NCBI GenBank assembly: GCA_030390025.1 | Contig: CM059432.1 | Span: 94,304,001 to 94,368,000, forward strand | Reading direction: 5' to 3' | From: Squalus acanthias | Taxonomy: Eukaryota | Length of the DNA: 64,000 nucleotides | Position numbers and translations under genes: made by a program | In this document: in pieces, positions 1-64,000 of the stretch | How the letters are laid out: each line of letters opens with the position of its first letter | Position numbering within the stretch: the stretch's first letter is position 1 | The notes under the pieces: generated by a model | Database searches by the model: none | What the model was told of the DNA's origin: nothing | Seen by the model: the letters and a program-made list of their open reading frames with translations, nothing else

Positions 1-1017
1 ATGAATACTCATGGTGGATCTGGGGGTGCTCGGATTGCCACGTGTGTGCAGTCGATGACACCCTGCACCTGTGGGAAGCCAGCCAGAGACGCAAACACGA
101 GCGCCAGCTCATTCTGACTGGTATCATCAGAGGCGAAGTCACACAATTGCCGACCCTGGCAAACAACAAATCAGTCATTTTCGTTATGCATTTGTGAGCC
201 GCCGGCTGGGAGAGCCTGGATATGTCTCCGGCAGAGCCCTAGAAGGATCTGGAGGCAAAACAGTTGAGGGCGGTGTGACAGCCACTGGTAATGCGTGGCC
301 ACCAGGTCCAGCAGGGAGCAGGTCTTCTTCTAGGAGGCTGCAGATGCCTGCCACCACCTGACGCGACAACCTGATCCTCCGGAGGCACTGCTGTTCCGAC
401 AGGTCAAGAAAGCTCAGCCTCTGCCTGTACACGCTGTTTCGCGGGTAATGCCTCCTGCGAGCTGCACCCCTCTGCTGCTCCCTTCGCAGATGTCCAGCTG
501 CAGATCTGTCAACAGCAGGCTGTCGCTGCTGGTGCTCCCGCTCTGTGTTGTTCAGCTCCAGGTCTGTCAAGGGCAGGCTGTGGCTGCTGGTGCTGGTCAT
601 GTTGCTCCTCATCCAAGGACCAATCTGAGGCAGCCAAGGCGCCACCCACCTTGATCTGATTCAGAAAACCTCCAAAGTGTAGAAAGTAAACTCTCAGCAA
701 AAGTACTGTGAACAAACCCTTTCCCACTAGTAGGTAAGAAATTAGCTGTGAGCACTGGGTATCTATTAAAGTATTTGCATCACTTTTAATCAGCCCCGTC
801 AATTGCCATTATATTCTCGCCTTGGTTTCAATGGCGAGTTTCAGAACGCCTGGGAAAGCTGTGGATGCGCCGTTTATCCTAGGGGGTTGCGCACAACCGA
901 GTTAAACGCGGAGGCCGGTGCGTTGGAACTGTCTTCCAGACACACTTGCATTTTTGCCAACTGTAATAACCCACCCGCACCTAATCCCACATGGTTCTCC
1001 ATGTTAAAATTCCACCC
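1..1017 (-). mobile_element. PIF/Harbinger DNA transposon, one end plus N-terminal half of a decayed transposase (runs off the window start)
   Basis: Minus-strand translation gives [33 protein letters not shown] (ORF 184..645). After a frameshift it reads FASLAGFPQVQGVIDCTHVAIRAP, the HARBI1-type first catalytic Asp motif, followed by a stop. The terminus GGGTGGAATTTT ends at 1017 and is followed by TAA. Confidence 0.85.
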
Positions 1018-1295
1018 TAAGTGTCTGGGGATGTCGGGAGGGTTGTTACAAGTCACTCTCCATTTGGGTATTTACACTTTCCAGGTGGTGGCTCAGCAAG
1101 TGACCTCAGGCCCTGACCACTGTCATCACTTACATGTGGCAGGTGAACAAGGAGCAAGCAGTGGCGGTCCCAGTGGGGGAGATCCCGAGGGAAATCATAG
1201 GCCTAACCGCCCAATATGTCCAAGAATTTCCACAGCAATCTTGCCCCAGTTTTCTCATTTGTAGCACCAGAAACCCAATCTGGAGGGTTCTGGTG

Positions 1296-4200
1296 TTTTT
1301 TTTTATTCGTTCATGGGTTGTGGGCGTCGCTGGCAAGGTCAGCATTTATTGCCCATCCCTAATTGCCCTTGAGAAGGTGGTGGTGAGCCGCCTTCTTGAA
1401 CCGCTGCAGTCTGTGTGGTGAAGGTATGGAGTTCCAGGATTTTGACCCAGTGACGATGAAGGATCGCCGATTACTTCCAAGTCAGAATGGTGTGTGACTT
1501 GGAGGGGAACTTGGAGGTGGTAGTGTTCCCATGCGCCTGCTGCCCTTGTCCTTCTAGGTGGAAGAGGTTGCGGGTTTGGGAGGTGCTGCCGAAGAAGCCT
1601 TGGCGAGTTGCTGCAGTGCATCTTGTAGATGGTACACACTGCAGCCACGGTACGCCGGTGGTGGAGGGAGTGAATGTTTAAGGTGGTGGATGGGGTGACA
1701 ATCAAGCGGGCTGCTTTGTCCTGGATGGTGTCGAGCTTCTTGAGTGTTGTTGGAGCTGCACTCATCCAGGCAAGTGGAGAGTATTCCATCACACTCCTTA
1801 CTTGTGCCTTGTAGATGGTGGAAAGGCTTTGGGGAGTCAGGAGGTGAGACACTCGCCGCAGAATACCTAGCCTCTGACCTGCTCTTGTTGCCACAGTATT
1901 TATGTGGCTGGTCCAGTTAAGTTTCTGGTCAATGGTGACCCCCAGGATGTTGATGGTGGGGGATTCGGCGATGGTAATGCCGTTGAATGTCAAGGGTCGG
2001 TGGTTAGACTCTCGCTTGTTGGAGATAGTCATTGCTTGGCACTTCTGTGGCGTGAATATTAATGTGGGCATGGACTGCTTCATTATCTGAGGAGTTGTGA
2101 ATGGCGCTGAACACTGCAGTCATCAGCAAACATCCCCATTTCTGATCTTATGTTGGAGGGAAGGTCATTGATGATGCAGCTCAAGATGGTTGGGCCTAGG
2201 ACACTGCCCTGAGGAACTCCTGCAGCGATGTCCTGGGCTGTGATGATTGACCTTCAACCACCACAACTATCTTCCTTTGTGCTAGGTATGACTCCAGCCA
2301 GTGCAGCATTTTCCCCCCGATTCCCATTGACTTCAGTTTTACTAGGGCTCCTTGATGCCACACTCAGTCAAATGCTGCCTTGATGTCAAGGACAGTCACT
2401 CTCACCTTACCTTCGGAATTCAGCTTCTTTGTCCATGTTTGTAGCATGGCTGTAATGGGGTCGGGAGCCGAGTGAGCAGGTTTTTGGTGAGTAAGTGCCG
2501 CTTGATAGCACTGTCGATGACACCTTCCATCACTTTGCTGATGATTGATTGACTGATGGGGCGGTAATTGGCCGGGTTGGATTTGTCGTGGTTTTTGTGG
2601 ACCAGACATACCTGGGCAGTTTTCCACATTGTCGGATAGATGCCAGTGTTGTAGCTGTACTGGAACAGCTTGGCTAGAGGTGCGGCTAGTTTTGGAGCAC
2701 AAGTCTTCAGCACGATAGCCGGGATGATGTCGGGGCCCATAGCCTTTGCTGTATCCAGTGCACTCAGCTGTTTCTTGATATCACGTGGAGTGAATCGAAT
2801 TGGCTGAAGACTGGCTTCTGTGATGGTGGGGACCTCAGGAGGAGGCCGATATGGATTATCCACTCGGCACTTCTGGCTGCAAACGCTTCAGCCTTGTCTT
2901 TTGCACTCACGTGCTGGGCTCCACCATCATTGAGGATGGGGATATTCATGGAGCCTCCTCCTCCCGTTAGTTGTTTAATGATCCACCACCATTCACAACT
3001 GGATGTGGCAGGACTACAGAGCTTTGATCCATTGATTGTGGGATTGCTTAGCCCTGTCTATAGCATGCTGCTTCCGCTTTTTAGCATGCATGTAGTCCTG
3101 TGTTGCAGCTTCCCCAGGTTGGCACCTCATTTTTAGGTACGCCTGGTGCTGCTCCTGGCATGCTCTTCTACACTCCTTATTAAACCAGGGTTGGTCCCCT
3201 GGCTTGATGGTAATAGTAGAGTGAGGGATATGCCGGGCCATGAGGTTAGATTGTGGTGGAATACAATTCTGCTGCTGCCCCACAGCGCCTCATGGATGCC
3301 CAGTTTTGAGCTGCTAGATGTGTTCTGAATCTATCCCAGTTAGCACGGTGGTAGTGCCACACAACACGATGGAGGGTGTCCTCAGTGTGAAGACGGGACT
3401 TCGTCTCCACAATGACTGTGCGGTGGTCACTGCTACCAATACTGTCATGGACAGATGCTTCTGCGACAGGTAGAGGATGAGGTCAAGTGGGTTTTTCCCT
3501 CGTGTTGGTTCTCTCACCACCTGTCGCAGGCCCAGACTGGCAGTTATGTCCTTTAGGACGCGGCCAGTAGTGGTGCTACCGAGCCACTCTTGGTGATGGA
3601 CATTGAAATCCCCCACCCATTCTGTGCCCTTGCTACTCTCAGTGCTTCTTCCAAGTGGTGTTCAACATGGAGGAGTACTAATTCATCAGCTGAGGGAGGG
3701 CGGTAGGTGGTAATCAGCAGGAGGTTTTCTTGCCCATGCTTGACCTGAACCCATGAGACTTCATGGGGTCCGGAGTCAATGTTGAGGACTCCCAGGGCCA
3801 CTCCTTCCCGACTGTATACCACTGTGCCGCCACCCCTGGGACAGGGCATACCCAGGGATGGTGATGGAGGAGTTTGGGGCTTTGGCTGAAAGGTATGATT
3901 CTGTGAGTATGACTATGTCAGGCTGTTGTTTGACTAGTCTGTGGGACAGCTCTCCCAATTTTGGCACAAGTCCCCAGCTGTTGGTGAGGAGGACTTTGCA
4001 GGGTTGACTGGGCTGGGTGTGCCGTTGCCATGTCCGTAGCTGGTGCCGAGGTCGATGCCGGGTGTTCCGTCCAGTTTCATTCTTATTATTGTGTTTCGTA
4101 GCGGTTTGTTACAACTGAGTGACTTGCTCGGCCATTTCAGAGGGCAGTTAAGAGTCAACCACATTGCTGTGGGTCTGGAGTCACATATAGGCTAGACCAG

Positions 4201-4436
4201 GTAAGGACAGCAGTTTTTCTTCCCTAAAGGACATTAGTGAACCATTTGGGTTTTTACGACAATCCGATAGTTTCATGGTTACTATTACTGCTACTAGCTT
4301 TTTATTCCAGATTTATTTAATTAACTGAATTTAAATTCCCCAGCTGCCGTGGTGGGATTTGAACTCACATCGCTGCATCATTAGTCCAGGCCTCTGGATT
4401 ACTAGCCCAGTGACATTACCACTATGCTATCGTTCC
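1296..4436 (-). mobile_element. Single-ORF non-LTR retrotransposon (APE endonuclease + RT, probably CR1/L2 group) with tRNA-derived 5' end; decayed copy
   Basis: Frameshifted minus-strand ORF pieces carry PDIVILTESYL, TTYRPPS, GDFNVHH, EPTRGKNPLDLIL, KAMGPD, NPANYRPIS, LDIKAAFD and YKAQVRSVMEYS. The 3' end reads AATAAATGC...GAATAAAAAAAAA. The 5' end has A and B boxes, and there is no room for an ORF1. Confidence 0.9.
4355..4429 (-). promoter_or_regulatory. tRNA-type internal Pol III promoter (A box and B box) at the LINE 5' end
   Basis: Minus strand has A box TAGCATAGTGG (4429-4419) and B box GTTCAAATCC (4364-4355), starting about 7 nt from the element 5' end. Confidence 0.75.
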
Positions 4437-5819
4437 ACTTTAACTGTATTAGAATGGAGGTCATTGTCTTGCAATATATTCAGCAGCATGTCTGCTATGG
4501 CTGTGGAACAACTGATCCTGGTCCTTACATTTAAGTATGTTAAACACGTTGTTCCTGGAGGTTTGAACACGTTACAGGATCCCTTTTCAGTTTCAGTTTG
4601 TCCTTGAATTTGTACTGTGCAAATGTTAGCTTACAATTACTTAATTTATTTAGAGTTAATTGCTTTGCCTGCTATTTTAATGAAGACATTAACTCATGGG
4701 CCACCTCCAGAATGTGATTTCACACCATCTGGAGTTTGCACTGTGTGCAGTATAATTCCAACCTGGTACAAAATCCTATTTTTAAATTGGTCCACAGAAC
4801 CTCCTAGAAACTTTAGAAACTTATTTTTCCATCTTTTTGATGTTATGAAAAAGTGAGTGTTCCCATCCGTGTTCTCCTAACATTAACCATTACTTGCCCA
4901 GGGAGTATCTAAACATACATGCTCAGAGGTCCTTCGACATAGTTGGCATAGCTGGCCCTATAACTCAGGATGACTGAGTCTCGGACTGTTTATATGTAGT
5001 TTGACTGCACCCTAAGATATTAATGTAGTCTGACAATGTTTGTACAAAAATCCTCAGCTTGACATTAATGAAACTGACAACAGTATCTTCTACAGAAATT
5101 GCCATCAGCCAATGATATCATGTAGCAATTGAAATATCCCTCATATCACTGTTAAAATGTCAACCTAATGCCTCAGACTTCTTTTCATTTGCTAATATTG
5201 TGAAATATTTCTGAAAACAACAGACACAATGATGCAAGTTGCATACTACCAATGAAAGTCCATATTTGATCCTGCATTTCACCAATGTGTTGGGATGTAC
5301 CATTATGTAATACTGAGTAATAAGATTTTGATGAGATGTTAACATATTAAAACATTCTAGATTTAGATTGTACATTAAGCATAAGCTGGCTGCATAATAA
5401 GCTTATAAACTGTTTTAGAAGCTTTTAATCTCTACATAGGTCTGTAGATGCTGCCGATTTGTGGTTGACTGAATTGAGCCTTGAGGGAGGTGCATCCGTT
5501 TACTGTAGACAATGGCTCCATAGTTCTTATCTGTTGTGAATCAGGGTACTCAGAGCTCTTTTGTAAGTACTGTCCTTCCATTAATCAACATTGAGGGAAC
5601 TACATACCTGCAGGAACCATGGAGAGTAACAGTTACTGTTTGCATCCTTCACATTTATAACTATTTTGTACGCCTACAGATTATCCAGTTAACAAATGCA
5701 CAACAAAAAGTGTTTTTTTGTAAAAGGAACTGCCAACTTTCTAGCATTGTAAAAATAAAATAAGCAGTAGGTGTCCATACTCTGGACACTAGCTGTGCTT
5801 TCAAGGTCTACACTACTTG

Positions 5820-5962
5820 TTTCTTCACTCAGAGGGTTGTGAACCTTTGGAATTCTCTACCCCAGACGGCTGTGGATGCTCTGTCGTTTAGCATATTCAA
5901 GGCTGAGATCAGGCTTGAGGGGCCGTATGGCCTACTTCTGCTCCTATTTCTTATGTTCTTGC
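5820..5962 (+). mobile_element. CR1 LINE 3'-end fragment with internal deletion
   Basis: Encodes FFTQRVVNLWNSLP and ends in the CR1 tail GGCCTACTTCTGCTCCTATTTCTTATGTTCTT. Confidence 0.8.
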
Positions 5963-6009
5963 TACTTCTTGAACAGTTTTGTATGAGAAACAATACATTC
6001 CATCTTAGC

Positions 6010-9000
6010 TTCAGGGTCATCAGGAGGGGGAGGGCGAACAGCCAGTTGTCGTGGTGCACATAGGCACCAACGATATAGGTAAAAAACGGGATGAGGTCCT
6101 AAAAGCAGAATATAGGGAGTTAGGAGGTAAATTAAAAAAATAGGACCTCAAAGGTAGTAATCTCAGGATTGCTACCAGTGCCACGTGCTCGTCAGAGTAG
6201 AAATAGGAGGATATTTCAAATGAATACGTGGCTAGAGGAATGGTGCAAGGGGGAGGGATTCAAATTCCTTGGACATTGGAACCGGTTCTGGGGGAGGTGG
6301 GACCAGTACAAACGGGACGGTCTGCACCTGGGCAGGGCCGGGACCGATGTCCGAGGGGGAGTGTTTGCTAGTGCTGTTGGGGAGGGTTTAAACTAAAGTG
6401 GCAGGGGGTTGGGAACCTGAACAGGGAGACAGAGGAAAGGGAAACAAGGATAAAAGCAAAAGACAGGAAGGAGAAAAACAAAAGTAGAAGAACTCAACGG
6501 TTTAAATCAAACATGGTCACAGTAAATAATAATTCATATAGGTCTGAGAGCGTTAAAAAAACAAGCCTGAAGGCTTTGTGTCTTAATGCAAGGAGCATTC
6601 GGAACAAGGTGGATGAATGAGCTGCGCAAATAGAGGTAAATGAATACGATTTGATTGGGATTACAGAAACATGGCTCCAGGGTAGCCAAGGCTGGGAACT
6701 CAATATCCAGGGGTATTCAATATTTAGGAAAGATAGGCAAAAAAGAAAGGGAGGTGGGGTAGCATTGCTGGTTAAAGAGGGGAATTAACACAATTGAAAG
6801 GAAGGATAGTAACTCTGATGATGCGGAATCTGTATGGGTAGAACTGAGAAATAACAAGGGGCAGAAAACGTTAGTGGGAGTGGTATATAGACCTCCAAAC
6901 AGTAATACGGAGGTTGAGGACGGCATTAAAAGGGAAATCAGAGAAGCATGCAGTAAGGGCACAGCAGTCATCATGGGTGACTTTAATTTACATATAGATT
7001 GGGCTAACCAAATTAGTAAAAATACTGTGGAGGAGGAATTCCTAGAATGTTTACGGGATGGTTTTCTGGAACAATATGTCGAGGAACCAACCAGAGATCA
7101 GGCCATCTTAGACTGGGTATTATGTAACGAGAAAGGATTAATTAGCAATCTTGTTGTACGAGGCCCCTTGGGTCAGAGTGATCATAATATGATAGAATTC
7201 TTCATTAGGATGGAGAGTGAAGTAGTTGAATCAGAGACTAGGGTCCTGAATTTAAATAAAGGAAACTACGATGGTATGAGGCGCGAATTGGGTAGGATTG
7301 ATTGGGGAATGTCACTCAAAGGGTTGATGGTGGATAGGCAATGACAAACATTCAAAGACTGCATGGATGAACTACAGAATTTGTTCATCCCAGTGTGTCA
7401 TAAGAATAAAACAAAAAGGGTGACTCAACCGTGGCTAACAAGGGAAATTAGGGATAGCATAAGATCCAAGGAGAGGCCATATAAATTGGCCAGAGAAAGC
7501 GGTAACCCTGAGGATTGGGAGCAGTTTAGGATTCAACAAAGGAGGACAAAGGGATTAATTAAGAAGGGGAAAATAGAATATGAAAGTAAGTTTGCAGGGA
7601 ACATAAAAACTGACTGTAAGAGCTTTTATAGATATGTGAAGAGAAAAAGATTAGTGAAATCAAGTGTAGGTCCCTTGCAGTCAGAAGCGGGGGAAGTTAT
7701 AATGGGGAACAAAGAAATGGCAGACCAATTAAATGCAAAGGAGGACACAAATAACCTCCCAGAGATGTTGGAGAACATAGGGTCTGATGAAAGGGAGGAA
7801 CTGAAAGAAATCAGTACTTGCAGGGAAATGGTGTTAGGGAAATTGACGGGATTGAAGGCCGATAAATCCCCAGGGCCTGATAATCTACATCCTAGGGTAC
7901 TTAAGGAAGTGGCCCTAGAAATAGTAGATGCATTGCTGATCATCTTCCAACATTCGATGGAATCTGGAACTGTACCCATGGATTGGAGGGTAGCTAATGT
8001 TACCCCACTATTCAAAAAGGGTGGTAGAGAGAAAGCGGGGAATTACAGACCGGTAAGCCTGACATCGGTAGTGGGGAAAATGCTAGAGTCCATTATAAAG
8101 GATGTAATAGCTGAGCACTTGAAAAACAGTGACAGGATCGGACAAAGTCAACATGGATTTACAAAAGGTAAATTGTGCTTAACTAATCTACTGGAATTTT
8201 TTGAGGATGTAACTGGGAAAATAGATAAGGGAGAACCAGTAGATGTGGTGTATTTGGACTTTCAAAAGGCTTTCGATAAGGTCCCGCATAAGAGATTAGC
8301 GTGTAAAGTTAAGGCACATTGGATTGGGGGTAAGGTATTGACTTGGATAGAGAACTGGTTGGCGGACAGAAAGCAGAGAGTAGGAATTAATGGGTCTTTT
8401 TCCGAGTGGCAGGCAGTGACTAGTGGGGTACCGCAGGAATCGGTCCTTGGACCCCAGCTATTCACAATATACATTAATGATCTAGATAAGGGAACTAAAT
8501 GTAATATCTCCAAGTTTGCAGATGACACAAAGCTGGGTGGACGTGTGTGCTGCGAGGAGGATACTGAGAAACTCCAGGATGATTTGGACAGGTTGGGTGA
8601 GTGGGCAGAAGCGTGGCAGATGCAATATAACGTGGGTAAGTGCGAGGTTATCCACTTTGGTGTCAAAAACAGAAAGGCAGACTATTATCTGAATGGTAAT
8701 AGATTGGGAGAAGGGGAAGTGCAACGAGACCTGGGTGTCCTTGTGCACCAGTCGCTGAAGGTAAGCATGCAGGTGCAGCAGGCGGTGAAGAAGGCAAATG
8801 GTATGTTGGCCTTCATAGCGAAAGGGTTTGAGTATAGGAACAGGGATGTCCTGCTGCAGTTGTACAGGGCCTTGGTGAGACCACACCTTGAGTATTGTGT
8901 GCAGTTTTGGTCGCCTTATCTGAGGAAGGATGTTCTTGCCATGGAAGGAGTTCACCGAAGATTCACAAGGCTGATACCTGGGTTGGCAGGAATGACGTAT

Positions 9001-9447
9001 GAGGAGAGATTGGGTCGATTGGGCTTATACTCGCTGGAGTATAGAAGAATGAGAGGGGATCTCATCGAAACATATAAAATTCTGACAGGTCTGGACAAAC
9101 TAGATGCAGGAAGAATGTTCCCGATGGTCCGAGAGTCCAGAACCAGGGGTCATAATCTAAGGATAAGGGGTAAGCCATTTAGGACAGAAATGAGGAAGGA
9201 TTTCTTCACCCAGAGAGTGGTGAACCTGTGGAATTCTCTACCACAGAAGGTAGTTGAGGCCAAGTCATTAAATATATTCAAGAATGAGTTAGATATATTT
9301 CTTAAAGCTAAAGGTATCAAGGGATATGGGGAGAAGGCAGGTACAGGGTACTGAGTTTGGATGATCAGCCATGATCTCATCGAATGGCGGGGCAGGCTTG
9401 AGGGGCCGAATGGCCTACTCCTGCTCCTATCTTCTATGTTTCTATGT
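6010..9447 (+). mobile_element. CR1 LINE, 5'-truncated within ORF1 (SGNH esterase part of ORF1, ORF2, 3' UTR)
   Basis: ORF1 end has HIGTND and DGLH motifs and stops at 6396. ORF2 has EN motifs (YRPP, GDFN, SDH) and RT motifs. The tail is (TTCTATGT)n. Confidence 0.95.
6511..9354 (+). pseudogene. CR1 ORF2 (endonuclease/reverse transcriptase), interrupted by stops and a frameshift; 7363..9354 still open for 663 aa
   Basis: Motifs KSPGPD, NYRPVSLTS, QHGF, YLDFQKAFD, GVPQESVLGP and FADD. Stops at about 6618 and 7342. Confidence 0.9.
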
Positions 9448-10340
9448 CATTCTCAACTGAGTGGCTGGAGGAACCCAAACAATAGGACTATATTTTGGTA
9501 CCTCAAACTTGCTGAACAGAATAAAGTCACCAGAATATACAATCAATGGCAATCAATTATTTATAAATCATTTTGTGCCATTGACAATGTATTTTTATTT
9601 AGCTTCGGAAACAAAGTGTTATAATCACATTTCAGCCAAAAAAAGAATAAAATGTGTTTGTTTACATAATGATAATTGGCGCGCACCAAATGGGTAATTT
9701 CCTCCCAGTGCAGAGCCCTGGTAACGGTGAGCGCAGGTCAGAAAATCAGGCTACAATGTTGTGTAGCCCCATCTCCCTACCGCATTCACTGCTGGTGAGG
9801 CTCTGTACAGGGAATGGAGCCTTGAAGAATTACACCTTAAAAGTAATGCATTGTTCTGAGGGTTTTGAGATTCTATATAAATGCAAATATTATTATAAAT
9901 GGGACAAATTCTAAACAATTAACATGAAATATTGCAGAAATACTCAGTAATTAACAGTTAGTGTCAAAGTTTTAAAAGAGCAACAACATTATTTGATTAT
10001 GTAAGGATAGGGAAATGAATCAATGCATTCTCACCTCGCAGTGAGAAATGTACACCTGCATTAATACTGCTTTTTCAATTTAGCTTCATTTTTTAATCAG
10101 TTCTTTATGAGATAAATTATTTGTTGACACCCAAACACAGTGCAGGGTGTCTTCGTATTAATTCAGATTCAGTGCTTAGAAATAAAAGTACATGCTGTAT
10201 TCCTCTATTAGAATAAACTCCTGTTGAGAATTTGCAGATTCTTAGTAAATAGCTAGATTAATATTTTATGAACCTTACATCCAGATATCAGTCACAGAGT
10301 CTCACTTTCTTCCACTTTTAGTGAATACGATGAATATATT

Positions 10341-11104
10341 GGCCCAAAAATTCGGCCGAATACGGGAGAGTACCCGCTGTGTACTCACCCGTATTCGTTC
10401 CCGAAGTGCTGGTTTCCTGCATGCACTGCGCATGCGCGGGAAACCGGCACTTCCGGTATGGCGAAGGGGGCGGTTCCTAGGTGAACCGCGTGCGCACTAG
10501 AGGCTGCGCGCACGCAGCACACTTAGGTTTTTTTTCAGGTTTCAACGCGAGGGTAAGTATGGAAGATTCTACACAAGTAAAAAGGAGGCGTAAAACCCCT
10601 TTTGAACAAGGTAAGTAGTTAATTAAGTATAATTTTAAATTTTTTTCAACAGGTTTATCTTTTTTAGAGACTTTAAAGAAAGGTAAGTTTATTTTTATAA
10701 CTTTTAAAAAGAATTTAAATTTTTTCAAAAATTTAAATTTTTGTTTAAAGTGGTTAATTTATTTAACTATAGTTATTTTATTAATGTGATGGTTTTTAAA
10801 AAAAATTATTTGAGGTTTAGCTGTTCTTTTGGGGCCAATTTCAATTCACAGATTTGACAGGTCTCCTGTCAAATCTATGAATGAAAGATGGTGTGCTGCC
10901 ATTGGCTCTCCATGGCCCACGTGATCCCAGAGGTCGCATCGCACTAACTGCGCCCCTGGGACACGCAAGCACTGCGCGCCGGCACTAGGGAGAGGCCCAG
11001 GACCCAAAGTTCCTGTGGGCCCGAAACACAACGGCAGGCGCGGTACGTAAGAGCGCGCGCGATCCTTACCCCCGCGGCAAGCCGGCCACCCGAATTTCTA
11101 GGCC
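10341..11104. mobile_element. Harbinger-type MITE with AT-rich core
   Basis: TIRs GGCCCAAAAATTCGG / CCGAATTTCTAGGCC, with a 3-bp TSD ATT on both sides and CpG-rich subtermini. Confidence 0.85.
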
Positions 11105-11257
11105 ATTGTGTATAATAAAATTAGTCCAGTCCCGGTGTTGAGATTTACCATTTTAAGTGTGACAGTGGTTTAGAGCATTAATAGCTGGAATGGATTTTTT
11201 TGAGATTATTTTTGTCTACTGCAGGTTGTCCCTTTTAAGTTCCAAAAATAGCATCTT

Positions 11258-11283
11258 TATATATATATATATATATATATATA
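11258..11283. repeat. (TA)n microsatellite
   Basis: Directly visible. Confidence 0.95.
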
Positions 11284-11543
11284 CCTACATACTCCTCCTC
11301 TTCCCTTCATCTCCACTATGTTGTAATCAAAATTGACTGCACTCTAACTCATCCTGTAGAACGACTTACCTCCCTAAGTCTTTTCCCTCCTCAAGCAATT
11401 TTCAAGCTATTGAAACTCAGCTTGGCATCACCTTATCACTACTTTCTGAATTAATTTTTCTTCTTTTACCATGGTGGTGTTCTAACTTAAGAAAAAACCC
11501 AGTATATGCTAAGCTTCACAACATGTCTGTCTCTTTAAAAGTT

Positions 11544-11764
11544 ATGATGCGGAGATGCCAGTGTTGGACTGGGGTGGACAAAAGTGAGAAGTCGCACAAC
11601 ACCAGGTTATAGTCCAACAGCTTTATTTGAAATCACAAGCTTTCGGAGCACTGCTCCTTCGTCAGGTGAAGTGAAGAAATACAAATGGGCACAGCATATA
11701 TAGACAGAGAACAATGCCTGTGCAGAGAACAATGCCAGACGACTACAGATAATCTTTCTAACTG
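11544..11764 (-). mobile_element. Penelope-like element terminal (pLTR) fragment
   Basis: Flanked by TSD TTTAAAAGTT(A) at 11534 and 11765. It shares its terminus with 12368-12580 and 15574-15745 and contains a hammerhead motif. Confidence 0.75.
11633..11669 (-). ncRNA. Minimal type I hammerhead ribozyme motif
   Basis: Minus strand reads TCAC-CTGACGA-A-GGAGC-AGT-GCTCC-GAAA-GC-TT-GTGA. This gives intact core boxes, stem II, stem I (TCAC/GTGA) and a palindromic AGCT in place of stem III. Confidence 0.8.
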
Positions 11765-12007
11765 TTTAAAAGTTAAGTACTTTGCATCATTTTCAATTTT
11801 TGCTTATTGAGAAACCAAGGTGAATGACCAAGACAGCGGTAAATAGCAAAGGGTCTGGAATACTTCTTGGCCCCCACCCCCTCCTTCCCATTCCAGGGCA
11901 CTGGAGCATTCTTGTGGGACTTAGCCATGAACCTTGAAATGTGGTAGTGCTACTACTCCAAGGCATACCAGTTAAATGTCATTGTAACAAAGGGTGGCCA
12001 ATACCTA

Positions 12008-12175
12008 AAGAAAGACTTGCATTTATATAGCGCCTTTCATGACCACCGGACGTCTCAAAGCGCTTTACAGCCAATGAAGTATTTTTGAAGTGGAGTCACT
12101 GTTGTAATGTGGGAAACGCGGCAGCCAATTTGCGCACAGCAAGCTCCCACAAACAGCAATGTGATAATGACCATA
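12008..12175 (-). mobile_element. DeuSINE-like (SacSINE1/AmnSINE-related) 3' fragment
   Basis: Minus strand ends in the L2-type tail TGTAAAGCGCTTTGAGACG...AAAGGCGCTATATAAATGCAAGTCTTTCTTT, preceded by a Deu-domain-like segment. The family name is from recall. Confidence 0.65.
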
Positions 12176-12367
12176 TGTGTGGACTTGAGACTAGCTGTGA
12201 CTGATAACTCTTGTCTTAAGTGAGTCACAACTAATATGAAAAGGTTTACTTGAAGCAGCACGTGTGTTTCAGTCAGAGCTTTCACTGTTGTTTGCAAGAA
12301 GCACTTTTGCTGCCCCTAATTTCTGGGAAAGGACCTCAGGATGCTGTCCTCTTCCTGGGTTAGTCTA

Positions 12368-12580
12368 CATGATGCAGAGATGCCGGTGTTGGACTGGGGT
12401 GGACAAAAATGAGAAGTCGCACAACACCAGGTTATAGTCCAACAGATTTATTTAAAATTACAAGCTTTCGGAGCTGTACCTGAGTAACTCTACCTGACGA
12501 AGGGGCAACAGCTCCGAAAGCTTGTAATTTTAAATAAATCTGTTGGACTATAACCTGGTGTTGTGCGACTTCTCATTTTT
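12368..12580. mobile_element. Penelope pLTR fragment with inverted duplication (hairpin) and hammerhead motif
   Basis: TSD GGGTTAGTCTA at 12357 and 12581. Arms of about 70 bp are reverse complements. CTGACGA...GAAAGCTT lies at about 12495-12523. Confidence 0.8.
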
Positions 12581-12743
12581 GGGTTAGTCTAGACACCTAG
12601 ACATTGGCGGCTCAGTCAGAACTCCCTTTGACTTTATGTGAGTACACGGTTTGCTGCCCCATGCCTTATGGGAATGGTCCTCAAAAGTATTTATTTTCAT
12701 CAAGAAAATTGAAAGAGGACATATTCAAGATCTTATATTCAAG

Positions 12744-13632
12744 GGGGGAGAAATTCGGTATCGCCCCGTTTGGGGCGCTATTATCGGCCGGGCACAAAGT
12801 TTAGCGCCTGGCGCTAATTATCGCCTCCAAACTTGCAACATGGCTTCTATCGCCCCTGGAGGTGATTGGAGCGCTAAATCAGGCGCTACACATCTCTCTT
12901 AAGGCACTAACGCCGAGGAGCGAGGCGTTACCTCAGAGCGCTGGCGAAGCTCATGTGATGTCAGTCAGCAATGGAACACAGACACAATGGTGCCGGCCAG
13001 TTCTTAAAGGGGAGGGTTGATCTTGCTTTCCATCCACACCCTGCTCATTGCAGCCTTGAATCTCAGCCTGGAGAGACCTGTACATCAATTCTGCTGGAAA
13101 GAACAATGGAGAGTCCCAGGGAAAGAGCTCAGAGTGCAGCCCCCATAGTCTCTTCTAAATCGATGCAAGGAAGGTCAAATCAAAATGAACCTGCAAAGTG
13201 CTGCTCAGTACCCAAAACTCCTTCACACAGCGTTGAATCTCTGCAGAAGTCTCTCTCTCTCAGAATGCGTGGTGCAAAAATGTCGCTGACAAAAAAAGGC
13301 AGGAAGCGGTCGCCTTTAAATAGCGCTCCCCCAGTCCGTTCCCGACTGCAAAACGCTCCCCTCAACCTGTTGTTGCTAGGGGCAGGCGGTAAGGCAGGGG
13401 GCGCCACTCAATATCTGGTCTGGGGCGCTACCGGGGCGTTGCACGCTCAACTGACATCATGATCTGCGGGCGCAGGAGATCGTGGCAGTAGTGTTTAGCG
13501 CCGCCGCAAAATGTCTGGTCAATTTCGCGAGCGGTGCAAACATCGCTGCGCCCGGGCGCTAGTTGCTTTGCGCCCCATTAGTGCCCTCTTAGGGCACTAA
13601 CGGGAGGCGCAAAGCAACCGAATTTTTCCCCC
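12744..13632 (+). mobile_element. Harbinger-type MITE, family A copy 1
   Basis: TIRs GGGGGAGAAATTCGG / CCGAATTTTTCCCCC with TSD AAG. Homologous to 30863-31738 and 60780-61672. Confidence 0.9.
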
Positions 13633-14385
13633 AAGATTTTTTTATAATCGAGTATATCTGGCACACAACTGCTATAGCCATTCATCGCCAAATTTGGCTT
13701 GACCATGTCAAGCTCTACCAGGCCTCCCTCTCCTCTGCCCTCGGATCATCCTGTCGGGCAAAGATAACCCAAGGCTCCTTTTCTCTTATTATCAACTTCC
13801 TCCATAAACTCCTTTCTCCTGTCCACTTTACCCTCACCTCTAGCAACAAGTGTGAGGAGCTCATGGATTTCTTCGTCATTAAGATCAAGCCATCTGTTCA
13901 GCTGCCTCTGCTGCATCGCGGCCAGCCTCCCATCTTCCATGCCCCATAAGCTTCAGCTCATCCAAAACTTTGTTGTATGTGTTCTATTCCACACCAAGCT
14001 TCACTTGCCCATCATCCCATCCTTGCTGACCTACATTGGTTCCCGGTCCCCCAGCACCTCAAATTTTAAATTCTCACTGTTGTGTTCAAATCCCTGCAGT
14101 GCATCCCTGTAACCTATTCCAGCCCTACAATTCCCCACAAACTCTCCAGTCCTCCAGCATCTTGTGTATCCTTCCTCCCTTTGCACAACTGGTGGCCGTT
14201 CCTTCAAAGCCTAGGCCTCACTCTCTGGAATTCCCTCCTTCTCCTCCTTTAAGAACATATATAAGACGTAGGAGCAGGAGTAGGTCATTTGGCCCCTCGA
14301 GCCTGCTCCGCCATTCAATAATGGCTGATCTGATCTTGGCCTCAACTCCATTTCCCTGCCCGCTCCCCATAACCCTTGACTCCCT

Positions 14386-14786
14386 GGTGCCTCACAGCGC
14401 CAGGGACCCGGGTTCGAATCTGACCTCGGGTGACTGTCTGTGTGGAGTTTGCACATTCTCCCCGTGTCTGCGTGGGTTTCATCCGGGTGCTCCGGTTTCC
14501 TCCCACAGTCCAAAAATGTGCGGGTTAGGTTGATTTGGCTATGATAAATTGACCCTTAGTGTTAGGGGGGGATTAAATATGTGGGGTTATGGGGAATTGG
14601 ATGGGATATGTTAGGGGGAATTAAATACGTGGGGTTACGGGGGTAGGGTGGGATATGTGTACTGTGGGGATTAAAGCAGGGACAGGGTACTGGATTTGAA
14701 TGATCAGCCATGATCGTATTGAATGGTGGAGCAGGCTCGACGGGCCGAATGGCCTACTCCTGCTCCTAGATTCTATGTTTCTATGT
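14386..14786 (+). mobile_element. HE1-like V-SINE, 5'-truncated
   Basis: B box GGTTCGAATC, V-domain GTCTGTGTGGAGTTTGCACATTCTCCCCGTGTCTGCGTGGGTT and a CR1-derived tail (TTCTATGT)n. It interrupts the CR1 3' end. Confidence 0.88.
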
Positions 14787-15573
14787 TACCTTTCAAAAAT
14801 CTGCCTATCTCCACCTTAAATATATTCAATGACCCAGCCTCCACAGCTCTCTGGGGAAGAGAATTCCAAAGATTCATGACCTTCTGAGAGAAGAAATTCC
14901 TCCTCATTTCCGATTTAAATGGGTGCCCCCTTATTCTGAAATTATGCCCCCTAGTTCTAGATTCCCCCACGAGGGGAAACAACCACTCTGCATCTACCCT
15001 GTCAAGCCCCTTCAGAATCTTATATGTTTCAATAAGATCCCCTCTCATTCCTCTAAACTCCAATGAGTATAGGCCCAACCTGCTCAACCTTTCTTCATAA
15101 GACAACCCCTTCATCTCCGGAATCAACCTCGTGAACCTTCTCTGAACTGCCTCCAATGAAAGTATATCCTTCCTTAAATAAGGAGACCAAAACTGTACGC
15201 AGCACTCCAGGTGTGGTCTCACCAACGCCCTGTACAGTTGTAACAGGACTTCCCTACTTTTGTACTCCATTCCCTTTGCAATAAAGGCCAACACTCCATT
15301 TGCCTTCCTAATTACTTGCTGTACCTGCATGCTAACTTTTTGTGATTCATGTACAAGGACCCCCAGATCCCTCTGTACCTCAGCATTTTGTAATCTCTCC
15401 CCATTTAAATAATAATTTGCTTTTTTATTTTTCCTACCAAAGTGGATAACCTCGCATTTTCCCACATTATACTCCATCTGCCAGATTCCTGCCCACTCAC
15501 TTAGCCTATCTATATCCCTTTGGAGATTCTTTGCGTTCTCCACACAATTTGCTTTCTCACCTATCTTTGTATC

Positions 15574-15745
15574 CATGATGTGGAGATGCTGGTGTTGGAC
15601 TGGGGTGGACAAATGTGAGAAGTCGCACAACACCAGGTTATAGTCCAACAGCTTTATTTGAAATCACAAGCTTTCGGAGCGCTGCTCCTTCGATTTCAAA
15701 TAAAGCTGTTGGACTATAACCTGGTGTTGTGCGACTTCTCACATT
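15574..15745. mobile_element. Penelope pLTR fragment with inverted duplication (hairpin)
   Basis: 12-bp TSD TATCTTTGTATC (15562 and 15746) inside the CR1 FADDTK region. Arms of about 55 bp are perfectly inverted. Confidence 0.85.
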
Positions 15746-16689
15746 TATCTTTGTATCATCAGCAAATTTGGCTACATTATACTCGGTCCCTTCATCCAAG
15801 TCATTAATATAGATTGTAAATAGTTGAGGCCCCAGCACTGATCCCTACGGCACCCCACTAGTTACAGTTTGCCAACCTGAAAATGACCCATTTATCCCGA
15901 CTCTCCGTTTTCTGTTAGTTAGCCAATCTTCTATCCATGCTAATATATTACCCCCAACCCCGTGAGCTCTTATCTTGCATAGTAACCTTTTATGTGGCAC
16001 CTTATCGAATGCCTTCTGGAAATCCAAATACACGACATCTACTGGTTCCCCTATACCCACCCTGCTCGTTACATCCTCAAAGAATCCTGCAAATTTGTCA
16101 AACATGATTTCCCTTTCATAAAACCATGCTGACTCTGCTTGACTATATTATGATTTTCTAAATGTCCTGCTACTACTTCCTTAATGATGGACTCCAGCAA
16201 TTTCCCAATGACAGATGTTCGGCTAACTGGTCGATAGTTGCCTGCTTTCTGTCTCCCTCCTTTCTTAAATAGGGGAGTTACATTTGAGGTTTTCCAGTCC
16301 ACTGGGACCTCTCCAGAATCCAGGGAATTTTGGTAGATTACAACCAATGCATCCACTATCTCTGCAGCCACCTCCTTTAAGACTCTAGGATGCAGGCCAT
16401 CGGGTCATGGGGACTTGTCCACCTTTAGTCCCATTAGTTTGCCTAGTACTTTCTCTCTGAGCTTTCTTAAAACCCACCTCTTCGACCAAGCTTGTCCTAA
16501 TCTCTCCTTCTTTGGCTCAGTGTGCTTTGTGAAGTGCCTGGGTACATTTTTCTGTGTTAAAGGCACTATATAAATGCAAGTTGTTATGTAAAATATTGAG
16601 AAGCAGAAATAAGGTGAATGTTGACTTGGAATGCAGGATGAACTTAGCCCTGGATGGGAGCTTGAGTCAGAGATAAAGCAAAACACTAT

Positions 16690-17375
16690 CGGGTAAAAAT
16701 TGGGTCGGGCCCCCTTTGGAGTGCTACCTTCGCCGGGGCGCTAATTTTAGCGCCCCGAAAAAGTTAGCACCCCCTGCGGCCGGTTTTCCCAGGTAGCGCC
16801 CCGAGAGGGAGGAGGGGCGCTACTGGAAGCGCCCCGCGTCCCTCTTGAGGCGCTGCGAGCCAATATCGCGCCGCGGTACTGCAGGCCTTCCTCCCCTTAT
16901 TAAAGGGGAGGGGCCTGGTGCAGCGTGTCCCAGCGCCCAGCTGGGCCACCAGGGATCGGGAGTGCTGGCAAACGAGCCCGGCACTCGAGGAGTGCCGGGC
17001 TCACGGAGAGCAGCCGGCACCACGCAGGGGGCCTTCACGGGGGCCGGGGACAGCAACGGGGGCAGGTGCTGGCAGGCGGTCAGCAACAAAAATGGCCTCC
17101 TGCCACCTCCCCTTTACCTAGCGCCGCCCCGGCTGCAGGTAGGCCCCCCTGACCCCGGTGGACATAGTGTCCGGTGGTAAGTTGGGGGGGGGGGCACTAC
17201 CCAATATTACTGCCGGGGCGCGAGCGGGGTGCTGCGCACGGCAATGACGTCATCGCCGGCGGCGCAGCGTGGCGCTAACGGTTATTGCCGCCGCTAACCT
17301 CCCGCTGAATTTTGCGGGGGCGTTAGCGGCGTTAGGGTGCTAACGGGAGGCGCAAATCAACCGAATTTAGCCCCC
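16690..17375 (+). mobile_element. Harbinger-type GC-rich MITE, family B copy 1
   Basis: Termini CGGGTAAAAATTGG / CCGAATTTAGCCCCC. Homologous to 57315-58058, with subtermini shared with family A. Confidence 0.85.
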
Positions 17376-17489
17376 ATAGCCCCAATTCTCTGAGCTGCAA
17401 TCTCATATAGCAAGGCTCCACTCCGGGAACACAGCCTTTCAATTTTCCCTTCCAGAATTACAGCATCAGAAGACATAAGTATAAAATTA

Positions 17490-17539
17490 ATAAGCCTCAA
17501 ATAATGCCAGTGACATAAGCCTCAAATAATGCCAGTGAC
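17490..17539. repeat. Perfect 25-bp tandem duplication
   Basis: ATAAGCCTCAAATAATGCCAGTGAC occurs twice in tandem. Confidence 0.9.
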
Positions 17540-18644
17540 TTGGAGAATTCTTCCTCCAATACACAGTATTTTACATAGAGTTACATAGAAATTACAAAAT
17601 CAAACCAGAATATTTTGCCCAGCTAGTCTGTGTTGGTGTTTATCTTCCACTGGAGCAGTAGTCCTAATCCCATGTTTCTGCTCTATTCCCACATCCCTTT
17701 ATTGCCCTTTCCTTCAGCTACCTATCTAACCTGCTCTTAAATGTTGACATGGGCTGGGAAATTCCTGTGATCCTGCTCTGCTGCTGTAATTTCACCAGAA
17801 TGAGGTAGAAACCCCATTTACAAATGCAAGTTTTTGTTGTTGTTGTTGGGATAGTGCCGCGGACTTTTATGTTTACTTGAATGAAAAGATCGAGCCTTGG
17901 TTCAACATCTCAACTGTAGGATGCCTCCAACAATGCAGCACTCCCTCAGTAATGCACTGAAGTGTCAGTCTAAATGCAGTCTAAGTGAAATAAGTATACG
18001 ATACTGTAGTAGCAACCATATTTGAAAGAAGTTGTTTCATGTGTGTGAGAGAAATGTAGGTTTTGAAAATGCAGACTTTAGTTTGAGTGAAGGATCCTTT
18101 GTAATGTACCATCTATAATATTATGCTTTATTATACGAGTACCTTTGGATAGGTGTTTGGGGCATGTCACACAATTTAAACTGTGAAGTGATAATTCCAG
18201 TGAGAGCTATCTGTCAGTGCTTTATCAAATGAAGTCTAGTTTCCAATTCAAATTATATCTTGTCACTGTTTTTATTACGGTGGAGAAAATATGTAATTGT
18301 CTGAAGGGTGTGTATTTTTTGGATCAGTCGTAGGCAATGAGTGAGGATTGTAATATCACTTTTGGTTTCTCTTCATCATTTCTGACTAATTTATCCTTCG
18401 TTTTGAAGTAGATGGAAGTCTGTTTCCATGGTACATGGATTTCTGTCAGTAGCAGAATTTTGTTGTTTTTCCATAGTGTTTTACTGTAGAGGTTGGTTAT
18501 GTTGCTCCATGTCCAGAGAATTTAGTTCCATTTCTTGTATCTCTTGTACCACTGAATTCCACTCTTCAGTGTTAGCAACAGACTCAAATAACTCAGACAT
18601 GTTGATTTGAAAGCAGACATGAGCTAGCAAGTTGAAGTTTGCAA

Positions 18645-19055
18645 AGAAAGCGCTTACATTTATTTAATACTGCCCACTTTCTCAGGCAGCCCAAAGTACT
18701 TTGCAGCCAATGAATTACCTTTGAAAAGTAGTCAATATTGTTTTGTCGGCAAACACTGCAGTCAATTTGAGCAGAGCAAGGTCCCTCAAATAGCAATAAG
18801 ATAAATAATCACATAATCTGCTATTGGTGCTGGTGGTTGAGGGATGAATGTTCAACAGGATAATGAGAGAACTCCCTGTTCTTGAATTGTGCCACAGAAT
18901 TTTTACATCCTCCTGAACTGTTAGACAGGGCGTCAGTTTAATGTCTTATCCAAAAGACTTCCTCAGTGCTGCATTGAAGTGTCAGCCTAAACTATGTCCT
19001 GAACCCACAACATTCTGACTGAAATGAGAGTGCTACCACTGAGCCAAGCTGATAC
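18645..19055 (-). mobile_element. Diverged DeuSINE-like copy, near full length
   Basis: Similar to 12008-12175 and extends to a tRNA-like head (minus strand CAGCTTGGCTCAGTGGTAGCACTCTC). Confidence 0.6.
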
Positions 19056-19072
19056 TTATATATACACACAAT

Positions 19073-19806
19073 GGGCTGGATTTTCATTGACCCGTGGAGG
19101 CGGGTTTGGAGGCGTGTGGGGGGTTAAAATTGCGAAAACTGGCAGGCGGGCACAAGTCCGCCTCCATCCCGCCTCCACGCAATTTTCATTAAATCATGTC
19201 TGCTGGTCCCGACTCCGTCCCGCCTTTAAGAGGCGGAATAGGCTGTTAAGGCCCTTAACAAGCACTAAATTGGCTCTATAATGCCATTTTGAAAGGCCTT
19301 TGTGATTTTAACCCTTGATCTATGTGAAGCACGCCTGTTCTGAACCACGATTGTGAAACCTGGCGGGAGCACATTTGGATAGCTGACTATCAGCTGCAGG
19401 TCCACTATTACAACGGAGATGTGATGAAGGTAGTAGTAGTATTAGGTCTGAAAGTCGCCTCTGATGCTGCTGCATTGAATGTCTTTAGAGACTGCCTGGC
19501 CTTTGCTGTGTGCAAAAAAAATTCTCTCTCTCTCTCTCTCTCTCTCGCTCGCTCATTTTGCATCCAGGTCCTCTCACAGCAAAGGCCAGGCAGTCTCTGA
19601 CCTGCAATGCAGCAGCAATGATGACATCATCAGAGGCGACTTTCAGACTGAAACCACTAATTGGTTCATGGGTTCCCACATGCTGGAACTCAATTGCCCA
19701 ATTAGGTGAAAATTGCATCAATTTCCCACATCCAATTGCAGTCGGGTGGATAACACAAAATGCGGATGACCCGACCCCAACCCGCCCCAGTATCAAAATC
19801 CAGCCC
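19073..19806. mobile_element. Harbinger-type MITE with internal inverted repeat and (CT)n
   Basis: 12-bp perfect TIR GGGCTGGATTTT / AAAATCCAGCCC with TSD AAT. Confidence 0.85.
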
Positions 19807-21038
19807 AATGTTTCTCCACACCCCGCCCCCTCCCCCCACCCCATCCCAGGAACCAACCTTGTAGATGTTGCTATACATGCTGTTTTCTATTTTTGAATCA
19901 GCATGAAAAATCAAAAGACATCACCAGCTTAGAAAACGGGCAACACTCCAATCCATCCTCGCCCCAACAAAATAAGTTTGTATGCAATTGCATATATTGC
20001 TTTCTTACACCAATGTTTGAAGGTTTGGTGTGCAATCATGTTAATCATTTTTTAGTGCTTAGGAAATTTTCATTTCTATTGACTTCAATGGAATTGAAAA
20101 TCGGGAGAGTCAAAATTACCCCAATTGTTTTAAATATTTCAAGAATGTGCAATGTTACTGACATAAAACAACCTAACACTAATTTATTTTGCAGCCATGC
20201 CTGTTATCCATTACACTGCAGCATCGTCATAAAGATGTTCTGTTGTTTGCTCTTGGGAAGCATAAACTATTAATTTCGAGTTTATGGGGCTGTTCTGGTG
20301 GACTCCCACTGTAACTTTTCAGGAGTTTGCTGGAATAGCCATAAACTAAGCAGGGACTTGGAGACGGCAGGTCCCGGCCTTGTGTCAATGTTTCATGCAT
20401 TGCTTTGGCCATCCACCCCAGCCTCCACCTACCCTTAAGTCAAGAGTTCCTGCGACCCTGTCCTCATTTGGGACCTGATGTAGGATTGGCACAGGTAGAT
20501 CTCACTGACAGAGGCTCACCTGAAGGTCCAGGCCAGGATTGGGGCCTGGATCCTCGAAGATGAGAATCCAAAAGTATTCTATTAAAAGCAGCAAAGGGGG
20601 CATCAAAAATTTCTTTCGGGGGTGGGGGAACCTTTGACCAGCATAGTTCAGTCAGACTTTTTGGCCACTTTGGCATGGGAGCACCCCAGATATGCCACCA
20701 ACCTACCAAAGGTCTGCTACTCATGGCCCAGCTCACTGACGCTGTGAATTTAAGTGAGGTCAGTGGTAGAGGTTACTGGTAGGTGCATCCTGGCACTAAT
20801 GCAAGTTCCCCTCCCCATGGACTTTTGAGGCCCAAAACACTGCATAAAGTACAATATGTTAGAGCACATCATGTACTCCTGAATATTTTTCAGGCTTAAA
20901 TAGTATATTGTTTCTAAATAGTAGCTCGAGTGATATTTCTTACATGCCAACAATGTATTTTTCTTGATATTGTGCAATGAATTTATAATCTTTCCTCATC
21001 TTCCTCAGTAAACCCCAGATTGTGCCAGCTCTTTGTAC

Positions 21039-21208
21039 CTCATTAATACTCCACTTGGACACCTTGCTGGCTTGGAAGTTCACCACTCCGGGCAGTAGTT
21101 TGCAGTGCTGCTCCCAGCAAAGTGGGAGATCACGAACTGGGTGAGCAGACATGGCTGACATGAAGACGGACTGGTGGAGAGCTTGCTGCATACTGTCAAC
21201 AGAAAGAT
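21039..21208 (-). CDS. L3MBTL4: Internal coding exon of lethal(3)malignant brain tumor-like protein (most like L3MBTL4), region entering the SAM domain
   Basis: Acceptor TTTCTTTTCCAG|AT and donor GAG|GTAC give 170 nt, phase 1 in and phase 0 out. It translates as LSVDSMQQALHQSVFMSAMSAHPVRDLPLCWEQHCKLLPGVVNFQASKVSKWSINE, matching the L3MBTL1/4 HQS..MS..SAHP...EQHCKLLPGV motif. RDLPL favours L3MBTL4; the paralogue call is from recall. Confidence 0.85.
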
Positions 21209-21667
21209 CTGGAAAAGAAAGGCAAGAAGGAATTACTCACTTTTCCAGAAGCATTTTTTTTGCATTTGACTTTGAATATAATAAAATATTTATATTTTCA
21301 GTGAAATCTGGAAAAAAAAGAGAATGTTATTCCAGGAAGCTCATTTTTGTAATTGTGAGGTAGCTTGTGCATAATTGGTAAGAATTAGTGTCAAAGATTC
21401 AGCCAGTCATTATTTGAAGAGAAATAATTTAGAGAATGGGTCATTTGATGTGATAATTCTGCAGTGCATTTTCATGATCAACTGCCTGGAAGGAAAGAAA
21501 ACTCATTAGATGCTGATCAGCTGAGTAATATTGTATCCATATGCCTGAGTGAAAACCACATGAAAAACATTAATTTGAAATTTTGAATATGCTTGTGGAA
21601 CTCAGTTACATGGGCATCTGGGCTTCATTAGTTGAACACTATATAATGGATTTTCAGAACATTTATA

Positions 21668-21669
<2 letters not shown>

Positions 21670-21699
<30 letters not shown>
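21670..21699. repeat. (TA)n microsatellite
   Basis: Directly visible. Confidence 0.95.
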
Positions 21700-21701
<2 letters not shown>

Positions 21702-21730
21702 TATAATGGAACAGAATTAACATTTCAGGT

Positions 21731-21806
21731 ATGCTGCCTGACCTGCTGAGTATTTCCAGCATTTTCTGTTTATATTTCAGGTTTCAAGCATCCGCAGTAT
21801 TTTGCC
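21731..21806 (+). mobile_element. Penelope 3'-terminal fragment
   Basis: ATGCTGCCTGACCTGCTGAGTATTTCCAGC...GCATCCGCAGTATTTTGC matches the end of the Penelope element at about 54261-54335. Confidence 0.75.
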
Positions 21807-23012
21807 TTTTATAGCAGCTGTTCTGTTGTTACTTGGGTGAGTTGGAGGCAGTTTTACATTAATTAATGTACAATATATCATCAGGGCCACTGATTTACAT
21901 TGAATATGACAAGTCAATTTTATTACACAGTATTTTGGGAGGTATGGGTCCAAATTACATGATTATGTCCATATTTTCTTGGAAATTATGTATCAGTGGC
22001 CTTGATTGTCATTATATGTTTGCTTAGTACTTCATCTTGCCTCATCATTTTTTAATGCGCAGGATTCACAGGAAGATAGTAACAAAGATGTTCCAGGCTG
22101 ATAGGAGGTACCTCTTCCCCAGCCTCCTCTCCTCCCCCTTTACTTCACTCCCTCTCCCCATCTTTCCTCTTCTCTCCCACTTCTTTGGCCTGCGTCCAGT
22201 TATCCCTCCACCCTCTAACCCTGCTTGACCTGAACATTGTTCTTGGTCTTGACTCCCCATATGCAACGCCACAATAGATTGACACTTCTCCACCTTCTTC
22301 CAAGGCCTCTAATGCTCCTCTACATTGCCTTCCTCCATCCTGTTGTACCTTCCCCCTCTGCTGCCCCACTCTACCATCCCCTGCCTCACACTTACACTTA
22401 TTCATAAAGCAGCAACAAATCACATCAGTACTGGTAGAGAACGTACCAATCAGCAAGTAATAACAAAAACTACCAATCATGAAATTCAATAAAAGTGAAT
22501 CAAAAATGGGCAGTTTGCAAACAGCTACCAATAAAAAAAGGGAAGGGAAACCAATGAAATTGCTCAAAATATTTTGTTTTAATTATTTTTGGCCACCATC
22601 TCATCCTAAAATATCAAACTTAGTGCTGGAAATAAAAAATTACAAAATTTGCAATAAAATGATTAAACTTACCTGTATAGCAATGTTGTTCAATATGTTA
22701 GCCTAACATGGCTAATTGGGAATGCAGATGTCACTAATTGCATTTTTGTATTAGTAAATAATAAATGAGTAATAGACACCGTCGTTGGGTGTGTGATCTC
22801 AATACTCATATTCGCACGGTGTATGCATGTGTACTTTAACCTTTTTGTGCAGTTGTTGGTAAAGTGGTAAGATGAAAGCAGAGTGCGCAAGTGATTTTAG
22901 ATTGTTGTGTGTGCTTTACTTTCTTGGTAATTGATTACTGGTTATCTGCTAAAATGTTATGTAACATGGGTGAAAATGCCAGACTTCAGCACCATGGAAA
23001 CATCAGAAACAT

Positions 23013-24055
23013 GGGCTGGATATTAACTCATAGGAGGGGAGGCTTCGAGTCAGGAAACCTGGAAGTACGGAGGCCAGATAGAATATCGGAAGGCGGAGCA
23101 GGGGGGAGATTAGAGGCCAGAGGCAAGATTGGAGGGCGGAGCTGGGGGGAGATCGGAGGCCAGAGGCAAGATTGGAGGGAGGAGTAGGGGGGAGATCGGA
23201 GGCCAGAGGCAAGATTGGAGGGCGGAGCTGGGGGGAAATCGGAGGCCAGAGGCAAGATTGGAGGGCGGAGCAGGGGGGAGATCAGAGGCCAGAGGCAATT
23301 TGGAGGCCAAAGGCAAGTTCGGAGAGCGGGGAGGTGGGGGGATATCAGAGGCCACAGGCAAGATCGGAGAGCAGAGCAGGTGGGAAATTGGAGGTCAGTG
23401 GCAAGATTGGGGTCCTGAGCGGGGGGAGATCGGAGGCCAGAGGCAAGATTGGAATCCAGAGCTGGGGGGGGGGGGGGGGCGGGGGGGGGGGAGGGTGAGA
23501 TCTGAGGCCAGAAGGCAGATCGGAGGCCAGAGGAAAGATTGGGGTCCGGAACAGGCAGGGTGATTTGAGGCCAGAGGCAATATCAGAGGCCAGGGTTGGG
23601 GGTAATTGGAGGCCTCGTGGAGGTGATTGGAAGCGTCAGAGTGGGCGGGGGGGGGAGGGTAGAGATCAGAAGAGTTGGGAGTAGATCGGAAGGGTCAGGG
23701 ATGTCCGACTGTGTTGGAGTTGATGAAGCAGGTAAACTGGATCCAGCAGGTAAGTGGAAAGGCACTTATCTTCTGTATCCAGCAGATCTCGCCTCCTTTT
23801 AGCCGCCTCGTTTCCTGAGGCTCGGAAAACTCAGCCAGCCAGGGTTAAATTTAAAATGGTGGTTAAATATGAGGCACGCAGCGTCATTGTAATATTTAAA
23901 TTGCCAACCAGCTCCTGGGAGGGTTTGGTTGACGGCACCCGTTAAAACCGGAAATGGGCGGGTTGGAGGCAAGTTGGGGTTGTGATTCAGATTTTTAACA
24001 TTTTAACATCCCACCTGACCCAAACCCGCCCATTTTTGGGGGTTAAAATTCCCCC
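23013..24055 (-). mobile_element. Harbinger-type MITE, family C copy 1, containing a G-rich minisatellite
   Basis: Termini GGGCTGGATATT / AAAATTCCCCC with TSD CAT. The right end is the reverse complement of the start of 60587-62284. Confidence 0.75.
23085..23595. repeat. About 43-bp G-rich minisatellite
   Basis: Unit GAGATCGGAGGCCAGAGGCAAGATTGGAGGGCGGAGCTGGGGG, repeated about 10 times and decaying to the right. Confidence 0.9.
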
Positions 24056-24360
24056 CATTGTATGGAGAGGGGTGCCGTCCTCATGGTCGACCAATCAGAA
24101 TGACCACACTAGACCAGCAGAAGAAAGCAAGCCCAATCAATAACAAGCAGCTCCAACAGGGCAAGTCATGGCAAAGGGCAAGCAGCATCCAACCATGATA
24201 TGGATAGAGAGCAGGGGCGGGTCTAGCATGTATTGTCGTGCAAGTCAACATTCTCAGCAATCACTCTGAAGACAAATTACGGCTCGCAACTGCTGGACAA
24301 AAACCTAAAAAACTGCGATGTGTTGTGTCTGATAAATTAAAGCCAGAATTCCAAACTTTC

Positions 24361-27235
24361 ATAAGAACATAAGACGTAGGAGCAGGAGTAGGTCATTTGG
24401 CCCCTCAAGCCTGCTCTGCCATTCAATAAGATCATCGCTGATCTGATCCATGCCTCAACTCCACTTCCCTGCCCGCTCACCATAACTCTTGACTGCCTTA
24501 CCATTCAAAAATCTGTCTATCTCCACCTTAAATATATTCAATGACCCAGCCTCCACAGCTCTCTGGGGAAGAGAATTCCAAAGATTCACGACCCTCTGAG
24601 AGAAGAAGTTCCTCCTCATTTCCGTTTTAAATGGGTGCCCCCTTATTCTGAAATTATGCCCCCTAGTTCTAGATTCCCCCACGAGTGGAAACATCCTCTC
24701 TGCATCTACCCTGTCAAGCCCCTTCAGAATCTTATATGTTTCAATAAGATCCCCTTTCATTCTTCTAAACGCCAATGAGTATAGGCCCAACCTGCTCAAT
24801 TTTTCTTCATAAGACAACCCTTTCATCTCCGGAATCAACCTCGTGAACCTTCTCTGAACTGCCTCCAATGCAAGTATATCCTTCCTTAAATAAGGAGACC
24901 AAAACTGTACGCAGTACTCCAGGTGTGGTCTCACCAACGCCCTGTACAGTTGTAACAGGACTTCCCTACTTTTGTACTCCATTCCCTTTGCAATAAAGGC
25001 CAACACTCCATTTGCCTTCCTAATTACTTGCTGTACCTGCATGCTAACTTTTTGTGATTTATGTACAAGGACCCCCAGATCCTCTGTACCTCAGCATTTT
25101 GTAATCTCTCCCCATTTAAATAATAATTTGCTTTTATATTTTTCCTACCAAAGTGGATAACCTTGCATTTTCCCAAATTATACTCCATCTGCCAGATTCC
25201 TGCCCACTCACTTAGCCTATCTATATCCCTTTGGAGATTCTTTGCGTTCTCCACACAATTTGCTTTCTCACTTATCTTTGTATCATCAGCAAATTTGGCT
25301 ACGTTACACTCAGTCCCTTCATCCAAGTCATTAATATAGATTGTAAATAGTTGAGGCCCCAGCACTGATCCCTGCGGCACCCCACTAGTTACAGTTTGCC
25401 AACCTGAAAATGACCCATTTATCCCGACTCTCTGTTTTCTGTTAGTTAGCCAATCCTCTATCCATGCTAATATATTACCCCCAACCCTGTGAACTCTTAT
25501 CTTGTGTAGTAACCTTTTATGTGGCACCTTATCGAATGCCTTCTGGAAATCCAAGTACATGACATCTACTGGTTCCCCTATATCCACCCTGCTCGTTACA
25601 TCCTCAAAGAACTCCAGCAAATTTGTCAAACATGATTTCCCTTTCATAAAACCATGCTGAACCTGCTTGACTATATTACGATTTTCTAAATGTCTTGCTA
25701 CCACTTCCTTAATGATGGACTCCAGCATTTTCCCAATGACAGATATTAGGCTAACTGGTCGATAGTTGCCTGGTTTCTGTCTCCGTCCTTTCTTTAATAG
25801 GAGCATTACATTGCGGTTTTCCAGTCCGCTGGGACCTCTCCAGAATCCAGGGAGTTTTGGTAGATTACAACCAATGCATCCACTATCTCTGCAGCCACCT
25901 CTTTTAAGACTCTAGGATGCAGGCCATCTGGTCCAGGGGACTTGTCCACCTTTAGTCCCATTAGTTTGCCTAGTACTTTCTCTCTAGTGATAGTGATTGT
26001 TTTAAGTTCCACCGCACCCCAATTGCCCCTTGATTATCCATTATTGGGATGCTTTTAGTGTCTTCTACTGTGAAGACCGATACAAAATATTTGTTCAAAG
26101 TCTCCGCCATTTCCCTGTTTTCCATTATTAATTCCCCAGACTCTTCCTCTAGGGGACCAACGTTAACTTTAGCTACTCTCTTCCTTTTTATATACCTGTA
26201 GAAGCTCTTACTGTCTGTTTTTATATTTCTTGCTAGCTTACTTTTATAAGCTATCTTCTCTCTCTATCATTTTTTTAGTCGTCCTTTGCTGGTTTAAAAA
26301 AATTTCCCAATCCTCTGGTCTTCCACTATTCTTCGCAACATTGTATGCTTTTGTTTTCAATTTGATACCATCCTTTACTTTCTTAGTTAGCCACGGATGG
26401 TTCATCCTTCTCTTAGAGTCTTTTTTTCTCTCTGGAATATATCTTTGCTGTGAGTTATGAAATATCTCCTTAAATGTTTGCCACTGCTTTTCTACAGTCT
26501 TACCCTGTAATATATTTTCCCAGTCCCTTTAACCAAGTCTGCCTTCATACCTTTGTAATTACCTTTGTTTAAGTTCAGGACACTAAGTTGAGACCTAACT
26601 TTCTCACCCTCAAACTGAATTTGAAATTCTACCATGCTATGATCACTCTTCCCAAGAGGATCCTTCACTTCGAGATCATTAATTAATCCAACCTCGTTAC
26701 ACATTATCAGATCTAAAAAGTCTTCTCCCTGGTTGGTTCCACAACGTATTGTTCCAAGAAACCATCCCTTATACACTCTAAGAACTCTTCCTCAAGTCTA
26801 CCTTTGCCAATTTGCTTTGTCCAATCAATATGAAGATTTAAATCTCCCATGATTATAGCCGTACCTTTCTGAGAAGCCTCTATTATTTCTTGATTTATAC
26901 TCTGTCCTACAGTGTGGCTACTGTTTGGGGGCCTGTAGACCACTCCCACCAATGACTTCTTATCCTTATTATTTCTTAACTCCACCCAAACTGATTCTAC
27001 GTCTTGATCTTCTAGGCCAATATCATTTCTCATTACTGCACTGACCTCATCCCTTATTAACAGAGCTACAACACCTCCTTTTCCTTTCTGCCTATCCTTA
27101 CGAAATGGCAAATACCCCTGAATATTCAGTTCCCAGCCTTGGTCACCTTGCAACCACGTCTCTGTAATGGCTCTCAGATCATACCCATTTATTTCTATTT
27201 GTGCTATCAACTCATCTATCTTGTTACGAATGCTT
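24361..27235 (-). mobile_element. CR1 LINE, nearly complete ORF2, frameshifted
   Basis: ORF pieces from EN (ITETWL, YRPP, SDH) to RT (FADD) and the CR1 tail. Confidence 0.95.
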
Positions 27236-27764
27236 CATGAAAGAGAAATACTACAAATTATTGCACTGAATGATAGTAGATATTTGTTACGTATGTAGAC
27301 ATGTGCAGTACATTTACTTGTATTGTATGTAAGGCGTTTCCTACTAAAATGAGTGCATGTGGCTAAAGCGGTGTCACCGTAGCCACACCTGTGGCTAATC
27401 AGTGATTTCTAGTGGACAACACTGCTATATAACAGATTTTGTCGTTTAAAATGTCTCTATGTTTTCCACTGGAGAACTGTGTCTCTTTGAGAGACCAAGG
27501 GCTGGACCTCATGAGGTTGCTGGCACTATTACCCTCAGCTAAAGAGACTCAAAAAGGTAGCAGAGTACAAGTCCCAGTATGCTTTCATGCTTATAATACC
27601 TTACTTTTTTTCTGATTGTCAGCAAAACTAGCCATAGCCATGCTGTTTGTAAGCTCTGACCTCTCCCATCAATGGAAAAGTTGCTAAGGACTAAAACGCT
27701 AACTAAAGCCATTATTAGAATATAGATAATTTGAATTTTTTTCTATTAACAGAATCAAAACAAT

Positions 27765-29690
27765 GTAGAATCATAGAATGGCTACAGCACAGAATGAGGC
27801 CTTCTGCCCGTCGAGCCCGTGCCAGCTCTCTGCAAGAGCACTTCAGCTAGTCCCACGCCCCGCCCTTTCCCTGTAGCGCTGCAAATTTATTTCCTTCAGG
27901 TACTTATCCAATTCCCTTTTGAAAGCCACGATTGAATCTGCCTCCACCACCCTTTTAGGCAGTGCATTCTAGATCCTAACCACTCACTGTGTAAAAAAGT
28001 TTTTCCTCATGTCGCCTTTGGTTCTTTTGCCAATCTCCTTAAATCTGTGTCCTCTGGTTCTCCACGCTTCCGCCAATGGGAACAGTTTCTCTCTATCTAC
28101 TCTGTCTCAACCCCTCATGATTTTGAACACCTCTATCAAATCTCCTCTCAACCTTCTCTGCTCTAAGGAGAAGAACCCCAGCTTCTCCAGTCTATCCACG
28201 TAACTGAAGTTCCTCATCCATGGAATCATTCTCCTAAATCTTTTCTGCACCCTCTCTAAAGCCTTCACATCCTTCCTAAAGTGCGGTGCCCAGAATTGGA
28301 CACAATACTCCAGTTGAGGCCGAACCAGTGTTTTATAAAGGTTCATCACAACTTCCTTGCTTTTGTACTCTATGCCTCTATTTATAAAGCCCAGGATCCC
28401 GTATGCTTTTTTAACCGCTTTCTCAACCTGCCCTGCCACCTTCAACAATTTGTGCACATATACCCCCAGGTCTCTGTTCATGCACCCCCTTTAGGATTGT
28501 ACCCTTTAGTTTATATTGCCTCTCCTCGTTCTTCCTACCAAAATGTATCACTTCGCACTTTTTTGTATTAAATTTCATCTGCTACGTGTCCGCCCATTTC
28601 ACCAGCCTGTCTATGTCTTCTTGAAGTCTATCACTATCCTCCTCACTGTTCACTATACTTCCAAGATTTGTGTCATCTGCAAATTTTGTAATTGTGCCCT
28701 GTACACCCAAGTCCAAGTCATTAATATATATGAAGAAGTGGTCCTGGTACCGACCCCTGGGGAACACCACTGTATACCTTCCTCCATTCTGAAAAACAAA
28801 CCGTTCACCACTACTCTCTGTTTCCTGTCACTTAGCCAATTTTGTATCCATGCTGCCACTGTCCCTTTTATTCCATGGGCTTCAACTTTGCTGGCAAGCC
28901 TATGATGTGGCACTTTATCAAACGCCTTTTGGAAGTCCATGTCCACCACATCAACCGCATTGCCCTCATCACCCCTCTGTGTTACCTCATCAAAAAATGG
29001 AATCAAGTTAGTTAAACATGATTTGCCTTTAACAAATCTGTGCTGGCTTTCCTTAATTAATCCACACTTGTCCAAGTGACTGTTAACTTTGTCCCTGATT
29101 ATCATTTCTAAAAGCTTCCCCACTACCGAGGTTAAACTGAGTGGCCTGTAGTTGCTGGGTTTATCCTTACACCCTTTTTTAAACAAGGGTGTAACATTTG
29201 CAATTCTGCAGTCCTCTGGCACCACCCCCGGTATCTAAGGAGGATTTGAAGATTATGGCCAGTACCTCAGCAATTTCCTCCTTAACTTCTCTCAGCATCC
29301 TAGGATGCATCCCATCTGGTCCTGGTGACTTATCTACTTTAAGTACAGACAGCCTTTCTAGCACCTCCTCTTTATCAATTTTTATCTCATCCAGTATCTC
29401 CACTACCTCCTCTTTCACTAAGACTTTGGCAACATCTTCCTTGGTGAAGACAGATGCAAAGTACTCATTTAGTACCTCAGCCATGCCCCCTGCCTCCATG
29501 CGTAGGTCTCCTTTTTTGTTCCTAATCGGCCCCACCTCTCCTCTCACTACCTGTTTATTATTTATATGCCTATAGAAGACTTTTGAATTCCCTTTTATGT
29601 TAGCTGCCAGTCTATTCTCATACCCTCTCTTTGCCCCTCTTATTTCTTTTTCACTTCCTCTCTGAACTTTCTATAGTCAGCCTGATAAAG
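27765..29690 (-). mobile_element. CR1 LINE, second subfamily, 5'-truncated
   Basis: ORF pieces 28107..29547 (KSPGPDG, NYRPLSLTS, DFQKAFD, FADD) and an (ATTCT)-type tail. Confidence 0.92.
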
Positions 29691-29741
29691 CATGAACAAT
29701 GGAATTTTATCTGAGGTAAACAGCACAGCAAACATGTAAGT

Positions 29742-30187
29742 TAGAAACATAGAAACTAGGAGCAGGAGTAGGCCATTTGGCCCGTCAAGCCTGCTCCACC
29801 ATTCAATACGATCATGGCTGATCATCCAAATCCAGTACCCTGTCCCTGCCTTCTCCCACAGAATCCCCATCGAGCCTGCACCGACACATATCCCACCCTA
29901 TCCCCGTAACTCCACGTATTTAATTCCCCCTAACATATCCCATCCTATCCCCGTAACCCCACATATTTAATCCCCCCCTAACACTAAGGGTCAATTTATC
30001 ATAGCCAAATCAACCTAACCCACACATTTTTGGACTGTGGGAGGAAACCGGAGCACCCGGAGGAAACCCACGCAGACACGGGGAGAATGTGCAAACTCCA
30101 CACAGACAGTCACCCGAGGCCGGATTCGAACCCGGGTCTCTGGCGCTGTGAGGCACCAGTGCTAACCACTATGCCACCATGTTGCCC
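29742..30187 (-). mobile_element. HE1-like V-SINE, full length
   Basis: Minus strand has A box TGGCATAGTGG, B box GGTTCGAATCC, the V-domain and a CR1-derived tail. Confidence 0.9.
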
Positions 30188-30388
30188 ATAGTTACTCTCT
30201 TCAAAAAGGTTATTTATTTAGGAAATACATCAGATTGGCAAATTCTGAAAGGAATGAACCATTTTTCAAGTTTGGATGATGTATCTGAATAAAAAAGTCC
30301 TGAATTTAAAGAGAGCCTTTTATGCAGAGCCTTTTATTAACACTAAGTACTGTGTCAAAAATATTTAGGACAGAAAGAAAGATACATA

Positions 30389-30722
30389 CAGGTTGAGCGT
30401 CCCAAATCCGGAGTTCCGGAATCTGGAATGTTCCGGAATCCGGACTCTGGGACGATTGGTGGCAGGGGTCCGGAATCCGTAAAATGTTCCGGAATCTGGA
30501 CACCCTGAGGGAGGCTTACCAAAAACCGGAAATAGCGCAACCTGGGCCCAGGCATTTCCGGACTCGGTACGTGTTTCTGATGTCCGAAGTCCGGAAATAT
30601 CGCAACCTGGGCTCGGGCGTTTTCGGACTTCGGACATCAGAAATACGTTCCGAAGTCCGGAAAAACCCGAAAACCGGCTCGGACTCGGTCCCAAGGTTGC
30701 CGGATTCGGCACGCTCAACCTG
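30389..30722. mobile_element. Tc1/mariner (Tigger-like) MITE
   Basis: TIR CAGGTTGAGCGT / ACGCTCAACCTG with TA TSD on both sides. The CpG-rich interior has many TCCGGA motifs and internal inverted repeats. Confidence 0.88.
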
Positions 30723-30862
30723 TATCAGTTTAAACTTTTCTTCAGTTTTATTGTTTGCACACTAAACAGATAGGACAGTCTGCCTTTTTGATATTGTAGG
30801 CAAGGAGCTCTTTCTGAAAGGAATTAGTTTGTATAGTTTTTGTTCAAAAGATTGTACTTTAA

Positions 30863-31738
30863 GGAGGAAAAATTCGGTTGCTTTGTGCCTCCCGTTAGCG
30901 CCCTAAGAGGACGCTAATGGGGCGCAAAGCAACTAGCGCCCGGGCGCGGTGATGTTTACGCCGCTCGCAAAATTGACCAGACATTTTGCGGCGGCGCTAA
31001 ACACTACTGCCACGATCTACTGTGCCCGCAGATCGTGACGTCAGTCGAGCGTGCAACGCCCCGGACCGGATATTGAGTGGCGCACCCTGCCTTACCGCCT
31101 GCCGCTAGCAACGACAGGTTGAGGGGAGCGTTTTGCAGTCGGGAAGGGACTGGGGGAGCGCTATTTAAAGGCGACCACTTCCTGCCTTTTTTTGTCGGCG
31201 ACATTTTTGCACCACGCATTCTGAGAGAGAGAGACTTCTGGAGAAATTCAACGCTGTGTGAAGAAGTTTTGGGTACTGAGCAGCACTTTGCAGGTTCATT
31301 TTGATATGACCTTCCTTGTATCAATTTAGAAGAGACTATGGGGGCTGCACTCTGAGCTCTTTCCCTGGGACTCTCCATTGTTCTTTCCAGCAGAATTGAT
31401 GTACAGGTCTCTCCAGGCCGAGATTCAAGGCGCAATGAGCAGGATGTGGATGGAGAGCAAGATCGACCCTCCCCTTTAAGAACTGGCCGGCGCCAGTGTG
31501 TCTGTGTTCCATTGCTGACTGACATCACATGAGCTTCGCCAGCGCTCTGCGATAGCGCCTCGCTCCTCGGCGTTAGCGCCTTAAGAGAGGTGTGTAGTGC
31601 CTGATTTAGCGCTCCAATCACCTCCAGGGGCGATAGAAGCCAAGTTTGCAGTCGGAGGCGATAATTAGCGGCAGGCGCTAAACTTTGCGCCCGGGCGATA
31701 ATTGCACCCCAAACGGGGCGATACCGAATTTCTCCGCC
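30863..31738 (-). mobile_element. Harbinger-type MITE, family A copy 2
   Basis: Reverse complement of 12744-13632 along its whole length, with flanks TAA/TAT. Confidence 0.9.
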
Positions 31739-31875
31739 TATATCCCTTATCATGACGGAAACAGACATAACTGCAAGGCAAAATATTAATGTTTAAAGCT
31801 GTACTTAGAAAAATTGTTGGTTAAAACAAATCCATAATCTGGCTAATCTACTTTAATTTAGGTAATTAAAAAAAA

Positions 31876-32412
31876 TTCATTCTCAAGATATGGGCATCGC
31901 AACAAGGCCAGCATTTATTGGCTATGCCTAGTTGCCTTTGAGAAGGTGGCGGTGGGTCTTCTTGAAGTGCTGCAGTCCATGTGGTGAAGATATTCCCACA
32001 GTGATGTTCGGTATGGAGCTGGAGGATAATTTGGAGGTGATGGTGTTCCTATGCACCTGCTGCCCTTGTCCTTCAAGGTGGTAGAAGTCGCGGATTTGGG
32101 CGGTGCTGTCGAAGAAGCCTTGGCGAGTTGCTGCAGTGCATGCTGTAGATGGTACACACTGCAGCCACAGTACGCTGGTGGTGGAGGGAGTGAACATTTA
32201 AGGCGGTGGATGGGCTGCCGATCAAGCGGGCTGCTTTGTCCTGGATGGTGTCGAGCTTCTAAAGTGTTGTTGCAGCTACACCTATCCAGGCAAGTGCAGA
32301 GTATTCCATCACACGCCTGACTTGTGCCTTGTAGATGGTGGAAAGGCTTTGAGGAGTCAGGAGGTGAGCCATTCACCGCAGAACACCCAGCCTCTGACTT
32401 ACACTAATAGCC
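31876..32412 (-). mobile_element. 3' fragment of the same LINE family as 1296-4436
   Basis: Aligns by eye to about 1305-1895, including the tail GCATTTATTG...TGAGAAGGTGG. Confidence 0.88.
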
Positions 32413-32817
32413 AGATAAATTTACTTGTCAGATAAATGTAGACATATGTGACTTTTCTTGAGAAAATGGCCATTTTCTGAACATTCTGCCAATTTGATAC
32501 TGTAGCTGCCAGCTCTTCAAAACCACCATCGTGACTAAATAAAAGTAGGGGCTTAAAATTCAATTAGGCATGAAAACCAACGCGGGGATCACGATGCACG
32601 ACCTTTGTGGTGCCTGCTAATTACCATGATTGCTGCGTTCAGCCCAGCGCTTAGCGCGTTGCCGAGTGGCTGAGCGCTCAGCAGGGGGCCAAAGATTGCT
32701 AGCTTTAAATAGAGCTAGCCTTCACTTCTTAAAGGCAGTCTGCACCTCTTAAAGGTGAGGTGCATTCTGCATTCAGCAGCTGCTTGAACTGCTTGTGAAG
32801 GCAACTGTGAGTGAATA

Positions 32818-34701
32818 ATGACTCAACAGGGCAGAGAAAGAGCCCCAAGGATCTCTGACGCAGCACTCGAGGCCTTAGTGTGGGGGTAGATAGGAGGAGA
32901 CAGATCCTCTACCCGCAGGGCACTAGGAGGCCCTCCAGACACACAGGAGAAGGCAGTGGAAGCAGATAGCTGAAGCGGTCACAGCTAGCAGTCTTACCCC
33001 GAGGACCTGGATCCAGTGCTGAAAGAAGGTCAATGACCTAACACGAGTGGTCAAGGTCAGTGAATGCATCGTCAAAAGCTGTCTCCCACCAACTGCACCA
33101 CTAGCCTCGCACACTGCTCAATGCACCACACCACCATCACTCACCTACCAACAATCTGTATCAATCACGACTCATACCTCACAGTCATAGCTTCATGTCA
33201 CCCTCATACACTTACCACTTCTGAAAGCCTCACACCCAGATCACACACCTTGCACAAACTGACAGCTATTCAACCATAACAGGCACATCACCCAAACACA
33301 TTGCACTACACTCACTGACACACTTCCCTTTCGCTTGCAGGCAAAGGTGGCTCATAATCGCAGGCAGTAGCAACTAACCAGCAGGGACAAGCCTACATGT
33401 CCTTACCCAGGTGGAGGATACTGTGCTTGACATCATTGGAGGAGCCGTCACGGAGGCCGTGGGGGACGGTGAGGCTGAAACCATTCAAGATGACGGTATG
33501 CTCATACCTAATCCTCCTTCTCACATCCCACTACCCCATCATCTCACAATCTCTTCTCACTGGCAAACTGCTGATGGTGTAAGCATGCACATGTTGCTTC
33601 TCCTCGCCTCCCGTCACCACAACCCTACCCTTGTGCCTTTCTCCTTTCAGATACCCAAGAACTCCAACCTGATGAGCCAGTGCAGGAAGAGGAGAGTGAT
33701 GGAGAAGAAGAGATACCGTCACTCGATATGACACTTGCAGGCACCAGCTCAGATATTGGCACTGCGTGGACTTTAGCGGGTAGTATAGAGGCAGGATCTG
33801 CATGTGGTGAGTCACCGGGCACGAGAGGCCTGCAGGAAAGAAGGGTAGCGAGGTCTCACACGAGTTCTGCTGCAGAGGACTCAGATGAGGACTTCGATGG
33901 GGCAGCCTACAGAAGAAGGCTGATGGGCATGCACACAGAAATGCTTGGTGCATTGGCAGGCCTGCCAGAAAGCCTGTTGTCACTGTCAAGGAACATGGAG
34001 GAGTCCAGCACCAACTTTGAACAGGGCTTTGCGCAGAGCTTGGAGCCCATGATTTCCAGGATGGAACTGATGGGCAGCTCGATTAGCGCACTTGCGGATC
34101 CAACAATGATGCAGTGTCTAATGGCCGATGTCTCAGCTTCCATAACAGCACAAGTGGAAGCGACCCAATGTCTGAGTACTACAGTGGAAGCTCAGACTTC
34201 TGTCATACAAGCTCAGACTGCTCTCATGCAGGCTCAGCTTGCTGCCATGCAAGCTCAGACTACTGCCATCGTTGCTGCGTTTACCAGTGTTGAAAGAGGC
34301 TTGCAAGATGTCACAGCAGTCCAGCAATTTGTCCTCCAACAGATTACTAGGATTGCTGTGGCGCCGCCCCAGCGGAGTGGCAGTGGCTCCGTGGAGCACG
34401 AACCTGCTGTCCTCTCTCAGGATGACAGTATTCGCCTTCCCACCACTCCGCCAGTGTCCTTTCTGTTGCCTGTCAGCCAGCTAGCCCAGACATTGCTGCC
34501 GCCATGCTGAGGTGGTGTCGTCCGCTGCCGGACCTTCTAGGCCTAGAGCTGCTCGAGGTCATCCTGCAAGGCCATCTGCAGTCTCTCCCACTGAAAGTCA
34601 GCAGCCTTGCTGCAGCCACTGGGGTAGCACTTCGTAGGAGCACTAGGACAGGCAAAGGCACACGTAAGACAGGCACTAAGGAAATGCACAAGGGTGATTA
34701 G
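32818..34701 (+). pseudogene. Harbinger Myb/SANT-like DNA-binding protein gene, three exons (32818-33055, 33341-33495, 33651-34701), disrupted
   Basis: Reads MTQQGRERAPRISDAALEALV...WKQIAEAVTASSLTPRTWIQC*KKVNDL. GT-AG introns have pyrimidine tracts. The last exon is acidic then coiled-coil-like (ORF 33680..34510). Confidence 0.75.
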
Positions 34702-34870
34702 TTGACTTTGTTATGTAAGATTGGATTCATTGATTTATAAATTTGGTTTGGAATGGTTGTTTTGTGGTGGCTTTCATTTCAGCTTTGTGGCCAAGCGGAT
34801 GCTGTGATGTTCCATGACAGATGGATGGTAAGGTGGGGAAGTGTTGAGCAATAGGGATCTGGGGTTTCAT

Positions 34871-35950
34871 TCAGGGGAACCGGAGTCTGATGATGCGCTC
34901 ACGGACAGCCCGTCCAGAATGTGTATGTGCAGGCTGCCTCCTCCCTTGCTCCTCCTCCTCCTGAGGTGGTCGTAGAACCCGTGGTGGCAAGGGCTGCACC
35001 CTCATGATAGCCAATTTGTGGAGGATGCAGCTGACCATCACGAATTGAGACACCTGCTCCGGCAAGTACTGGAGGGCTCCTCCCGAGCGGTCAAGGCAGT
35101 GGAACCATTGCTTCAGCACCCCGATGGTCTGCTTGATGACATTCCTTGTGGCAGCCATTATATGAGACTGGCCACGAGTGCTGGGGCTGCGGAGAGCAGT
35201 CATCAGCCATCTGTAAAGCAGATAGCCCTTGTCGCTGAGCAGCCACTCTCTGGTTTGACGTGGTGGCTAGAAGATTGCTGGCACAGCGGTCTGGTGCAGG
35301 ATGAATGCATCATGACTGCTGCCAAGATACTGGGCATTCACCAGCATGATGTGCTGGGCGTGGCCGCACACCAACTGCACATTAAGTGAGTGGTACCCTT
35401 TGTGGTTACGGTACATCTCATATTGAGATGAGGCGCTCGCAAAGCCACGTGTGTGCAGTTGATGGCACCCTGCACCAGGGGGAATCCTGCTATCCTGGCA
35501 AAGCCACGTGCACGCGCATCCTGCTTCTCTTTGTTTCGAGAGAAAGCAATGAGGTTCCCTCTCCTAGTGTACAGAGCCTCTGTGACTTCCCGGATGCAGC
35601 GATGGACGACAAACTGCGAGATGTTAGCTATCTCGCCTATTCCAGACTGGAAGGATCCTCTGGTGAGAAAATTCAGGGTCACGGTCACCTTGAGGGTCAC
35701 TGGCAGCGTGGTCGTCGCCCTGCTCTGAGGCTGCAGGTCTGGTTCCAAGAGGTGGCACAGTTCTGTGACCACCTCCTTGGTGAAGTGGAGCCGATGAACA
35801 CACTGCTTCTGTCTTAGGTGCAGGTAGGAGAAGTGGTCCTTGAAGACCCTCGGTGGGTAAGGCCTCCTGCTGAGAGCCCTCATCCTCCTCCTCCTTCTGC
35901 GAGCAGCTTGTCTTCTTTGCTGCCTCTGCTCCAGCTCCCTGTCATGCTGT
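34871..35950 (-). pseudogene. Harbinger (HARBI1-like) DDE transposase, frameshifted and catalytically mutated
   Basis: Motifs GFARIAGFPLVQGAINCTHV (D to N), WLLSDKGY and TRNVIKQTIGVLKQWFHCLDRSGGALQY (E to K). Confidence 0.88.
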
Positions 35951-38518
35951 GGCCCAGGGGGACTGCAACTAGAGCCCCCGTAACTGGGAGTAAGTGGTGT
36001 ACTCAGAGGCCTTCTCGTAGCCTTCCCAAAGTCCAGCAGCACTCCCTGCACACTTTAACTTTTGAAATCACTTACAGCAACCCAGTATCCCTACAAACTT
36101 TTCAAGAGCCAGTACAAAAGCAATAAGCAACATACCTGAAAGTTGGATATATCCCTTTAAGTAGCCCTGGTGGGGGTTCCCTCGTGCAGCTGAATGTGTG
36201 TGTTTAGGAGAGGGTGTTGAAGGGAGCATTAGAAAATGGCAGGTCGTGCATCAAATCAGCTTTACACGCTGACTGACGTCACGATCTGCCTACTGCATAC
36301 TGCCGGTGCACGCACATACCGCCCGCACCAAGATGGTGAACAGCACGGGCAGTGTTGGAAATGGGCGAACGCCATTTTTTTTAAATGCCAAAAGTACCGG
36401 CGCTACGGAGATGAATATCGCGGCTTACTTGTTTTAACCACAGTGGTTGATTCCTGAGTTTAATTTACACATGAAAGAAAGGAATGAGGAAATGTGCACG
36501 TGTAGCAAAAATAAAAGACATATAGAAAGTCAGACAACCTACATGGAAGGTAAAACACCTGGAGCTGTAGTGAAAATTGAAAATGCCTTCTCTCTCCGTA
36601 AAACACATGGATTTATTTATATATGTAACTGTGGTGTGTGAGGGAAACATATCATGGGTTAGAATTTCTGTAGGGGTTCTCGCCGTCTCCTGTCCCGAAT
36701 TTGGCAGGAGATCAGTGAAGCCCCGCAAAAATTGTACCTCTATTTATTTATCTACCTTGCAGTAGGTGAGGAATACACTATGGACCTGAAATTCCAGGGT
36801 GCCTGCTGCAAGTCTAGTTGGGTGTGTCTTCGGAATTCTGACAACTAAGGACATTGACTCTAACCTAAATCCCAGGATGGGGTCAGTTTAAAATCAGGCA
36901 GGTGGCAAGCACCTGCTGTGGCGTAACAGAGGCACTCATCCCAAATAGGTGCTGGAAAATCGCAGGGACACCCCTCTGGGATTGCTTACCTTTGTTGCTT
37001 GAGACATTTGGGGCTATGAGGAAAGCTCAGTATGTACGTTTGCTCTCAGCCGAAGGATGGCATATTGAGCAGAATTCCCAGGGCAACCCAGTAATGTTGT
37101 CCAGACTCACCCTCAAAGGTACCGACTGATAAAGACTATTCTCCCCCGGTTCATCGTGATTTCTGAAGAACCGTAAATGGGGTGGAAACCTGACGGATCC
37201 CAGTTTTGCCCAAATTCCTGCCATCCTGCGGGCGATCCTACTAACTTGCATCCACCCCAGGAGTTTCCAATTTATTTATTTTCGAAGCACTATGGAAAGA
37301 AAATAGGAATCTTCTTAGCCATCCATTTTCAGTAGGATCCTAAGAATTGGTGGTGAACTCGACATCTAGTAACTCCTCGGATAGGACGATCTGAGGTAAG
37401 TAAGTACCAACAGGTAAGCTGTTCTTCCAGGACCTATCAGATTTTTGAGGCTGGAGGTCTTCTAATTGCAACCATCAGTAAGACAGAAATAGAATCCATG
37501 TGGATAGAGATAAGAGATAAAAAAGGATCACTAATATGGGTAAGTCTACAGACCACCTAATAGTGGAAGGGAGGTGGAGAAAGAAATATGGAAACAAATT
37601 AGGGAGATGAGTAATAAACATAGAATAATAATCATGGGGATTTCAATTATCCTCAAATGAATTGGCCAAAAGAGGTAGGTAAACGGGATAAGGGAATGGA
37701 GTTCCTACAAAGTGTACAGGACTCCTTTCTAACCCAGTATGTAAGAAGCTCAACAAGGGAGGATTTGCTACTGGATCTGTTAATGGGGAATAAACCAGAG
37801 CAGATAAGAGAAGGAAAAGTAGATGAACGTCTCGGCATTAGTGACCATAATATTACGGTTAGGATAATAATTGAGAAGGACATATGCATGACAAAGACCA
37901 GGGTAATAGATTGGAGAAAAGCTGATTTTGAGGGGCTGAGAATAGAACTTGCAGAAATAAAATGGACAACAATATTGGCAAACAATGCTGTAGAACAGCA
38001 ATGGTATTCAGCAGAGCTCAGGAAAGATATATTCTGCTAAAAATCAAGAACTGAACACTAATGAGACATCACGGATGAATAAAGACATAAGGGAAAAATT
38101 GAGGGTAAGGAAAGGGACATACACTAAGTACATGGACAGCAGGGGAGAGCATGATGAGGGAGAATACGAAGCGATTAGGAAAGAAGTAAAAAAAAATTAG
38201 GAAGGCAAAGAGGAACTATGAAATTAAATTATCAAGGAACATAAAACAAAGTAGTAAAATATTCTACAGGCACATAAATAAAAAAAAGGTTAAGTCGGGA
38301 TGGGAATATGGCCACTAAGGGATGGACAGGATAAAATCACAGGTAGTGATAGTGAAATGACAGAAATATGAAATAATTATTTTGCTTTCGTATTTACTAG
38401 GGAGACAGTTGAGGTGGACATGACAGCAGAAAATGAGATTAGAAATGAGATAACTGCATTTAAAATAAAGAGGAGAAATATTAAATAAACTAATCAACTC
38501 AAAGAGGATAAAACCCCT

Positions 38519-40328
38519 AGGCTTAGAAATGCGATGCTTTAATGCTGGCTGTTAAGGCCAGTTTTGTAGAAAAAATGGCGGCCGCCTCGCTTCCTCCCAC
38601 TTCTGGTGCGGAACGAGACGGCCGCCACATTGAACAGGTCGGCAGCGCTGCTGTTGCCTGTGCTTGCCGCAAGTATTTTAATTACCAGGAGCGTGACATC
38701 AATCGGCGTGCAATTGACGCATGCTCTTCCATTTTAGAGCTCGCCGCTCCTCTTACTGCTCTCTCCAAAGCACGCCTGTGTGTGCAGCCGTTGACAGCGC
38801 ATAGAGCCGGGAGAAAGCGGCGGTGAGCTATAAACCCTACAGTAAACAGCTGCTGAGATAACTGGTAACTATGGAGAGCTCAGACTACGTATTTGGAGTG
38901 AAAACTGCTTCCAATGAGATGCATCAAATCTTCCCCGGTCAGTCATACATTACAAGAGGTAAATACTTTTAACATAAACTATACTGTACTACAGTTGTAA
39001 TAATCTCAGGAAAAAAATAAAACTGCATTTTCTCAAATTTTATACAATGGGTTTTCTAGTTTAGGGACTGATAAAATAAGATGCAAAGTTTGGAAGTCTG
39101 TTTTTAAAAGGCTTAACACCATATTCTCAGCAAGAGTTCTTCAAAAGTCTGCTGTTGTTAAAAATGTAATTGAACTCTTTTCTGCATGATTTACACCAGT
39201 AAATTCCTATTTTGAAATTTATTTCAATTGATTTCTCATGCAATGGTTTAAGGACATCTATGCCACAGTCTTTATGTGCTTTTTCTAGTCACAGTCTCTC
39301 CAGATCTGGCCTGTGCTTTAAGACCCACTCACCAGGGAGTGAATCCCCTATGTGATATGCAGGCTAGTGCACTTTTTTATTCATTCACGGGATGTGGATG
39401 TCACTGACAAGGCCGGCATTTATTGCCCATCCCTAATTGCAGAAGGTGGTGTTGAGCTGCCTTTTTGAATACAACTGAGTGGCTTGCTAGGCCACTTCAG
39501 AGGGCAGTTAAGAGTCAACCACATTGCTGTGGGTCTGGAGTCACATATAGGCAGATTACCTTCCCTAAAGGACATTAGTGAACCAGATGGGTTTTTACGA
39601 CAATCCGGTAGTTTCATGGTCACCATTACTGATACTAGCTTTTTAGTCCAGATTTATTTAATTATTTGAATTGAAATTCCCCAGCTGCTGCAGTGGGATT
39701 TGAACTCATGTGTCCGGATCATTAATCCAGGCCTCTGGATTACTAGTCCAGTAACATAATCACTATCCTGCCATACCGTACTGTCACTGCTAGCTGCAAG
39801 ACGGTGCATCCCCATCCCCCTCCAGCACCATGGTGGAGCACAAATCTCCACACAGCAACCATCTGGGTGGAACATTTGCGGACCTAAGGCAGCCAGTGAA
39901 GGTGGGAGTACCAGGCAGTCTGGTACTCAGTTGTGGACCCTACACAAGACCCAGACAAATGTCCAAGAAAGTAAGAGGGGGGGGCATGGACAAACAAATG
40001 CCTCTAATGTGCCACAACGGTCAATGTTCCAACCCTACAAGGGCCATCAGCAGACTCATACCTCCTGACCGAGCAAAACCCAGGAGCCGTCACCAAATGA
40101 TCTGAAACAGCACACTGCCCGAGAACGCTGCACCGATCCTTTAGACACAACCTTCGGCCTCCTGCTGAGGTTACCGCCGGCAAGAGTGCGTTGCACAAGA
40201 GATTCTGTGCTCTGCTTATGTAAATCAGCAGGCAGTATCGGTGCTGCCTGCGCTCTTTTTGCTGGCGGCCATTAACCTCGACGTGCGGTGGCACTGCCAC
40301 TTTTCGGCCTAATTGAATTTCTAGGCCC
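38519..40328. mobile_element. Non-autonomous Harbinger-type element inserted in CR1
   Basis: Termini AGGCTTAGAAAT / ATTTCTAGGCCC resemble the MITE at 10341. It interrupts the CR1 KTPGPD motif, and the TSD is unclear. Confidence 0.6.
39373..39781 (-). mobile_element. tRNA-headed SINE equal to the two ends of the LINE at 1296-4436
   Basis: 39373-39469 matches LINE 1296-1400 and 39470-39781 matches LINE 4110-4436. B box GTTCAAATCC is retained. Confidence 0.9.
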
Positions 40329-43300
40329 CAGTACAGACAGATTGCATTCGCACATATGAAAAGAATCTATGGCACTATTACACATATTTAATAATTCTTT
40401 AGAAAAGAGGTGTAGTGTCAGAGGGCTGGTAGATAGCTAACGTTATATCTATATTTAAGAAGGGAGGTAGAATATGTTCAGGGAACTATAGACCAGTCAG
40501 CTTAACATCGGTAGTAGGAAAAATAATGGAATCCCTACTAAAGGAGAAAATGGAAAAACATCTAGAAACCAAAGATATAATATTGAATGGTCAACATGGC
40601 TTTCAAAAGGGAAAGTCTTGCTTGACCAACCTCATAGAATTCTTTGAAGAGGTAACAGAGAGAGTAGACAGGGTAATGTAGTAGATGTAATATATCTAGA
40701 TTTTCAAAAGGCCTTCGCTAAGGTACCACATAATAGACTAATGAATAAGGTCGAGCATGCAGAGTAAGGGGACAATTAGCAGAATGGATAGGTAGCTGGC
40801 TGAAAGGGTAGCTATTCAGAGTGGCAGAAGGTAGGAAGTGGGGTCCCACAAGGATCAGTGCTGGGACCACTGTTGTTCACAATTTATATTAATGAATTAG
40901 ACTTTGGAATCAAAAACACAACTTCTAAATTAGTGGACGACACCAAATAGGGAAGGACAGTCAACACTGAGGAGTACTGCAACAAATTACAAGAAGACAT
41001 TAATAAACTTGAAGAATGGGCATATAATTGGCAAATGAATTTCAACATAGATAAGTATGAGATATTACATTTTGGTAAGAAAAATAAGGAGGTCACATAT
41101 TACTTGGAAAATAAGAATCTAAATAGGGTAGTGGAGCAAAGGGATCTGGGAGTACAAATACACAAATCACTAAAAGTTGCGACGCAGGTCAATAAGGCCA
41201 TAACAAAAGCGAACCAGGGAATAGAGTTTATTTTTAGAATTGAAAAGTAGAGACGTTATGCTAAATTTGTATCAAACCTTGGTTAGACCACACTTGGAGT
41301 GCTGTGTGCAGTTCTAGTCGTCATATTATAAAAAGGATATAAAGGCACTGGAGAGGGTGCAAAAAAGATTTACAAGGATGATACTAGAACTGCGAGGTTG
41401 TACCTATCAGGAAAGGATGAACATGCTGGGTCTTTTTTCTCTTGAAAAGAGAAGGCTGAGGGGTAATCTAATAGAGGTCTTTAAAATTATGCAAGGCTTT
41501 GATAGAGTGGATACAGAGAGAATGTTTCCACTTGTGGGGAAGAGCAAAACTAGAGGCCATCAATATGCGACAGTCACCAAGAAATCAAATAGGGAATTAA
41601 AAAAAAACTTCTTTACCCAGAGAGTGGTGAGAATGTGGAACTCGCTACCATAGGGAGTAGTTGAGGCAAATAGTATAGATGCATTTAAAGGGACGCTAGA
41701 TAAGAGGAGGAGTAAATAGAGGGTTACGCTGATAGAGTTAGATGAGGAAGGATGGGAGGAGGCTCGAGTGGAGCATAAACACCAGCATGGACTGGTTGGG
41801 CCGAATGGCCTGTTTCTGTGCCGTATATCCTATTGCTGTACTCCAATAGTAGCCAAAAGGCCCCTGAAGCCGATGGTTAATCCCACTCCTGCATGCCCAT
41901 CAGGTGTGCAGCTGCGCCTCATTTTCTTCCCTCAATTTCTAGTGCAAGGCCCGTCCAGGGGTCAGACCTGCATCAGGGCCAAAGTGATGACCTGGCCCGC
42001 CAAATTAGGACACACCTTGGCCTGCACAGACGGAGTGAACTTCTGGTGTGCTTCACCTGTCTAATGTCGGGGCAAGGTGGTTGGCTGGGGGGGAAGGGGG
42101 CAGGAAAGGAAAGGCATATCAAGGCCATACAATCTTCAGAGAGAGGATACTTTCATTCCATAAACCTGGGCTAGATGGAACCCAGATCCCTGTGCTTAAA
42201 GGCAAATGCTTTATCTCACTGCATCAAACAGTCCCCAGACAGAACACCTTTAAATTATTCAATGCAAATATGGATACATAAAATTAGATAAGAAAATTAA
42301 TAGAAAATATTGACTACACAGGAGTATTCATAAAGCAGAAGCCTCATGAAAGGGTTCAGATGAAATAAACCATAAGCTAAGGTCTAATAAGAGATTACAG
42401 GCATGAAATCACCCCGTAATATATGTTATTTTTCTTATATATAATATATACTATCTTTATATGCCAGCTTTATTTAGTTGGAGATCAGTTTTTATCATGT
42501 AGCAGCTGTCACTGTGCTCCATGTTGTCGATGTGAAATGAATTTTACACTAACAGGTTAAAGACTGTGGTGTAATTACTGCAGGTTTATTAAGAAACAAT
42601 CTGCAGTTGATTATGAGCAAATTTTATGTCCAGCATAAGTAATTCAAGGGTAAACAAGAGACCATTCCCACATTAATCATAACATTTAATACTCTCATGA
42701 GCCAATCAGAATAAAAAATGGGCTTCCATCAGTCCAGTGATTCCAGGGAGCTGACTGTGAACTAGCTCAGCTCTAAATCATACGGCCTGCCTAAGAAATA
42801 TTTTTTCTTGCTGACTGATTATTATGACCCACATTCAGCATGATTGCTCTCTGCTGCCAAGTATCCTGTAGAAATTTCAATAAGGTTACTAATTATGTGG
42901 CCATGAAACGTGTCATTTAACACAAATTGCTCATTTTCAATGGTTTCTGACACCCCATTAATTTTTCTAAAAGCAATACAGTTGCATTATGTGAGTCTGT
43001 TACCTTATTTTACACATTATATTTGTTCCACAAATAATGTACATCATAATTATATAATGGAGTACTATACAGTAGAACATTGAGCTGTAACTTTTAAATA
43101 AAAGATTCCGATTTTGTTAAAATTCAGAAATGCTTAATTTTCTTACACTGGTTTCATGGAAAGCACACTATGATTCCTCTTTTTTAACTGTATTTATTTC
43201 TATCTATCACAAATGCTCTCTGCCAGAGGCAGCAATTTGTGCTCAGGTAAAAGTACAAGATATTAGCGCGTGCTGCAGTTAATTGAAAATTAGCTACTAC

Positions 43301-46300
43301 AATTATACAAAATTGACTTTTATCACTTATAAAACCTTTTTTTAAAAAACAAATTTTTTAATCAATTATGTTTTTGGATGAAACTCATACTTGTCAAGAT
43401 TACTGTGTAATTTTACGAATCCATGCTCCTGGCAGGAAGACTTGCCTGCTGGGACTGCATATTACAAATTCGGATGCACACTGTCCACGATTTTCCAGTC
43501 ATTATTTTTAATAAAATTACCCCCTTCATGAAAATCCTGCTGGATCAATGGCGAGACAGGCTTTGCACCTGCCCATCTTGATGAGTGCTGACCCAAAGTC
43601 AGGCTCATTTGCATGCCGGCAGCTGGTTCCTAGCAGTACGTGCATCACTGTGCCTTCTGTCTCAGGCAGGGGTTGGGGAGGAGTTAAATGGCTGCGGCAT
43701 CACTTTGGGTATTCAACAACTACCGCCCCTCCGGTGAAAGCTCTCCAGAGTGGTGACAGATGCTGGGAACCCAAAATCGGTAAAAGCAGGGCACAAAATA
43801 CAGCCTAGGAGTCCACTTTTGGCAGAAATCTGTCACATTGCATGTTCTATTACTGTCACAGCCACAATCTGACGTATTTTCTGCTATTCATTAATATTGG
43901 CGTAGTTACAAAGTGGTGAAACTGGCAACATGTACTCAGGTGGAAATAGTCGAGAGGCAAACAAACAGAAGGTAGTGCAGGGCATAACATTTATTAGTCA
44001 AACTTGTACTTAAGCTTATCTGCATGGCATAGCCATTTGTCTGCGGCAATCATACATCATAGCCAATAGCTGGTACAATTTAATGTAATTATCCTCTATA
44101 TAGTGGTTACCACTGTATTCTGTACTACAGACACTTAGTCCAGCCAATTATGGACTTTCTTTGACTCTTCTACACAAGTGAAATTGTCAATCATCATTAA
44201 TTGCTTCCATCATTTGCGATTCCTGATTAGTGTAGAGAATGACAGTACCACCCAGGTAGCAGATGACGATCTTGAGTTTGTGGAATGATTGATTAAAGAC
44301 GTCAGAGCTATCAATCAATGAGTCTCTGTTAACAGATTTGTACATGAACTTTGACCTAGGTATGCTCAAGTAAAGGACTGGAAAAATTACCATACAAAAA
44401 AATAGCAGATCGTTAAGAAATGTCAAGACAATTGAAACAGTGAATCAGAGGAAGCAATTCATTAAATCATTGAAAGCATTCATGTTGGACCATCACATCA
44501 GCTTTCATATATACAACTGTCAATCAGACATTCCATCTGTATATAGTGGTCGGGTCACCTGGAAATTACTGCTAATCCAGCGACATCCTTTCCATCCTAG
44601 AAAACTAACAAACCAACAGCTTCAAAAAAATTGACACAGCCTCCAAGAAGCTGACAACTCAACAACAGTCCTGATTATGCGCCCATGACATGTGAAAATG
44701 ACCTTGTAACTAAAGCTGTTGGTGCACTCAATGTTCGTTCACTTATATTAGAATAAAACATAACTACATGAAAACATGCAGGGAGAAGTCCAAATGTGGA
44801 CGGCATAAAATGTGTGGTGCATTTCTAGATGGTCCAGGCTCACAGAATCATAGAATGGTTACAGCACAGAAGGAGGCCATTCGGCCCATCGAGCCCATGC
44901 CGGCTCTCAGTAAGAGCACTTCAGCTAGTCCCACTCTCCCGCACACTCCCCTGCCTCCACCATCCTTTCAGGCAGTGCATTCCAGATCCTAACCACTCGC
45001 TGTGTAAAAAAGTTTCCCCTCATGTTGTCTTTGGTTCTTCTGTCAATCACCTTAAATCTGTGTCCTCTGGTTCTCGACCCATCTGCCAATGGGAACAGTT
45101 TCTCTCTATCTACACCCCTCATGATTTTGAACACCTCTATCAAATCTCCTCTCAACCTTCTCTGCTCTAAGGAGAACAACCTCAGCTTCTCCAGTCTATC
45201 CACGTAACTGAAGTCCCTCATCCCTGGAAACATTCTTGTAAATCTTTTCTGCACCTTCTCTAAGGCCTTCACATACTTCCTAAAGAGCAGTGCTCAGAAT
45301 TGGACACAATACTCCAGTTGAAGCCGAACCAGCGTTTTATAAAGGTTCATCATAACTTCCATGCTTTTTTACTCTATGCATCTATTTATGAAGCCCAGGA
45401 TCCCGTATGTTTTTTTTAACCGTTTTCTCAACCAGCCCTGCCACCTTCAATGATTTGTGCACATATACCCCCAGGTCTCTCTGTTCATGCACCCCCTTTA
45501 GAATTGTACCCTTTAGTTTATATTGCCTCTCCTCGTTCTTCCTACCGAAATGTATCACTTTGCACTTTTCTGCATTAAATTTCATCTGCAACGTGTCTGC
45601 CCATTCCACCAGCCTGTCTATGCCCTCTTGAAGTCTACCACTATCCTCCTCACTGTTTACTATACTTCCAAGTTTTGTGTCATCTGCAAATTTTGAAATT
45701 GTGCCCTGTACACCCAAGTCCAAGTCATTAATATATATCAAGAAAACCAGTGGTCCTAGTAGCGACACCTGGGGAACACCACTGAATACCTTCCTCCAGT
45801 CCGAAAAACAACCGCTCACCACTAGTCTCTGTTTCCTGTCACTTAGCCAATTTCGTATCCATGCTGCCACTGTCCCTTTCATTCCATGAGCTTCAAATTT
45901 GCTGGCAAGCTTATTATGAGACCGGAAGGAGCGGACCTGGAGGGAGCACAGTGAGAGCGGAGCAGTTAAAAGGAGCATTCCCGAGTGGCAGTAGCCTGAG
46001 ACCGGAAGGAGCGGACCTGGAGGGAGCACAGCGAGAGCGGAGAAGTTAAAAGGAGCGGCAGCAACTCAACAGAGGCAGTTTTTGAAAAAGTGACGTCAGA
46101 GTAAAAAATGTGACATTGGCACAAGGGAAGGAACTGATTGGTGAGTAGCTGGTGAATGTTTTTTGTTAAGTTTTAAGTTTATTTCTGCAGAGTTAGTTCT
46201 TAGTCTATTAAATAGAGGCATGGCAGGGCAGCTCAATCCTGTGGAGTCCTGGATGCTTCACGTAGCCTGGACGACCACATGTGCAGGAAGTGTCACCAGC

Positions 46301-48267
46301 TACAGCAACTCAAGCTCCGGAGATTGAGCGGCGGCTGGAGTCACTGCGGTGCATCCGCGAGGCTGAGAGTTACGTGGATAGCACGTTTCTAGAGGTGGTC
46401 ACCCCGCAGCTTAAGAGTTTGCAGGCAGAGAGGGAATGGGTGACCACCAGACAGAAGAGGAGGACCAGGCAGATAGTGCAGGAGTCCCCAGCGTGTATCG
46501 CGCTCTCCAACCAGTATTCTGTTCTGAGTACTGGTGAGGGCGATGGTTCCTCTGGGGAGTGCAGCCAGAGTCAAGTCCATGGCACCACGGGTGGCTCAGC
46601 TGCACAGAGGGGGAGGAAAAAGAGTGGAAGAGCAATAGTGGTATGGGATTTGATAGTTAGGGGAGCAGACAGGCGTTTCTGCGGCCGTAGACATGACTCC
46701 AGGATGGTATGTTGCCTCCCTGGTGCCAGGGTCAAGGATGTCACTGAGCGGCTGCAGGACACTCTGAGGGGGGAGGGTGAACAGCCAGAGGTCGTTGTCC
46801 ATATTGGTACCAACGACATAGGCAGAAAGAGGGATAAAGTCCTGCAGGCAGAGTTTAGGGAGCTAGGAGAGACATTAAAAGCAGGACCTCAAAGGTAGTA
46901 ATCTCCGGATTACTCCCGGTGCCACGTGCTAGTGAGTACAGGATTAGGAAGATAGAACAGATGAAAGATTGGCTGGAGAGATGGTGCAGGAGGGAGGGCT
47001 TTAGATTCCTGAGGCATTGGGACCGTTTCTGGGGAAGGTGGGACCTGTACAAGCCGGACGGGTTACACCTCAACAGAGCTGGGACCAATATTCTCGCGGG
47101 GAGGTTGGTTAGTGCTGTTGGAGAGGGTTTAAACTAACTTGGCAGGGGGATGGGCACCAGCATATAGGAGTAGCAAAGAGGAATAAGGTGTCAAGGATCG
47201 CAAGCTTCAACAACTCTTGGACACCAACGCCCCTCCGGAACCTTCTTCCCCTTCACTTTCTCTGACCCCCCTTCTCCCAATCTCATCCCCTGCCGCGTTT
47301 TCACTATCCCCTCTGACCTTCCCCTCTCTGACTCCGAACGATCAGTCCTCAGCAAAGGCCTGAGCTTCATCCCCTTACACCCCCACCTCAATGAATTTCG
47401 AGCTCGGCACGATGCTGAGCTCTTTTTCCGCCGCCTCCGTCTCCGTGCCCACTTCTCTGGCCAGGAGTCTTCCCCCCGCACGGCTGACCCTTTCTCCCGC
47501 TTTCAGAATTCTCGTTCCACCTGGACCCCTCCCTCTGGCCTCTTACCCTCTCTAGATCTTTTCATTGCAAACTGCCGCCGTGACATTGGCCGTCTCCATT
47601 TCTCTGCTCCCCTCTCTCACTCCAACCTACCTCCCTCTGAACTTGCAGCACTCCATTCTCTCAGATCCAACCCCGACATTGTCATTAAACCTGCTGACAA
47701 GGGTGGTGCTGTTGTTGTTTGGCGAACCGACCTCTACCTAGCGGAAGTTGAACGCCAACTCTCCGACACCTCCTCCTACCTCCACCTGGACCATGACCCC
47801 ACTACAGAACATCAAGCCACTGTGTCCAAGACTGTCACTGACCTCATCTCCTCTGGAGATCTTCCCCCCGCGGCCGCCAACCTCATAGTTCCCCAACCCC
47901 GCACAGCCCGCTTCTACCTCCTTCCCAAGATCCACAAACAGGACTGCCCTGGTAGACCCATCGTTTCAGCCTGCTCTTGCCCCACGGAACTTATCTCTTC
48001 CTATCTCGATTCTATTTTTTCTCCCCTTGTCCAGTCCCTTCCCACCTACATCCGCGATTCCTCTGACGCCCTCCGCCACTTTAACAGTTTCCAGTTTCCT
48101 GGCCCCAACCGCCTCCTTTTCACCATGGACGTACAATCCCTCTACACCTCCATCCCCCACCAGGATGGCCTGAGGGCGCTCCGCTTTTTCCTTGAACAGA
48201 GGCCCGACCAGTCCCCATCCACCGCCACCCTCCTCCGCCTGGCTGAACTTGTTCTCACATTGAACAA

Positions 48268-48461
48268 TGTCGTAAGAATGAGCCTTACGCGTGGTGAACT
48301 TAAAGTAAGCTTTAATCAACTAAAAAGGTGCTACATACAAAAGAGGTCTTACTCTATGCCTCTCCAGGATCCAACTGCTCAGTCCAGTATTTATCCTGGA
48401 CTAATCACAGGAAGTGATGCAATAAAGTTCGAGTCACAGGAAGCTGTATTGTGTTACCACA
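48268..48461 (-). repeat. 3' LTR of Gypsy
   Basis: Identical by eye to 52515-52708. Confidence 0.97.
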
Positions 48462-48479
48462 TTCTCCCCCCCCAAAAGA

Positions 48480-51400
48480 TTAGGAGGCCGGGATGCTCCC
48501 TCCATTTCGTAGCCGCCGGACGAGGGAGAGCCGCACCCGTTTGGGTTCTCGTAGCGGTAGAGGGCCCCTAGCCCGTTTACCCGCCGCGGGCCGTGGACCA
48601 GAGTCCGAGTGATCCAGCCCGCTCTGAGGGGGGTCAGGACGATCCTGACTGTGTACTGGTGCCCGAACGGGTGTCGGGCAGGGCTGTGGCAGATCCGTTT
48701 CCGAGCGTATGGTACGGGGTGGATCGTGGCTGCGCGTGCGAGCCCCGACGGGCTCATAGTCAGTCTGCCCCAGGTCGGCACGCTGGAGTGAGGTACCAGC
48801 CGGCGTCAGATCCAGATCGTGATGAGAGGCACCTGGCGAGCCCAGAGATGTGCCTGGTACAATATCATCCCCTGGTGTCCCTCTATGTTTCGGCGGGCAG
48901 GGAGCCAGATCCCGCAATGACACGGTAGATTCCCGACCGTCAGGATACCGAATATAGGCGTAGGTAGGGTTGACGTCAGTGAGCTCAACCTCATCTACCA
49001 GGGGGTCATTCTTAGACGCCCGGACATATCTTCGGAGTAGCACTGGTCCCGGTGCAGTCAGCCACGACGGGAGAGATATCCCATAGGATGAGCGACGCTG
49101 AAATCGGAAGAACCGTTCATGAGGCGTCGTATTTGTGGCGGTCGAAAGGAGGGACCGTGTGGAGTGTAATGCGTCTGGAAGTACTGCTTCCCATTGCTGG
49201 TTGGGTAGGCCCCGAGATCTCAAAGCCAGACGTACCGCATTCCAGATGATAGCGTTAAAACGCTCGACTTGCCCATTCCCGACCGGATGATAAGGCGTCG
49301 TTCTGCTGGCAGCAATACCCCGTTCCGAGAGATAGGCCTTGAGTTCTCCTGACATAAAAGAAGGGCCCCGATCCGAATGAACATAGGATGCCATGCCACA
49401 GAAAGCAAATACCTGCTCAAGGCAGCTGATAACCGTGGTCGTCAGCATATTGGGGCAGGGAAAGGCAAACGGAAAACGGGAATACTCATCGACCATGGTC
49501 AATAGATAAGTGTTGCGAGTTGAAGAGGGCAACGGCCCCTTAAAATCGATGCTAAGCCGTTGCATTGGCTGGGTCGCATGTATGAGTATACCACCCGAGG
49601 GGCGGAAAAACTGAGGTTTCAATTCCGCACAGACTCTGCAGTCCGAGCACATCTTCTTTACATCCCCGGTAGAGAATGGGAGATTTCGGGACCGCACGAA
49701 GTGTAGCATGCGAGTAACGCCCGGATGACACAACCCATCATGGATGTCTACGAGTGTAGAGGGTGCCATGGCGGAGCAGAATGCTCGTGTGAGGGTATCC
49801 GGAGCCACATTCTCCTTGCCAGGTCGATAGTGGATGGTGTAACCAAAAGAGGCCAATTCCAGCCGCCAAAGCTGGATTTTATTATTTTTAATTTTGGTCC
49901 GTTTTCGATTATCGAGCATGAAGGCGACCGATCGCTGGTCCGTGATTAAGGTAAAGTGCTGGCGAGCTAGGAGATGAGTCCACTTCCGTACTGCCTCTAT
50001 GATGGCTGTAGCTTCTTTCTCGACTGGAGGATAATGTAGCTCAGCCCCTTGAAAAGTCCTGGACAAAAATGCCACCGGACGACCTTCCTGATTCAGAGTG
50101 GCCGAGATCGCCACCTCCGAGGCATCACACTCAACAACAAAAGGAAGACTCTCATCGATGGAGTGAAGAGCCGCTTTCTCCAACTGTTTTTTCAGGAGGT
50201 TAAAGGCTGCAACAGCCGCTGTGTCTAGTGGGAATGTGCTGGCCTTCAGTAGAGGTTGGATTCGGTCAGAGAAGTTAGGAATCCATTTAGCATAGTATGC
50301 AAACAGGCCGAGGGCCCGGCGCAAGGAGGCCGGATTCTTAGGTGGCGGGAGCTCTTGGAGTGGGCGAAGCCTTTCAGGGTCAGGTTTAATGATGCCATTG
50401 CCCACACAATAGCCAAGGATGTTGATGGTTGGTTGTGACTCAATGGATTTAGCCGCATTTAATGTCAAATTACGGTGCTGGAGTGCATCCCAAAATCGTT
50501 GGAGATTGGCGTCATGTTCCCGCTGATTGCGACCTGCGACAGTAATATTGTCCAGATAAGGAAACGTATCCTTCAAATCTTCCTGTTTGACCAGGTCATC
50601 CATTGCTCGCTGGAAGACAGCCACTCCATTAGTGACCCCAAAGGGGAGGCGACGAAATTGATACAGCCGTCCATTGGCTTCAAAGGCCGTATACTGCTTG
50701 TCTGAGACCTTCAAGGGTACCTGATGATAGGCACTTTTCAGATCATATGTTGAGAACACCGTGTACTCAGCCAGTTTATTAACCATATCATCGATGCGCG
50801 GCAATGGGTATGCGTCCAAGTCCGTATATTGATTGATGGTCTGTGAATAGTCAATGCACAGCCGTTTCTTGTGAGGTTGTAGAGGGTTCTTAACAATAAC
50901 GACCTGGGCGCGCCATGGCGACGAACAAGGCTCGATGGTATCCTCTACTAAAAGCCGAGAAATCTCAGCCGCAATAAAAGACTGGTCTTCCTGACTGAAA
51001 CGTCGTGACTTTGTTATAATCGGTTTGCATCGAGGAGGAATACTGGTAAACAGTGAGGGTTCATCCAGTGAAGCTGCTGACAATGCACAGAACGGTAATC
51101 GAGGTCGTATATTAGAAATAGTGAGTTCAGGTTTGGATCCGCCGAACTCAATGGTGAGTTTCTTATGCTGCTTTTGAAAATCCAGCCCTAAGATAAGATC
51201 ACTACATAAGTCCTTGAGCACCGAAAGCCGGGTGGAGGGATACCTGCGACCATTAAGTGTTATTTCAACCATACAAAAGCCAGAAATTCTGGTATTAAGT
51301 GATGACTGAGCCATCGCAATTGCCTGGTCCGATGGGAAAACATGTAGCTTTAACTCTGCAACAATCTGTTCCCTAATGAAACTATCAGTGCTACCTGAGT

Positions 51401-52436
51401 CAATTAAGGCATCTAAAGTATGTCCATTAATTGATGCTTTTGTAGCTGCATGGAATAGGTTCTGAGGACAAGCAGCTGTAATTGGTGTCGTTGCACAAAG
51501 AGTGGCTGAAACTCTAGGTGTGTTTCTTCGAGAGAAAACCCGAGAGGAAGCACGATAGATTTTAGCCGGAACATCTTGATAGGCCCTTACCGGGGCAGTT
51601 CGGTAGGACTTAGCTTGATAAGCCCTCGTAGAGGCTCTTGATAGGCAAACCTTTGCAAAATGACCCTTTTTGTTGCAATGACTGCAAAACGCATTGCGAG
51701 CAGGGCAGAATTTCCGAGGGTGAAACTCATCACCACAAAAGAAGCATTTCTTAGATTGCCAAGAGGCTGCCACAGTGGGGTCATCATCCTCTTCATCAGT
51801 GAAGTCATCAGATTGATCGTCAGGGATAAAGTCCTCCCTAATAGAGTTCACCTGTGGCCTCTTAAATTGCCTGACTGTAGTTAAGGCAGCAGACCGAGGT
51901 CTGGGCACTGTATAAAGGTCTGCATTTCTTTTTGCCAGATCTAGAGAGCAAGCCATGTCATAAGCTCTCTGAAGCTCAAGTGTCTTACTTTCCAGTAGAT
52001 GCTGGCGTATAAATGGGGAGGCAAGCCCGCAGATGAAAGCATCACGGATCATTTCTTCACGGTACAGCTCAGCTGAGGCCGCCTGAAAGTTACAGTCCAT
52101 ACTAAGTCTGCGAAGCTCTTGGAGGAATTTATCAATGGATTCCTCCGGCCCTTGTTGGGCTGTAGCTAGTAGATGTCTGGCATAGACCTCATTCGGTGTC
52201 TTAGTATATAGTCTTTTAAGCGTCCGAATTGCCTCCTCGTAACTGCCCCATTCCTCAACATACTGAAATACATTCGGAGTGACACAGTTGATGAGTATCC
52301 GCAACTTTGTGTCATCATCAGCCTTGCAATATTCGAGAAAATTGTCAAACGTGCGATACCAGTGTTTCCACACCTTACCGGCTGCTGGGGTGTTTGGTTC
52401 CAAGTCAAGACGCGATGGTTTAAGGATGTTTTCCAT
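48480..52436 (-). CDS. Gag-Pol polyprotein, 1318 aa (Gag with zinc knuckles, protease, RT, RNase H, integrase)
   Basis: Motifs CFFCGDEFHPRKFC/CSHCNKKGHFAKVC, LIDSGS, RLCIDY, LPFG, YLDN, CDAS..EKE..TDQ, HHCC, IDFKGP..SDRG..VERFN. The domain order is Gypsy-type. Confidence 0.96.
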   Translation of the reverse strand: MENILKPSRLDLEPNTPAAGKVWKHWYRTFDNFLEYCKADDDTKLRILINCVTPNVFQYVEEWGSYEEAIRTLKRLYTKTPNEVYARHLLATAQQGPEESIDKFLQELRRLSMDCNFQAASAELYREEMIRDAFICGLASPFIRQHLLESKTLELQRAYDMACSLDLAKRNADLYTVPRPRSAALTTVRQFKRPQVNSIREDFIPDDQSDDFTDEEDDDPTVAASWQSKKCFFCGDEFHPRKFCPARNAFCSHCNKKGHFAKVCLSRASTRAYQAKSYRTAPVRAYQDVPAKIYRASSRVFSRRNTPRVSATLCATTPITAACPQNLFHAATKASINGHTLDALIDSGSTDSFIREQIVAELKLHVFPSDQAIAMAQSSLNTRISGFCMVEITLNGRRYPSTRLSVLKDLCSDLILGLDFQKQHKKLTIEFGGSKPELTISNIRPRLPFCALSAASLDEPSLFTSIPPRCKPIITKSRRFSQEDQSFIAAEISRLLVEDTIEPCSSPWRAQVVIVKNPLQPHKKRLCIDYSQTINQYTDLDAYPLPRIDDMVNKLAEYTVFSTYDLKSAYHQVPLKVSDKQYTAFEANGRLYQFRRLPFGVTNGVAVFQRAMDDLVKQEDLKDTFPYLDNITVAGRNQREHDANLQRFWDALQHRNLTLNAAKSIESQPTINILGYCVGNGIIKPDPERLRPLQELPPPKNPASLRRALGLFAYYAKWIPNFSDRIQPLLKASTFPLDTAAVAAFNLLKKQLEKAALHSIDESLPFVVECDASEVAISATLNQEGRPVAFLSRTFQGAELHYPPVEKEATAIIEAVRKWTHLLARQHFTLITDQRSVAFMLDNRKRTKIKNNKIQLWRLELASFGYTIHYRPGKENVAPDTLTRAFCSAMAPSTLVDIHDGLCHPGVTRMLHFVRSRNLPFSTGDVKKMCSDCRVCAELKPQFFRPSGGILIHATQPMQRLSIDFKGPLPSSTRNTYLLTMVDEYSRFPFAFPCPNMLTTTVISCLEQVFAFCGMASYVHSDRGPSFMSGELKAYLSERGIAASRTTPYHPVGNGQVERFNAIIWNAVRLALRSRGLPNQQWEAVLPDALHSTRSLLSTATNTTPHERFFRFQRRSSYGISLPSWLTAPGPVLLRRYVRASKNDPLVDEVELTDVNPTYAYIRYPDGRESTVSLRDLAPCPPKHRGTPGDDIVPGTSLGSPGASHHDLDLTPAGTSLQRADLGQTDYEPVGARTRSHDPPRTIRSETDLPQPCPTPVRAPVHSQDRPDPPQSGLDHSDSGPRPAAGKRARGPLPLREPKRVRLSLVRRLRNGGSIPAS

Positions 52437-52514
52437 GATGGGTGATTCCCTGGATCCTTAGTTCCGAGTTCGTCCAAAAAGTTTGAGTGCGAAGTTTTTC
52501 AAAGTTGATTAAAT

Positions 52515-52708
52515 TGTCGTAAGAATGAGCCTTACGCGTGGTGAACTTAAAGTAAGCTTTAATCAACTAAAAAGGTGCTACATACAAAAGAGGTCTTACT
52601 CTATGCCTCTCCAGGATCCAACTGCTCAGTCCAGTATTTATCCTGGACTAATCACAGGAAGTGATGCAATAAAGTTCGAGTCACAGGAAGCTGTATTGTG
52701 TTACCACA
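52515..52708 (-). repeat. 5' LTR of Gypsy
   Basis: Identical by eye to 48268-48461. It contains a TATA-like GATAAATA inside a 7-bp hairpin and ATTAAA on the sense strand. Confidence 0.97.
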
Positions 52709-54206
52709 AACAACTTCTCCTTTGACTCCACTCATTTCCTCCAAATCAAAGGTGTTGCTATGGGTACCCGCATGGGTCCTAGTTATGCCTGCCTTTTCGT
52801 GGGATATGTGGAACACTCTTTGTTCCAGTCCTACTCGGGTCCCCGACCTCACCTCTTTTTCCGGTACATTGACGACTGTATCGGTGCCGTTTCCTGCTCT
52901 CGCCCTGAACTAGACAATTTCATTCACTTTGCCTCCAATTTCCACCCTTCCCTCACCTTCACATGGTCCATCTCCGACTCTTCCCTCCCCTTCCTCGACT
53001 TCTCCGTCTCCATCTCTGGGGATAGGTTATTGACCAACATTTACTACAAGCCCACTGACTCCCACAGCTACCTGGACTACACTTCCTCCCACCCCGCCTC
53101 CTGTAAGGACTCTATTCCCTTCTCCCAGTTTCTCCGTCTCCGCCGCATCTGCTCCGACGATGCCACCTTCCATACCAGTGCTTCCGACATGTCTTCCTTT
53201 TTCCTCAACCGAGGATTCCCCTCTACCGTGGTCAACACGGCCCTCGACCGTGTCCGTTCCATCTCCCGCACTTCTGCCCTCACCCCGGCCCCTCCCTCCC
53301 GGAACCACGATAGAGTTCCCCTTGTCCTCACCTTTCACCCCACCAGCATCCACATTCAACGGATCATCCTCCGCCATTTCCGCCACCTCCAACGTGATCC
53401 CACCACCAAACGTATCTTCCCCTCACCTCCCCTTTCAGCATTCCGTAGGGACCGCTCCCTCCGAGACACCCTAGTCCACTCCTCTATCACCCCCAGCACC
53501 CCTTCCCCTTCACCCGGCACCTTCCCGTGCAAGCGCAGGAGATGCAACACCTGCCCTTATACATCCCCCCTTCCCACTCTCCAGGGCCCCAAATACCCCT
53601 TCCAGGTGAAACAGTGATTTACTTGTACTTCTTGCAATCTAGTATACTGTATTCGCTGCTCACGATGTGGTCTCCTCTACATTGGGGAGACCAAACGCAG
53701 ATTGGGTGACCGCTTTGCGGAACACCTCCGTTCAGTCCGGAAGGGTGACCCCGAGCTTCCGGTCGCTTGTCATTTTAATTCACCCCTCCACGCTCACTCA
53801 GACCTCACCGTCCTCGGCCTCTTGCATTGTTCCACGGAAGCGCAGCGTAAGCTCCAGGAACAGCACCTCATCTTCCGTTTAGGCACTTTACAGCCTTCCG
53901 GACTCAATATCGAGTTCAACAATTTCTGATCATAACCCCGGCCCCTACCACATATGTATACATTTTATCCACTCTTTTGGTCCGTGCCTTTTTCCTTTTT
54001 TTCTCTCTCCCCCCCCACGGCAGCTGTCTCTGATTCTGCCAGCATTTCACACCTTACCTTTTGTTTCTCAACCTGTCCCATTACCATCTCGTCTTGCCTT
54101 GAGCATCTCTCAATTTCTCTACTCACTAAAGACCATCCCTTTTGTTCTTTTATTCCTCCCCCCAGCCTCCCCCTTGCATTTTTATCTGTTTATTTCTTGC
54201 TCTCTC

Positions 54207-54242
54207 AGTTCCGACGAAGGGTTTCGACCTGAAACGTTAACT
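54207..54242 (+). ncRNA. Minimal hammerhead ribozyme motif in Penelope 3' region (core mutated)
   Basis: Reads AGTT-CCGACGA-AGGGT-TTCG-ACCT-GAAA-CG-TT-AACT. The CUGANGA box appears as CCGACGA, with a palindromic ACGT stem III. Confidence 0.7.
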
Positions 54243-57200
54243 CTCTTTCTCTCTCCACGGATGTTGCCTGGCCTGCTGAGTTTTTCCAGCTTTTTCTGTT
54301 GTTATTTCGGATTTCCAGCATCCGCAGTATTTTGCTATCGTAAAGAGTGCGTGTGTTGGATAGTACTAGAGAAGATAGTACTAGAGGCGGTGGTAGTACC
54401 ATATTAGATAGGAGCAGACTAGAAAGACTACGAAAAATTCAAAAATGGGTTTAGAATGCATGTACGTAAACGCACAAAGTGTGGTGAATAAGGTTGGTGA
54501 GCAACAAGCACAATCAGCTGTGTGGCAATATGATGTTGTGGCAATAACGGAAACGTGGCTTAAAAACAGTGAGGACTGGGCACTTAATATTCAAGGGTAC
54601 AAGGTGTTCAGAAAAGATAGGGAAGGAAAAAAGGGAGGTGGGGTGGCAGTGCTGATTAAAGAAGACATTGTAGTGTTGGAAAGGGAGGATGATCCTGAGG
54701 GGACAAGGAAAGAATCCATTTGGTTAGAGTTGAGGAGCAAAAAGGGTATGATTACGCATATTCGGGGTCTCCAAATAGTGAGAGAGAGGTAGAGGAGCAA
54801 ATCTGCAGGGAAATCACAGAGATATGCAAGAGCTATAGAGTGGTGATATTGGGGGACTTTAATTACCCAAATATCGATTGGGATAATGCTAGGGTAAAAG
54901 GAAAGGAGGGGGAGGAATTTCTGAAATGTGTTCAGGAGAATTTCCTTGACCAATATGTTCTTGGCCTAACTAGGAAGGAGGCATTGCTGGATCTGGTGCT
55001 GGGGAATGAGGTGGGCCAGGTCGACCAAGTGTCTGTGGGAGAACACTTGGGTACGAGTGATCATCGTATCATAAGATTTAGATTAGCAATGGAGAGGAGC
55101 AAGGAGCAATCTAGAGTGGAACTTCTAAACCGGAATAGGGCTAACTTCAATGGGATGCGAAAGGATCTAACCAGGGTAAAATGGAACCAAAGACTGACAG
55201 GAAAAACTGCAACGGAACAATGGGTGATCTTTAAGGAGGAGATGTTCCAAGTACAGGCTAGGTACATTCCACCAAGAGGGAAGGGTAAGGGAACCAACGC
55301 AAGGGCTCCTTGGAATACGAGGGAGATAGAGAAGATGATGAAACAAAAAAAGAGGGTGTATGATGCATGTCAGGTGAATTCTTCAAGGGAGAACCAGACC
55401 AACTACAATAAGTTGAGAGGGAATGTGAAGATGAAAATAAGATTGGCAAAGAGAGAATATGAGAGTAGAATGGCGGTTAACATAAAAGGGAACCCAAAAA
55501 TCTTCCACCAGCATGTGAACAGTAAGCAGGAAGTAAGAGGTGGGGTGGGGCCTATCAGAGAGAAAGAGGGTGATATATGCTTAGAGGTGCAGGGCAAGGC
55601 TAGAATACTCAATGAGTACTTTGTATCGGTGTTTACTAAGGAGGTGGATGCTGACAAAATATTGGTAGAAGTGGAAAAGGTAGAAGCAATGGAAGAGGTG
55701 AAAATTGATAGACAGGATGTATTAGAAAGGCTGGGTATGCTTACAGCGGACAAGTCGCCTGGTCCAGATGGCTTGCATCCCAGGTTGCTAAGGGAATTGG
55801 GGGAGGAGATAGCGGAAGGGCTTGCCATAATTTTCCAATATTCCCTCAATGCGGGGGAGGTGCCTGAGGATTAGAAAGTGGCAAATGTGACACCATTGTT
55901 CAAGAAAGGGTGTAAGGACAATCCTTGTAACTACAGGCCGGTCAGTTTAACATCAGTGGTGGGTAAAGTTTTAGAAACAATAATCAAGGAAAAAATTAAC
56001 GGGCATTTGGAGAGGTTTAAGCTAATTAAGGAGAGCCAACATGGGTTTGTAAAAGGAAGATCGTGTTTGACTAATCGAATTGAATTTTTTGATGAAGTAA
56101 CAAAGAGGATTGATGAACGGAATGCAATGGATGTTGTCTACATAGATTTTCGGAAGGCGTTTGATAGAGTACCACATAGAAGGCCAGTTAACAAAATTGA
56201 GGCTCATGGAATAGGTGGGTCAGTGGCAGCTTGGATAAGGAATTGGCTTAAGGACAGAAAATAGCGAGTTGTGGTAAATGGCTGTTTTTCAGACTGGAGG
56301 ATGGTAGACAGTGGTGTTCCCCAAGGGTCAGTGCTGGGGCCACTGCTTTTTTTGATATATATAAATGACCTGGATATTGGAATACAGAGTAGAATTTCTA
56401 AATTTGCTGATGTCACCAAACTTGGGGGTGTGGCAAACAGTGATGATGATATCAATTGACTGCAACAGGACATAGAAAGACGAGCAGAATGGGCAGACAA
56501 GTGGCAGATGGAATTTAATACAAAGAAGTGTGAGGTGATGCATTTTGGCAGAAGGAACAGGGAGAGGCAATATACACTTAATGGCACAGTTTTAAAGAGT
56601 GTGCAGGGACAGAGGGACCTGGGAGTTAATGTGCATAGGTCCCTGAAGGTGGCAGGACATATTGAGAGAGTGGTTAACAAAGCATATGGGATCTTGGGCT
56701 TCATAAATAGAGGTATTGAGTACAAAAGTAGAGAAGTTATGCTGAACCTTAAAAAGCGCTGGTTTGGCCACAACTGGAGTATTGAGTCCAGTTCTGGTCA
56801 CCACACTTTAGGAAGGATGTGAAGGCCCTTGAGAGGGTACAGAGGAGATTTACCAGAATGGTTCCGGGGATGGTGGATCTCAGCTACAAGGACAGGTTGG
56901 AGAAGCTGGATTTGTTTTCATTAGGGCAAAGGAGTTTGAGGGGTGATTTGATAGAGGTGTACAAGATTATGATGGGTTTGGATAGGCTTGACGGGGAAAG
57001 GCTGTTCCCACTAGTTGATGGTACAAGGACTAGGAGACACAGATTTAAGGTTCTGGGCAAGAAATACAGGGGGGACGTGAGGAAAAACTCTTTTACGCAG
57101 GGAGTGGTGAGGACCTGGACCTCGCTGCTGACCGAAGTGGTGGAAGCGGAGACACTCAATGTTTTCAAGGGGAGACTGGATAGGCACTTGAGGGAAATAA

Positions 57201-57314
57201 ACTTGCAGGGCTACGGGGATAGAGCGGGGAATGGGACTGACTGGATTGCTCTACAGAGAGTCGGCACGGACTCGATGGGCCGAATGACCTCCTTCTATGC
57301 CGTTATGACTCAAA

Positions 57315-58058
57315 GGGCTAAAAATTGAGTCGCGCCCCATTTGGGGCGCTAACCTCGCCGGGGCGCTACTTTTAGCGCCCCGAAAAAATTAGCGGCCCCG
57401 CGCCGGAACTTCAGTGGTTGCGCCCCAAGAGGGAAGCGGGGCGCCACTGAAAAGCACCCCGCACCCCTCTTGGGGCGCTGCGAGGGAATATCCTGGCGCT
57501 ACGTGCCGCGGTATTGCAGGCCTTCCTCCCCTTCTTAAAGGGGAGGGACCCTGCGCAGCGCGAACCGGGGCCCAGCTGGGCCCCCAGGGATCGGGAGTGC
57601 CGGCAAAAGAGCCCGGCACTCAAGAAAAGTGCCGGACTCTTGGAGCGCAGCCGGCACTTCACGGTGGGGGGGCTTCACGGGGGCCGGGGACAGCAACGGG
57701 GGCAGGTGCTGGCAGGCGGCCAGCAACAAAAATGGCCGCCTGCCACCTCCCCTTTAAATATTGCTGCCCCGGCCGCACGTACGCCTCCCTGAACCCGTCG
57801 GACATAGCGTCTGGCGGTAAATCAGGGGGCGCGACTGAAGATCGCGGCTGGAGCGCGAGCGGGGTGCTGCGCACGGCGATGACGTCATCGCCGGCGGCGC
57901 AGCGCCACAGGGCGCTACCGGCTGGCGCCGCCGCTAACCTCCCGCTGAATTTTGCGGGAGGCGTGGGCGGCGCTGCGCCCGGGCATCAGCTGCTTTACGC
58001 CCCATTAGCGCCCTCTTAAGGCGCTAACGGGAGGCGCAAGCAGCTGAATTTTTCCCCC
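57315..58058 (+). mobile_element. Harbinger-type GC-rich MITE, family B copy 2, inserted in the CR1 tail repeat
   Basis: Termini GGGCTAAAAATTG / GAATTTTTCCCCC, homologous to 16690-17375. The flanking triplets do not match. Confidence 0.85.
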
Positions 58059-59942
58059 TATGACTCTATGTGGAATTTCATCAAACGCCTTTTGGAAGTC
58101 CATGTACACCACATCAACCGCCTTGCCCTCATCAACCCTCACTGTTACCTCATCAAAAAACTCAATCAGGTTAGTTAAACACGATTTGATTTTGACAAAT
58201 CCATGCTGACATTCCTTAATTAATCCACACTTGTCTAAGTGACTGTTCATTTTGTCCCTGATTATCGTTTCTAAAAACTTCACTACTACCGAGGTTAAAC
58301 TGACTGGTCTGTAGTTGCTGGGTTTATCCTTACACCCTTTTTTGAACAAATGTGTAACATTTGCAATTCTCCAGTCCTCTGGCACCACCCCTGTATCTGA
58401 GGAGGATTAGATTATGGCCAGTACCACCGCGATTTCCTCCTTAACTTCCCTCAGCTTCCTAGGATGCATCCCATCTGGTCCTGGTGACTTTTTATGTTGG
58501 CTGCCACTCTATTCTCATACTCTCTCTTTGACCCTCTTATTTCCTTTTTCACTTCCCCTCTGAACTTTCTATATTCAGCCTTGTTCTCACTTATATTCTC
58601 AACCTGACATCTGTCATATGCCCCCTTTTTCTGCTTCATCTTACTCTCTATCTCTTTCGTCATCCAGGGGGCTCTGACTTTGGTTGCCCTACTTTTCCCC
58701 CTCGTGGGAATGTACCTTGACTGTACCCGAACCATCTCCTCTTTAAAGGCAGCCCATTGTTCGATTACAGTTTTGCCTGCCAATCTTTGATTCCAATTTA
58801 CCCGGGCCAATTCCATTCTCAACCCATTGAAATTGGCCCTCCTCCAATTAAGTATTTTTACACTAGATTGCTCCTTGTCCTTTTCCATAGCTAATCTAAA
58901 CCGTATGAGACTATGATCACTGTTCCCTAAATGTTTTCCTACTGACACTTGCTCCACTTGACCCACCTCGTTTCCCCGAACCAGATCCAGCAATGCCTCC
59001 TTCCTCATTGGGCCGGCAACGTACTGATCAAGAAAGTTCTCCTGAACACACTAAAGAAGTTCTTCCCCCTCTCTGCCCTTTACACTATTACTATCCCAGT
59101 CTATATTAGGATAGTTGAAGTCCCCCATTATCACTACTCTATAGTTTTGGCACCTCTCTGTAATTTCCCTGTAAATTTGCTTCTCTATATCCTTCCCACT
59201 AGTTGGTGGCCTATAGAATACACCTAGTAGTGTAATGGCACATCTATTGTTTCTTAACTCTAACCAAACAGATTCTGTCCTTGACCACTCCAGGACATCC
59301 TCTCTCTCCAGCACTGTAATATTCTCCTTAATCAATATTGCCACCCCACCTCCTTTCTTTCCTTTCCTATCTTTCCTGAACACCTTATATTCAGGAATAT
59401 TTAGTACCCAATCCGGCCCTTTTTGGAACTATTTGGAATTTTTAAATTAAAATTGATACAATGGTTACTTTTAAGCATTTCTTTTACTTCAGAATCAATA
59501 GATTTTCAATTTAAAAAAAAAATTAAAAAGTGACTTTTTGATTTCAACAGAGCAACCAGACCACCGCTTGCCCAAAAGTTACTTCAATAGTCACACTCCC
59601 ACATCTAACATCTAAACAGTTTACAGAGACACTGTACACCATCTGACTTCTCCCCGTTTACAGAGACGCTGGGCCCGAAAGTCTGTGGGCAGTTATGCTG
59701 GGATTGGTGCCCGCTGGTGCTCTCCTGCGCTGACCCCACTGGAGGATGCGGGGTCAGTGGGATGGCACCTCATTTGTACGGGGACAGTAGGTACTTGTAG
59801 CATTACTGGTCCAACTCAGGCACCTGCTAGCATCACACTGCTTGAAACTGCAGCACTGGCCGTCTATCCTGGTGACTGCCTGCTGAACAGCTCTGTTGAT
59901 TCCTATTTGGGAATATGCTTATTGGGGTGAAGCCCAGAAAAG

Positions 59943-60128
59943 GAGGTAGATTTTTGTCTTCACCTCCTGGGCAGTAATCTGGCAGAGTAGGTCACCCACC
60001 CATTATAGCATGTGTCCGATTTTAATTCCCTTCATTTCAGTTGAATGAAAATCAGGCACGTTCTACACTGGACTGGCGAGTGGCTCCACCAGATTACCGC
60101 CCAGGCAGTGAAGACAAAAATCTACCCC
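59943..60128. mobile_element. Small Harbinger-type MITE
   Basis: About 40-bp imperfect TIRs GAGGTAGATTTTTGTCTTCAC / GTGAAGACAAAAATCTACCCC with TSD AAG. Confidence 0.85.
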
Positions 60129-60425
60129 AAGGATTAATGAGATTACTACAGGCTGATATAAAGAGAATTGTAAAAGGTTACCTGGAACTCTGTACAATCT
60201 ATCCAATGTCAGTCAAAGCCATACACATAAACTAGCACAGTACAGCTGTTAAGGCAGCAAACTAACCATTTCACCAGTTTAAACATTATCTGCTATATTT
60301 TCCTTCACTTTATACTCATGCTGACTTTTTCACTAAGATTAGGCAGCAGAGGAAAGTATAGTTCTTTGAAGTTCCAAATATGCTTACCTGCATGTACTTC
60401 TTCCTCCCTGAAATTCAGATTCATT

Positions 60426-60564
60426 GGAGTAGATTTTGACTTTGTGCGATCGTGTAAAATGGCCGATAGCATACCGGCAGCCCCTTTTACATCTCTCCCA
60501 ATTTTTATTTCCATTGAAGTTAATCACCCATTTTACACGATCGCACAAAGTCAAAATCTACCCC
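60426..60564. mobile_element. Small Harbinger-type MITE (139 bp)
   Basis: 37-bp near-perfect TIRs GGAGTAGATTTTGACTTTGTGCGATCGTGTAAAATGG with TSD ATT. Confidence 0.9.
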
Positions 60565-60586
60565 ATTGTCCTCTTTGCTGCTTATT

Positions 60587-62284
60587 GGGGGTCATTTTCA
60601 CCCCCAAAAACGGGTGGGTTTGGGTCGGTTGGGAAGTTAAAATGTTAAAAATCTGAAACAGGAAGCAAACCCGCCTTGAACCCACCCACTTCCAGTTTTA
60701 ACAGAGACGGGACAAGGGGCAAGTGACCAATCTCCTCTCAGGAGGCGGGTTGGTCATTGAAACCTTTTAAAGAGGCTATGGGGTAAAAATTCACTTGGTT
60801 GCGCCACCCGTTAGCGCCTTAAGAGGGCGCTAATGGGGCGCAAAGCCGCTAACGCCCGGGCGCAGCGATGTTTGCGCCGCTCGAGAACTTAACTTGAGAT
60901 TGTGCGGCGGCGCTAAAACTTACCGCTGCGACCACCTGCGCGCGCAGATTGTGACGTCATTCCATGGTGCAACGCCCTTGGGGCGCCCCGTAGCGGAAAT
61001 TGAGTGGCGCCCCCTGCCTTACCGCCTGGCGCTTCCAACGACCAGAAGACTGGAACGCTATCAATCGCTGTGGGGCTGGGGGGGGCGCTATTTAAAGGGG
61101 GCCTCTTCCTGTCTTTTATTGTTGGTGGCATTTTTGAACTACGAATTCTGAGAGAGAGAGGGAGAGACTTCTGGAGAGATTCAACGTTGTGTGAAGGAGT
61201 TTTGGGTACTGAGCAGCACTTTGCAGGTTCATTTTGATTTGCCATTCCTTGTATCGATTTAGCAGAGACCGTGGGAGCTGCACTCTGAGCTCTTTGCCTG
61301 GTGCTCTCCATTGTTCTTTCCAGCACATTTGATGTGCAAGTCTCTCCAGGCCGAGATTCAAGGCAGCAATGAACAGGATGTGGATGGAAAGCAAGATTAA
61401 CCATCCCCTTTAAGAACTGGCCCGTGCCATTGTGTGTGTGTTCCATTGCTGACTGACATTACATGAGCTTCGCCAGCGCTCCGAGTTAGCGCCTCACTGC
61501 TCGGCCTTTGCGCCTTAAGAGAGGTGTGCAGCGCCTGATTTAGCGCTCCACTCACCTCCCGGGGCGGTAAAAGTGAAGTTTCCCGTCAGTGCCGATAATT
61601 AGCGCCAGGCGCTAATATTTGCGTCCGGACGATATTTGCGCCCCAAATGGGGCGCGACCTAATTTCTACCCCTATGTGTCTTCATTTTATCAGGGTTTCT
61701 ATTTTTAACACATGTCGGCCGGGTTTCCCAGGTCTCGGGAAACCCGGCAGGTAAAAGGAGATGAGAAGGGCTGGATCCATCAGGTAAGTGCCTTTACAGC
61801 ACTGCTTGTGGGCCAGGAGTGTATCCTCCAGGCCCAACAAGCTTACCTGTAATCCCCCTTCCCCCCAACCTCCATGATCTCCCCACGACACACGCCCCCC
61901 CAATCACCGACCCCCCCATCACCAACTCCCGATCTCCCCCACGATCTTCCCCGCTTCCGAGCGATCACCCCAACTCTCCCAACCATGCTCTACCCAACCC
62001 CCACAGCCCCCCCCACACCCCCCCCTCCACCACCACGATCTCTACCCCCAGCAACCACCTGCTCGCTCCTGGGCTGCAGCCTTTTTGGGAGCGTTCACCG
62101 CTCGACCAGCAGCCAAGCCTGTCAGTTAGGTTGGCCTCCAGGTGGGGATTCTGCTTAACAAAAAACATGCACACCATGGAGTTAAAACTCCATGGTGTTT
62201 GGGGAAACCCGGCCTTCCAGGTTTCCCGATCATTAATCCTCCCCCACCCGCTCCAAAACTCCACCCCAGTAAATATCGGTACCA
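60587..62284 (+). mobile_element. Harbinger-type MITE, family C copy 2, hosting a family A copy
   Basis: Homologous to the reverse complement of 23013-24055, with a C-rich core and ATT flanks. Confidence 0.7.
60780..61672 (-). mobile_element. Harbinger-type MITE, family A copy 3 (more diverged)
   Basis: TIRs GGGGTAAAAATT / AATTTCTACCCC with TSD TAT. Confidence 0.9.
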
Positions 62285-62459
62285 ATTGCTTCCCAGAACC
62301 CCAAAACTATGCAACTCCTTGGGTTGAATTCTTTTCTTTCACATGGAGTTCTGGTGGGGTGGCCCCACCAAATCCACCCCGATCAGAACCCATTTCCCTG
62401 GGTCGGGGGGTCATTCACTATGCAATGCGCGCTCTTGACAGGATTGCCACCACCAAGTG

Positions 62460-63736
62460 TGTAAGGTTTCCAAAATTTGCAGATCCCCAAAACCTAAGGA
62501 AAAAGGACTTTGGAACTACCTCAGAGTGATAATATTGTATTTGGGCCTAACCTAAGAGACTGTAAGACCAAAACCCAAGTTTTGGCATTTTAAAACATGT
62601 CTAGGCCTGTAAAGGAACAAGAGGTGGGGTCAACCTCTGTAAAAGCAGTTTTGGTTATTGCAGTTAATTGCAATGTCTGGGGAACCGGGATGACCTCACT
62701 CAAAGCCCCAGCAAGCATTAACATTTTGACAATAGACCCTAGGAGAAGACAGTCCCACCCAAAACAACAGGTGCTATCAAACCGATTACAGGGCCCATCA
62801 GGAGACATGCATAAAGCAAATATTCTATAGAAGTCCTAGGCTCAGTCAAGAAACCCAAAACATGAGGACAATTCAAACTCCGATTAAACAACAGATCGAC
62901 AGGATGGAGCTATCCTGAAACCACTTCACATATTTACTGGGTATAATTAAAGGCCCGTTCTCAACAGTTCTCCAGTTCAGCAGCTACAACAGTTACAAGT
63001 TCGAGTTCTCCAGTAACAACAGTTCAAGTTCAACAGAAGGCAGTTCTGCAGTTTCGAGTTCAATTGAAAGCCTGTTTTCAGCAGAAGTCAGTGCTGGAGT
63101 TACAGAGTTCAGGAGAAGCAAGTTGGGCAGTTAAAGAAGACAGTTCAGTAAGAAGGGAGTTCTCCAGTTCTCCAGCACAACAGTTACAGTTCTGCAAGAA
63201 GGCAGTTCCACAGCTCGGAAGAAGACAGTTTAAACAGAGGCAGAGTTCAACAGAAAGAAGTTCAACAAAGTAGTCCAACAGCTCCAGAAGCAGGCCGACA
63301 CGCAGGAAGAAACCAGAGCGACCGCCTCAGTGACCATCGGACACCTCGCGGCAACAAGGGCCTTACGAAACTTTTTACTCAAAAGACTCTAAACCCTAAC
63401 TCTCAACTGTCAAGGATTCGTTTGGTGAGCATTATCCCTGGTTCTCCAGAGTCCAACCTAGCTAGTGAAGTGGGATTGGGAGGGGTGAAGTATTCTCCTA
63501 ATGTTATTTCCCTCGCTTGTACCGAAGTGTTTCCCCACTTTTAGAGTGTTAAGAGTGTTGTCATTCGTGTTTTACCTTTTAATAAAGATTGAAGTTCTTT
63601 CATCAAACTCAGTTGTCTGCTGCACCTTTGTATCACAACTCCTAAATAAGTCCAAGGTCTAGAACCAAGAGAGTGGGAGCGATTTGAACTGCTCAGAAGT
63701 CAGAGGTAAAGCTGACACAAAACACCACCCCCTACA
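62460..63736 (+). mobile_element. Probable 5' LTR of an LTR retroelement continuing past the window end
   Basis: Termini TGTAAGG...CCCTACA (the left boundary is uncertain), TATAATTAAA at about 62942, CAGTT-rich repeats and AATAAA at 63581. It is followed by TGGGAGCTCTCCAGAAA, resembling a degenerate tRNA-Pro PBS. Confidence 0.55.
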
Positions 63737-64000
63737 AGTGGGAGCTCTCCAGAAAGAAAACCCTAGTGACGCATGCCGCTGTAGCACCAGAAGACGCAGG
63801 AGCATCACTTCAAAGCGAAGAAGAGCCTGAAAAATGCACTAAAGCTCCCACTGAAGCCGGCTGCCGAGAGTGAGGCCTTCAGCTGGTAAATGCTGACTCC
63901 AAATTAGACTAGGTCCTCTTCTTCTTTTCCGTGACCGTAAGACCATTATTCTAGATTAGTCGCAGCGGATTGGAAGGTAGTAAATGTAACCTTGCTAGTC

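Follow-up and report, generated by a model that had tools for sequence, protein, structure and literature searches.

The window (the whole stretch of 64,000 nt analysed here) contains a worn copy of a LINE family that starts with a tRNA-like head bearing A and B boxes, encodes an endonuclease and a reverse transcriptase (EN-RT) in a single open reading frame (ORF), and avoids Pol III terminators along its coding strand. By every testable feature the family is a LINE; it resembles a SINE at the 5' end, and falls outside the definition of one. It is ordinary in its enzymes and unusual in its promoter end and its avoidance of T tracts. We show here the anatomy of the element, the selection acting on its ORF and the avoidance of terminators. 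A coding strand free of Pol III stop signals, together with a tRNA-type promoter, may correspond to a rare protein-coding RNA of Pol III. On balance, we lean towards reading the family as a Pol III-transcribed autonomous LINE, which would be translated independently of a cap from a non-AUG start.

Anatomy of the element

The copy at 1296-4436 is 96.7% identical to the family majority sequence (aligned columns), and its reading frame is broken by frameshifts and stops. Its features, and those of two related pieces in the window, are the following:

1296..4436, reverse strand: worn full-length copy of the tRNA-headed single-ORF LINE family (3,141 nt against about 3,313 nt in the family)
4352..4436, reverse strand: tRNA-like head; start of the element 7-8 nt upstream of the A box
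4419..4429, reverse strand: A box, fits the consensus TRGCNNARYGG; intact in 26 of 37 LINE copies
4355..4366, reverse strand: B box, fits the consensus GTTCRANNC; intact in 32 of 37 LINE copies
4112..4351, reverse strand: non-coding body common to the LINE and the short SINE, about 240 nt
4317-4312 and 4306-4301, reverse strand: two AATAAA motifs inside the body (+120 and +131)
1359..4108, reverse strand: EN-RT frame, broken in this copy; 973 codons in the family
start of 1359..4108, reverse strand: Arg/Lys-rich leader opening the EN-RT frame, about 37 codons
4097..4099, reverse strand: ACG, codon 4 of the frame and candidate non-AUG start; majority codon across copies
3934..4080, reverse strand: AUG-initiated 48-codon ORF in a different frame, overlapping the start of the endonuclease
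3400..3997, reverse strand: APE-type endonuclease domain, end approximate (PF03372/PF14529 on sister copies; catalytic columns conserved)
1940..2630, reverse strand: reverse transcriptase domain, limits approximate (PF00078 on sister copy L044; FADD at 2130-2119)
1296..1400, reverse strand: 3' tail common to LINE and SINE (last 13 codons, stop at 1361-1359, AATAAA at 1350-1345, short A tail at 1304-1296)
31876..32412, reverse strand: 5'-truncated family member (90.5% identity over 379 nt)
39373..39781, reverse strand: 0.4-kb SINE, head and body fused directly to the LINE tail

The body holds several AUGs, out of frame or blocked, and in this copy 41 nt separate the 3' AATAAA from the A tail. 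The A and B boxes that the preliminary description had placed at the 5' end are present, at 4429-4419 and 4366-4355. Against the Rfam tRNA model, the D, anticodon and T arms can be aligned within the first 85 nt of the element, which have a 22-nt insertion. The match is weak (23.4 bits, E 0.2, under the 29-bit cut-off; E 0.04 for copy L004), and ARAGORN called no tRNA. Full-length copies do begin at the tRNA head, with a start fixed 7-8 nt before the A box. A G stands at -8, -7 and -6 from the A box in 27, 32 and 35 of the 37 LINE copies, respectively, a profile that matches that of 16 SINEs, and a weaker A/C bias is found two places upstream of the starting G in LINE and SINE copies alike. 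A G at the 5' end may alternatively be a copied cap, as in L1. Judging from the boxes and the start site, the 5' end of the element may well be a type-2 internal Pol III promoter.

Head and LINE form one unit across the genome

We searched the 3.7-Gb genome with the 5' 541 nt of the element and obtained 6,990 candidates, of which 40 were scored. All 40 cover the head through the start of the endonuclease. Among copies taken from these 541-nt matches, the 20 that were extended all continue for at least 788 nt, and 14 reach the tail. Exact-motif counts were used to escape the selection bias of such similarity matches: a 29-nt head motif has 1,643 exact matches in the genome, and the reversed-motif control has none. 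The first 20 exact LINE-type head matches on contig C1 comprise 17 LINEs, one internally deleted LINE, one SINE and one interrupted copy, i.e., the motif continues into the LINE in 18 of 20 cases, the internally deleted one included.

The reverse test started from the RT and took 35 of 75 copies chosen by protein similarity (the top 20 by rank and 15 for their long open frames). Eleven reach the head (one displaced), seven end within positions 157-384, one was not placed, and 16 had no 5'-end match inside the 600 nt fetched. Eleven of these 16 copies were compared with one another, and they share no alternative 5' end. The junction between head and LINE is one and the same in all aligned copies, and the copies are dispersed, with a fixed 3' tail and variable 5' truncation. 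A second head variant has 3,375 exact matches in the genome; 20 sampled matches comprise eight SINEs, five older LINE copies and seven interrupted ones. Two of the older head-bearing LINE copies with this variant are 84-89% identical. By exact-match, extension and RT-first counts alike, the head is not an independent SINE that happens to lie beside a truncated LINE, the case in which the preliminary description would have failed.

Reading frame and selection

The majority sequence, built from 17 head-selected copies that are 95.5-97.9% identical to it (about 3% diverged), is 3,313 nt long. A single frame of 973 codons (329-3247) runs through it without a stop, and there is no space for an ORF1 upstream. 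The single EN-RT ORF without ORF1 that had been described for this DNA is therefore found in the 17-copy majority sequence, whereas the 1296-4436 copy itself is broken. Only endonuclease and RT domains were matched by Pfam on sister copies; the APE endonuclease and the RT lie in one frame and keep their catalytic residues.

Non-CpG variants found in at least three of the 17 copies include no stops and have a pN/pS of 0.31 (17 synonymous, 17 not), against 0.79 for singleton variants (p=0.011). Hence, the head-bearing source elements kept a working ORF. The pN/pS is 0.44 and 0.54 in the two older head-bearing copies. The ORF of head-bearing lineages is under purifying selection.

The lack of an in-frame AUG before the endonuclease adds to the earlier description of the element. 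The first in-frame Met is codon 287, past the endonuclease, and none of the six AUGs of the leader is in frame ahead of it. The AUG at 357 opens the 48-codon frame, which overlaps the endonuclease start out of phase. We saw no AUG hidden in a subfamily: the in-frame AUG302 is followed by one or two stops, except in rare single copies. The Arg/Lys-rich leader resembles those of the relatives P0002 and P0009, which begin with Met there. Codon 4 reads ACG in the majority of copies; the minor forms, ATG and ACA, are products of CpG decay. This ACG would be the best candidate for a start codon. We found no stable RNA structure at the 5' end (z=-0.45), and no ribozyme or IRES match in the element.

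Depletion of T tracts and Pol III terminators

The preliminary description had reported no TTTT on the sense strand over 3.1 kb, roughly 17 T4+ runs on the other strand, and several sense TTTT in the neighbouring element at 6010-9447, which we take to be a CR1. The counts bear this out: there is no plus-strand A4+ run in 1296-4436, there are 18 antisense T4+ runs (the 9-nt tail and 17 internal ones), and the neighbour has five sense T4+. The longest stretch without AAAA in the window is 1005-4769. The pieces at 31876-32412 (no T4 on either strand) and 39373-39781 had been brought in as further support, but they are not independent of the main copy, the former being a truncation of the same family and the latter the family's SINE.

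The absence of TTTT is less telling than it had seemed. It is significant in a base shuffle of the whole element (P=0.017), and not in a dinucleotide shuffle (P=0.21) or in codon shuffles, where 1.6-1.8 are expected (P=0.15 for synonymous, P=0.14 for codon-order shuffles). These shuffles retain the family's low use of TT, which is possibly itself a product of selection, and we therefore ran tests on wider sets of motifs, chosen after the TTTT result came out non-significant. In the accessible text of PMC3141230, human Pol III is terminated by T4, T2VT3/T3VT2, TVT3/T3VT and T2VT2, in order of falling strength, and not by an isolated T3. The sense strand has no T4, TVT3, T3VT or T2VT3/T3VT2 and a single T2VT2, against 8 TVT3, 14 T3VT, 9 T2VT3/T3VT2 and 19 T2VT2 on the antisense strand. 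All seven TTT of the family are isolated, against 17 of 27 in the CR1. For the set T4|TVT3|T3VT we observed 0 where synonymous shuffles give 4.3 (P=0.004), and for the full set 1 where they give 5.6 (P=0.009). The CR1 controls (12 pooled frames) also fall under their own shuffles (O/E 0.71-0.76, single copies to P<0.002), and correcting for this lowers the expectation to about 3 (Poisson P near 0.05). Under a second-order Markov null, P is 0.09 for the terminator set. Strong motifs number 5.1 per kb in CR1 frames and 0 in the 2.9 kb of the family.

The depletion extends to shorter runs. The o/e of TT is 0.71 in the family, versus 1.01-1.19 in 17 retroelement ORFs of the same genome (CR1, Penelope-like and Gypsy-like, labelled by eye); among 80 metagenome relatives, the 54 whose frames have 700 or more codons give 0.91-1.36. 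At synonymous Y sites (not before G), T is used in 74/256, 28/119, 2/37 and 0/1 cases for resulting runs of 1, 2, 3 and 4, with a significant drop to 2/37 where T would create TTT (p=0.002); in pooled CR1 the values are 57, 55, 49 and 38%. The A-, C- and G-rich analogues of the motifs and the pyrimidine tracts of the ORF show no depletion. Avoidance of splicing or of poly(A) signals was rejected as the reason for the loss of T, given that neither pyrimidine tracts nor splice donors nor AATAAA show depletion. Hazards of the Pol II type are tolerated, e.g., the AATAAA at +120/+131 and three GGTRAG donors.

The older copy L249 keeps the depletion (6 vs 15, P=0.003), and in the older copy L250 it is not significant (P=0.15-0.19). 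The ORF is T-poor overall (0.19) and C-rich, and the DNA examined held no head-less relative of this lineage that could show whether T-poverty came with the head. The terminator-depletion signal is real and specific; with composition taken into account, its strength is moderate. The selection for Pol III read-through proposed earlier is thus backed by the terminator-motif set and the depletion of TT, and loses the lack of TTTT, which codon use explains; for TTTT taken alone, one of the outcomes that the preliminary description had named as fatal to the idea has, strictly speaking, come about.

SINE derivatives and tails

The piece at 39373-39781 and 16 genomic matches consist of the head and body, followed at once by the LINE's final 13 codons and its 3' UTR. 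These 0.4-kb SINEs are 91.5-95% identical to their own majority, which has 11 differences in 318 positions relative to the head of the young LINE. In other SINE copies, LINE sequence extends to positions 241-347, the first codons included, and picks up again at 3169-3255. Such varied junctions, entering the ORF from both sides, favour repeated internal deletion of the headed LINE over a single capture. The 0.4-kb SINEs therefore appear to derive from the LINE by internal deletion, although later indels could explain part of the spread. Only these derivatives are short and non-coding; the LINE has 3.3 kb and 973 codons. The shared body presumably does not resemble the Deu domain (DeuSINE/SacSINE1), and we have not filed it there.

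Next to the short A tail are runs of T1-T10, with T4+ in eight of 30 tails. We considered these runs as traces of Pol III termination followed by polyadenylation and rejected this, since they reach T8-T10 as the A run shrinks, like slippage; they are most simply the outcome of slippage after insertion. Among the contigs of four sequencing runs whose RNA status is a guess, one X5 contig spans the body and the frame start, and many join the body to the tail. They only show that both LINE and SINE forms exist.

Relatives and clade

The best protein relatives are 40-48% identical to the family, and one of them is named, from Branchiostoma belcheri. The closest named protein match is an 83% fragment from the shark Heptranchias perlo, from which we take the genome to be that of a cartilaginous fish. 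The relatives have a single ORF of 930-990 aa on contigs of 3-5 kb, and this architecture seems general in the clade and not special to the family. RTE, Vingi and ZfL2-2/UnaL2 are also single-ORF APE LINEs, and the family is like them in having one EN-RT ORF and neither ORF1 nor RNase H. The metagenome relatives contain many T4 runs, and most have a Met near the start of the frame. None of the 17 that were scanned (of 80, on contigs that may lack the 5' end) has a tRNA-like match.

In a tree of 39 rows, a chosen subset of the matches, the family groups with unnamed invertebrate-type proteins and the Branchiostoma protein. Two rows labelled CR1 are set apart from both the family and every one of its relatives by a branch of 2.2 changes per column. 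This separate branch and the 25-32% identity between the family and the genome's CR1 RT rule out the CR1 clade proper. The Vingi/RTE type was also rejected: target-site duplications of those elements have several to about 15 bp, and at the flanks of 11 full-length copies of the family we found no adjacent repeat longer than 3-4 bp, nor was there a match to a 5' HDV-like ribozyme.

Transcription and translation

Transcription by Pol III, the cap status of the RNA and the route of its translation are inferred from the sequence features described above. TFIIIC and Pol III would initiate at +1 and transcribe the entire 3.3 kb, with termination at a T run located in the tail or the flank. Translation of the uncapped RNA would follow a cap-independent route, beginning either at a non-AUG codon close to where the frame opens, most plausibly the ACG at codon 4, or by re-initiation after short upstream ORFs. 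The EN-RT protein would bind the 3' tail and insert the RNA by target-primed reverse transcription, as is established for LINEs; new copies would often be truncated at the 5' end, and the target would be duplicated little if at all. The products of internal deletion would be able to act as ready-made SINEs, the promoter being already in place. It is an even call, in our judgement, whether all of this holds together as a long-lived vertebrate "coding SINE" lineage, with a 3.3-kb protein-coding RNA made by Pol III, an ORF recoded to shed terminators, translation of an uncapped RNA without AUG, and SINEs produced by internal deletion.

We give an appreciable but clearly smaller chance to a LINE transcribed by Pol II that has captured the front end of a SINE. 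In that case, its head would act as or contain an internal Pol II promoter, or be a passenger, the RNA would be capped, and T tracts would have been lost in a T-poor, C-rich lineage or under some other pressure on U-rich RNA. Codon use accounts for the absence of TTTT, the CR1 controls show a weaker lean in the same direction, and an AATAAA lies 41 nt ahead of the A tail. There are also precedents, in that 5' switching is described as common among LINEs in the available part of 10.1101/2022.11.04.512097 and Tx1-Mar LINEs bear U1/U2 heads without a Pol III promoter (PMC4494074, in part). Yet, the depletion is specific to T and to the strand, is graded by run length and fits the tested terminator classes, while the start site and boxes behave like those of SINEs. 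The two AATAAA inside the first 140 nt sit poorly with Pol II, and six leader AUGs, none in frame before codon 287, would impede cap-dependent scanning too.

We think it rather improbable that the two functions are split, i.e., that Pol III makes the full-length template RNA and that copies situated within host transcripts, read through by Pol II into capped RNA, supply the protein, which acts in trans on the common 3' tail. Such a system would explain the avoidance of terminators and dispense with translation of an uncapped RNA; no IRES-like structure was found, and the existence of the SINEs proves trans mobilisation of the tail. It leaves the missing AUG unexplained, and purifying selection on the ORF of head-bearing lineages would be easier to understand if the RNA that is copied is also the one that is translated. 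Chance adjacency, or recurrent template switching, of an independent SINE onto 5'-truncated LINEs deserves almost no credence and is refuted for this genome, in spite of the near likeness of SINE and LINE in their first 318 nt (only 11 majority differences), by the single fixed junction in all aligned copies, head letters specific to the LINE, the lack of any other 5' end common to copies, and the presence of the head in older lineages.

Comparison with known elements

Published accounts assign LINEs to Pol II, deny SINEs any capacity to encode protein and hold that the processivity of Pol III limits the length of its products (PMC5786205 and PMC10886601, in their accessible parts); this counts against the Pol III reading. 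A close precedent may be RTE-1_DAn along with elements related to it in Repbase, given as LINEs with a tRNA-like sequence in the available text of Kojima 2018 (PMC5786205). RTE-1_DAn matches many SINE2 elements because of this sequence. It is like our family in having a tRNA-like part within a LINE, and differs in belonging to the RTE clade; the comparison is with a brief description that gives neither the position of the tRNA part, nor the polymerase, nor terminators, and RTE-1_DAn may be closer than it appears.

Tx1-Mar LINEs and SINEU are also similar, a coding LINE having a small-RNA-derived 5' head in common with a partner SINE (available text of Kojima 2015, PMC4494074). The U1/U2 heads have no internal Pol III promoter, whereas the A and B boxes of our family are intact. 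According to the same text, most SINEU hold oligo-T, which its author takes as excluding Pol III, in contrast with the lack of T tracts in the family. Bov-tA, SINE2_Gav, SINE2-1_EC and SINE2-1_ACar resemble the family's SINE, with a tRNA head, a LINE 5' part and a LINE 3' part. However, in these bipartite-LINE SINEs the head is joined to a deleted, non-coding derivative, whereas here it is already present on the full coding element. In the accessible text, bipartite derivatives are traced to RTE, Ingi, Vingi and R2 only (PMC5786205).

The T+ SINEs B2, Dip and Ves (PMC8466645) and TRIMp3 (PMC10886601) are, in the parts of these articles available, retroelements with a Pol III-type promoter like the family. 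The T+ SINEs further resemble it in that a T run comes after AATAAA and grows longer next to a short A tail (PMC8466645). All four are non-coding and under 1.3 kb, and our family is coding and has 3.3 kb. In the literature covered we found no Pol III-transcribed autonomous LINE, nor this family, which may be catalogued in the subscription journals, Repbase or Dfam that lay outside this scope. The family sequence has no match in two supplement files of PMC4824008; a further file there and the supplements of PMC5499810 may contain sequences.

Significance

The division between LINEs and SINEs is one between coding RNA made by Pol II and short non-coding RNA made by Pol III. If the Pol III reading is true, a natural, selected 3.3-kb Pol III mRNA would break this rule, and the family would provide a tractable vertebrate case of cap-independent, non-AUG translation as well as a direct route from LINE to SINE. 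Even under Pol II, it would remain a coding LINE in high copy number that has a complete tRNA-SINE front end and is accompanied by a family of SINEs derived by deletion.

Other elements in the window

By eye, from characteristic motifs, three stretches were labelled as transposase remnants, which we take to be Harbinger/PIF-like:

1-660, Harbinger/PIF-like transposase remnant
33500-36050, Harbinger/PIF-like transposase remnant
60900-63500, Harbinger/PIF-like transposase remnant

When the AAAA-free stretches of the whole window were ranked, 33073-35667 came second in length (2.6 kb), and the longest TTTT-free stretch was 32472-34759. Given these two stretches, long AAAA- or TTTT-free gaps are possible in GC-rich elements without a Pol III head. 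A tandem-like GC-rich repeat at 23030-23580 has long open frames on both strands.

The long frames between 47 and 54 kb were the following:

47174-48568, plus strand, long frame, Penelope-like by eye, bordering the LTR-type frame
48483-52457, minus strand, 1,325-codon open reading frame without breaks
52673-53614, plus strand, long frame, Penelope-like by eye, the other bordering frame

The minus-strand frame, presumably an LTR-retroelement polyprotein judging by eye, served only as a composition control. A 187-nt repeat found at 48268-48454 and again at 52515-52701 (98% match to the genomic stretch L062) is probably its LTR pair.

Coding sequence of the family

Phenylalanine makes up 1.85% of the family majority protein, whereas its share in nine homologues is 2.3-3.6%; amino-acid usage may also have moved away from T-rich codons. 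Several invertebrate-type homologues (P0001, P0005, P0006, P0011, P0016, P0017) have their called start inside the endonuclease or just before it, and hence an upstream AUG may be absent elsewhere in the clade too.

Insertion sites and 3' tails

Several family copies are nested in other repeats, namely CR1, another SINE and a further member of the family in antisense orientation (flanks of the genomic stretches L037, L042, L050 and L183). The ends of these nested copies have at most 2-4 bases in common, and no target specificity was evident in these flanks.

The 3' tails of L152-L171 and of the full-length copies are short. Their T run is 1-10 long and lengthens as the A run shortens, which is why T4+ is now present in 8 of the 30 tails. 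Such a run would, from its sequence, provide the element with a Pol III terminator of its own at the 3' end, a predicted arrangement resembling the one reported in B2 SINEs.

Follow-up and report, generated by a model that had tools for sequence, protein, structure and literature searches.

A shark SINE matching the two ends of a LINE with a tRNA head

In a 64,000-nucleotide stretch of Squalus acanthias DNA, which was analysed as a whole and is called the window here, an element of 405 bp looks like a tRNA-derived SINE and corresponds, from its head to its tail, to a LINE lying in the same window. This raises the question of whether such a SINE may be born when a LINE headed by a tRNA-like sequence loses its middle, or whether it was rather the LINE that took its head from a SINE. 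The features concerned are the following, all of them on the minus strand.

39373-39777, minus strand: SINE-like element of 405 bp, composed of a tRNA head, a body, a LINE tail and A6
39693-39777, minus strand: tRNA-derived head of the SINE, with a degenerate A box at about 39770-39760 and a B box at 39705-39697
39470-39692, minus strand: SINE body, equal to the LINE 5' region 4351-4110, with about 7.5% substitutions and one 18-bp gap
39373-39469, minus strand: SINE tail, equal to LINE 1400-1299 (last 13 ORF codons, 3' UTR and oligo-A)
1296-4436, minus strand: near-full-length, decayed single-ORF LINE (endonuclease and reverse transcriptase, RT), Zenon-like by eye, with a tRNA head
4352-4436, minus strand: tRNA-derived head of the LINE (Rfam tRNA model), A box at 4429-4419, B box at 4364-4356
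4110-4351, minus strand: LINE 5' region common to the SINE body
4016-4109, minus strand: LINE-only spacer with an ATG at 4080 and no remnant of a SINE tail
1359-4015, minus strand: remains of the endonuclease-RT (EN-RT) ORF, interrupted by numerous small deletions and frameshifts
1296-1400, minus strand: LINE tail common to the SINE, with a stem-loop fold (z -1.87; 8 of 200 shuffles as good)
31875-32398, minus strand: second, 5'-truncated copy of the same LINE family, with about 9.5% substitutions in the RT end

When the element was compared with the window by BLASTN, 39470-39769 matched LINE 4110-4428 (84.3% over 319 columns, E 1e-102) and 39373-39469 matched LINE 1299-1400 (83.3% over 102 columns, E 1e-25); these matches meet at 39469|39470, leaving zero bases unassigned at the join. 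This bears out an earlier note on this DNA, in which the element was described as LINE 4436-4110 joined to 1400-1296 at a junction reading TTTGAA|TACAACTG on the plus strand, with head, body and tail all common to the SINE and the LINE (39777-39470 and 39469-39373 are indeed fully assigned). Two details had to be adjusted. The element stands, but its 5' end is more likely at 39777, opposite LINE 4436, than at 39781, identity being patchy there. The short TTG(A) homology proposed for both LINE breakpoints is real, though one base out of register: the LINE copy reads TTTGT at 4105-4109 and TTGAA at 1396-1400, while the codons of three related proteins (P0002, P0005 and P0046) would imply TTGA at the 5' breakpoint.

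Relative to the window's LINE copy, the SINE has two gaps of its own (18 and 5 bp), and the LINE parts minus these gaps amount to 406 bp against 405 bp in the element, counted from a 5' end at 39777. Substitutions affect 31 of 300 positions in head and body and 12 of 91 in the tail, a difference which is not significant (Fisher p 0.45), and this divergence is close to that between the two LINE copies of the window (32/338). Within the first part, the tRNA portion is more diverged than the body (16/99 and 15/201, respectively; p 0.026), which could reflect a separate history. A search for target-site duplications of at least 7 bp gave none, be it for the SINE or for the LINE.

Of the properties by which SINEBase recognizes a SINE, the element has the following: it is shorter than 700 bp and non-coding, with stops in three sense frames; its head is of the Pol III RNA type, with a B box and tRNA arms; and it combines a LINE-like tail (83%) with signs of amplification, as the join is present at high depth in several sequencing runs. 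The SINE head has a 5-bp anticodon stem with an AGT loop, after which this arm is repeated in part (14 of 20 bases). Rfam gave only chance matches and no tRNA on this SINE copy, a protein search with the junction-spanning frame gave no match, and a 22-nt pattern from the body had 0 matches in genome, viral and metagenome contigs.

The head is more easily recognized in the LINE. There, the Rfam tRNA model matches 4429-4352 with 23.4 bits and an E of 0.017, which is below the gathering score of 29, and the alignment contains the D arm, an anticodon arm (AGT) and the T arm, the acceptor stem being lost; a 22-nt insertion is a partial duplicate of the anticodon arm. With default settings ARAGORN reported no tRNA in the 64-kb window, and with relaxed thresholds it called Ile(AAT) on the duplicated arm. 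Because of this use of the duplicate, the label rests on the Rfam alignment instead, and the AGT anticodon suggests that the head probably derives from a tRNA-Thr.

The LINE itself has no ORF1, given that about 100 bp separate its head from the beginning of the endonuclease. The Pfam domain Exo_endo_phos_2 was detected with an E of 3e-5, below its cut-off, and the LINE aligns along full-length single-ORF relatives (P0056 and P0057) with 44-47% identity. It has the features of CR1-Zenon elements, namely a single EN-RT ORF, no ORF1, a length of about 3.3 kb and a poly-A end, and by eye it resembles Zenon-1_Hmel in the endonuclease, the AQVR region and the end of the ORF; judged by eye, it would thus be a Zenon-like CR1. 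An 8-base likeness of the body to the Zenon 5' UTR, also noticed by eye, was treated as chance. Since a class of CR1-Zenon-like elements appears in a whale shark preprint (bioRxiv 10.1101/443036), this LINE family is likely to be present in repeat libraries already. A search of the Atlas returned unnamed invertebrate clusters only, and a viral scan using the alignment found none. It needs to be mentioned that part of an element of this LINE clade is encoded by a 549-bp contig assigned to a cyanobacterial genome assembled from a metagenome (L017:85-456); this contig is probably animal DNA binned by mistake.

The window contains other repeats as well. A second tRNA SINE is present in two copies (14384-14789 and 29736-30159, 91% alike), which we take to be HE1-like; as a contrast to the element described here, it shares only a tail of about 120 bp with the window's other CR1 family, and nothing with the 5' part of that family. 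HE1, a V-SINE characterized by a V domain and an HER1-type tail, was considered as an identity for the 405-bp element and dropped; the latter has no match to the presumed HE1-like copies or to the CR1 tails of the window. Several CR1 subfamilies occur in many copies (6026-9446, 24360-27234, 27784-29857, 40408-41671 and 54573-59414), one of them with an open RT frame of 669 aa (7345-9354). An LTR retrotransposon at 48268-52708, presumably Gypsy-like, has two 194-bp terminal repeats with 100% identity to each other, and an open frame of 1325 aa is read from its minus strand; the retrotransposon sits inside a Penelope-like element (47174-53617) and is a very recent insertion. Transposon remains at 32500-36100 and 1-660, with a transposase on the minus and a Myb-like gene on the plus strand, are, as we assume from their translations, Harbinger-like, and serve below as a control with regard to T runs. 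A GC-rich repeat of 890 bp, which is unclassified, has three copies (12744-13632, 30863-31738 and 60779-61672; 83-93% alike) and fragments at 16691-17376 and 57307-58058, and there is a degenerate GC-rich tandem array at 23068-23614.

Does the head belong to the LINE family, or merely to the copy in this window? Among 54 proteins compared with the LINE, three (P0002, P0005 and P0046) align across or into the head as well as to the endonuclease, and a further one (P0003) begins, by eye, with the peptide of the head frame; P0002, P0003 and P0005 are gene models of Rhincodon typus. Two other proteins with upstream sequence (P0001 and P0032) gave no match to the head. One paralogous contig of organism E (record 16) bridges 3909-4228 with 64 differences, and a similar MK.DG peptide starts in the spacer of several other LINE copies. 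In runs X1, X9 and X13, the first of which may be the window's own source sample, the summed contig depth, which is not copy number, exceeded that of the flanks by a factor of 24,000-79,000 where the ORF starts, rose a further 1.7-3.5-fold over the head, and fell to less than 1% of the head depth past it. We read these depths only as very many copies that end at the head, with heads in surplus. The head/ORF depth ratio was higher (6.7) in run X16, whose RNA nature is a guess, so that this ratio is not counted as a sign of expression. Of the six piles of loose ends listed per run, none lies at 4110 or 4436, which is uninformative. The head-endonuclease proteins, the organism E contig and the depth together uphold the view that the head is a property of the LINE family and not just of the window copy.

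Among 17 related loci, only one, the distant full-length relative L001, has a 5' end that can be used for this question, the other 16 being unusable. L001 has no tRNA, no A/B box pair and seven T4 runs, and Rfam gave only chance matches on it. As L001 is headless, the head looks acquired, and it is likely, though on the thin basis of this single outgroup, that the acquisition took place in the shark lineage.

We then come to the join between the two LINE parts. The earlier note had held that a junction unique to this locus would speak for a local deletion after insertion; the join in fact recurs in other copies and other organisms. Among the 15 joints listed (there are 10,267 further joints, and counts are lower bounds), 11 link 4096-4148 to 1361-1422, and they are of several types. 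In 4 of 4 runs, which come from three organisms, the window-type join occurs in a form that is one base shorter (1396|4110), with a depth of 2738 against 14 in the flanks in X1. The exact join together with a nearby 15-bp loss (1400|TACAAC) was present in 3 of 4 runs, while an exact 1400|4110 row is absent among the 15 joints listed; high-copy joins may fall in contigs too short for anchoring. Joins shorter by 32 bp (at a 3-base homology) and by 33 bp were each found in 4 of 4 runs, one shorter by 59 bp was found, among the joints listed, in organism D only (depth 6995 against 13), and the joints listed include two other head-tail joins. As a separate observation, a subfamily present at high depth in organism D (run X9) is marked by the loss of 1 bp at 4147 (about 10% of the depth) and the gain of 1 bp at 4339, the loss being tied to the 59-bp shorter join; this subfamily is a lineage-specific burst.

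To the question of whether the junction is fixed or variable, the answer is thus neither: it is not single and not random, but takes several recurrent types among the 15 listed joints. On one hand, a single SINE may have given rise to the shorter joins by secondary deletion. On the other hand, two longer joins, 1408|4103 and 1422|4096, which are known by the join itself and may or may not carry the tRNA part, keep 7+8 and 14+22 LINE-only bases, respectively. Because LINE-only bases are kept on both sides, these forms cannot be derived from the window-type SINE, and either the LINE must be their source or the window type must descend from them. The several types of join, two of them of this kind, point to repeated deletion from the LINE.

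The correspondence of the SINE with both ends of a LINE headed by a tRNA is confirmed as a real, family-level feature. The order of events, including whether the head came first to the LINE or to the SINE, we can only infer. The account which we favour, with slightly better than even confidence, is that a headed Zenon-like LINE amplified and gave rise to SINEs by repeated internal deletion, the LINE probably being transcribed by Pol III. According to this account, a single-ORF Zenon-like CR1 LINE of sharks would have gained a tRNA-derived head; that it amplified with the head attached is shown by the head-ORF link in other copies. Such a LINE would carry an internal Pol III promoter at one end and a tail recognized by the RT at the other, and any deletion sparing both ends might therefore yield a working SINE in one step. 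The deletions would probably be template jumps at short homologies during reverse transcription; judging from the several recurrent joins, they would have occurred more than once, with several products amplified, and the element at 39373-39777 would be one copy of such a SINE.

Transcription of the LINE by Pol III from its tRNA head seems to us about as probable as the opposite. There are 0 T4 runs in 3132 nt of the LINE sense strand, where TTT reaches 0.37 and TT 0.72 of expectation; the SINE is similar (TTT 0.30), whereas TTT lies at 0.95-1.84 in 7 other LINE stretches of the window and at 1.05 in L001. On the same LINE strand A runs are normal (AA 1.0, AAAA 1.12), and on neither strand of the window is any T4-free stretch longer than the one covering the LINE at 1296-4436. 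Phe codons are scarcer in the LINE (11 of 762) than in two relatives (62 of 1893; p 0.008). Taken together, the two LINE copies of the window would be expected to contain 7.3 T4 runs at the rate of 8 related loci (Poisson P 0.0007) and 10.9 at the rate of the other window LINEs. The remaining tests are less clear: compared with dinucleotide shuffles, the absence of T4 lacks significance (0 vs 1.58, P 0.155), as does the codon test of NTT vs NTC in the LINE (p 0.35); the Harbinger-like control, of similar GC, is also T4-free over 1.9 kb with TTT at 0.62; and relatives with no known 5' end (L002, L003, L007-L010 and L014) are mildly T-poor, with TTT at 0.2-0.69. This pattern, drawn from one near-full LINE copy, fits Pol III transcription and is suggestive only. 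Such mixed results leave room for the alternative that the LINE carries its head as a passenger or as a Pol II promoter and that only the short derivatives are Pol III transcripts, which would agree with LINEs being held to be Pol II transcripts (PMC3531059). We find this alternative quite plausible, though somewhat short of an even chance, given that the depletion of TT and TTT is strand-specific and SINE-like and that the head is kept at the LINE 5' end across organisms. The fullest picture, that of a LINE family among the most abundant in sharks which is autonomous, transcribed by Pol III from a captured tRNA promoter, purged of T runs in its coding sequence and repeatedly spawning new SINE families by internal deletion, is offered tentatively, as a shade less probable still. 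If the LINE were indeed made by Pol III, its RNA would be uncapped and about 3.3 kb long, which raises the question of how it is translated, and the usual split between Pol II LINEs and Pol III SINEs would be broken.

With respect to direction, the earlier note had proposed deletion from the LINE or capture of a SINE by the LINE; we favour deletion over the capture of an unrelated SINE, and have added a third history. In that history the head would come to the SINE first: a headless Zenon-like LINE would give, by deletion, a derivative composed of 5' UTR and tail, like Persaeus, which would acquire a tRNA by template switch, following Kojima's model, and become a SINE, and a crossover inside the shared 5' UTR would then provide the LINE with a head, the body and tail still being LINE-derived by deletion. 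It accounts equally well for the exact boundary; every one of its steps has a precedent (PMC5786205 and PMC6740152); L001, whose 5' region has a similar length, lacks a head; and the greater divergence of the tRNA part than of the body (p 0.026) is a mild point in its favour. However, three events are required, and no consistent drop in depth between body and tRNA part marks a headless class (1.75M vs 1.78M in X1, lower in X9 and higher in X13). Moreover, the body bears no similarity to the 5' region of L001 (score 21; shuffles mean 23), which does not bear out a LINE origin of the body. We thus regard it as rather unlikely, while still the first to be considered after direct deletion with regard to the order of events.

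Improbable, in our opinion, is the capture by the LINE of the head and body of an older partner SINE, the body being of other origin and no deletion having occurred. Head and body are both missing from L001, a template switch could be directed by the short stretch of homology at the boundary, and exchange of modules is common (PMC5499810). Simple capture is nevertheless disfavoured, since the end of the shared part coincides exactly with the start of the LINE tail in the SINE: it would take a switch falling within a few bases of the body/tail boundary out of about 300 usable positions, which by our own estimate amounts to about 1-2%. No SINE base is unassigned, neither a remnant of the SINE tail in the LINE nor a SINE-only spacer was seen, and the longer joins with LINE-only bases exist. 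Local accidents, in which a SINE landed before a LINE truncated at 4110 or the copy at 39373 lost its middle, might be imagined in a window that is a dense nest of repeats and for elements whose ends are devoid of target-site duplications, but they are highly improbable, as neither the head-ORF link nor the head-tail join is confined to this window, each being present again in other copies and organisms.

Returning to the SINE as a probable deletion product of a headed LINE, one of the closest counterparts is Persaeus, the SIDE of a Zenon CR1 LINE in Lepidoptera (Wang et al. 2019, PMC6740152). In what is accessible of that description, the Persaeus type is likewise made solely of the 5' and 3' ends of its partner LINE, as is our element, but Persaeus has no tRNA homology or Pol III promoter, whereas here the LINE and its derivative are both tRNA-headed. 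Because it carries this head, the shark derivative is itself a SINE and was not filed as a SIDE. SINEs with bipartite LINE sequences, such as Bov-tA, AfroSINE, CoeSINE4 and others (Kojima 2018, PMC5786205), have the same combination of tRNA head, LINE 5' region and LINE 3' end; there, as far as the accessible text goes, it is the derivative that receives the head, and the partner LINE has none, while here the partner is CR1-like and headed. The same text reports LINE-derived SINE bodies only from RTE and Vingi, and no source for conserved SINE bodies. It also mentions LINEs with a tRNA-like sequence, RTE-1_DAn and elements related to it, which resemble ours in this respect but belong to another clade, and whose tRNA-like sequence is treated as a source of accidental matches. 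Among sharks, HE1 (partner HER1) and SacSINE1 (a DeuSINE) are tRNA-derived SINEs with a LINE-like tail, as here, though in the consulted portions of PMC3747384 and PMC5499810 only the tail is reported as common with a LINE, and not head and body too. An identity with SacSINE1/DeuSINE was rejected, as three core motifs of AmnSINE1/EbuSINE (PMC7245038) had 3-4 mismatches at best; alignments of SacSINE1 and L2-2_CM among the supplements of PMC5499810 could bear on the family label. Searches of the open literature, with Repbase, Dfam and SINEBase lying outside that scope, turned up no account of a tRNA-headed CR1/Zenon LINE or of its shark SINE, and prior cataloguing of both elements is possible. 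The origin of SINE bodies is an open question, and in the present case head, body and tail all map to one LINE, a single living family of the CR1 group with several independent-looking joins. The birth of a SINE thereby becomes testable by phylogeny in assembled shark genomes, and the comparison suggests that short repeats can arise in one step when a tRNA-headed LINE loses its middle.

Follow-up and report, generated by a model that had tools for sequence, protein, structure and literature searches.

Pairing between the primer site and the LTR of a Gypsy element in Squalus acanthias points to self-primed reverse transcription

A Gypsy retrotransposon in the Squalus acanthias genome carries, in place of a tRNA-type primer-binding site, a short complement of its own LTR, which raised the question of how the element primes reverse transcription. 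The stretch of DNA analysed, hereafter the window, comprised 64,000 nucleotides (assembly GCA_030390025.1, contig CM059432.1, positions 94,304,001 to 94,368,000). The element is an intact copy of 4,441 bp with a single Gag-Pol frame and occupies window positions 48268-52708 on the minus strand. Its main features are as follows.

52515 to 52708, minus strand: 5' LTR, 194 bp, TG...CA, 100% identical to the 3' LTR
48268 to 48461, minus strand: 3' LTR, 194 bp, carrying a second copy of the LTR arm
52709 to 52713, minus strand: left copy of the target-site duplication, 5 bp, TTGTT
48263 to 48267, minus strand: right copy of the target-site duplication, 5 bp, TTGTT
48462 to 48473, minus strand: polypurine tract, preceding the 3' LTR
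48480 to 52436, minus strand: Gag-protease-RT-RNase H-integrase in a single frame of 1,318 amino acids (translation and Pfam)
51645 to 51746, minus strand: two CX2CX4HX4C zinc knuckles of Gag, seen in the translation

The element showed the direct TG...CA LTRs, the polypurine tract, the target-site duplication and the Pfam domain order (protease, RT, RNase H, integrase) of the Ty3/Gypsy group, and the solved structure nearest to its RT was that of Ty3 (E 3.2e-52). An earlier sequence-only reading had described a Gag with two knuckles and an element without a chromodomain. Both CCHC knuckles were indeed present in the translation, and a Pfam search of the frame returned no chromodomain at E 0.1 and no Tf2-type SH3 domain; the chromodomain family PF00385 was also absent from the domain annotations of the best 120 relatives listed. 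Of 844 candidate matches to the element in its own genome, 40 were scored, and all of these showed 100% identity over 309 bp; the family is therefore young, abundant and recently multiplied. Searches with Gag in this 3.7-Gb genome gave about 5,650 candidates and revealed two sister families. One locus (L333, G000:C1:565500-575400) consisted of a head-to-tail array of elements with shared LTRs at a spacing of 4,247 bp, three LTRs being visible, and such an array is a possible source of read-through RNA.

The window is rich in interspersed repeats. The element interrupts an RT frame on the plus strand (47174-48267 and 52709-53929) that continues to a GIY-YIG-like motif and that we take, from its motifs, to be Penelope-like; Pfam gave no match on these two flanking frames. 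Fragments of non-LTR retrotransposons with endonuclease or RT domains lie at 6763-9354 and 54699-55874 on the plus strand and at 28656-29234 and 45385-46065 on the minus strand, and a G-rich tandem repeat with a 43-nt unit is present at 23058-23614.

On the minus strand, the 5' LTR ends with CA at 52515 and is followed by a single A at 52514 and then by TTTAATCAACT at 52513-52503. The exact complement of this 11-mer, AGTTGATTAAA, lies at 52568-52558, corresponding to LTR nt 141-151, and pairing of the two encloses a loop of 44 nt.

52503 to 52513, minus strand: primer-binding-site position, an 11-mer from 2 nt past the LTR end, not TGG, with the same start in relatives
52558 to 52568, minus strand: LTR arm, nt 141-151, complementary to the primer-site 11-mer, ending in ATTAAA; predicted 3' end of the self-primer

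When re-read, the perfect complementarity and the 44-nt loop reported by the sequence-only reading were exact, and so was its statement that a tRNA-type site is missing, as the LTR end is followed by A-TTT and not by TGG. Its remark that the arm overlaps a poly(A) signal held as far as the letters go, since the arm does end in ATTAAA; the role of this motif in polyadenylation is presumed. The primer-site/arm pair (11 bp) exceeded every other perfect inverted repeat in the 315 nt upstream of Gag, and 20 shuffles of the same region gave a longest repeat of 7.35 bp on average and 10 bp at most; the complementarity thus exceeds chance. In RNA folding, 10 of the 11 arm pairs had a probability of at least 0.84, alike when folding started from LTR nt 1 or from nt 97. 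A perfect 11-bp arm match was kept in 54 of 60 copies in the same genome. Two separate insertions of the third family (L035 and L036) had a common primer site in which two changes produce two mismatches to the LTR arm.

A mature tRNA can serve as primer with its 3' end only when TGG follows the LTR, and with no TGG at this place a mature tRNA end is not expected to be the primer. For comparison with other parts of tRNAs, the host set comprised 63 genes scored by Rfam search, from which 50 stretches gave 42 ARAGORN calls; against the 18 distinct calls, which represent 4 isotypes only, the best match anchored at the primer end was 5-6 nt. An internal tRNA stretch, as in half-tRNA priming, is argued against by the covariation of the primer site with the element's own LTR, described below.

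Covariation was analysed in relatives of the element. Inverted repeats were sought in 93 loci (80 from metagenomes and 13 from genome bins) and in the window; the Gag start was present in 36 loci, three of which had too little upstream DNA, leaving 33 scored. The animal-type retrotransposons of this kind found in bacterial genome bins (L171-L183) are probably host contamination. Perfect inverted repeats upstream of Gag reached a length of 11-18 bp in 22 of the 33 loci, 10 bp in 2 and 9 bp or less in 9, against shuffle means of 6.75-8.3 bp, with shuffles of some regions reaching 10-13 bp. A second test was anchored on the LTR end alone and used 23 rows, one per family or variant with the two sister families added; near-duplicates (L094, L097, L123, L150, L161 and L164) and loci in which the inverted-repeat scan had found no repeat (L114, L140, L151, L152, L156 and L165) were left out. 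Pairing from position +2 with the own LTR extended over 10-18 bp in 19 of the 23 rows and over less than 10 bp in the 5' LTR of the other 4. The mean pairing was 11.9 bp with the own LTR and 5.6 bp with the LTRs of other rows, and the observed sum was reached in none of 100,000 permutations, a result that is no true probability because the permutations ignore relatedness. The start of the primer site was fixed at 2 nt past the LTR end across the relatives, and the 23 rows contained 12 distinct 10-nt primer sites, with changes on both sides at positions +4 to +15. Within one family, L091 differed from L094, L100 and L123 by a single change matched in both arms, and three families of the S. acanthias genome had kept both arms despite diverged LTRs. 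Compensatory changes of the two 11-mers, which the sequence-only reading had proposed to look for, were therefore found (19 of 23 rows, 12 primer-site sequences), and the two arms change together across distant relatives.

The second line of evidence came from broken copies. A cut template should end the first DNA strand at the cut, and faulty transfers should then break there; we therefore searched the S. acanthias genome with a pattern for breaks at LTR nt 151/152, the 3' edge of the arm, and obtained 15 matches in 9 insertions, 8 of which had perfect 5-bp target duplications. Six of the nine carried the deletion in both LTRs, four joining LTR nt 1-20 to nt 152 and two joining nt 132 to nt 154, and the presence of a deletion in both LTRs points to an origin at reverse transcription. 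Control windows at nt 96-104 (9 positions) and nt 156-166 (11 positions) gave 8 and 10 matches, respectively; of these 18, 7 were true rearrangements, each in one LTR only, and 11 were point changes or 1-nt indels. Breaks in both LTRs thus numbered 6 in 2 positions versus 0 in 20 control positions, and they fit a first DNA strand that halted where the RNA was cut.

52557 to 52559, minus strand: predicted RNA cut point, LTR nt 150-152, on the arm's 3' edge; prediction based on 9 broken insertions elsewhere in the genome versus controls

The same breakpoint pattern gave 0 matches in the larger sister family. The LTR holds 13 microhomologies of at least 5 nt, and nt 151 lies within one of them. 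A duplicated segment, a subfamily marker, was common to five of the six two-LTR deletions, so that the events may not all be independent; the four copies without TATA box and poly(A) signal are, for their part, unlikely to be parents of one another. A subfamily (L228, L231, L232, L237, L245 and L250) has, upstream of the 3' LTR, a duplication made up of a polypurine-like tract and LTR nt 1-40, and most of the aberrant copies derive from it. In the remaining three of the nine insertions (L240, L241 and L242), an inverted LTR start was joined at nt 151. These three are LTR-sized with 5-bp target duplications, and the inverted LTR start is accompanied by 2 nt that agree with the polypurine tract's end, which suggests a 2-nt extension on an unprocessed DNA end.

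A further class of aberrant copies, found with two search patterns at five loci that represent four events, consisted of the LTR end, the A, and then a reverse complement running from the arm's 3' end. The arm was missing from both LTRs of L218 and L219, which rules out a strand folded back on itself; the source of their inverted copy was either another molecule or an attached primer. In L218, 49-56 nt were copied upstream from the arm's end, to nt 96-103 (the end is blurred by microhomology), which is close to the transcription start predicted from a TATA-like box at nt 67. The copy in L219 reached LTR nt 35 (117 nt), and those in L224 and L225, 297 and 1,623 nt long, began at the 3'-LTR arm, crossed U3 and the polypurine tract and entered the internal region. 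Three of the four inverted copies pass the predicted start, and a short 5' primer can account for these only if read-through occurred or the 3' arm was used. Alternatively, in each of the four the plus strand could have been transferred wrongly to the arm on a second RNA molecule. The inverted copies show that the RT uses the arm/primer-site pairing, and they leave the length of the primer free.

The LTR also holds a predicted promoter.

52635 to 52642, minus strand: LTR nt 67-74, TATA-like box and predicted promoter; transcription expected to start at about LTR nt 97-103 (52612-52606)

In the three S. acanthias families the TATA-like box was located at nt 67, 69 and 62; the arm ends 84-102 nt downstream of it, and from this conserved position transcription is predicted to begin about 45 nt ahead of the arm. 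No reads came from the one raw-read RNA run; three contig sets covered the element, in contigs that reveal neither RNA ends nor strand. Judged from this predicted promoter, the arm is probably not formed by the first bases of the transcript, and the geometry would differ from that of Tf1.

Self-priming from a stretch of the element's own LTR, which we regard as likely, is supported jointly by the compensatory changes among relatives and by breakpoints that coincide with the arm's 3' edge. The sequence-only reading, which had proposed self-priming after the manner of Tf1, is in this respect borne out by covariation and breakpoints; the Tf1-like geometry that it assumed is probably wrong in view of the TATA-like box. 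In the mechanism that we propose, transcription would begin near LTR nt 97-103 and the arm would pair with the primer site over the 44-nt loop, after which the RNA would be cut at nt 150-152, probably by the RNase H domain of the element as in Tf1, leaving a 3'-OH on the arm. The first DNA strand would then copy only about 44 nt (U5 and a short R) before its transfer to the 3' LTR, and slipping of this transfer onto short look-alike sequences would produce the deleted LTRs observed. The plus strand would copy the attached arm, by which the primer site would be regenerated and the arms would stay matched, and rare overshoots of the plus strand would give the inverted copies. A primer of about 50 nt would permit such overshooting, so some trimming or stop would be needed. 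The same pairing in the 5' LTR may have a second role in hiding the ATTAAA signal. If self-priming operates, the usual primer would somewhat more probably be the 5'-LTR arm cut in cis than anything else; the 3'-LTR arm, or either arm, is a clearly weaker candidate, and some other arrangement of the primer would be surprising. As a whole, the picture of a widespread animal Gypsy clade in which tRNA-free priming evolved independently of Tf1, with an internal RNA cut at the edge of a duplex by which a poly(A) signal is also concealed, a primer far longer than the paired stretch, the arm of either LTR usable, and a primer site rewritten in each cycle so that the arms co-evolve, is offered tentatively, and we would expect at least part of it to fail.

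Self-priming could also follow the strict geometry of Tf1, with the arm at the extreme 5' end of the transcript and a primer of 11-15 nt. So short a primer would stop plus-strand copying correctly with no trimming, the paired length of 10-18 bp in relatives resembles the 11 nt described for Tf1 (PMC7175516), and the breakpoints at nt 151/152 fit this geometry equally well. However, the TATA-like box lies 74-90 nt upstream of the arm start in three families, no TATA-like box was seen 30 nt upstream of the arm, and the L218 copy, with its 49-56 nt from the arm's end, extends close to the start predicted from the box; we therefore consider this geometry unlikely. About equally doubtful is priming by the 3'-LTR arm, in which the 3' end of the RNA, cut or ending at nt 151, would pair with the primer site. 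This would account for the L224 and L225 copies, which start at the 3'-LTR arm and enter the internal region, and for the extension of L219 to nt 35, but breakpoints would be predicted at the transcript start rather than at nt 151/152, and the control window at that start contained none in both LTRs. Moreover, tandem arrays with shared LTRs such as L333 could give long read-through primers if the 5' arm is used, and the 5' arm is only 44 nt away from the primer site.

Self-priming also has to be weighed against a hairpin that only masks the poly(A) signal of the 5' LTR, or acts as another RNA switch, while a host RNA primes. Such a role agrees with the ending of the arm in ATTAAA or AATAAA in most rows, with a tRNA comparison that spanned 4 isotypes only, and with the mismatched primer site common to two insertions. 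On the other hand, pairing persists in relatives with GTTAAA or TTTAAA at the end of the arm, L093 has a separate AATAAA downstream, a single host primer cannot suit 12 primer-site sequences, each of them matched to its own LTR, and a displaced hairpin gives the breakpoints at nt 151/152 no reason; masking as the sole function thus seems improbable. Chance complementarity, for which the A/T-rich 11-mer and the 10-13 bp reached by shuffles of some regions might speak, is refuted by the covariation, along with the fixed position and the conservation at about 50% protein identity, and we give it practically no weight.

Self-priming from the element's own LTR, if true of this clade, which lacks a chromodomain, numbers thousands of copies in a single vertebrate genome and is spread over animal phyla, would constitute a second natural self-priming system. 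Annotation tools that need a tRNA match will mis-annotate such elements, self-primed elements would presumably lack the site used by tRNA fragments for silencing, and the broken copies predict the cut point to the nucleotide. No account of self-priming in this clade was found in the literature searched, which included few subscription journals and did not extend to Repbase. Entries on self-primed Gypsy families in animal genomes are said to exist in Repbase Reports, and our claim of novelty is lowered accordingly. The result also bears on whether tRNA priming arose early or late in the history of LTR elements, a question raised in PMC3601003, and on the frequency of priming switches.

The relatives, at 46-66% polyprotein identity, were mostly unnamed; the source names given were those of crustaceans, cnidarians, a nematode, a fluke and a shark. 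A quick tree of 41 rows was built without Tf1, sushi or Mag references and without L125 and L176, which were too short, and in it 33 rows formed a single group (SH-aLRT 100, branch 1.63) that excluded three elements with a TGG site (L179, L180 and L183; tRNA-site elements with about 30% RT identity). The three families of the S. acanthias genome were grouped with invertebrate rows in this tree, and the RT-RNase H region (window 49758-51020) was 67-70% identical to proteins of prawn, mantis shrimp and soft coral and 58% identical to that of catshark. On these identities, horizontal transfer of the element is possible. A search for Tf2-type SH3 elements gave only distant RTs of 25-28% identity, with an RT match in 7 of 15 regions; a search for the sushi-type Gag family, run without a positive control, gave no match, no relative of the element was found among viral contigs, and the Atlas returned only generic Gag clusters. 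Motif searches for a clade name in the supplements of PMC6238403 and PMC8556966 and in full texts likewise gave no match in the parts of these sources covered.

Experimental work on self-primed reverse transcription has mainly concerned Tf1 of fission yeast, with predictions in a few related or plant lineages (PMC7175516, PMC6317226). In Tf1, the RNA's first 11 bases anneal to the primer site and RNase H makes its cut between bases 11 and 12 (PMC7175516, PMC4600332), and this cut at the duplex edge matches the position of the breakpoints in our element. Like the present element, Tf1 and Tf2 of Schizosaccharomyces pombe and Tj1 of S. japonicus are Ty3/Gypsy elements with no tRNA site and a primer site that pairs with the RNA of their own LTR, and complementarity of the primer site to the own LTR, which is characteristic of Tf1/sushi elements, was found here as well. 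Unlike the Tf1/sushi chromoviruses, the element has two CCHC knuckles and neither a chromodomain nor a Tf2-type SH3 domain. With no chromodomain and an isolated RT clade, an origin independent of Tf1, as the sequence-only reading had suggested, is plausible.

Two knuckles in Gag are a trait of Mag elements. The Mag lineage of Gypsy is described as having LTRs of 119-304 bp, target duplications of 4-5 bp, often one frame, and primer sites for tRNA-Leu, -Ser or -Arg (PMC3286476); the short LTRs, the 4-5-bp target duplication and the single frame are shared by our element, but such a tRNA site is not. The Saci-2/lennie clade of flatworms also has a single Gag-Pol frame, and its primer sites are variable (PMC12471100), whereas its CCCH Gag motif (PMC2582038), 4-bp target duplications and tRNA assignments differ from those of the element. 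Identity with Saci-2 was rejected on the two CCHC knuckles and the 5-bp duplication. In the Conserved Hairpin Site of the fungal GalEa elements (Copia), a hairpin replaces the tRNA site as it does here, but both of its arms lie downstream of the LTR, whereas one arm of our element is inside the LTR (PMC5445492). Self-priming has also been predicted from sequence in the Tcn1 clade (Gypsy) and the TAR lineage (Copia), TAR being a case in which it was proposed in an unrelated lineage (PMC6317226); these are plant and fungal lineages, whereas the clade described here is, by the source names listed above, found in animals.
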